DNA of 64,000 nucleotides, taken from NCBI GenBank assembly GCA_964106915.2, contig OZ066929.1. The stretch is one strand, 5' to 3'. Under the pieces are notes generated by a model. That model searched no databases. It was not told the DNA's origin and worked only from the letters and a program-made list of their open reading frames with translations. A program made the translations under genes and the position numbers. Each line of letters opens with the position of its first letter. Position 1 is the stretch's first letter. This stretch comes from Podarcis gaigeae (lineage: Eukaryota). Of the stretch, positions 1 through 64,000 are shown one piece after another.

Positions 1-413
1 TGCTTCCTCGTGGAGGAAAAAGTATTGCCAAAGCATAATGACCTGGAACTCATATGCCCATTACTGAGGTATTTTTCCACCTACTGTTTGATGAAGCAGA
101 GAATGGGCTGGCCTCAGACAGCTAAAGAGGTGTGGCTTGGCAACATTCATAAGGGCCAGCAGGCAGCAGTCTCTTCCCACAGGGCTCTGGAAGTTGAGCC
201 TGTCCTGTCTAGAGGATGCTTAAGTGTGGACAAGAAGCCAGCTAACATTAACTCTCCTGGAGGCTGCAAGCCCTGTGAGCTTGTGTTCCAGCATTGCTTC
301 CTCTCACAGCTCATTGGCTCTTGACTTTTTCACCCAAGAGCCTTCACTTGGTACATTTATTTGGCTGAGAGACATCCATTGCTCCACTAGGTCAAAGAAA
401 GAGGAAGTCTACC

Positions 414-24871
<24,458 letters not shown>

Positions 24872-25327
24872 AAGCGTCTCTGTCACTCGTTTCTCCACCC
24901 TGGAGATGGCAACTTGGTTATCTCTTCTGGCAGCGGCTGCTTGAAGGTGCTTGCCTGTGCAATATCAACCAATTGCGAAGGAATCTCATCAGAATTGAGA
25001 GAGAGAAGTAGGAGATCCGAAGCAGATCTGAACTGTACTGTAAAAGCTTACCCTTGGGTTGCCAACTTGAATGCTATCTATTTTTATAACACCTAACCCC
25101 TTCTTGTTTAAAGTGTGCAACTGTCCGAAGGAAACCCCCTTGTATATAGAATGAAAGAAACCGCCCATTTGTCGCAGCAATAATATAAAGGCGCTGTCTT
25201 GCACTAGGTTTCTTAAAAGTTGCATTTTTGTTCATATGATGTCGCCTACAGCAATCCAACTGTGAGCCTGCTGGTGCAGACCAGAGGTGGGGTTGCTGAG
25301 GTTTATGCTGTACAATCACAATTTGAT

Positions 25328-25333
25328 AATAAA
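25328..25333 (+). terminator. Candidate ATP12A polyadenylation signal AATAAA
   Basis: First AATAAA I found after the stop (~460 nt downstream), with T-rich sequence following; no transcript evidence. Confidence 0.45.
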
Positions 25334-28300
25334 AATAACTTTTTACAAAAAAGCTCCTGCTTGTCCTGTCTGGGTCTTTATTTATTTATTATTACATTTA
25401 TACCCCACCTTTCTCGCCTCCTCATTCTTCATGGAAAAGGCTACAAATGGCTACTCACCAGGCTGGTACTTCACAGAATCACATAATTTGTAGAGTTGGA
25501 AGGGACCACAAGAGTCATCCAGCAATGCAGGAAAACTTTGTCCAGTGCCGGGCTCAAACCCACAACTCTGAGATTGAGAGTCTCATGCTCTACCAACTGA
25601 GCTATCCCAGCTGTCTAACCCCCACCCATAGTGATCAATGCAACTGCATCATGTGCTGGAACACAGCTTGCCCTTTTCTGCACAAAGAGCTTATTCCCCA
25701 TTAGGTGGTGAAGAGGATATATTCAAGACCTTTCAAGTTCTGCTTTTATTGTAATGAAGGCAGCATTCCAATCTGAGACTTGGCACTGCAGCAAGTCTGA
25801 AGCAAAAGCAGGAGCCATGACTAACAGAGTCTGTAAGACTACCAGGAGTTACATTTTTGGAGTCAAATGCCTTTAATGCCATTCCGTACTAAGTTGTTAT
25901 GGAAATGGCCCAACCAGTCCATCCTGCTTTCTTTTTTCAATTGCTCACATTTGAAGTCCTTGGCTTTCCATCCTGTCCCGCCCCTCCTGTGCTTTTATAC
26001 AGTGTGTAGGAGTCATTGGTGTGGTGTTTTTTTAAAATAGAAAGTGCAAGTTTCAACTAGCACATCCCAAGCTCCTCTCTTCCCCTTCTTCCAAATGTTA
26101 TGGGAATTCATCTCTCTAAACTCTGATTTGCAAATGAATGGAAAGTTTGCAACTAAGAATCTGGCTTCAAGTAATGCATTCTCCTGTAACAATGGGCTCT
26201 TATAGATGTGCCTTAATGGGCATCTGTTTGTCATTCGTAAATGTCACTGTTTTTATGTGACATGGGAACATAGCTGTCAACCTTTCCCTTTTATTGCGAG
26301 GAATCCTATTCAGAATAAGGGAATTTCCCTTAAAAAAAGGGGAAAGTTGACACACAGACACATTTGGAGGAATAATTCCTATTCACAGCAGCGAGCCAAA
26401 GTTCAAACAAGGTGATGGTCACCTGGCTTCAAAGTTGGCAAAGAAGTGGCTTTGTTTTACTATTTGTTAGCTGGCTCCTTTCCTGGATAATATCCTAACC
26501 TGCTCTGTGCTGTTGCCCACTACGGGCCCCTTTGAAATTAAATGGTCTGGTATGTTCCCAAGAAACGCTTATAAACAGAAACACCACATTCTTGTGAAGG
26601 AACAAAGGGAGAGCACAGTTCACTACTTTACCTGAGGATACTAGACCTTTCACATGGAAAAAATGCCTTATCTTCATCAAGTCTGCATGTGCCTGCTCCA
26701 TCTGCTCAGATCAGAACAAGATACAGACTTGTTTCCACCGAAGCTAAATCAAAGCAGTATTGAAAACCGCAATGCACATTTACAGAGTTTAAATCAGCCC
26801 CAATTGAACTTTCTAGCAGCCTAATTGCAATAGAATTTGTTTGTGAAGATGCCGAGGTGTCAAGTGGCATTTATTTTTGAGGGTGCAGGTGAACAAAATG
26901 TTCCAAGGAAGTCAGTATTGCTTCGTGCAACCCCAATCTAAGCAACACATCCATTGTTCCTGTGTGACTGACAGTGACTGTATATTTCATCAACATAGCC
27001 CCTTAAGGCCCATGTCTGTATCAGAAATTAATTCCATTCCTGGCTCATTTATGTTATGTAATGGTATTGTGAGCCACTTGGAGTGAGCTATGGCCCCAAA
27101 ATGCAGCCTATACATTTATTTAAAAATAAATAATAATCAACTTGCATGCCTCTCCTTTCTCTGCTGTCATACAAAATGGGGAAGGTTAGGCTACTATGAT
27201 GCATTTATTTGTAACAATAAGAGAGAGTGATCTGGAGCTTCTCTTATTAATGCAATTCCATTCCATATTCACCTACTCTTAAAACGAAACATTGGCAAAA
27301 GAACAAAGAGTTTTCTCTGGCAGGTCTTGATAGACCAGAGGATTCATTGGCTGTGATTCCTGCATTGCAGGAGTTTGGACCAGATGATCTTGGGGTCCCT
27401 TCCACCTTTACAATTCTGATTCAGTGATATTTTTCTAGAAAAGAGGTGCCGGAACTCACCATGAATACCTCCTTGGTTCTCTTAGAACAGCAATAGAGCT
27501 CACCTGAGAGGTGCCAGAACTGAGTTCCAGCGAATTCCAGCTGAAAAAAGCCAGACTGATTCTATGATTTATTGTAAACTTTCTCTTCTACTTCAAGAAG
27601 CACACCACTTGATTACAGCAGTTGAGGAATGTCCTGATCTGAAGCCTATCTTGATAACAAAAAGGCAGAGAATGATTGACACCGGTTTTTCCACTCCATT
27701 TACTTAGAAATTACCCAGACAGCATTTGTTCGATCACTCCCAAATCCAAAGAGAAACAGATCTCTTGGAAATTAACCTTGTAAACCTTCAACTTTGAGAA
27801 AATCCACTGGAGTTTTCTAGTTTCCTCTTAAAAGAGGGCCTCTTTCTTTCTCAACTTTTATCTTCAACATAGCCCCGAACTGTTTCAATGCAGCATGCTA
27901 TACAAATATAACCCTAGGATCTGATGCTCAATGTCTCCTAAGATTAGTCAGGTGGAGAATTTCAGCTAAGTACAGCATGGCAGAAAGAAAAGCTTGTGTG
28001 TGCTTCCCTCCAAAAGTGGGTATTCTAAGTGGATGAAGGATATTAATGCAATTGCAGAATGTCACATCCCATAGACTTTCACTTTCACTAAAAAGAGAGA
28101 GAGAAAAACAAACCTTCCAGTTCTGATGATTGGAAACAAAAGCATTGCACACGCAATGTTGCCAGTGCTGAATCAAGCTCTGAAACCCAGATGGAGTTGG
28201 GCAGAACTTCATATAATTATGGAGATGGGGTTTCAATGAACAACGCTTTATAATCTATTAGTTATCTAACCTCCATTCTCCAGTCATTCTGTTTGCAAGA

Positions 28301-28830
28301 GGAAGCTGTTGTGCACCAAGTCAGATTGCTGGCCCATTTAGCTCATGATTGCCTACACTGACTGGCAGCTGCTCTCCTGGGTTTTAGAAAGGGGTTTCAT
28401 CCAGTCCTACCATGAGATGCCAGGAATTGAATCCAGGACCTTCTGCATGCAGTGCATGTGCTTACCACATTCAGCCAGTCCAATATTATTTGCAGCCAAT
28501 GTTGGTGTCATCCATCTTCAGAGACAATAGAATGTGCCGCCAGGGGTGAAATCAAACTGCTGTGTTAGCATCACTGAAGTGACCTCCCTGGGGTGCAAGC
28601 CTGGACAATGTGTATGGAGGTCCTGGACTGCCCAGATGACAAGACACACCCTCTCAGCCTCACTGATGTGGTCCAAGGGAAAGGATAGCAATACATTTGG
28701 CACCAGATTGGCTGCAGGAGTAACTGGAAGGAGGCGTACAAGGTACCATCCAACCATCTTAAGAACTCCACTCCTGACTTGTGTAGGGTTTTATCTCCCA
28801 AAGATATCCCGCAAAGCAGCAGACTGGCTA

Positions 28831-28832
<2 letters not shown>

Positions 28833-28870
<38 letters not shown>
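28833..28870. repeat. (AC)n microsatellite (second run at 29128-29151)
   Basis: Direct read. Confidence 0.9.
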
Positions 28871-28872
<2 letters not shown>

Positions 28873-29105
28873 GTACCTCAAGTTACAAACGCCTCAGGTT
28901 ACAAACTCAGGTTACAAACTCTGCTTACCTGGAAGACTTACCCCCTTTTGAGAACTTTGCCCCAGGATGAGAACAGAAATCGTGTGCTGGCCGCGCAGCA
29001 GCAAGAAGAGGCCCCATTAGCAAAAGCGCACCTCTAGTTAAGAACAGTTTCAGGTTAAGAACAGACCTCCGGAATGAATTAAGTTCATAAGTAGAGGTAC
29101 CACTG
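28868..29105. mobile_element. Tigger-like MITE, same family, abutting (CA)n
   Basis: Same body and TIRs. Confidence 0.8.
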
Positions 29106-29351
29106 TATAAGTATCACTGTGTGTGATACACACACACACACACACACACACAAAATCCCCACCCAAAAACCCGCACTAAGGCATTCCAAGAGTGAGATGA
29201 AGCACATTGATTTTCAGAACTGCAAATTTTCAAAACTTAAAATTCAAAGGTTCTTCCAACCACTTAGATTTTTAAAATCCCTTGACAGTCAACACTGCTT
29301 TGGGTCAAAAAGTAGCCTGCAACTCCCATGCTGCTAGCATATATATAACCA

Positions 29352-29540
29352 AAGTGTGGTGTAGCAGTTAGGACCTGGAAGATCAGGGTTCGAATCCCTA
29401 CTGAGCCATGAAATTCACTGGGGCCACCTCGGGCCAGTCATTGCTTCTCAACCTAACCAACCTCATGGGTTGTCTGGGGAATTAAATGAGAAGGGGAGAA
29501 CCATGTTCCAGCTTGTTGGGAAAGAAATGCAATACAATAA
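29352..29540 (+). mobile_element. MIR/Squam2-like SINE; related copies ~7578-7740 (+) and 47975-48178 (-)
   Basis: gtgtggtgtag...agggttcgaatccc...ctcaacctaacc core. Confidence 0.6.
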
Positions 29541-29583
29541 AATATTTTTTTAAAAAATGTCAACATTAGCCAATAACCATTTA

Positions 29584-29826
29584 CAGTGGTATCTCAGGTT
29601 ACATACACTTCTGGTTACATACGCTTCAGGTTACATACTCCGCTAACCCAGAAATAGTGCTTCAGGTTAAGAATTTTGCTTCAGGTTGAGAACAGAAATC
29701 GTGCTCCGGCGGCGTGGCAGCGGCAGGAGGCCCCATTAGGTAAAGTGGTGCTTCAGGTTAAGAACAGTTTCAGATTAAATACGGACCTCCGGAACGAATT
29801 AAGTACTTAACCCCGAGGTACCACTG
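29584..29826. mobile_element. Tigger-like MITE, same family
   Basis: TA-CAGTGG...CCACTG-TA. Confidence 0.85.
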
Positions 29827-30906
29827 TAGTTTCAAAGTCATCTGACTGACCTAAAAAAAGTCTGGATGGAACAGAGGAATTTATTCCTTGGTGAACTGTG
29901 TTTTGGATTTTGTTGTATTATTTCTAAAAATATTATTTATTAATCTGTTCTTTGGAGAAGGTCATGACCTGGTTTCTCACATCTCCATACATCATTCCTT
30001 AACAGTCTTGCACCATCCTTGGTATAGCAGCTTCCCTTGCACTTGAAATATCACCAGTGTGCTCAAAAGCACCATCTCTTTTTATTACTATTTCTAGGAT
30101 GAGTAAGATTGGAAACAACTCTCAGAAATAAGCCTTGGGGAATTCTGGTGCAGAATGGCTGTAGCATTGGCTGACTCACAAAATTGTTCCTACAACGGTT
30201 GAGGCAAAGAGCGAGAAACATAGTGGAGAATGCCTTTTGTTGAATTAACCTTAGTCAAACTTGTACATATTGAGACAAAAAGAAACATCTGGAGGATCAC
30301 AGGTTCCCCAACCCTGTCCAATCAAGCACATCTACAGTACAATGTTATATTCCCTGTTTACTCAGAAGTAAGTCCTACAGCATTCAAGGCACCTTATTGT
30401 CAGGTAAGGTGCCTAAAAATTCACATTTGCACAAAGAAACAGAAAAAGGTATATGTAGGGACTCAGCTAGATTGGTAAAGAAAAAGCAATTTATATGTGT
30501 TGTATGTGCAGTATAACACTGTGCCACCAGATGGTGCTGTGGAGTCCCATTTTTACCTACGGGATTTCCCTGTTTAAATGTATGTGTTTAACTGAAATGC
30601 TTTTTTGATGTGTCTAGATCCAGCCTTGGTTCGAGCGAGAGGCAGTGTTTCAGCTTAAAGGCGTTAGTGAGACATCAGAAACAGATTGAGGGAAACAGGG
30701 AATAGGATCTGATTTATATTTACTTCAGCCAGCCCCTGGCGACACCCACCTCACACCTGATTGGCTGTTTTGTGCCTAGGCAGCAAATCACAATGCAGGC
30801 TTCAGAATCCTGGCCTGCCTTTTTATGCGGACTCAAGCTCAGAGCAGGGGACACGCAGGAACATAAATAAACTGGAAGAAATTCCAATTTCTGATCCAAC
30901 AAGAGA

Positions 30907-30983
30907 TCATAATTTTCTGCTTTGTTTCGGAGAAGCCACTGGTGTCCTTGTTCTGCTGCTGTGAGGCGAATGATTCCTTAAGC
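30907..30983 (-). CDS. Small gene last coding exon (LRNHSPH...SRKL*)
   Basis: ctgtag acceptor after a pyrimidine tract, TGA at 30909-30907. Confidence 0.7.
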
Positions 30984-33900
30984 CTACAGTGGAAAGAGAC
31001 AATAATCATGTAAGCACCAATGCGTCTGTGAACAAGATGGTAAAAACAAGATGGTGGACTTGCCAAAAGATTAAAACCTTTTGGGACATGATCCATGATG
31101 AAATAAAAAAAATGATAAGGACATCACACACACAAAAAGGCAGAGGCATATCTATTAGGAATTCTAGATAAAGATATCCCAAAAGTTAAAACTAACTTAT
31201 TTCTATTTGCGTCAACAGTGGCAAGAATTTTGATTGCTAGCTATTGGAAAGAAGACAGCATCCCAACAAAAAGAGAATGGTTGGGGAAACTTTGTGAGTA
31301 CTTGGAATTAGCAAAACTGACAGATATAATAAAGAGAAAATCCAAAACTATGGTTATGACGCAATGAGAGTTCTTAAATGATTATTTACAAAACCAGAGC
31401 TCAACTACATCTGGTTGTGTTTAGAATAATTTTGTGCGTAATATAAAAAATACAAAGTGAGGAAATCCAAAGGGAAAATATGAAGAACAGAGGTTCTGGC
31501 GAACGGATTATTAAAAACGCGTGAGGTAAATGGTGGAAGTCTTTTTAAAAAAACAAACAAACAAACAAACAAATTATTTAAGGTAGATAAGGACAAGCTG
31601 AAATTATACAATTGAATATAAATATAGATGGGAAACGGCTATGTATTGTGAGTACTTATCTACTTTAAAAAAATAATTCACTTATGATCTTTTTCTTTTA
31701 CTTCTTATTCTTTCTGTGTTCTTTTTTTCTTTTTTCTGATATCTTATCTTTCATTTCACTGCTTTATTGTGAATAGCATTTTATAGAGGTATAAATAACT
31801 GTAAATATGAAAAGAGACAAAATATTCTCTAATTTTTTCCCCTTGGTTAGATGTATTTTCTTTTTCTTTTGTATTTTCTTTTGTTGTGAATATGTATGTT
31901 TTCTAATTTGTACTTAATAAAAATATTAATAAAATTAAAAATGAATAAATAAAGCAAATACTTCATGCAAATATGGACAATAATGTGAGATTTTGGTTAA
32001 GTTTGGTCTCTGTATGTAAAACAAACTGTACATTCAGAGAATGGTCATTAAATATTTATTTATTTATTTATTTAATTCATAAAATTTATACACCGCTTGA
32101 TGGTAAACAACAACAACCTTCAGTCTTCAACTAGCATTAAATGATGACATTGAGGTGATACGTACGTATAACCCTTTTAAATCTGGTTGTGACCATGTTA
32201 GGGGGAAAGCAACCCATTATTCATTGAATATGTTTTAAGCTTATATCTCAACCCAGCAGTTCACCTGAGGCAACTTGCAGCTGTTCCCTGACTGCCCTTG
32301 GACAATGAAAAGACTGGCAGTCCTCAGGGAAGGAGTTGCTTGTTTTGAAATTCATATGCTATAGCTGGGTTCCAATAAGTAAACCAAGCTGATTATGGAT
32401 TCTGAAGGTGGTTATTCATCTCACTTGGTTAAAAATGTAATTCCACTTCTCCATATCTAATACATGCCATCTTTCCTGAATTGCAGGGGGTTGGACTAGG
32501 GGCTCCTCTGAGTCCCTTCCAACTCTACAATTTTATGATTCTATGTTAGCCATCAAGACTCACAAAAAGTAATAAACTGGACGTTCTCTTTAATAATTAT
32601 GAGCTCACCTTCAGCAGCTGGGATATCCAAGGTTGCTTTTTTGTGGTTCTTTCTGGATTTTACTCTCGGAGAGGGGACTTTGCGCTCTTGCCAGCTCTCT
32701 AGCTTAGCTTCAGGTAGGAGAAATATATAATTCACCAAAGCAATTCAACGGTGCAATGAAAAAGCGAGATAGAGCATCAGCAATTATCTAACTAAGGGAG
32801 CAGTCTTGTGCCCTCTGGCACAGTGGCTGAAGGTCCTCATGATGCTACAGACCACCCTCTGTGATGCCACCAGAAGTTTCCACACAGCAGTGATGGAAAG
32901 CTCTCAAACCACTGCTATTCTGACAGCAGTATAAAATGTATACATAAAAGTTTCACTCACCTATTTTCCACTGAAATCAAAGGGGCATAAAACCCTTTAC
33001 CCCTTCTTGGTTGCATCTGAAGGTGGAAGATCTAAAAAGGGACATGTGCATGCAGAGTGTACAGCTGGACCTTTTACAAACCTAGTTCCCAGTTTCAAAG
33101 AGGCAAGCCACATTTCTGAATAGTTATGGTCCTACATTGAAAATGGGCATGTCTCTTTGGCATGGGAGGTGTATTTTTGTCCAGAGGCACCGATCCATCT
33201 TTGACAGGGACACCTAGGCTCAGGGACAGACAAAGCTTAGCTTCTTTCACTGGCAAGTGCACACAGTTGTCAGTCCCTGGGCCCTGATGGCACTTCTGGC
33301 TGACTACTGACATTTGCATGAGAAGAGAAGACTCCGTAGAAAAAACGCTGGGCACAAGGAGAAGGGGACGACAGAGGATGAGATGGTTGGACAGTGTTCT
33401 CGAAGCTACCAGCATGAGTTTGACCAAACTGCGGGAGGCAGTGGAAGACAGGAGTGCCTGGCGTGCTCTGGTCCATGGGGTCACAAAGAGTCAGACACGA
33501 CTAAACGACTAAACAACAACAAACTGACATTTGAAGATGCTTTTCAAATTGCATAGATAAATGGAGGCAAGTTCACCCACCTACCTAGGAACTTAGCATT
33601 AATGACGGACTCATCTTTCAACAGAGGTGTAAATACTCTCTTGGAAGGCCTTTCACCTCCTGGAAAGGGCAAAGGTAAAGAACAATTATAGTGTGTGGTT
33701 AGGGGTAGGGATGGAATGTCCTGTTTAGCAGTCAGAATAAAGAGCAAGAGTTGAGCTAGCTGGCAAAGTCATGGCAGAACAGCTGCCAATCACAGCTGTG
33801 GCTAGCATCGTTGTTCTAACTAAGCACATTCTATTAGAAGCAAAACTCATTTTCAGTGGGTTCTCACTCACAAGTAGAGCTGGTTGAAAAAACTGATTTC

Positions 33901-36827
33901 CACAAATTCTCACATGAACCAATTTGATTTTCATCTCTTGGACTAGAGTGTAGATCAGAACACTAGATTTTTCCAAATTTTGTAATACTGTTCTTGGTTA
34001 ATTTTTTTTTTAACCAAAAGGACCTTTAAAATGTATATAAAATTGGTTTAGAAACACGGGCATTGAGATCCCATCCATGCTGAAATACATGTTTTCTAAT
34101 AAAATATTGTCAGGGGCTCAGGAGCAGAAGCACAGGAAATGGAGAGCAAAGGGGAAGAATCTGAGGGCAGCGTAGGAGAAGATGACAGTGGCCCGAGAGA
34201 TTCCATGAGCCTCTCCAGCGAATCGGAAGATTCACAGAAGGGGGCGCCGGTGGCCAGGGCAAGGGGGGTCCCAAGGGGGACACTCCAGAAGCAAGGGGCC
34301 AGTGGGGACTCCCAGAGCAGCAGTTGGAGATCAGGACCAGCTTCCCCACCAGAGCATAGTGGGGGGAAGAGTCCCAGGTATCGGGGCCAGCGTATCCCCC
34401 AGCAGACAGAGAAGATGAGTCAGGGCTGACCACGCCTCCATCGGAGAGTCAGGCAACGGAGGGGAGGTCAGGTCCAGCCAGCATCCCGGAAGAGGGAAGC
34501 AGTGATAGAAGCAGTGTAACGGTCAGGAGGAAGGTCACTGGGTTGGCGCGTGAGCCAAGTTCAAATGTACAGGCGCGCGGGACAGCAGAGAACGAGGATT
34601 GGGAACCAGGTCCTAAAGCCCGCCAGAGGCAGGGGGAGGAGTCAGGAGACTCAGCGTCAGAAGAGTCCAGAAAGGGGAATGCCTCAGCGGACAGGAGGAC
34701 CCAGAGGAGGAGAGAGCAGAGGAAGAGGTGGAGCAGGGCTAGAATCTTAAACTGGTGTCAGGGGGGAGGAGATTCAGACGGAACTTCGGCGGTCTAGAGT
34801 TTAAGACGTAGAGCTGCGCGCTACGGCTTTGAAATGGAAACTGAACTTCAATAAAGACTTTTGTATATAACAACGATCTGGCGTTGGTCCTCTGTGAGCT
34901 GGGCCCTTGGGGCAGCTCTGACAAATATGTTTTTAAATATGGTTTTTTAGGCAGATTTTTCTTTATGAAATCATAGATACATAGGAAAATGGGATGGAAT
35001 GAAAGCATGCAAAATTGACTCAGAGGTAAAATAGACTGATCCACCTATCCTTGCCTCTGAGTGACAGGCATAGGATTGGCTGCAAAGAACACTAGAAGTA
35101 GCTACACTTTGTGGACCCAGATGCAGAATTGTAAGCAATAAGGAACTGCTCACCTTCTTGCAAAGTGTTTCAGGGCCCACAGCAGCAGACCTTACAGGCA
35201 AAACTGTGAATTTGTGCACATATCTGTACATGCACAGGTAAAGGTCTAAACCTGCGGTCTAAACCACTAAGTCTCTTGGGCTTGGGAAGGCTGGCGGTTC
35301 GAATCCCTGCAACAGGGTGAGCTCCCGTTGCTCGGTCCCTGTTCCTGCCAACCTAGCAGTTCAAAAGCACATCAAAGTGCAAGTAGATAAACAGGTACTG
35401 CTGTGGCGAGAAGGTAAACGGCGTTTCTGTGCGCTCTGGTTTCTGTCATGGTGTTCTGTTGTGCCAGAAGTGGTTTAGTCATGCTGCCCACATGACCCAG
35501 AAAGCTGTCTTTGGACAAACACCAGCTCCCTCGGCCTGAAAGCGAGATGAGCGCCACAATCCCATAGTTGCCTTTGACTGGACTTAACCGTCCAGGGGTC
35601 CTTTACCTTTTACCTTTACATGCACAGATAGTACCGATTCCAGTGTGCATAAATTATCATGAGAACTGGATTCAGACTTCCTTGGTTTTAGGTGCACATT
35701 GTGCATTTGTACTGCCATACCTGTCCACATGGGAGTCTAGAGATTTGGTGCAAGGGACCTACTTGTAACACCCAGGAGTACATAGGCCTCACGTTCCCCC
35801 AGAAGCTCAGTTGCGGAGCGCTGCTTGTTCTGGAGTAAATTCTTCACCTGGCCACTCTCGTCTGCTAACTCTATGTCATCTGAAACACATGATTCAAGAA
35901 CTGGCAAGTGTTATTCATTCACACGCTATCCCTGTTTTTTTCAAACGTAAATTTTGAGCTTTCTGCATGTGTTCAATTTGTGTCAGGCCTTCTCTGAGGA
36001 ATGTGCTTCTACATACCTTGGAGTCTTTAACAGAAAGGCAAACATGCTCACAAGGAGGCTGGATGTCTGTGTCAGAGCACTGAGTGCTGTCTCAATTAGC
36101 CTCCACACTTCAGGATTTGACAAAGTCTCTGCTGGATCAAGGTGCTTACTGTCAGTGAGTGTAACCCACTGAAACATCTAAATGCATGGATACACACTCC
36201 CACCCCCCAACATACAAAGTGCACAAAGATTTTTAGTTACTGTACCTTCATCCTCACAGCCACAGCGGCGTTTGATGCCATCCAGGAGACGCTGGACTTC
36301 ACAGTGAATGTTAAAAATGTCTGCCCTGTTTTCTACAAAGTAAAAACAAAATGCAAAAATTGATTTCATTTTTTTGAATAAAACAATTTTAACCATTTAT
36401 ATGCCACCTTCCAGTAAAACATCTCCCAAAATAGCTAACAATAATGAATTTAAAACATATGCAAGGATAAAACCATGGGAAACAGCTGTCATTCACATGC
36501 TTGTAACCTCCAGGTTAGACTAATATAATGTGTCCTTGAAGATTGCAAGGAAACCATAGTTTAGCTGAAAATACAGCCTGTGGGGTTGCTAACTGGGTCC
36601 AGGTCCCGAAATGTGTTTCCCCCTGTGTTTGGACAATTGCACTGATTCCCAGTCTATTTCAAGATGCTGGCTCCCATCATCCCTGGCCATTGGTCATGCT
36701 TGCGGGGGCTGATGGGATGTGTAGTTCTGCAAACCCTGGAGGGCAAAGGTTCCCCAAACCTGTTGCAAGACAACAAAGGTTCAAGGCCGGAAGGTCACTT
36801 ACCACCATGAAGCACAGTTACAAACAT
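30907..36827 (-). CDS. Uncharacterised CXorf65/C22orf15-family protein (Pfam 'Il2rg' PF15874-like), 159 aa, 6 coding exons
   Basis: Exons 36827-36803, 36332-36246, 35879-35763, 33659-33585, 32707-32609, 30983-30907, all introns phase 1 GT-AG, 480 nt, no internal stop. Protein: MFVTVLHGENRADIFNIHCEVQRLLDGIKRRCGCEDEDDIELADESGQVKNLLQNKQRSATELLGEREAYVLLGVTRGERPSKRVFTPLLKDESVINAKFLAKLESWQERKVPSPRVKSRKNHKKATLDIPAAEGLRNHSPHSSRTRTPVASPKQSRKL. The pattern MFxxxxHG..N..C....LL..I....IxL.D.SG.VK.L...YV...F.PLL matches recalled CXorf65/C22orf15. Confidence 0.85.
31040..31955 (+). mobile_element. Degenerate L1 LINE 3' end
   Basis: Frameshifted WWTCQKIKTFW..I..EI, LLGI, WKEDSIPTKREWLGKL..YLELAKLT, then a T-rich 3'UTR and A-rich tail. 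Confidence 0.75.
32609..32707 (-). CDS. Small gene coding exon 5 (basic tail)
   Basis: ctgaag/gtgagc, 99 nt. Confidence 0.75.
33317..33522 (+). mobile_element. Bov-B LINE short 3' fragment
   Basis: Same 3' end as the other copies; 11-bp TSD ACTGACATTTG. Confidence 0.9.
33585..33659 (-). CDS. Small gene coding exon 4 (GERPSKRVFTPLLKD...)
   Basis: ttccag/gtaggt, 75 nt. Confidence 0.82.
34108..34923 (+). mobile_element. Solo LTR (Gypsy-like), 816 bp
   Basis: Termini TGTCAG...CTGACA; perfect 5-bp TSD AATAT (34103-34107 / 34924-34928); AATAAA at 34850-34855; GC-rich against AT-rich flanks. Confidence 0.88.
35238..35616 (+). mobile_element. Sauria SINE variant
   Basis: Same body; 11-bp TSD TACATGCACAG. 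Confidence 0.88.
35763..35879 (-). CDS. Small gene coding exon 3 (DIELADESGQVKNL...YVLLGVT)
   Basis: tttcag/gtaggt, 117 nt. Confidence 0.87.
36246..36332 (-). CDS. Small gene coding exon 2 (NRADIFNIHC...CGCEDE)
   Basis: ttgtag/gtacag, 87 nt. Confidence 0.85.
36803..36827 (-). CDS. Small gene coding exon 1 (MFVTVLHG)
   Basis: ATG 36827, donor gtaagt; acceptor cccttcag just upstream at 36841-36843. Confidence 0.85.
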
Positions 36828-37320
36828 TTCTGCTGAAAACCTGAAGGGGAAAAGAAGGGAAAGGAAGAAATGCGCCATGAGGTCAATATATAAAAGTCTG
36901 AGCTTGTTTATGCTGTTGAAGTACCAGTATCTGACTCCTCAGCAAATGCCCAGGAATTGAGAGCATGGAGGGGGGGGGACATGCTATTCTTCGAATTGAA
37001 TTCCCTAGAATTCTCCCTTCCTTCCTCTACCTTTTTCATTCCAAGGGCCACATTCCCTCTTAGAGAACCCTCTGGGGGCTACATACCAGTAATAGAAATG
37101 GCTAACCTACATGCATTCATGCTCAGCACACATCCCTTAGCAATTAGGGTTGAAAAAACATTCTACATGCTTATTTTTCTTTTTGAAAAAATATATATCC
37201 TAGTTTTCTTTTGACACAAGAACTCGGAACTCATTGCAACCATCTTTAAATTTCATTTTAAAACTATGCAGCATTCGAATGTAGCAGGACAACTCACAAA
37301 TGACCCAAGCCATCACTGAC

Positions 37321-37520
37321 CTTTCTGGATGATGTGACAATGGCAGTAGCCCTAATCCAAAACCGGGATGGACTGACGTAGCTCCGGGAGCCAGGAAAAC
37401 GTCGGATGGTCAGGTGCCACCTTTGTTCCTAAATTCCGCACCAGCCTTGCAAGTGAAAGTGATATTGTAGCTATTTTCCAAGCAGCCTGATACAGCACAC
37501 ATATGTCTTTATTGCCGAGT
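37321..37520 (-). other. Probable non-coding first exon of the small gene (5' end approximate)
   Basis: AAG|gtcagt donor at 37320, CpG-enriched, directly downstream of X-box-like motifs. Confidence 0.45.
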
Positions 37521-37539
37521 GCTGCTTGGGTTTGTTTCC

Positions 37540-37570
37540 GTCTCCATGGGTGACATGTTGCCCTAACAAT
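37540..37570. promoter_or_regulatory. Two adjacent RFX X-box-like motifs
   Basis: GTCTCCATGGGTGAC (37540-37554) and GTTGCCCTAACAAT (37557-37570), compared with the X-box consensus GTNRCC(N0-3)RGYAAC. Confidence 0.5.
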
Positions 37571-37812
37571 GGGCCTGGTAAACAGCAGCAGAGCCAATGA
37601 AACCACCTCTCTTTTCTACCAGTTATGTAAATATTACCTCATCCTCCACGAGCAAAGAACCTGCCTTAATGTACTTCTATGTGGATGAGGATCTCAGGAA
37701 ATCTAGGATAAAGAAAGTGCTTGGTTATCTGAATAGATCAGAAATAAACAGCATTAGCATACTCTCCAACATTTCTCCAATGAAAATTGGGGTGTCCTAT
37801 TCAATAATAGTT

Positions 37813-38164
37813 GGGATGTGGGTGGCGCTGTGGGTTAAACAACAGAGCCCAGGACTTGCCAATCAGAAGGTCGGCGATTCGAATCCCTGTGACGGGGTGA
37901 ACTCCCGTTGCTTGGTCCCTGCTCCTGCCAACCTAGCAGTTTGAAAGGATGAAGTGCAGGTAGATAAATAGGTACCGCTCTGGCGGGAAGGTAAACGGCA
38001 TTTCCGTGCGCTGCTCTGGTTCACCAGAAGTGGCTTAGTCATGCTGGCCACAACACCCGGAAGCTGTTCGCCGGCTCCCTTGGCCAATAAAGCGAGATGA
38101 GCTTTATTTATAACCCCAGAGTCGGCCACGACTGGACCTAATGGTCAGGGGTCCCTTTACCTTT
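37813..38164 (+). mobile_element. Sauria SINE, full length
   Basis: tRNA-like head (box A ggtggcgctgtggg, box B gattcgaatccc), body gtagataaataggtacc, ACCTTT tail. Confidence 0.9.
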
Positions 38165-38166
38165 AT

Positions 38167-38167
<1 letters not shown>

Positions 38168-38222
<55 letters not shown>

Positions 38223-38400
38223 TTATACCCTACCCATCTGACTGGGTTGCCCCAGCCACTCTGGGCAGTTTCCAACATATATAAAAATATCATAAAACAT
38301 TAAACACTATATACCTTCCCTATACAGGGCTGCCTTCAAATGTCTTCTAAAGGTTATATAGTTACTTATCTCTTTAGCTCGGAGGTTGCATAACTCCATA
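38168..38400 (-). mobile_element. L2-type LINE 3' end with (ATT)n tail
   Basis: Same family as the 48990 copy. Confidence 0.65.
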
Positions 38401-40121
38401 CTGTCCAGCATTTCTCCAATGAAAATAAGGTCGTTTTGCCATACCCTCCAACATCTTGTCGATGAAAATAGGGATGTTCTAAGGAAAAGTGAGACATTCT
38501 GGGATGAAACCAGAGACTAGGACAGTTTCTGAAAATCTGAGACATATGGAGAGAGACACTTGGAGGGTCTGCATTAAAGCATGGGGAACCCACCCAATGG
38601 GACTCACCCAATTAAAATACAGGGCGGGGATACCCCATTATGCTACTTCCGGTGTCATGTTTCTCAAACATAAAGTGTGTTAAGTCCTCTTAGTTGTAGC
38701 AGGAGGCACTGAGGCTGCATCCAGACAGCAATTTATTCTGTTTTCATTTATTTCCTTACCTGATAATTTCCAAAATTCATGTGATCTCTTATGCAACATA
38801 AAAGCCACTTCTGGAAAAAATATAGCAGAAGTTTAGCAGTCATTTCCATAGCATTTGCTTCCAGAGGGGGGGGGGGACTGTCTCCAACCCCCTTAATCCA
38901 GAAAATCACAGGAGTTTTTTTGTGTTGCAATTTCACTTGACCTCCGGGAGGTATTCCAGCACACAGGTCTTTTCCTGTCATTCCTGGGATAGAATCTGAG
39001 GTGCTAGCATTATAATCAGGCAAAGTAACACAATAATCCCCACATCTGAATGCTCTCCAAGTAGTGTCTCCTTTGTCAGGTGGTTCGGCTGTTATAGATG
39101 CTCATAGTGACTATTTGTGATACTCGTTACAGGATCAAACAGAATTTATTTTCCCACTGGGAACATGAAGCATGAGGCACAACCACAATCCCGATTCCTC
39201 TCACATTTTGAATATTTACATGATGATTTTCAGATAAACTACCTAACAAATATTTCTCAAATGTGGCATTATTATATTTGCATTTTTATCTCCCATGGAA
39301 ATTAACATTTTTGTTCGACTTTACAACATAATGCACGTATTTTTCAACTGCATCCATCAGATTAGCAGTTATGGATTCTGCAACCTTTCAGATGTCCACC
39401 CACTCTTTGGGTGTGTATCAGATTAATTCAGAACTGTCATTTTGTGATACTATAAACAAAACTGCCATTTTTCAAACTTCCTCTCTGTGTGTACACATTC
39501 CATACATACCTTCTCTTTCATGCAAAGTCATCTTGAGCCAGAACTAACCACCTTTCCTTCTGTTCATTTTTGACACCTGCAATGACCAAACCCTGTTTTT
39601 GGCTTCCCTTCTCCTTTGAAAAAGTTATTGCCTATTTTCATTTGAAACTGGCAAGGACAAAGAAAATCATGTGCACATTGGATTATAACTCTGCAACTGC
39701 ACAATACTCACATGATATTGCTCACAACACATCAGTAATGCACATCTACTGAGCACTTAAAATTTCCTTCCTAGATACTAACTGGAAAGGAAGGAGCAGT
39801 AGCAGGCAAACTGGTGAACTTTTGAAAGTTACAACAAAAGTTGAGAAATCCCCTCACTGCCATTGAAAGCCCCTTCTCTCTGATCCCAAATATTTTAAAA
39901 AGAAAAATGATAAGAAGACCCCAGATTGTAATCCACATGTCCTAAAACCATTGGGTATCCAAAACAGTTGCCTCCAATTTGCTACTTGGATTCACTCCTA
40001 CTGCAATACTTTAGGTCCCAAGAGATTTAGGTATTTAAGTAAAGGGTTGATCACTCCAGCAAGAAATAAACACAGTCGACCAAATGCTCCCTGCTGGTTC
40101 AGAGTTTTGGCCAGTCTCCCC

Positions 40122-40310
40122 TCAGCTGCTGAGCTGGCCACCATGATGGATTTTCAGACAATAAGCCAGTTCCGATTCAATGTCTTTGATTTTCTGCGCA
40201 ATGAGACTTCTCTTGATTCCCAGCAACACACTTTGGTCTCTCTTGGCAGCCCAAGATTCAAGATGTTCCGAGAAGTGCTGTGCTTTCTCCTCAGGAAGAC
40301 AACTTGCAGA
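40122..40310 (-). CDS. Large gene terminal exon ([20 protein letters not shown]...*)
   Basis: gtacag acceptor, 62 codons plus TGA. Confidence 0.8.
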
Positions 40311-40507
40311 CTGTACAATGGGTGGGGAGGAAGGAGAGGAAGTGGGAAACAGGCAGAAGAAAGCCATTGAGTTGTCCTGAAGCAATTACTGGAATAGTGG
40401 TTGAGGCAAGATGCTGTAAACCAGGAGATCTGGGTTCTCATTACTCTGGTGCTACTCAAGAAGAGCAAACCAGACTGTGTGGCCCCCTTCCTCCAGTTCT
40501 GATGCCT

Positions 40508-40552
<45 letters not shown>

Positions 40553-43500
40553 TCTTTATTGTCATTACACAAGTGCAACATTGCACAAGTGCAACGAAAT
40601 TGGATGCCATCCCTTAAAAACAACAAAAGCAACACAACAACAACAACCAAACAAACCACATTCCAGCCACACCCACACCCACACCCATCAAACTCCCAGG
40701 TCACACTATCGAGTTACTGCATTTAAGAAGGCCACAGCTCTTGGATAGAAACAACTATTTTTCAGTCTATTTGTCCTTGACTTGATGTTTCTGTATCTCC
40801 TGCCAGAAGGCAGTAGTACAAACAGACTGTGTCCCGGGTGAGATGCATCCTGCAGGATATTATTTGCTTTCCTAAGACAACGGGAACCGTACAGTTCTTC
40901 CAAAGATGGGAGGGGATGACCAATAATCCTTTGGGCTGTGGTTATGACCTTCTGGAGCACCTTCCTCTTCCTAGCTGTACAGCTGGAGAACCAGGCACAA
41001 ATACAGTATGTGAGAATGCTCTCTATGGAGCCTCGGTAGAAGGACACCAGCAGTCTCTCACTCAGATTGTTCTTCTTTAAAAGTCTGAGGAAATAAATTC
41101 TCTGCTGGGCCTTCTTCACCAGAGCAGTGGTATTTGCGCTCCAAGTCATGCCCTGATCGATAGTCACTCCCAAAAACCTGAATTCCGCCACCCTCTCCAC
41201 CCGTTCCCCGTTGATATACAAGGGCTGAATGTCCGCCTTTTTTTTCCTGTAATCCACCACCAATTCCTTGGTCTTAGTCGTATTAAGAGCCAGATTGTTC
41301 TCTCCACACCAAGCACAAAGCCGCTCCACCTCGTCCCGATAGGCGGACTCATCCCCTCCTGAAATGAGCCCCACCACCGTAGTGTCATCAGCAAACTTGA
41401 TGATTTTGTTGCTGGAATAAATGGCTGTACAATCATACGTATAGAGAGTATAGAGCAGGGGACTCAACACACAACCCTGTGGTGAGCCGGTGTTAAGGCT
41501 AAGGGCTGTGGACATATGTGACCCTACTCTAACCCTCTGAGAACGTTCTGACAAAAAGTCCAAAACCCAGAGACAGGTGGAGTTGGAGAGTCCAATCGCC
41601 TCTAGCTTGGACACCAGTCTATGGGGGAGGATAGTGTTAAAAGCAGAGCTAAAATCCACAAACAGCAGCCTCACATAACTCCCCGGCTGCTCCAGATGGA
41701 ACAGAGCAGCATGGAGAGTGGTAGTGATAGCGTCTTCCGTGGATCTATTTGCCCTGTATGCAAACTGGTAGTTGTCAAAAGTTGATGGAAGACAGGAAAT
41801 AATGTGACGGCGCACCAGTTTCTCAAAACACTTCATGATGATTGGAGTCAGTGCAACTGGTCTGTAGTCGTTCAGACTACTGATTGTGGATTTTTTAGGC
41901 AGAGGAACAATAGTTGACGACTTCAGGCAGGGTGGGACAATAGACTGGTGTAAGGACTTGTTGAAGATCTTAGTAAAGACCCTCGCCAGCTGATCCGCAC
42001 AGCCCTTCAACACCTTTCCCGTAATGCCATCAGGTCCAGCAGCCTTCCTCGGATTCACCATCCTCAATACCTGTCTCACCTCATGCTCCTCCTCCTCTTA
42101 CAAAGCACTTGCTTCAAGTTTGTGACTGAAGAGTGTTCAATGAAGGCAAGCCAACCTTCAACCAACTGGATGCCCTCCAGATGTTTTGGATATGCTGGCT
42201 GGAGGCTGATGGCAGTGGTAGTCCAAAACATCTGCAGTGGAACATCTGGTGGGAAGGCTGATGTAAACAGATTATCTAGTAGATGTTGAGTGAGGGACTT
42301 CATCATAGAATGAGTGAGATCTGTCTGCCCAGCCTCACTCTTTTGGGCACTAACTGACAATTTCCTGGTTTTTGTCCACCACATGCCCCAGAGTGTTTCA
42401 ATAAATGTTCCTTTGCATTGCCATTTTTAGCACTGTAGACATAGGGATCCATGCAGCAAGCACACTTGCCATATGATGTGTGTGAAGTGAGTTTGAAAGA
42501 GGGATGAGAAATTACTATTCCCTAGTTCATTCCTAGTCTTAAACACAATGCCCAGCCTTATGGGGCTATTGTGTAGATGTTGGGTTGTTGAGCACTTTGC
42601 ATACAAGGAGCACTATCAAGGCATATTCATCTGCATTTAAAATAATAGTCATTTGCATCACTGCCCCCTGCAATTAAATTGTGGTATGCACATACTGCAA
42701 ATGAGGGTGACTCCTCTTGTGCTCTGAGTTCGCGGTCCAGATGTTCCTCTTCTTCTTGGATTGTTAAGGCCTGCAATGTCAGCTGGAAGAAGTCCTCATT
42801 CAAGCCATCCAGCATCTCCTCCAGCTCTTCAATCTTCACCTAGAAAATGGAAACCATTAAGAAGAAGGAGGCCAAATGCAAGCGAGGACACAGCTGCTTT
42901 TGGAACAGTTTTGTAGAAGAGAGAATTTCATCATTTGCAGAAGGTCATTTCTTACTGCTAAAAAGGCAAGAGTAGCCCTTCTGAAAAGGACACAAGAGCC
43001 CTACCCTCTAATGCACTTGGGCATGCCACACAGATGCCCAAATTGCACATCATTGGTAGATCCATGGATGGGACTGACCTATGCTTCTCTCCCCGCATCA
43101 TGTCTCTTTGATAACATGTTGATGTTGTTTGTTAAACCACAATGCTGTGTCATTGCAATAGCCTTATCCTGTCCTCAGTGAGTGACAGTCTATGAAACAT
43201 GAAGGGTATTGTATCATATTATATAGCAGGGTGGGGAACTGGATCTGACCAGCAGGCTGGATCTTGAACCCCCCCCCCCAAACACCATGGGCTGTTTCCA
43301 TTCAGTGGTCAGATCTGCCCATGAGTCAACAACCTATTTCATACATTATGTCAGGTGAAGCATTTTCCTTTGCCTGAATGATCTGAAATCAAACCATGCA
43401 GGCAAAAAGAGGTTCCATGGGTACTCTGGTCGGCTGATGGGAGGCTCCTGCAAAACCCACTTCCACAAGGAGCCTTTGCCTGCCCTCCACCTGATGAGAT

Positions 43501-46500
43501 CGGTATAGTCTGGGTAGGCATGGCTTGGGGAAGACAGCAAACCAGAACCACTGCTAGGCTTTATTAGGCCTGCAGAAAGGAGGTTCTCCACAGCTTTCAC
43601 AGGTACACAACAGAGACATGGACCAGTGTCACCCATGTATCTCCCTTAATAGGTAGTCTGGGGTCCAGAGCCTTCCAGTCTTGGAATAACAGCTCATCTA
43701 GAACCAGGGGTCATTTTGCCCATCCTTTTACCTTTTGGCAAGCCCATTATTGTTTTGCTCAGAATGGCCAAGTGCCAGTCCTCATATAAATAACCCCTTC
43801 CCACCCTATCTGCATAAGGGGAGTATGAAAAGGCAGCCACCAGAAAACAACACATTTCCATAAAAAGGGTCTGCATATCAGAGCAAGACAGACTCTTCTA
43901 GAATTGGAAGGGTCTTCTTCCACTGGTGGATGGTGGAGAAGCCTGATTTACATGGCCCCACCTACTAGAGCAAGTAGGAGGTGCAATGGGACAACTCATA
44001 CTCCTTTCCACTGTAGAATAATGATATTGACACAGCAGACATAAACAAGTCTTGCAAGGGGCTGAACTAGATGATCCCTTCCAACCCTACAATTCTATTA
44101 TTCTAAGTTACAGGAGGTTGAGCCAAGTTGATTTAAGGTCAAGTGAGCTACCTGAAGGTCAGAGGAATCTCCTGCCCAAGTCTTCCTCTCACTGCTGCGT
44201 GCTCTTTCTTCAAGTTGCCCTGAAGTTTCCATTATATTTTGAAGCTCTGCTTGCAGCAGGAAACTTCTGTAATCTTGCAATCTGAGACACACAGGAAGAG
44301 AGGGGGAAAAAGGAAAGTAGGATTTTCTGTGTGTTGCACCTGCCTGCATCCAGAGGGCTAGCATGAAGCTCTCTGTCCATGCTTTGAAATGATGGAAAGA
44401 GGAGAGAAAAGAATTGACATGGTTAGAGAGCCCTCCTGGAGCAAGGCATCCATTAGGTTCCCAATATCATCTATTGTGGCTCATCCCTTTATCAGAGGAA
44501 AGAACCACATGACGAAGAGGGTTATATTAAACCAGTGCTGTACTCCCAGACCAAATTGAGTTAGGGGTGGAGTGCAACTGCTACTAACTCATTCAAAAAT
44601 GGAGAGATTCTACACTTGCTACTACATCAGAGCTATGTGCAGGATGGGCCTGTTTAGAAAGTGAACAATCTGGTTCCAGAGAATCTAGCTTGCCTGAAAT
44701 GGCTGCTTTGCTTCAGAAGGTTATTGAGCCATTGCAGACATCCTGGTGGCCTAAATCAATCACTGAGGCAATGGAGGACGCTGTCTCACTGGAGCCAGTG
44801 GACCTTCAGCTGAAGCTGAATGTTTGAAGATTCAGGACATTTTTTTAAAAAAAGCACTTTTTCACACAGTCCATAGTTAAACTATGGAAGTCGCTCCCAT
44901 AAGAGGCAGTGATGGCCACCAGCAAAACAGGCCTGGACAAATTCATGGAGAAGACCATCCATGGCTACTAGCCATGATGGTTGGATACATTAATGCATCT
45001 TAATACCAGTTGCTGAAGACTGCAGGAAGGGAGAGGGCTCTTGGGCTCAAGTCCTGCCTGCAGCTTTCCCACAGGCATCTGGTTGGCCACTGTGAGAACA
45101 GCATGCTGGACTAGATGGGCCACTGGCCTGATCCAGCAGAGCCCTTATGTTCTTATGATGTGTGTTGGGCCTAGAACACCCTAAGGAGATTCCTTTACCC
45201 ATGGAGGTTTTGTTAGACATCACCTTCCCCCTACCTTGTCCACATTTTCCCACTGCATGGCTATTTCTGACTGCTTCTGCCTTCTAAAGAATAGGAAAAA
45301 TGCTACATGCCTCCAATCTGACCAACCCACAGAAGGATGAGGAAGAAAAAAAACCTGTCCCCAGTTTAGTTTTGATGGAGCTCAGTCAGCATCCAGCTGC
45401 TCCAAGCTAAGCAGGACCAGAACTGGAGGCCAGTTATACCTTCAACTGCCAAGCATGAAAATTCTAACACTAATTTGCATACAGCTGACTTGTTGTATGT
45501 ATTGTGATGGAAGCAAGACAGGTCGGCAGGTGCAGGCTGCACAGAGCAATGAGGTCATAACAAGATCGGCCAATGTGGAGTGCTTTCAATTTACACCATT
45601 GGGCCAGCAAAAAAAGTAAGAGCATGTTTTCTTAGAAACTCTTTCAGCCACAACATCGTCTCTTAATCCTCTGTCTACTGAGGACATAATTGATGCATAA
45701 TTGAAGACTGAGAATAATTTCTGAGAACTATGAGATATCCCCGTGGAAAAGAATGGATGTTGCACAACTGCACTGCTGGGTTGATTGCCTGTATTTGGTA
45801 TCAGGATATTACCCAAGGGCAGAGTCTGATTCATTGCTTGTAAGGGAAGATGAGATCCTGTAGATAAATGAAAGAATGGTTTTTGAAAGGCATTTTACTG
45901 CAGGGATATCGTCCTACATAGCTCCAGTTATCTAAGTGATTCTTCTGAGCAAGCTTATGTTGCGTATGGTATGTGCCTCTGGCATCATACTTATTTATTT
46001 ACACAGACAATCCTCAGATGTTGCCTATTGCAATTCTGTACTCCCAGAAGCTGCTTCAAAAAATGCAGGACAGGGCTGCTGGCAGGCTGGTCCTGGGTCC
46101 TTATAGCATGGGGCTGGCCCACCCATGAGGCAATATGTGATGAGACCATGATGAGTGGCAGGATCCAGAGGGGCAGCAGAGCATTGCCTGCTGATGTTGC
46201 CAGAAGTAAGATCTGGCTTCTCTTCAGTAGCACCTCCAATGCTGCCTCTACAGCAGCCTCTTGTTGAATTAGACACAGTACTGATCTCCTCCTATCCCTA
46301 GGGAGGAAATGGGCAGGGGCTGCCCTTTCGGGTCTCCTAGGATCTGCACCTATCCAGCATGATTCAGAGAGAGCCCTGTGACAGCCTTTGTTTCCCGCTT
46401 CAACCACCAGGTGAAGTTGATTTGATTCCCCTATTTTCCCAGTGTAGATCTTTATCCCCCCCCCCCCACGCCTGTTCTTGATGTATATCTTCTTGATGTA

Positions 46501-47939
46501 TATCTTCATTCACCCCTTCTTCCCTAGTGGGGTGTGTGTGTACCATTTTGTGGTTTGCCACAGGTGCCGAAATGCCTTGCCCCAGTCTTCTTACTGCACC
46601 ACAGCAAACACTGTTTCCAAAGTAAAATAAATTATAAACTCTTGCCTTTGCAATTTGAGACTCTTTGTCTGGCCCTCCAATGCACTTGCTGCCTATGCCT
46701 GCCAGGATCTGACCCAAGCCTGATCCTGTCAGCTTACCACTTGGATCCCTCTAGCCAATATTTGTACAACTAGGAAAGGAGAAGATGGCTGCACACATAC
46801 ACCATACATTTAAAGTGTGTTTTCCACTCCCAAAAGAATCCTGGGAACAGTTTATCCAGGATTCTTTCTGGGGGAGGCAGAGAAGGTGCATGGTGTATAT
46901 GCAGCTGATACCCTTATTCACTGACTCTGCCTGGCACATAGAAAACTATAGTGGTGGTAAGGTTTCTTTCGAACACAAATCTACAAGCATGGAGTCAACT
47001 AATGGACATTGATAGATGCCTCCTTTTTCCAAGAGTCTTCTGTTCCTTGTCAGTAGCCCAGTTATCAAGCAATGGGGCTCCCACTATTAGTAGTTTACTC
47101 CACACAAACCCTTCCTTGAAGGAGATGTCAATAGAATTATCTGAGCTCAGTGACTGTTCTCAGAATTATCTCTAGGCTCAGTAATTGTTATCAGTGATGT
47201 AAATGAAAAACAGGACCATTTTCAGATAATAGATATGTACCGAAATTAAATACACAGACAAAATTCATTACAAAGGGCTAGCTTCCTCTATTTCAGTGAG
47301 ATAGGGAAGAAGGAATTAGAACATTATGTAAGCTAAATAATCAATTGTGCAACTGAAAAATGACCTTGTTATTGGAATATATGCACTAATATCGCAACAC
47401 AGCAATATGACACGAGTACAATTATTTGTCTGTCACAATCTTGGATTACTTATCTAGTGAAACCAACATCAGCTACCTTTCCCGTGGGCGTTGCTCAAGG
47501 AAACGAGAGTCAGGCAACATTCGGAGACTCAGCAGTTCTTCAAAAATCGACCGAGCAGCTAAACAAACAGGCGAGCAATTTTTCATCGGATTCTGAAAGA
47601 ATCAGCACAGAAGGCAGAACTTTTAGTGGTCCTAATCAAAGGATCTATTCATCAGAAATATCGAGCGCCCAAGATTTTGCTGACATCGTGGGATTATTAT
47701 TATTATTTTTTTATTTGCATCCAGCTGCTTTGAAATTCAGGCCTTTGGGTTTTTCTTTTCACAACGCAAAAGCTGGGGGTTGAAAACAAAAGAACAGAAA
47801 GCATACACAGAAGTTAAAAGCTCACATTCTACAGCCTTTTTCTGTAATTTAATAATTCTAACTTTTATTTCTGATTGTAGTAATAGGTAGGGATGCCTGA
47901 GAAATTAGATTTCTGTGAATCCTGATCTGAATTATTATG

Positions 47940-47970
<31 letters not shown>

Positions 47971-48990
47971 ACATTATATCCCACTTTTCATCCAAGGAGA
48001 GCAAGGTGACGGGTACAATATTCTCTTTCTCAATTTCATCCTCTAAACAACCCTGGGAGGTAGGTTAGGCTGAGAGATGGCGACATGTTCAAGATCACCC
48101 AGTGTGATCTTGGAGATTTGAACTTTGGTCTCCCAAGTCTTAGTCCAGCAATATACTGTAACCATTACACCACACTGGATCAATTGGTCTGATTCTAAAA
48201 CTTCTATTCATGGGTCAGCAAACCTTTTCAGCAGGGGGCTGGTCCACTGTCCCTCAGACCTTGTGGGGGGCCGGACTATATTTTTTTGGGGAAATGAACA
48301 AATTCCTATGCCCCACAAATAACCCAGAGGTGCATTTTAAATAAAAGCACACATTCTACTCATGTAAAAACACACTGATTCCCAGACCATCTGTGGGCCG
48401 GATTTAGAAGGCAATTGGGCTGGATCCGGCCCATGGGCCTTAGTTTGCCTACCCATGTCCTATATCATGTACAGTGGTACCTCGGGTTACATACGCTTCA
48501 GGTTACAGACCCTGCTAACCCAGAAATATTACCTCGGGTTAAGAACTTTGCTTCAGGATGAGAACAGAAATTGTGCTCCGGCGGCACAGCGGCAGTGGGA
48601 GGCCCCATTAGCTAAAGTGGTGCTTCAGGTTAAGAACAGTTTCAGGTTAAGAACGGACCTCCAGAACGAATTAAGTACATAACCAGAGGTACCACTGTAA
48701 TGGATAGGAATTTGGGGATAGAGAAAAGAAACTACCTCTTTGTGCAGCGCTTAGTTCAACAATGGAACTCACTCCTATATGGGACAGTGAAGGCCACCCA
48801 CATGAATGGTTTTAAAAGAGGATTGGGCAAATCTATGCAGGACAATGGCTATTAGGCATGATGGCCATACTGCACCTCCACAGTCAAAGGCAGTAATCCT
48901 TCTGCCTACCAGTTGAGGGCTCTTGTGCTTAGGCCCTGCTTGAGGGTTTCCCACAGGCATAGAGTTAGCCACTGTGAGAACAGGATGATA

Positions 48991-49035
<45 letters not shown>

Positions 49036-50990
49036 TTATTATTTGTGCCCCGCCCATCTGGCTGGGTTTCCCCAGCCACTCTGGGCGGCTTCCAACAGAG
49101 ATGAAAAATACACTAAAATGTCACATATTAAAAACTTCCCTGAACAGGGATGCCTTCAGATGTCTTCTGAATGTCAGGTAGTTGTTTATCGCTTTGACAT
49201 CTGATGGGAGGGCGTTACCGAGAAGGCCCTCTGCCTAGTTCCCTGTAACTTGGCCTCTTGCAGTGAGGGAACCACCAGAAAGCCCTCGGAGCTGGACCTC
49301 AGCGTCCAGGCAGAACAATGGGGGAGGAGACGCTCCTTCAGATATACTGGACCTAGACTCTACAGGTCATTCGCACAATCCAGCAGGTTCTCCTCATGTG
49401 CTTATGAATTCAACTATTCTTCCGATTTTGTGCTTCTCTGAATTTGGCAAGATCATTTGCAGCTCATGCTCCAGAACCATTTTAGAAAGTGTCATTTACA
49501 ATTTAGAGCCACATCTGTAGTGCTACAGCATGCACATCTGGCCAGAACACCTGAAAACTTATTACCTTCCCTGCTGTCTCTTCTGCTCCCCAAGAACACT
49601 GGAAAAAGGCATCAGCTAGGGCAGCCACTGCTGTGTTGAGCTCTTTCCAAAAGCCAACGTTTGGAGGAATAGCTTCCTTAGAGCCTGGGAGAAAGATAAA
49701 AAGACCGATCTGTGTCATCAGAATTCTTTGAATCCTCCAGATGTAGCCTCACCCAATATGGAAGCCCCTTTCCATTAGACACTCCCATCTGGAGATTCAG
49801 AGTTTTGTTCAGTTCACTGTCCCTTGCCACAATATTACACCTTTCTGCATGCAACCATCCAGGCCAGATGAGATGTAGTTCAGGAGAGCCAAGCTCCAGA
49901 CCGAATTTTTTAAGCTAGCTAAAGTTTGAACCACAATTTTGTCCAATTACTCATAGCAGTCAAGCGATGAGACTGTTTTGAAGATTCAGTAAGCTAAACC
50001 CATCTTCAGCTCGCCCTTTTGGAAGCCTGTCTGCATTATTAGGCAGGGCTTGTGTGGTGCAACATGCAGATTTAGAAATAGGCAAAACCTTCAGCAGAGC
50101 ATCTCATAAGCCAGGAACCCACACCTCCATTGTGCTATTGTTAGCATAAGGCACAAACAAGGAAGAGGCCAGACTCTCTCCTGTAATATGCTCTGCAGAT
50201 CTAGTTCTTGGAGCTGCTGTCTCTCTGCTTTCCTCTGCCATGATCCTGCGCAATGAAAGGTTAAGGAAGGAAGTGAAGAGACAAAAAAGATCTGCAAAAG
50301 GTCTTTTTGTCCTTGCTTACAATATTACCCAAACAGCAGAAGAAACTATCACAATGAAGGAAGTGTTGTGCCAAATACCTGCTACACAAACAGGATTAAA
50401 AAAAAAAAAATTCCCTGCACCCAATTATGCGGAAAGGATATCATTAGATCACAGGGTGTAGCAGCCTTCTTTGCATTTGACATGGCAATTGTCAGAATTT
50501 CATCATTATATTCCAGGCATTCAAATCAGCCTTCAGTACTATGAAGTACATGCTTTTGCATGCAGAAGATCCCTAGTTCACTCCATGACATATCTACAGT
50601 TAAAGGAAACCAGGTATCCTTTAGCTGTAGATATCATGGAGGGAACAAGGGACCATGTGAAAAGAAACAAACTCTGGGGATTGTTGGAAAAAATGACAAC
50701 CCCATGTCAAGTTCCACGTCCCCTTGAATAATGTATGAACATCTTGGCAATACATAGAATCATAGAGACATAAAGGACCCCGAGGGTCATCTAGTCCAAC
50801 CCCCTGCAATGCAGGAATCTCAACTAAAGCATCCATGACAGATGGCTATCCAACCTCTGCTTATAAACCTCTAAGGAAGGAGAGTCCACAACCTCCTGAA
50901 GGAGACCATTCATTTCTTTCACTCCTATTTTTTATCATTGGGTAGAGGGAGCAGAGAAATCCACATCAGAATGACATTAGGACATGCAAC

Positions 50991-51026
<36 letters not shown>

Positions 51027-54000
51027 TATTACGGTCAAAGATCAGTTCAAGAGGACAAGCAGTAAACTGAAATAGATCATGGGTAGGCAAACTAAGGCCT
51101 GGGGGCCAGATCCGGCCCAATCGCCTTCTTAATCGGGCCCGCGGACGGTCCGGGAATCAGTATGTTTTTACATGGGTTATTTGTGGGGCCTACCTAGTGT
51201 TTTTGCAGGAGCAGAATGTGCACTTTTATTTAAAATGCATCTCTGGGTTATTTGTGGGGCATAGGAGTTCATTCATTATTTTTTTCCAAAATATAGTCTG
51301 GCGCCCCACAAGGTCTGAGGGACAGTGCTGAAAAAGTTTGCTGACCCCTGAACTAGATGTTTCAGAGCATGAATGTTGGCACAGGGCTGTCATTTTCATT
51401 GCATTGCTAAATTCTGGGTGGCAAGTATATATATATAAAAGAACATGTCTGGCACTTTTGAATGCCTCTGTCAGTCAGAGTTGACAGTGCTGGGTTGGAT
51501 GGTCTGACAGCTTCCTTCCACCTAACTATACCTGCTTTGATGTGTGCCATGGCATTCAGCAGCACCGTCACAAAACCCCCAGCACTCTCCAGGTGTGATG
51601 AAAGTATATACAGGAACCTGTTGGTGGCATCATAGTAGGAATCTCTGGCAAACTGAACCTCCGTAGGGCCTTGCTTGGGGACTGCTTGAGCCAAGAGGAG
51701 AACCAGCGCTGGCAAGGAGAAGGCTCTTCCCAGAAGGCGTGTGACAGTGCAGGCAAAGCGGTAAACCACAAAATGGCGAGGGGAGAGGCTGGTGAGGTCA
51801 GTGGGAACCACAGCATCAACAGAAGGTCCTGAAGAAAGGCAGCCATTATCTATGTTTTCTCCTGGAAAAAGGGGACAGAATAATGGAAAGTTGGCACTGA
51901 AAGTCATTCTATAGTCAAATACAGTGTTTCCCAAACTTGGGTCTCCAGCTGTTTTTGGACTACAACTCCCATCATTTCTAGGTATCAAGACCATTGTGGT
52001 CAGGGATGATGGGAATTGTAGTCTAAAAGCAGCTGGACACCCAGGTTTGGGAAACATGGGTCTAGGATCATGCATGAGGAACCTTTGGCCCTCCTGATGT
52101 TGCTGAACTACAGCTCCCATCAGCCCTAGCAAGAAAGGCCAATGGTTAGGGATGATGGGAGTTGTAATTCATCAACATCTGGAGAGCCAAAGGTCCTAAA
52201 GTCTAAAAATAGCACTATTCTGAAAGCAAGTTCTTTATTCCTGAATCACCTCAGTCCCTAAACAAAGCCTTATCCCTGTGTTTGTGAGATGAAAAGGGAT
52301 GTTTGCAAAATGAATAGGGATGTTTCAGGAGTTAGGTTTTTCTTAAATAGTATATTTAGAAACATATATATCTCTGACAGTGAAGGCAGAGCATTGCCAT
52401 CATGGCTAGCAGCCACTGACAGTCTTATCCTCCATGAATTTGTGTAATCTTCTTTTAAAGCCATCCAAAGTTGCTGGCCATCACTGCTTCCTATCGGAGA
52501 GAGTGCCGTGTTCATTTATCTGTCCTGGGAGCTTTCAGCGTTCAGCTTCACTGGATGTCCACAAGCTAGGGCATCATGAGAAAGGAAGACAAGCTTTTCT
52601 CTATCCACTATCTCTGTGCCGTGCATAATTTTATGGCTCCTATCACATCCGCTTCTTAATCACTTTAAACCAAAAAGTCCCAGATAAGATAGCATCTTAA
52701 GGGTTGGCTGCCAGAGACAGTCAGATATAATATAAACGGCCGCCAGAGTGCACATGAGATTTGCTTCCCATCCCCCCACATGTTTCCTGCTTAAGCCCCC
52801 ATAGGTAAAGGTAAAGGGACCCCTGACCATTAGGTCCAGTCATGGCCGACTCTGGGGTTGCAGCGCTCATCTCACTTTACTGGCCGAGGGAGCCGGCGTA
52901 CAGCTTCCAGGTCATGTGGCCAGCAGGACTAAGCAGCTTCTGGCAAACCAAAGCAGCGCACGGAAATGCCGTTTACCTTCCCGCCAGAGTGGTACCTATT
53001 TATCTACTTGCATTTTGACGTGCTTTTGAACTGCTAGGTTGGCAGGAGCAGGGACCGAGCAACGGGAGCTCACCCCGTCGCGGGGATTCGAACCACCGAC
53101 CTCCTGATAGGCAAGTCTAGGCTCTGGGGTTTAACCCACAATGCCACCTGCATCCTTTTTAAACCCTGGAGATTTAAAGAGCAACCTCATCATTCTAAGA
53201 TGGAACGAAGCAAAGCGAAGGAATCACCAAACTACTTTGATGATTTGCATGTGTTTCTATGCATCATTCCCACTTCCTCTCTGAGACAATCCCAAGAAAC
53301 ACAGGGATGATGGGTATCAGAAGATGCAGGAATCAGCTCTATCACCTGGAGCAGGAGGCGAGTGCGGGGGCTGCTGGGATGTCTCCAAAAACTGCTTGAT
53401 CTCGCCCAGGGTCTTGGCAAGGGGGGACGTCGCCATCAGGGCCTCTACTTCCAGCTCACTTACGCAAGCAAGCATGCTGCTCTTGGGAGGCTGCAGGTCC
53501 AACCCTGACAAATACAGACAAGGCATATTATCAGCTGAAGGTGCTGCTTGTAGACTCAGAGAGACAAGGATGAGGATGATGACTTCATGCAGATTACTAA
53601 ATTCATGCAGCGGGGAGGGGCTGTTATGTAACATACTGTCACAAGGGTCACTTGCATGGCCTGAAAAAATGACCTGTACATACATAACTGATGCTCTGAA
53701 GCTTGCAGACCGCATGCGGCTTATGTTTCCATCTAGTGGCAGCTCAGGAGAACTGCATCTCCCAACAACCGCAGACAGGGAGAAACTAGACGGGCAATTA
53801 GGATTTCCTGTGGTTTTGTGTGTATTATTTTAAACTAAGCGGCTGCTCTCAAGATTCCGCACGTTTTGAAAAGTGGTGTTTTCAGAAAGATTGCTAACCA
53901 TTTCCTCCTTTAATCTGATATAAATTGCCCCTTCCTGCTGTTAACACATGCAATTGTTTTGTTCTCAGAAGCCAACAGCATCTCTGGAGGAGCTTCGCTA

Positions 54001-54454
54001 GGGAAAGGGTATGGATGTTTAGGACACCAGCTTCAGTGCTGATGTTTACAAGAGTCCTTTGTGTCTGCAATTTTCACTGGGAGGGGAAAAAATCACCTTT
54101 CAGAGGAGTAAATGAGAGTCCTACCCAGCCATGCAAATTGCATGCGTGCACTGGGGTCATCATGTGTACCTGTGAATGGATGGATATTTCAGTGGATTGG
54201 GTATGTGGATTAGAGAAAGGATGTGGACTGGCTCTATCAACTTTTGTTTCAGGCCCCAAACACATTATCCCAAAGGGTTCTCCTTCCCTGTTCTGTAACC
54301 AGGTAAAAAGGCTGCACACATCCTTACCTTGGTCTTCACAGGCACGAGAGCTAAGGGAGGCCCGTTTCCCACCGGAGAGCACACGCTGTGTCAGGGAGCT
54401 AGTACCCTACACAGGAAATAATGTTCAAATATCACAGGAATGAAAGACAGAGAC

Positions 54455-54503
<49 letters not shown>

Positions 54504-57500
54504 GCCAAAGGGAGACCTTCATTCTTACCGGGCATCTTTGCTGAGTTCCAGCTTGCTCTCGGATAGCCAGGCCAGATCCACTAGCCCCATTGTGCCCCTG
54601 TGCCCCTTCTGGCTTCGCCGTCACCTTCCCAAAATGGATTTTTCGCAGCAAAATCCCCAGGACTTTCATTAACTCTGTTGCCTCCTGCCACTCAGAACCT
54701 AAAAGAATTCAGCAAGGCATTAATCAGTTAATACAGCTTCCTAAACAGCCTGTAAGCAGCTGTTTTCATGCCTCTTGGAGATTTGTTCATGAACACAGCT
54801 ACATTCGGAGCAAAGAAGCAAGCTCCATGGGTCACCACAAGTGTCACAGTGAAATATCCATAAGAAAAGAGACAATTAAAAGGTGCAAAGGAGAATTTTA
54901 AAAATGAAAAACACACTGTTATTTGCTTTCACATTTTGGTCAATTTTAATGGGTGCCTGGCACTTGTAGAAAATCCCTTTTTAAAAAAATGGCAGGGAAG
55001 TGTTCTGTTTTCCCTGTTTTCCCAGCTCTCTCACCTGAGTAGCCCATTGCTTGCAAGACTCCAGAAAGCTTGATGGAGGAGCTCTCACTTTCTTGGGTCT
55101 CCTTGGCAGAACTGAAGGTGACCTGGGCTCTATCCCTGGTGACTGTGGACCGTTCCATGCCCTTCAATGCATCCATGTCCACTGTCTGTACCAGATCCTA
55201 CAAACAGAGATCAACAGCCTTAATGCTTTACTGATGTCTCAGATTTTATGACCTCATCAAATTGCTTTTGCCTTCATTGGGGAACATTACATTGCTTAGG
55301 AAAATAGGAAGCTGCCTTATGGAAAGGTCAGACTATTGCCCATCAAACTTTTGAGTGGCAGAGGCTTTCCAGGGTCTGAGGCAGAGAGAATGGCACTGGG
55401 CCCTGTAAACCAGGGATAAGGAACTTCAGTCTCTTTTTTTGCCAGGGGTGCATGTCAAATGTGGCCCTCCACTCCTCTCTATCTGGCCCTCGGCACTCTC
55501 CCCACACCACACCCCTTCCCAGCCAGCCACACCCTCTCTCCATAGGCCACACCCCTCAGGGGCCCTGCTTCATTTGTTGCTCCACCCACTTTATCTCTGG
55601 TTCTGCCAGCCACTGCATGTGGCCCCCAGAAAGTGGCCCGGAAGAGACTGCTACCTTTGGATTGAAAAAGGTTCGCCAGCCCTGCTACAAACATTTCCTA
55701 GTGAGCTGCTCTGGAAATCTGAATCACCCATCTCCTTAACCAAGACTTTCCCTTGGTATGTCTCACCAAGCCTCACACCAGACCTACCCTGCCTCACCTC
55801 AGTAATCCAGTCTGCTGTTTTCCTCTGCCAGCCCATTCATGACTATGCCGCCTGTTCCTGGCCCACAAGCCCATTGCCACATGCCAGGGCCCAGATTTCA
55901 TGGTGGCCTGTTTCAAGCCAGACCCCAGGCCTGACAGTCCCCTAATTCCCCAGCAGCCATCAGGGGGGCGCCTCCTTTCAGCTTCAAGCTTATTGTAATT
56001 TAGCCACATCAATGGTGCTCGTAGGTGTGCATTAATGTATGCTAGGGCAGAAACATTTAATGAGGGCCAGGGATCTAAAACCTGCCAATGTTGAAGGACC
56101 TTGCCTGAGCGGACAGACTCAGGGGCAACACCTCTTTGTTGCCCAGAAGTGTGAAATTTATTGCTATATTCTGCCCCAGTGGAGTTTTGGTACCTACATC
56201 TAGAATGGCCACCACCATGTGATTGGTCAAGAGTCATGATCTAGCTAATCTGGTCCATAGATGGGCAGGTGCATTATACCTATTAGTAACCCATTCAGGT
56301 GAGTGCAGTGCTCCAGTTCGTTGGAAATAAAGTGGGGTCAAAAGCAAATGAGCAAATATATTTCTACACATATGCTTCCCTCCTCACAACACTGACCAAA
56401 AGACTCTGGATCTTCTGGCTGATGCCTCGGTAGAAGGCCAGGACATCTGCCCGGTGTTTTGCTAGCTGCGATGCCAAGTGAAGGTTCTGGTCCTCCAGCT
56501 TGTCATATAAAGTGCGGACGCTGAAATCTTCCAGGTCTTTTGTTGCAAACTGGTCGCCTGAAACAAAGGCAGCTTATCCATTTAATTGACTAAGACCTTA
56601 GGTATAAAGGAAAAAAAGCTTTGCGGTCCTTATATTGATTTATTTCTTGGTGGTGGGAAGGGAGAAAAAGAAGCTCAGAAATGGAGAGGCTCTTCTGGTA
56701 ACTCTCCCTTCTTATCTTGTCTTCAAAAATGGCAATGGGATGAATGGTTGGGACAGAAGAATCCAGGTTCAAATCCATGCTCAGCCACATAGCTTGCTGG
56801 ATATACTGGAACAATCTCTCTCTCCCCCCCCCCCTTCTCTCTCAGTCTAAACTACTGCACAGGATTTCTGTGGTGAAACAACAACAACTGGGCAGACTGC
56901 ATGAAAAACCAGCCTGATAAGAACATAGGGAAAACTCTGGATCTGTACAAAGGCCCATCAAGTCCAGCTTCCTGTTCTTACAGCTCCTACCCAGGTCCGA
57001 GATGCGTATGGGAAGACCAGAAGTAGGACCTGGGTGCAACCACCACCTTCCCACTTGTGGGTCCCAGCCAGTGGTATTTAGAGGCCTCCTGCCTCTGGCA
57101 GTGGAAGTAGAGCAGCCACTGATCACCTTATCTTGACCTTGGGAAATGATCGTGCCAGCCTGTCTCACCTGATGCTGAATCTTCTACCATTCCAGCCCCA
57201 GGTGAAGACCTTTTTGAATCCCTTGAAGATCTACCCTAGAAGTTGGGGGCTGCACACAAATGTGGTCAGACATCCTTTCCCAAACTGGTGTCCTCCAGAT
57301 GTTGCTTGACTACAACTCCCATCAGTCTGAGCAAGCATTGGCCTATATGGTTTTGCATGTACAAAACCATCTGAAAGGCACCAAGTTGGGGAACGCTATT
57401 AATGAGGGTGAAAGAGGAGAGCGCAAAATATGGTCTGAAGCTCAACATCAAAAAAACGAAGATCATGGCCACTGTTCCCATCACCTCCTGGCAAATAGAA

Positions 57501-60500
57501 GGGGAAGAAATGGAGGCAGTGAGAAATTTTACTTTCTTGGGCTCCATGATCACTGCAGATGGTGACAGCAGCCATGAAACTAAAAGATGCCTGCTTCTTG
57601 GGAGAAAAGCAATGACAAACCTAGACAGCATTGTAAAAAGCAGAGACATCACCTTACCGACAAAGGTCCGTATAGTTAAAGCTATGGTTTTCCCAGTAGT
57701 GATGTATGGAAGTGAGAGCTGGACCATAAAGAAGGCTGATTGCCAAAGAATTGATGCTTTTGCATTATGGTGCTGGAGGAGACTCTTGAGAGTCCCATGG
57801 ACTGCAAGAAGATCAAACATATCTATTCTGAAGGAAATCAGCCCTGAGTGCTCACTGGAAGGACAGATCATGAAGCTGAGGTTCCAATACTTTGGCCACC
57901 TAATGAGAAGAGAAGACTCCCTGGAAAAGACCCTGATGTTGGGAAAGATTGAGGGCACAAGGAGAAGGGGATGACAGGATGAGATGGCTGGACAGTGTTC
58001 TCAAAGCTACCAGCATGAGTTTGACCAAACTGCAGGAGGCAGTGGAAGACAGGAGTGCCTGGTGTGCTCTGGTCCATGGGGTCACGAAGAGTCTGACACG
58101 ACTAAACAACAACAACATGTAAGAAAGAGAGTGTGTGACACATTATTGAATGAGAATGAATAGAAGTGGGAACTACAACAAAATGTGGCAGTGTGAAGTG
58201 CTCCATGCTCAGGATTCAAACTATTGCATTCCATTTCTCTTGCCTCCCCCCCCCCCCCAGTTTTTCACCTCATCCCCTCCTCATCAGTGAGCATCCCATG
58301 CCCTCTGAGCAAGCCCGTAGAGCTGTTTTAGGGTTTTCGCTTACCCCCTCCTTTTAAGGTTTTCCCTGCTAAACATTTGATGCTGCCCGTTTGTGCCTGG
58401 GTGATGTCATTTTACACAAGCAATGCCATTCACAGCCTGAACTTCAGGAATACAGGGAAGGATCATGCAGAACTTTGGCTAAGTGGGTCAAAACCTGAAA
58501 TCAGTCCCCAGAAAACCACAAGATTGGAAGCAAATATTGACAGTTTTCACAGCGTCCCTAGTGAGGTGCCCTAGATACTTCCAAAGTGTTAATTATCAGC
58601 TTTTATTAGTCTGGTATGATGTGCGCATGACATTCAAGCCATTCAGGGTGCAATATATATATATATATTTGTGTGCTCATTTAAATCCACTTTATAGGTT
58701 CAGAAGTTACTCTTGGCCACTCACAGTGCTCATAAGAATGGTCTATCAGTGTGAGTGGTATTGTGTGAACTAGGAGCACACAAATTTCAGAAGCAGCAAT
58801 GGCCATTATCACTAATCCTTCAATGCGTAATTTTAATGATTATTTTTTGCTAAAGCTGTAATAGCTGAGATCTGCAAATTCACAGAGGGCACCACTTGGG
58901 CATTTGTAGTTCTTAGGTGAATTACAAAAGTTCCCAAGGTATCCACAGTGGCCTTTTCATACATCAGACTTGTTTGGAAGCCTAATTCTAGGTCCCTAAT
59001 GAGTTCATGTGCATGACACATGTATTTGCAAGCACAAATTTGCCTCCACTTTTCATTTTCTGGTGTACACATCAAACATCCTAGGTCTACAACTTAACTG
59101 AGAGAATTTAGTAAACTAACTGTCAGGGTGACAGTGGGAAATGAAATGCCCTTCCTTGATTTTTTCAGTGATTTTTTTGTAGCGGAACCACCCCCAAAGA
59201 GTGTAAACACTGCCATCTGCTGGACATAGCTCCACCTGCACTATCATCAGTAAATGCTTCCACCTTGGAGATCTCACAGACTTACATTCTCATCTGACTA
59301 AAACAAACGTTACTGCACCATAGTGAGTTATCCGGAGAACAGGCAAGCGTGATCAATATACCTTTGCCAAACCTGTGCCCTGCAAATGTTTTGGACTACA
59401 ACTCCCATAATGCATAGCAATTGTTTAATTTGGTCTGGGGGTGATGGGTGTTATAGTACAAAGCAACTTGAGGGCTCCAGGTTGGAGGGAAACCAGTTTA
59501 GAGGGAACCAGTGGGGAGTGCTAATCCATACCCACATCAAATAACCCCACAAATTCTGAAAAAGTCCAGGAAACCAGCCACCAGAGCGTATGTGCCATTG
59601 CTACCAAGCAATTGATGTTCAGCTTTAAAATGGCCCTTGCATGTGCAAATGAACAGTATTCATTTTCTCCCCTCTGGGAGGTGTGACTTTCCAAAAACAT
59701 CCCATGCTGGATTGTAGCTTCAATTACAGCACATGTCTTGCTTCAGTGTTTTGGGGTTGCTTTGGCAAAGTCGTTTCGGGTCAGGGATTTCCCATGTCAG
59801 GACTGGAGATCAAAATTGCTTGCCAGCATTTGGGTGTCTGTGTGGGAGGGGGGAATATGCAACATTCACCTGCCTGTTTGTGAGAACATGGAGCCTAATC
59901 TTCCAAAACAAAGTCTTACCTAATCCTGGGAAAGTTCCCTCTCCTGCATCAGGTTCTTCTCCAGATCCCTGGGAGCCAAGAGCTTCATAGAACTGGATGC
60001 TACAAGAACAGGGGGAGAAATGCACACAAGAGCTTGAGAAAGTGCCTCTTTTAAAAAGGCTGTCTCTTGTGTTGAGACTAGGGATGGGAAGATCTGTTAA
60101 CTGGGAGTACTCTCATTTTCTTATTTCCCCTCCTCACTCATAGAGGAGAAGGCTATCTATGGCTACTAGGCATTACAGTGGTACCTCAGATTAAGTACAT
60201 TAATTTTGGGAATACGTACAACAAAATTAGAATCTGGTAAAATTTTATTTTTATGGTTTATTACTGTTTATATTTTGAAATAGGTATACAGTGGTACCTC
60301 GGGTTAAGTACTTAATTCGTTCCGGAGGTCTGTTCTTAACCTGAAACTGTTCTTAACCTGAAGCACCATTTTAGCTAATGGGGCCTCCTGCTGCTGCCAC
60401 GCCGTCGGAGCACGATTTCTGTTCTCATCCTGAAGCAAAGTTCTTAACCCAAGGTACTATTTCTGGGTGAGCGGAGTCTGTAACCTGAAGCTTATGTAAC

Positions 60501-62329
60501 CTGAAGCATCTGTAACCTGAGGTACCACTGTATGGCTATGCTTTGCCTCCACAGTTAGAGGCAGCTGAGGTAGAAATTCTGCAAAACCCATGACCAGGAA
60601 GGCCATTGCCGCTATGCAAGTGTGCAGCCTGGCCACAAAACTGACAGTAATCAGTTTTGAAGGAACCTAACTTTCTACTGGAGTGGAAAACAATCCCAGA
60701 TAAGATGCAAGGAGGGCTCTGCACATACAGCAAAAAACAATAACAATACCATAGGTTGAATAAGTGTTTTTAAGAACTATAGTTGGGTGAAGTGTTGGGG
60801 TGGCAAAATGTGGTTGAACAAATAGCCAAGATTATGTATATTTCTCAAAGAGGACTTGTGCGAATGGAATGCTCTCACAGACTCTTTTGGACTCTGTCCT
60901 GTAATACATGACTGAATATAAGAGTCTGACTAATTGGGAATCTGGTCTGAGCCTCTGTATTGAATCTCCAAAGAGAATTTTCTTCCATGCAGTAATGCTG
61001 CTGAACTGCAGGATGGGGTATTCCTCTTGTGATTGGGTCTTCCTTGCAAGTTTCCCATGGGTATCTGGCTGCCCACTGTAAGACCAGGATGCTGGACTAA
61101 GGTGGGCCATTCGCCTGACCTAACAGGTTCTTCTTATGTTCATTTATTCACATTCACACATCAGTTTATAATTTTTAGTTTTCTTTTTAAAAAACACACA
61201 AGCTGCCCCTGTTTGTTTTAAGAACGAAATTTCTGTTTGTTGCCCCAAGTCAGGATGGGGGAAGAAATTCAATTCAGTTTGCTTTGATAGGTGAACCTAC
61301 CTAATTCACACTTTTCAGAACAATGCATGAACAAGGCATCCTATGAAATTTGCACTTTTCCTGATTTCACAGTGCACTTTTAAAGTCAAGCAATTGTACA
61401 AAAAGGTATGGATTGGGCAAAAGTATGCATAAAGCTGCACATATTAATGAAAAAAGCCTGTCCAATGCCACCCACCACACCCCGGGGCCACCAGGCCTGA
61501 TGGGGGGAAGGGGGAGGCTGCGTGAAGCGGTGCTGCCCCCCCACGGCCCACGCCACCACCAGAGGCACAGGGGCGCAGCCAGAAAGCCCCCCGCACCACT
61601 ACCTGCCACCTCAGGGCAGCCAGGCCTGCCCAAGGGAGGGGATCACCTTTAAAAGGGGATCCTGAGATCAAGTGCTCCTCACCATCCCTTTGAGGCCCTG
61701 TGGTGGTGGGGGGAGAGGCGAAAGACCCCAGGTCTGTCTTTGGAGCAAGGAAGTCCAGCAAAGTCTTTTCCAAAGAAACTCTGGAGCCAACTGTTGATTC
61801 CCAGATAAGATCCTCCCCCTATTGTGTGGGCAGGGTGGTCCCTCCCCCTACCTGGCCTGATCACCTTGGCAACACCTCCCCAGGCGGGATTGGGCAACTG
61901 GCTGAGGTAGGCGGAGACCTCCAGGTATTCCACCTGGAGAAGGCGAAGCCAAGCCTGTGCTAATGGTGCCGCATAGGGTCCAGGGGGCTGCAGCTGCACA
62001 TGACCATGCAAAGGGCACCTCCCATTTAATGTGGGGAGCGGTTATGGGAGGGATCACAAACTGATGTGGAAATGTGAAGAACCGAAGATTGAAAAAAAAT
62101 TAGAATCTGAGAGACAGTAGAATTGATGCCCAAGGTGGCATAGGTGATGAGGCTTCCGTCACTCACCTCTCTTTAATGAGCACATACTCTGGGGGGATGT
62201 GTGGTTCTCCCAAGCTCCTCCACCGCGGCTTCCAGCTCTTCATTGGGCTTGGAGCAGAGATGGGATGCCTCAGGAGAACAACTAAGGCTGTCAACACCAC
62301 AGTGAGGAACCCCAGGATGAAAAGCACAG
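40122..62329 (-). CDS. 3' 13 exons (~666 aa) of a large uncharacterised membrane protein, probably a GCC2_GCC3/ephrin-receptor-like cysteine-repeat family member (mouse Gm32742/Gm9195, zebrafish si:ch211-286b4.4-like); 5' end outside window
   Basis: 13 GT-AG exons with fully consistent phases, 2003 nt, ending in TGA at 40122. Contains TM helix [19 protein letters not shown], motif [24 protein letters not shown], conserved-looking block [12 protein letters not shown]...[11 protein letters not shown]...AMAHIKA, and a C-terminal coiled coil. Family call from recalled motifs only. Confidence 0.85.
40509..42097 (-). mobile_element. Rex1/Babar-type non-LTR retrotransposon, 5'-truncated, intact RT frame
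   Basis: ORF 42079..40706 (457 aa) with [48 protein letters not shown] and a DUF1891-like C-terminus ([11 protein letters not shown]). 3'UTR has AATAAA and a (TCTA)n tail; possible short TSD CTTA. Confidence 0.9.
42696..42839 (-). CDS. Large gene exon l (acidic coiled coil, [18 protein letters not shown])
   Basis: ttctag/gtatgt, 144 nt. Confidence 0.83.
44152..44281 (-). CDS. Large gene exon k ([14 protein letters not shown])
   Basis: tctcag/gtagct, 130 nt. Confidence 0.8.
47477..47592 (-). CDS. Large gene exon j ([16 protein letters not shown])
   Basis: tttcag/gtagct, 116 nt. Confidence 0.8.
47940..47970. repeat. (TTG)n microsatellite
   Basis: Direct read. Confidence 0.9.
48472..48697. 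mobile_element. Tigger-like MITE, same family
   Basis: TA-CAGTGG...CCACTG-TA. Confidence 0.85.
48990..49350 (-). mobile_element. L2-type LINE 3' end with (ATT)n tail
   Basis: ccccgcccatctggctgggtttccccagccactctgggcggc, also present at 38228. Confidence 0.7.
49566..49684 (-). CDS. Large gene exon i ([17 protein letters not shown])
   Basis: tcccag/gtaata, 119 nt. Confidence 0.8.
50754..50910 (-). mobile_element. CR1 LINE 3' end
   Basis: atagaatcatag...tctagtccaacccc...aaacctc..aggaaggagagtccac, similar to the 16628 copy. Confidence 0.75.
50992..51025. repeat. (ATC)n microsatellite
   Basis: Direct read. Confidence 0.9.
51078..51350. mobile_element. hAT MITE; same family at 15057-15305 and 48209-48457
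   Basis: TIR CATGGGTAGGCAAACT/AGTTTGCTGACCCCTG; 8-bp TSD aaatagat/aactagat. Confidence 0.82.
51532..51861 (-). CDS. Large gene exon h ([12 protein letters not shown]...AMAHIKA)
   Basis: ttccag/gtatag, 330 nt. Confidence 0.87.
52804..53156 (-). mobile_element. Sauria SINE, full length
   Basis: Reverse complement of the 37813 copy; ggtaaaggtaaaggg tail. Confidence 0.9.
53346..53504 (-). CDS. Large gene exon g ([18 protein letters not shown])
   Basis: tgtcag/gtgata, 159 nt; other in-frame acceptors lie slightly upstream. Confidence 0.75.
54328..54406 (-). CDS. Large gene exon f
   Basis: gtgtag/gtaagg, 79 nt; needed for the phase 0 to 1 switch. Confidence 0.72.
54458..54500. repeat. (AG)n microsatellite in a 122-nt intron of the large gene
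   Basis: Direct read. Confidence 0.9.
54529..54698 (-). CDS. Large gene exon e
   Basis: ttttag/gtaaga, 170 nt. Confidence 0.78.
55035..55197 (-). CDS. Large gene exon d
   Basis: ttgtag/gtgaga, 163 nt. Confidence 0.8.
56397..56557 (-). CDS. Large gene exon c ([24 protein letters not shown])
   Basis: tttcag/gtcagt, 161 nt. Confidence 0.88.
57400..58116 (+). mobile_element. Bov-B (RTE) LINE 3' fragment
   Basis: ORF 57402..57974 with [45 protein letters not shown]; (CAA)n tail. Confidence 0.92.
59920..59999 (-). CDS. Large gene exon b
   Basis: ttgtag/gtaaga, 80 nt; bridges phase 2 to phase 1 as required. Confidence 0.8.
60176..60530. mobile_element. Composite Tigger-like MITE (extra TIR + filler + full copy at 60289-60530)
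   Basis: Two CAGTGGTACCTC left ends and one right end; TA TSD. Confidence 0.75.
62167..62329 (-). CDS. Large gene exon a (TM helix, [11 protein letters not shown])
   Basis: ttttcag/gtgagt, 163 nt. Confidence 0.85.
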
Positions 62330-62732
62330 CTGAAAAGGCAGGAGAACACAGTGGTGATTAAACAAAGGGAAGCTGGTCACCACGATTTCTTCTCAGAGGC
62401 CTGATGTGGTCTAAGGGAAGTTCTTGAGTTCCCTTCCCCTGCTCCACTTTATCCAGGTGGCATCCATTAATGGTTCACAGTTCATGCTTCCTTCCACCAC
62501 CTGCTTAACACCCCCCATAGCCTCCCAGCAGGCATTTCTCTATGGTTCAGGTGCCTCACACTAGTCCACATGGCTTCTTTGGCCTGAACTGACCATCCTT
62601 CAGAGGCAGCAGGGCTAAAGCTGAAGAGGCAGAGTTTGCAGCAGAAATGGGGACCTGTGTCCCTCCGGGTGCTTTTGGACTCTGTGGATTTATTTGAATT
62701 AAGTTTTAGTTGGCATTGTGTAATGTGTTCTG

Positions 62733-63084
62733 GAGGAGACTCTTGAGAGTCCCATGGACTGCAAGAAGATCAAACGTATCCATTCTTAAGGAAATCAGCC
62801 CTGAGTGCTCACTGGAAGGACAGATCATGAAGCTGAGGCTCCAATACTTTGGCCACTTCATGAGAAGAGAAGACTCCCTGGAAAAGACCCTGATGTTGGG
62901 AAAGATGGAGGGCACAAGGAGAAGGGGACAACAGAGGATGAGATGGTTGGATGGTGTTCTTGAAGCTTCCAGCATGAGTTTGATCAAACTGCGGGAGGCA
63001 GTGGAGGACAGAAGTGCCTGGCGTGCTCTGGTCCATGGGGTCACGAAGAGTCGGACACGACTAAACGACTAAACAACAAACAAC
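62733..63084 (+). mobile_element. Bov-B LINE 3' fragment
   Basis: [15 protein letters not shown]...GVTKSRTRLND; CAA tail; TSD GTGTTCTG. Confidence 0.92.
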
Positions 63085-64000
63085 GTGTTCTGACATTTGC
63101 ATTGCAATGTGTATTGTATTTGGTGTATACTGTATAGGAATTATAGCCCAGCGACACCAGAAGAGACAAAGGTTCTTGCCTCTCATAAGAAGAACCTGCT
63201 AGATTGGATCATCTACTCCTGCATTTTGTTCCCATAATGGCAATCCATTGCTCTGCTGTTTCGTTTCAATTATTTACTTGTTTTCATCCCGTATTTTATT
63301 CCGTGAGCTGCCCTGAGATCTTATGATGAGGGGTGTTATGTAATAAATCTAATAAATAATTAAATAATCCAGGTGCCTTTGGGAAAGCTGCAAAGGCATG
63401 ATCCGAACACAAGAGCACTCTGCCCTCCTGTGGTTTCCAGCAAGTAGTATTCAGAAGAATTACTGCCTCTGGCTTCAGTTCTTATGGACTGGGACAGATC
63501 TGTCTAGGCTAGATGGGAGTTATAAGTCGAGTAACATCTGCAGAGGCACACGGTCTCTCCACTCTAGGTCTTTCACTCCACTTTGTCTGCTGCGACAAGG
63601 TGACCCACAAACTAAGTCCTTTCCTTCCATGCAGAAATATGGGTGCGGTTCAGCTGCAAGAGCATTGGAAACAATGCTTAAGTGTCTGGCCTATTTGAGG
63701 CACAGAAAGGAAAAACAAGTCATCCTTAGAACTCTTGCACAGAGAATACTTCTTGAGATCACACTATGCCTAGCTCTACTTTGCAATCCAGACCAAAGCA
63801 AATATTCCACGGTGTGTTTATTTTGACACCAGCGCGTGCTGGAAACCATGACGTTTGCTGCTCTTATGTAACAAACTGAAGAAAGCAAAGCCACCTATTA
63901 CTTGCATTCTTAAGGCAAGGTGTGGCATACCTGGGCTGCTCCTCATTGCTAGCTCCACCTGCTATTGCTATGCAGCAAAGAATTGCTTACACAGGAGGAG

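Follow-up and report, generated by a model that had tools for sequence, protein, structure and literature searches.

The closest described relatives of the gene analyzed here are CXorf65 (Gm614 in mouse) and C22orf15. CXorf65 is named among the genes altered in azoospermic testis (PMC8875138), and a knockout of Gm614 is cited second-hand, from a meeting abstract, as impairing fertilization (PMC12373746). C22orf15 appears in a bronchial gene set that is lost together with ciliated cells (PMC2820080). In this study, we examined a gene for a protein of 159 amino acids on contig C28 of Podarcis gaigeae, in a window of 64,000 nucleotides (the whole stretch of DNA that was analyzed). With CXorf65 it shares the Pfam domain PF15874 ("Il2rg"), the predicted fold, a basic tail, and the positions of phase-1 introns, which interrupt the gene following codons 8 and 37 and close to where the domain ends. 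It differs from CXorf65 in sequence (~33% identity, separate clade) and adjoins ATP12A and SCN3B instead of IL2RG and MED12. Furthermore, its branch has Leu6 in place of Lys6, keeps Cys32 and Cys34, has a shorter C-terminal helix, and is found in none of the placentals listed. The same Pfam domain, Asn16, Cys19, Cys32, Cys34, the L-x-D-E-x-G hairpin, and Arg67 are common to this gene and C22orf15, from which it is set apart by ~33-35% identity, a separate clade, and its location, C22orf15 being described as a flanking gene of VPREB3 in tetrapods (PMC9614664).

Gene model, transcripts, and neighboring genes

Six minus-strand coding exons spanning positions 36827-30907 join into a frame without internal stop, with a spliced coding length of 480 nt, i.e., 159 codons plus stop. 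All five introns are of the GT-AG type and all five are in phase 1. Upon exon joining and translation, the coordinates, the exon count, and the phase-1, stop-free frame of 159 codons put forward in the initial annotation all proved correct, and the gene is a real, intact, spliced gene. The same annotation had regarded it as hidden, which does not hold, nor is the gene unannotated. RefSeq carries the same 159-aa model in three lacertids, namely, XP_033028373.1 (Lacerta agilis), XP_028563980 (Podarcis muralis), and XP_034995442 (Zootoca vivipara), with 95-98% identity, and many reptile genomes annotate the gene. The L. agilis model equals our product in 156 of 159 residues (98%), and only the name of these models is at issue.

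Table 1. Positions of the 159-aa gene, its transcript features, and neighboring genes in the window
Feature	Position	Strand	Remarks
Non-coding leader exon	37321..37600	-	Spliced to 36840; 5' start beyond 37600; short upstream ORFs
Coding exon 1 with 13-nt leader	36803..36840	-	ATG at 36827 (coding 36827-36803); 8 codons + 1 nt
Coding exon 2	36246..36332	-	Strand 2 and helix 1 of beta-grasp domain; family residues Asn16 and Cys19
Coding exon 3	35763..35879	-	Strands 3-5; conserved L-x-D-E-x-G hairpin and Arg67
Alternative longer exon 3	35763..36128	-	Acceptor 36128; frame would end prematurely after 85 aa
Coding exon 4	33585..33659	-	Extra strand and helix start beyond ubiquitin-like core; donor used in RNA-like contigs
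Coding exon 5	32609..32707	-	First half of basic Ser/Pro-rich tail; present in RefSeq models
Alternative longer exon 5	32609..33031	-	Acceptor 33031
Coding exon 6 with stop codon	30907..30983	-	Predicted frame and RNA-like contigs
Likely 3' UTR	29880..30906	-	Possible polyA signals: 30081, 29936, and 29880
ATP12A (non-gastric H,K-ATPase alpha)	4103..24871	+	Start is first coding-like frame; inferred stop ends at 24871
Giant Cys-repeat (Ephrin_rec_like/GCC2-type) gene, 3' end	40122..64000	-	Runs >80 kb past the window

Two of the exons identify the family on their own. Exon 3 matched positions 34-71 of PF15874 with 31.4 bits (E 2e-7), exceeding the Pfam cut-off of 27 bits for this model of 92 positions, and exon 2, which is conserved, matched positions 5-31 (E 5e-5). 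Exons 4-6 by themselves matched no Pfam family. Together with the 156 of 159 residues equal in RefSeq, the two exon matches are more than chance would yield. The membership in PF15874 proposed earlier was confirmed with the 98% identical protein P0013 (82.7 bits, positions 1-91), and the conserved family residues F2, G8, N16, C19, L42, D44, G47, R67, and L90 are all present in the 159-aa protein. When proteins were searched with exon 3, 11 of 38 candidates matched, all of them PF15874 members and mostly named "CXorf65 homolog". The product is divided into an acidic part (residues 1-100, pI 5.4) and a basic part (residues 101-159, pI 11.65) with 15 Lys/Arg, 8 Ser, and 6 Pro, in agreement with the Lys/Arg/Ser/Pro-rich tail described before.

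Splice joints were taken from contigs of related species, from runs guessed to be RNA and carrying no record of tissue or level. These RNA-like contigs join introns 1, 2, and 5 at 36332/36803, 35879/36246, and 30982/32608 (CT..AC on the plus strand), the joint between exons 5 and 6 being present in all four runs from three studies. The exon 1 acceptor at 36840, which has a strong pyrimidine tract, and its donor at 36803 are both spliced, as is exon 2 on both sides. The leader intron joint 36838/37319, again CT..AC on the plus strand, was found in three of the four runs. The predicted splice structure was thus borne out for introns 1, 2, and 5, the leader, and the exon 4 donor, but the joints listed contained neither that of intron 3 nor one using the exon 5 acceptor at 32707; for these two, RefSeq models and conservation point to the proposed sites. 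At the 3' end, a single RNA-like contig spans 30384-30985 unbroken, supporting the 3' UTR. Also, a 163-aa unnamed relative sits on a Logan contig of 1,180 nt, which suggests a spliced full mRNA in some reptile.

Two alternative forms were observed. The joint 33031/33585 connects exon 4 to the longer exon 5 in two of the four runs, both from one study, and would yield a 112-aa product lacking the tail, whose stop would precede the last junction by 388 nt; this transcript is likely a decay target. The joint 36128/36246, leading to the longer exon 3, was likewise found in two of four runs.

The gene order on C28 is a GRAMD1 gene, SCN3B, ATP12A, the 159-aa gene, and the giant Cys-repeat gene. An exon of the plus-strand P-type ATPase scored 107.2 bits against H,K-ATPase alpha 2, narrowly over Na,K alpha 3 (106.4), and the ATPase carries the C-terminal motif of ATP12A. 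ATP12A and the 159-aa gene face each other tail to tail, as reported in the initial annotation, with ~6 kb between the stop codons.

On the other side, the exons could be the last, C-terminal part of the giant Cys-repeat gene or be transcribed mainly by read-through from it, and two snake gene models (P0009 and P0023) indeed fuse both genes. In lizards, snakes, turtles, and a frog, the reading frame of coding exon 1 stays open upstream as far as the acceptor, and no CpG island is found at the 5' end of the 159-aa gene. However, an in-phase last exon and stop belonging to the Cys-repeat gene itself are inferred at 40310-40122, with polyA signals, and the upstream ATGs of the leader terminate early. 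With few exceptions, the relatives, those of invertebrates included, exist as separate proteins of 100-250 aa that begin with the same Met, and one long fusion was among the 11 matches listed in the exon 3 search. We consider both a joint gene and expression mainly by read-through very unlikely. One RNA-like contig of 2,555 nt has ~2.1 kb above 37600 and, if contiguous, would enter the Cys-repeat 3' UTR; this extension may reflect some read-through or a promoter within that 3' UTR.

Placement within the PF15874 family

Searching this genome with the Pfam PF15874 profile revealed two loci, the 159-aa gene on C28 and a second one on contig C33. On C33, 21 kb separate the latter from an IL2RG exon, and MED12 follows farther on; this second locus matches the other L. 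agilis "CXorf65 homolog" (P0265) and has phase-1 introns at positions matching those of the 159-aa gene. It is the true CXorf65 of this genome, and the place of CXorf65 beside IL2RG and MED12/FOXO4 is occupied by this gene and not by the 159-aa gene. SMARCB1 and a VPREB3/IgL-V-like frame are located on contig C29, so the 159-aa gene on C28 does not stand in the setting of C22orf15 either. Searches with the Pfam model and three protein queries found no C22orf15 in this genome, and none came up within 200 kb around SMARCB1, near VPREB3, or at a CX9C locus on contig C2.

A tree of 87 rows and 105 columns, in which placental C22orf15 sequences are absent, yielded three groups with support values of 100/99 for a third clade containing the 159-aa protein, 99/98 for CXorf65, and 100/95 for C22orf15. 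The third clade spans shark, fishes, amphibians, reptiles, birds, and marsupials; within it, branching from shark to squamates roughly follows the species phylogeny, and the marsupials fall among amniotes. The 159-aa protein groups neither with placental CXorf65 nor with C22orf15 of bird, turtle, and shark. It shows 33% identity to P0265, 55% to koala P0080, and 53% to shark P0071, and mean identity is 32-33% between the three groups and 61% within the third clade.

Approximately unbiased (AU) tests were run on 36-row trees of 105 columns, leaving out five long-branch rows and near-duplicates. With group lists picked after the first tree was known, they rejected joining the third clade to CXorf65 (P = 0.036, borderline on 105 columns), joining it to C22orf15 (P = 0.006), and a single vertebrate-only clade of all three branches (P = 0.006). 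Moving the marsupial copies to CXorf65 was not rejected (P = 0.077); free trees and profile scores put these copies in the third clade. Sea urchin and annelid proteins are nearest the third clade, and a brachiopod protein is nearest CXorf65, the last being an unsure long-branch join. These invertebrate placements suggest that the three branches likely split before the vertebrates arose.

The evidence also bears on the possibility that the 159-aa gene is CXorf65 or C22orf15 relocated, as a one-to-one ortholog, and that the family has only two genes. The RefSeq name "CXorf65 homolog" would fit such a move, and so would the two family loci that are left when four queries, and the surroundings of SMARCB1 and VPREB3, yield no C22orf15. 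Against it, CXorf65 is in place beside IL2RG, turtle and curlew each carry both the third-branch gene and C22orf15, C22orf15 is described beside VPREB3 across tetrapods (PMC9614664), and the AU tests reject both joins. Pelodiscus carries all three genes, and koala and Dromiciops carry the third-branch gene plus the X-linked-type one. A move is therefore largely refuted and highly improbable. The 159-aa gene is very probably a third paralog, distinct from CXorf65 and C22orf15, as first proposed, with CXorf65 in place elsewhere in the genome and a separate clade supported by the tree.

Predicted fold and proposed role

An AlphaFold model built with 140 sequences reached pLDDT values of 86-98 for residues 1-110 and of 52-62 for the remainder. 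The predicted structure comprises strands at residues 2-8, 11-16, 39-43, 69-77, and 84-88 and helices at 21-32 and 98-109. Residues 1-78 form a beta-grasp domain, modeled as a five-strand sheet grasping one helix in the order b-b-a-b-b-b, followed by strand 84-88, helix 98-109, and a disordered tail. The lizard CXorf65 is predicted alike, with a longer helix. The top fold matches are all beta-grasp proteins (ubiquitin, the TBK1 ubiquitin-like domain [ULD], ISG15, SUMO, Elongin B, and CIDE), with Z values of 7.5-7.8 and rmsd values of 2.0-3.0 over ~72 residues for ubiquitin, TBK1 ULD, and ISG15. Matches to CIDE (Z 6.4-7.1) are tied with other beta-grasp matches. Although these Z values are middling (<8), the predicted matches agree completely on the beta-grasp, and the earlier guess of a ubiquitin-like fold was thereby supported. 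The best Foldseek match had an E value of 0.0025, with none at E 0.001; with Z values below 8 as well, the fold is silent on function.

Sequence searches of the PDB gave no match for P0013, and the family profile gave eight weak ones (E 0.03-1), none of them real. In the PDB and Foldseek searches, no solved axonemal chain matched in sequence, and none resembled the protein convincingly in fold; one axoneme chain, 8j07_c2, came up in Foldseek and was dismissed at an rmsd of 26. An Atlas search returned PF15874 clusters and one ciliate lead (0.81), and nothing usable without PF15874.

The resemblance to ubiquitin, SUMO, and ISG15 raises the question of whether the protein is itself a conjugated modifier. 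None of the 47 third-clade members has a Gly-Gly end, only 3 of 47 have Gly-Gly after strand 5, and a conserved strand and helix extend past the core, so conjugation seems next to impossible. In this respect the protein resembles integral ubiquitin-like domains, such as TBK1 ULD, the Dsk2/Rad23 UBL, Elongin B, CIDE-N, and the tubulin cofactor E/B UBL, which share its beta-grasp core (Z 6.4-7.8) and likewise have no conjugating C terminus. It differs from these in that identity is <21% and the domain makes up almost the whole protein. Ala43 takes the position of ubiquitin Ile44 (placed by eye), which makes classic proteasome-receptor binding doubtful. As for features of PB1 and CIDE-N domains, the acidic D44-E45-x-G47 is conserved and the strand-1 lysine is absent in the third clade. 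The tail has a net charge of +4 to +13 in all 47 members and carries Lys/Arg clusters and Ser-Pro-x-Lys/Arg motifs.

By analogy, the third-branch protein may serve as a docking adaptor that is not itself conjugated, acting in cells that form sperm or bear motile cilia, a proposal to which we give an even chance. The ubiquitin-fold domain would dock a partner through the conserved polar surface residues Asn16, Asp44-Glu45-x-Gly47, and Arg67, and the basic tail would hold an acidic polymer, e.g., tubulin tails or nucleic acid. Phosphorylation at Ser-Pro-x-Lys/Arg may tune tail binding. The putative setting, spermatids or motile-ciliated cells, is taken from the paralogs only. A member of the PF15874 family was also found in the flagellate Cyanophora.

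The main rival to the adaptor is a role in the nucleus, where the tail would act as a nuclear localization signal (NLS) and contact DNA or chromatin, with a regulator being recruited by the ubiquitin-like domain. Mouse Gm614 is reported to be nuclear in B cells, with a C-terminal NLS at residues 172-191, and to bind T-rich promoter sites (PMC7609865), and the Lys/Arg clusters and Ser-Pro-x-Lys/Arg motifs of the third-branch tail would suit such a role. Those observations were made on EGFP fusions under overexpression (PMC7609865), and the paralog concerned is only 33% identical. The tail of CXorf65 differs from that of the third branch, and its helix is longer. Furthermore, basic disordered tails in general can drive nuclear entry when overexpressed, which counts against this reading, and we regard a nuclear role as unlikely.

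Mammals, nomenclature, and implications

Mammalian proteins were scored with profiles built without mammals. Among the marsupial proteins listed, 14 of 21, from nine genera, scored best as third clade and seven as CXorf65. All 40 placental proteins listed scored as CXorf65 and none as third clade; a word-based protein search missed placental C22orf15, which exists, and a fast-evolving placental copy could escape likewise. A search with P0013 gave 53 matches from 116 candidates, none of them named from a mammal. The third-branch gene was probably lost in placental mammals, judging from these sequences. The initial annotation had suggested a gene possibly lost or unannotated in mammals, of which the placental part stands as likely; for mammals overall it fails, since nine marsupial genera keep the gene.

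Human GRAMD1B and SCN3B are located at 11q24 and ATP12A at 13q12. This split means that the lizard gene order is broken just where the 159-aa gene lies, and the placental loss may have accompanied the rearrangement that separated ATP12A from SCN3B. Taken as a whole, a pre-vertebrate ubiquitin-fold gene would have been kept from shark to marsupials and lost in placentals at the ATP12A-SCN3B/GRAMD1B breakpoint, removing one of three sperm/cilia adaptor paralogs, a loss hidden by the CXorf65 name. We propose this scenario tentatively, at somewhat less than even probability.

The label "CXorf65 homolog" is given both to the 159-aa gene and to the actual CXorf65 ortholog that the same species carries (P0265, P0276, and P0293), and by sequence comparison it is the wrong name for the former. 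In the main texts of the open-access literature searched, we found no account of the third branch or its ATP12A synteny. The sequence is thus already in databases under a borrowed name, and what is new is its recognition as a separate, unnamed family branch. This is a modest result of comparative genomics and not a new kind of system. Two genes stand under one label in reptile, bird, amphibian, and marsupial annotations, and expression or selection results filed under "CXorf65 homolog" may be credited to the wrong gene. The PF15874 family appears to have three old branches rather than two, with a predicted ubiquitin-like fold despite the misleading Pfam name "Il2rg". If true, a gene that is present in marsupials but missing in placentals would represent a dated, testable loss.

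Leader border and intron 3 of the third family branch

In the studied gene, the third PF15874-family branch, four codons separate the acceptor from the start Met (window 36828-36840, minus strand). These codons are open and alike in the lizard, snake, turtle, and frog models, and the position of the gene's leader intron thus seems to be conserved across tetrapods. Intron 3 harbors an insertion that resembles a solo LTR in its TG..CA ends, its 6-bp inverted termini, and the 5-bp duplication of its target. The insertion is left out in contigs of one related organism (organism A; runs presumed to be RNA), and a second, similar copy was found at locus L067:3877-4509.

Features in the window and on contigs of lizard genome G000
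Feature	Position	Strand	Placement
816-bp insertion	window 34108-34923		intron 3 of studied gene
463-aa open frame	window 40709-42097	-	last intron of giant gene
Giant Cys-repeat gene	window 40122-64000, on to ~G000:C28:24,511,000 or further	-	upstream of studied gene
Sestrin (PA26) gene	L016:590-4297, G000:C33 ~47.41 Mb		directly past CXorf65

The giant upstream neighbor

The giant gene consists of dozens of Cys-rich exons with repeats of the Ephrin_rec_like/GCC2 type, and its king cobra model carries a wrong name, MEGF6. Its C terminus is free of repeats and partly coiled-coil-like, and those C-terminal exons that were tried gave no Pfam matches. The open frame in its last intron is reverse transcriptase-like and, we assume, derives from a non-LTR element.

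Other loci and members of the family

On contig C29 (loci L056 to L058, 27.69-27.72 Mb), TRIM-like genes lie in the interval from SMARCB1 to the VPREB3/IgL-V-like frames, within which MMP11, CHCHD10, and C22orf15 were not recognizable. A weak exon-2-like match (L057:4867-4980, minus strand; E 0.077) may be a C22orf15 relic. Catshark protein P0099 (Scyliorhinus torazame) forms a long branch outside all three vertebrate groups, close to the invertebrate relatives of the studied gene, and may represent a fourth paralog in sharks. Since human Xq13 has, to our knowledge, no sestrin at the corresponding place, the sestrin beside CXorf65 may be one more gene that mammals lost.

Follow-up and report, generated by a model that had tools for sequence, protein, structure and literature searches.

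The minus strand of a 64,000-nucleotide stretch of Podarcis gaigeae DNA (the window; G000:C28:24366001-24430000) carries a series of coding segments between positions 62329 and 40122, which raises the question of which protein they terminate and what that protein might do. From the letters alone, the initial annotation had read them as 13 phase-consistent exons encoding the C-terminal part of a large membrane protein, and this reading stands: the 13 exons comprise 2,003 nt, corresponding to 666 stop-free codons plus TGA, are joined by GT-AG at all junctions, and are matched by spliced contigs from related lizards; of 20,000 random draws of minus-strand segments with matching lengths, none was stop-free. 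One such contig (run X1, 1,307 nt) contains four exons without introns, with a spacing that fits the four exons in between, and another (run X2) joins 56396–56559 to 55033–55196; the runs were taken as RNA by guess. A candidate exon at 45283–45235 was dropped for its broken frame, and 47592–47477 was used instead.

All of these features lie on the minus strand and are described in the direction of transcription. The window opens within intron 75 (62330–64000), with exons 1–75 located beyond it. Exon 76 (62167–62329), which is also found in the X1 contig (record 5), encodes the single transmembrane helix (62327–62271, aa 3986–4004) and a conserved basic segment of ten residues, and exon 77 (59920–59999), which is 100% identical to the Podarcis muralis protein P0017, encodes a juxtamembrane linker. 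Exon 78 (56397–56557) contains a motif of 16 residues at position 56534 (the LEDF helix, aa 4074 onward), which is conserved from shark to mouse, is predicted to form a long helix or coiled coil, and corresponds to a helix at residues 16–77 of a snake orthologue model. A variable linker (exon 79, 55035–55197) and a short helix with a low-complexity linker (exon 80, 54529–54698), both placed by the gene model and the related-lizard contigs, are followed by a further low-complexity linker in the gene model (exon 81, 54328–54406) and, on the gene model and homologue comparison, by a conserved helix pair ahead of the globular domain (exon 82, 53346–53504). The globular block had been assigned to 51532–51861, which is exon 83; it is present there, starting at 51817 (aa 4325), but it does not end at 51532, since the gene model and the snake orthologue model place its last helix in exon 84 (49566–49684; to about 49590, aa 4451). 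Orthologue modelling and alignment place most of a predicted minigluzincin-like domain in exon 83, including a degenerate metal motif, NAMAH (51556–51542, aa 4412–4416). The remaining exons encode a conserved IFEELL helix (exon 85, 47477–47592; gene model and homologue comparison), a segment supported by the gene model and the X6 contig (exon 86, 44152–44281; record 21), the strongest heptad stretch, kept in mammals too (exon 87, 42696–42839; aa 4537–4585; homologue comparison and heptad scan), and, in the gene model, a terminal helix with the TGA stop (exon 88, 40122–40310). Of the features recognized initially, the membrane helix with its following basic residues, the linker, the globular block and the heptad stretches at the C-terminus are all present.

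A further 200 kb of upstream sequence was scanned for exons, and minus-strand frames with cysteine repeats extend to about 164,500 when the window numbering is continued. The gene continues for 103 kb past the window and spans 127 kb in total, with exons 1–75 (G000:C28:24430467-24533348) encoding a signal-peptide-like exon, a cysteine-repeat arm (to about aa 3760) and a membrane-proximal module. The resulting model contains 88 exons and 13,956 nt, encodes 4,651 aa without internal stops, has GT-AG boundaries at 87 of 87 introns, and is identical to P0017 at 4,508 of 4,636 aligned residues (97%); the splice-site script rewarded agreement with P0017, so that the junctions depend on that protein whereas the exon interiors do not. 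Resemblance to the Anolis and chicken N-termini guided the choice of exon 1 and the reading of it as signal-peptide-like, and the annotated start of P0017, which enters intron sequence with a frame slip, was rejected in favor of the upstream signal-peptide-like exon.

The giant cysteine-repeat ectodomain that had been expected outside the window was found. The arm extends over about 3,600 aa, with 397 Cys within aa 1–3760 and 110 CxxGx[YFWH]C motifs, and PF07699 (Ephrin-receptor-like, GCC2_GCC3) matches P0017 with an E-value of 3.3e-20 (72 bits, cut-off 23.1). No other Pfam family was detected on P0017 at E ≤ 0.1; two in-window exons used as queries returned no family, and 15 short homologues gave nothing near the cut-off. 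Only one segment is strongly hydrophobic (Kyte-Doolittle 3.04 at aa 3986), two weak hydropathy windows (1.62 and 1.80) being inside a soluble domain, and N-glycosylation sequons number 33 ahead of the membrane helix versus 1 past it, in agreement with the type-I topology proposed earlier; the cytoplasmic tail comprises 647 aa. The 13 exons in the window are the undamaged 3′ part of this gene of 88 exons, which encodes a single-pass membrane protein.

Named homologues were found both in animals and in flagellated protists, as the initial annotation had proposed. Among vertebrates they occur in lizards, snakes, turtles, crocodilians, birds, amphibians, sharks, ray-finned fish and several mammals, and among invertebrates in amphioxus, a hemichordate, echinoderms, an annelid and molluscs; others occur in Intoshia, Chromosphaera (two), Fabomonas and Entosiphon, and relatives reach euglenids and ancyromonads. 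Searched against 1.84 billion representatives, a reptile-built profile gave 806 matches (E ≤ 0.001), and the best 150 of these were available for comparison. In a quick tree search of membrane-proximal modules (79 picked by hand from 174), the window gene lies beside its P. muralis orthologue (LOC114585457) in a 33-row vertebrate clade (SH-aLRT 100) that also holds mouse Gm9195 and zebrafish si:ch211-286b4.4 and broadly follows species order. The gene is adjoined by an ATP12A-like ATPase at 7219–24112 of the window, which matches the ATPase half of a fused sheep model (P0075) at 59–92%; this comparison covers one mammal, in which the relative orientation differs from that in the window. Taken together, the architecture and the orthology to Gm9195 and si:ch211-286b4.4 are held with high confidence. 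No primate protein is present among the named homologue rows, by which human status is not judged, and the mammalian gene models are shorter and do not contain the zincin-like domain.

Databases label the orthologues as zonadhesin, SCO-spondin, MEGF6 or SCUBE3. Zonadhesin, SCO-spondin and MEGF6 are defined by MAM, vWD, TSP1, LDLa or EGF families, none of which was detected on P0017 (Pfam, E ≤ 0.1), and the labels look like repeat-driven guesses. The gene is real, intact, and annotated but unstudied: no functional study of the family, and no description of this architecture, was found in a literature search that covered mainly papers outside subscription, which agrees with the earlier remark that no function is known for the vertebrate members. 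Within that literature, Gm9195 is named in two papers and si:ch211-286b4.4 in one, and other family identifiers were not found.

Vertebrates also carry a second family member, here termed paralogue B (P. muralis LOC114585855, fish si:dkey-103g5.4), the window gene and its orthologues being A. In P. gaigeae, it is located on the same chromosome at C28:20.705-20.770 Mb; a head-to-head pairing of the two genes was rejected, as they are 3.7 Mb apart. Paralogue B has only 4 cysteine motifs, scattered over 200 kb, and the cut motif described below in 0 of 7 rows, and it keeps HCLAH in place of the degenerate NAMAH, together with a long tail. Its losses mirror, in the opposite sense, those of the window gene.

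The membrane-proximal module contains a predicted cupredoxin-like domain at about aa 3794–3942, with an RQRR loop at aa 3828; the fold comes from a model of a bird-like orthologue (P0098; 50 sequences, mean pLDDT 80.4). Residues 121–269 of the model match plastocyanin with Z 6.9 (rmsd 2.7, 91/98 residues), the top structural ranks are cupredoxin-fold proteins, Foldseek returned a probability of 0.97 (E 0.033), and an ephrin-A1 complex chain gave Z 4.3. At E ≤ 0.001, Foldseek gave no match for this module or for the snake tail domain considered below, and their best Z-scores (6.9 and 8.7, respectively) are near the 7–8 often reached by models without a clear match. The column corresponding to the type-1 copper Cys, placed by likeness to the plastocyanin copper-ligand motif, holds Asp in 141 of 155 rows, with Cys not among the listed residues, and the likely first copper-site His is kept in 133 of 155; because the Cys column is Asp, the domain is probably not a blue-copper site, resembling ephrins in that respect.

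A low-confidence loop of the P0098 model (151–170; pLDDT 66, 59) follows strands 121–127 and 130–134, and lies within the cupredoxin-like range. RX[RK]R occurs in this loop in 67 of 150 homologues, compared with 0.6 expected from other windows (5 of the 155 rows were left out for loop length), and in 40 non-vertebrate rows an RRLL-type motif was identified in 19, a furin-type motif in 15, and either in 32, against 1.2 expected. The strict RX[RK]R is kept in only 53 of 108 vertebrate-A rows, and the site is weaker in birds, most frogs and mammals. RXXL is described as the site-1 protease motif, and SREBP is cut at such a motif in the first of its two cleavage steps (PMC11231238). Cleavage within the loop of the cupredoxin-like domain is considered likely.

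The tail domain, which the initial annotation had left unnamed, is here assigned a predicted minigluzincin-like fold lacking the catalytic Glu. The model of the snake orthologue P0012 (44 sequences) is confident across most of residues 211–340, and its best 7 matches among 48,161 chains all have the zincin fold: Wss1 (Z 8.7, rmsd 3.1, 108 aligned), AQ_1354, which we take to be YbeY (8.2), abylysin (7.6), S. pombe Wss1 (7.3), selecase (7.3), HtpX (6.7) and 6mdx (6.7); S. aureus YbeY gave Z 6.3. The leading Foldseek matches were selecase and jannalysin (E 0.05–0.07), and a repeat look agreed. A profile of 17 ancestral domains matched no peptidase among PDB sequences and NCBIfam, giving mainly weak coiled-coil matches; Atlas yielded, as leads only, unnamed small clusters, mostly of phage (0.90–0.93), and weak SprT-like (0.79, 11% of members) and WLM (0.77, 76%) matches.

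On the aligned helix, HxxxH is present in 56 of 153 distinct domains, namely in 46 of 46 ancestral (F/Y)RNS-type domains (invertebrates, protists, sharks and paralogue B) versus 10 of 107 others, which are mostly bony-vertebrate A; an Asp nine residues past the second His was counted by eye in 38 of the 46. The catalytic Glu at motif position 2 was found in 0 of 153 domains, and the lizard motif NAMAH has lost the first His as well. Because no domain has this Glu and the activity of Wss1 requires it (PMC5557861), the tail domain is best read as a pseudo-peptidase, and in this lizard it is very probably non-catalytic. The distance from the membrane helix to the domain is 146–326 aa in vertebrate A, 1,034–1,065 aa in vertebrate B and 1,077–3,956 aa in non-vertebrate rows, where so long a spacer suits a linker. 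The domain can still be aligned in lizards, snakes, turtles, alligator and several birds; it is absent from all 23 mammalian rows, some of which are fragments, and would thus be dispensable in mammals.

Evidence on where the gene acts is indirect. In four raw RNA runs of another lizard (11.0–12.8 million reads each), no depth was observed in seven exon-holding bins, and depth was observed in two bins shared with other sequence; since other runs contain spliced contigs, this absence suggests restricted expression. No RNA record was listed as holding the queried exon. The named holders of the family are, on a short list of taxa, what we take to be ciliated lineages. The zebrafish orthologue is reported as one of 14 genes with higher expression in testis than in ovary (bioRxiv 10.1101/650218), and in a Foxj1-target paper (PMC4199137) three gene names gave no match in the supplements searched. 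A ciliary or sperm location is given an even chance.

These observations are tentatively brought together, at somewhat under an even chance, in a model in which the protein, cleaved into two chains, would act as a tether or force sensor, dock a partner through its pseudo-peptidase domain, and probably sit on the surface of cilia or sperm flagella. A convertase would cut the cupredoxin-like loop in the secretory route; in vertebrates it would be of the furin type, whereas many invertebrates and protists would use the site-1-protease type (RRLL). Since the first two strands of the domain would remain on the outer chain after this cut, the arm would stay attached without a peptide link and could be pulled off or shed. 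The LEDF helix would form a coiled coil through which the protein oligomerizes, and the zincin-like domain, which would bind metal in deep lineages but probably not in this lizard, would dock a cytoskeletal or trafficking partner rather than act as a protease. A broader and rather doubtful extension is that this eukaryote-old, undescribed family consists of ciliary or flagellar force sensors, with an arm held by two strands of a cut cupredoxin domain and a metal-binding pseudo-peptidase tail, and that in vertebrates the paralogues act together, A contributing the arm and cut site with a decayed metal site, and B the HxxxH and long tail without arm or cut site.

The convertase-type site near the membrane would also suit a Notch- or fibrocystin-like signaling receptor, shed and then cut within the membrane so that the freed tail signals; fibrocystin undergoes a convertase cut and a probable second cut near its membrane helix (PMC6992733), and the RXXL cut of SREBP is likewise the first of two (PMC11231238). 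However, the tail consists of coiled coil and pseudo-peptidase, reaches about 4,000 aa in protists and contains no Pfam signaling or DNA-binding family, and this alternative is considered unlikely. Quite unlikely is a shed structural glycoprotein, the arm of which would form a matrix, mucus or gamete-coat filament while the vertebrate tail decays as a remnant: the 33 sequons and 397 Cys of the outer part, the convertase loop, and a tail that becomes shorter and more decayed from invertebrates to mammals are consistent with it, but vertebrates from shark through to mouse retain the LEDF helix and the terminal coiled coil, and the tail domain persists in the reptiles and birds in which it was aligned. 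A sensor of exocytosis like the alveolate cysteine-repeat modular proteins (CRMPs), triggering discharge of a secretory organelle such as the acrosome, would account for the shared Ephrin-receptor-like repeats (PMC9815656) and for the testis bias in zebrafish (bioRxiv 10.1101/650218); it is improbable given a single hydrophobic segment, as opposed to a core of nine, and a different module on either side of it. YbeY nucleases are metalloenzymes that need no Glu, and the ranks of AQ_1354 and S. aureus YbeY, together with the HxxxH and the following Asp of ancestral-type domains, would fit an active, Glu-independent metalloenzyme at least in deep lineages and paralogue B, which is highly improbable given that both His remain in only 10 of 107 other domains, and unlikely for this lizard with its NAMAH.

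The favored reading of a cleaved tether with a docking domain bears on more than this locus. Misleading database names stand against 88 intact exons in a lizard and relatives from vertebrates to euglenids, and two fold assignments with a conserved cut site allow direct tests in zebrafish and mouse. If a split cupredoxin domain does act as a release device, it would represent a new way to build a cleaved two-chain receptor and a novel analogue of the SEA, GAIN and Notch HD release domains. A zincin fold in which both His are frequently retained, with Glu in 0 of 153 domains, would be an unusual pseudo-enzyme.

Among known systems, the likeness to CRMPs suggested by the initial annotation holds in part. 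CRMPA and CRMPB of apicomplexans are also very large and carry Ephrin-receptor-like cysteine repeats, but CRMPs are defined by a conserved core with nine transmembrane helices, some with Kringle or lectin domains (PMC9815656), whereas the lizard protein has one transmembrane segment, a predicted cupredoxin-like domain and a zincin-like tail; identity with CRMPs was accordingly rejected. A link to EVC2 was also rejected, as no EVC2 family was detected in 21 long homologues. Notch is a giant single-pass protein, convertase-cut in its outer part. The same layout is found in fibrocystin (PKHD1), with a proprotein convertase cut at 3616 aa and probably a second cut near its single transmembrane helix (PMC6992733), and is predicted for the lizard protein; unlike Notch and fibrocystin, with which no common domain families were found, its cut site is predicted to lie within a cupredoxin-like fold. 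Wss1, selecase and abylysin resemble the tail domain in predicted fold and in the approximate position of the HxxxH helix; they differ in that the lizard family has no catalytic Glu, with the first His also lost in this lizard, shows no sequence-level match to them, and carries the domain in the tail of a membrane protein. Ephrins and the SRS / s48-45 domains are cell-surface cupredoxin folds without a copper site (PMC6485061), as is predicted for the lizard domain, which, unlike ephrins, is closer to plastocyanin by Z and follows some 3,700 aa of repeats.

The family has a second member, paralogue B, on the same chromosome as the large receptor-like gene of the window, and its exons were located on the minus strand at G000:C28:20705111-20769721 (L022-L028) by matches to Podarcis proteins, with 78-100% identity. 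The tail of paralogue B carries repeated DPxTG-like motifs. In a quick tree of the membrane-proximal modules, the homologous proteins P0121, P0124, P0126, P0130, P0132 and P0135-P0137 group together with an SH-aLRT of 95. This additional family clade has no name, and its strong furin-type loops suggest a third paralogue group.

Immediately downstream of the large gene lies a small gene of the PF15874 (Il2rg) family (window 36333-30913, minus strand), which we take to be C22orf15/CXorf65-like. The two genes are joined in the turtle, alligator and cobra gene models, and this fusion is probably an annotation error. A P-type ATPase gene, presumably ATP12A from its sequence type, occupies window positions 7219-24112 on the plus strand; its exons match the ATPase half of a fused sheep gene model (P0075), with 59-92% identity per exon.

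By-eye reading revealed a retroelement-like fragment, preceded by a GATA repeat, after the stop codon (window ~40530-42100). Very high read depth marked intronic high-copy repeats at ~52820-53150, 57400-58115, 60285-60533 and 48500-48700, assumed here to be BovB- and Sauria-SINE-like.

When the predicted zincin-like cytoplasmic domain of the large protein was compared with Atlas features, unnamed clusters of small, mostly phage proteins (91-185 aa) were recovered at feature scores of 0.90-0.93, and these may represent stand-alone relatives of the domain.
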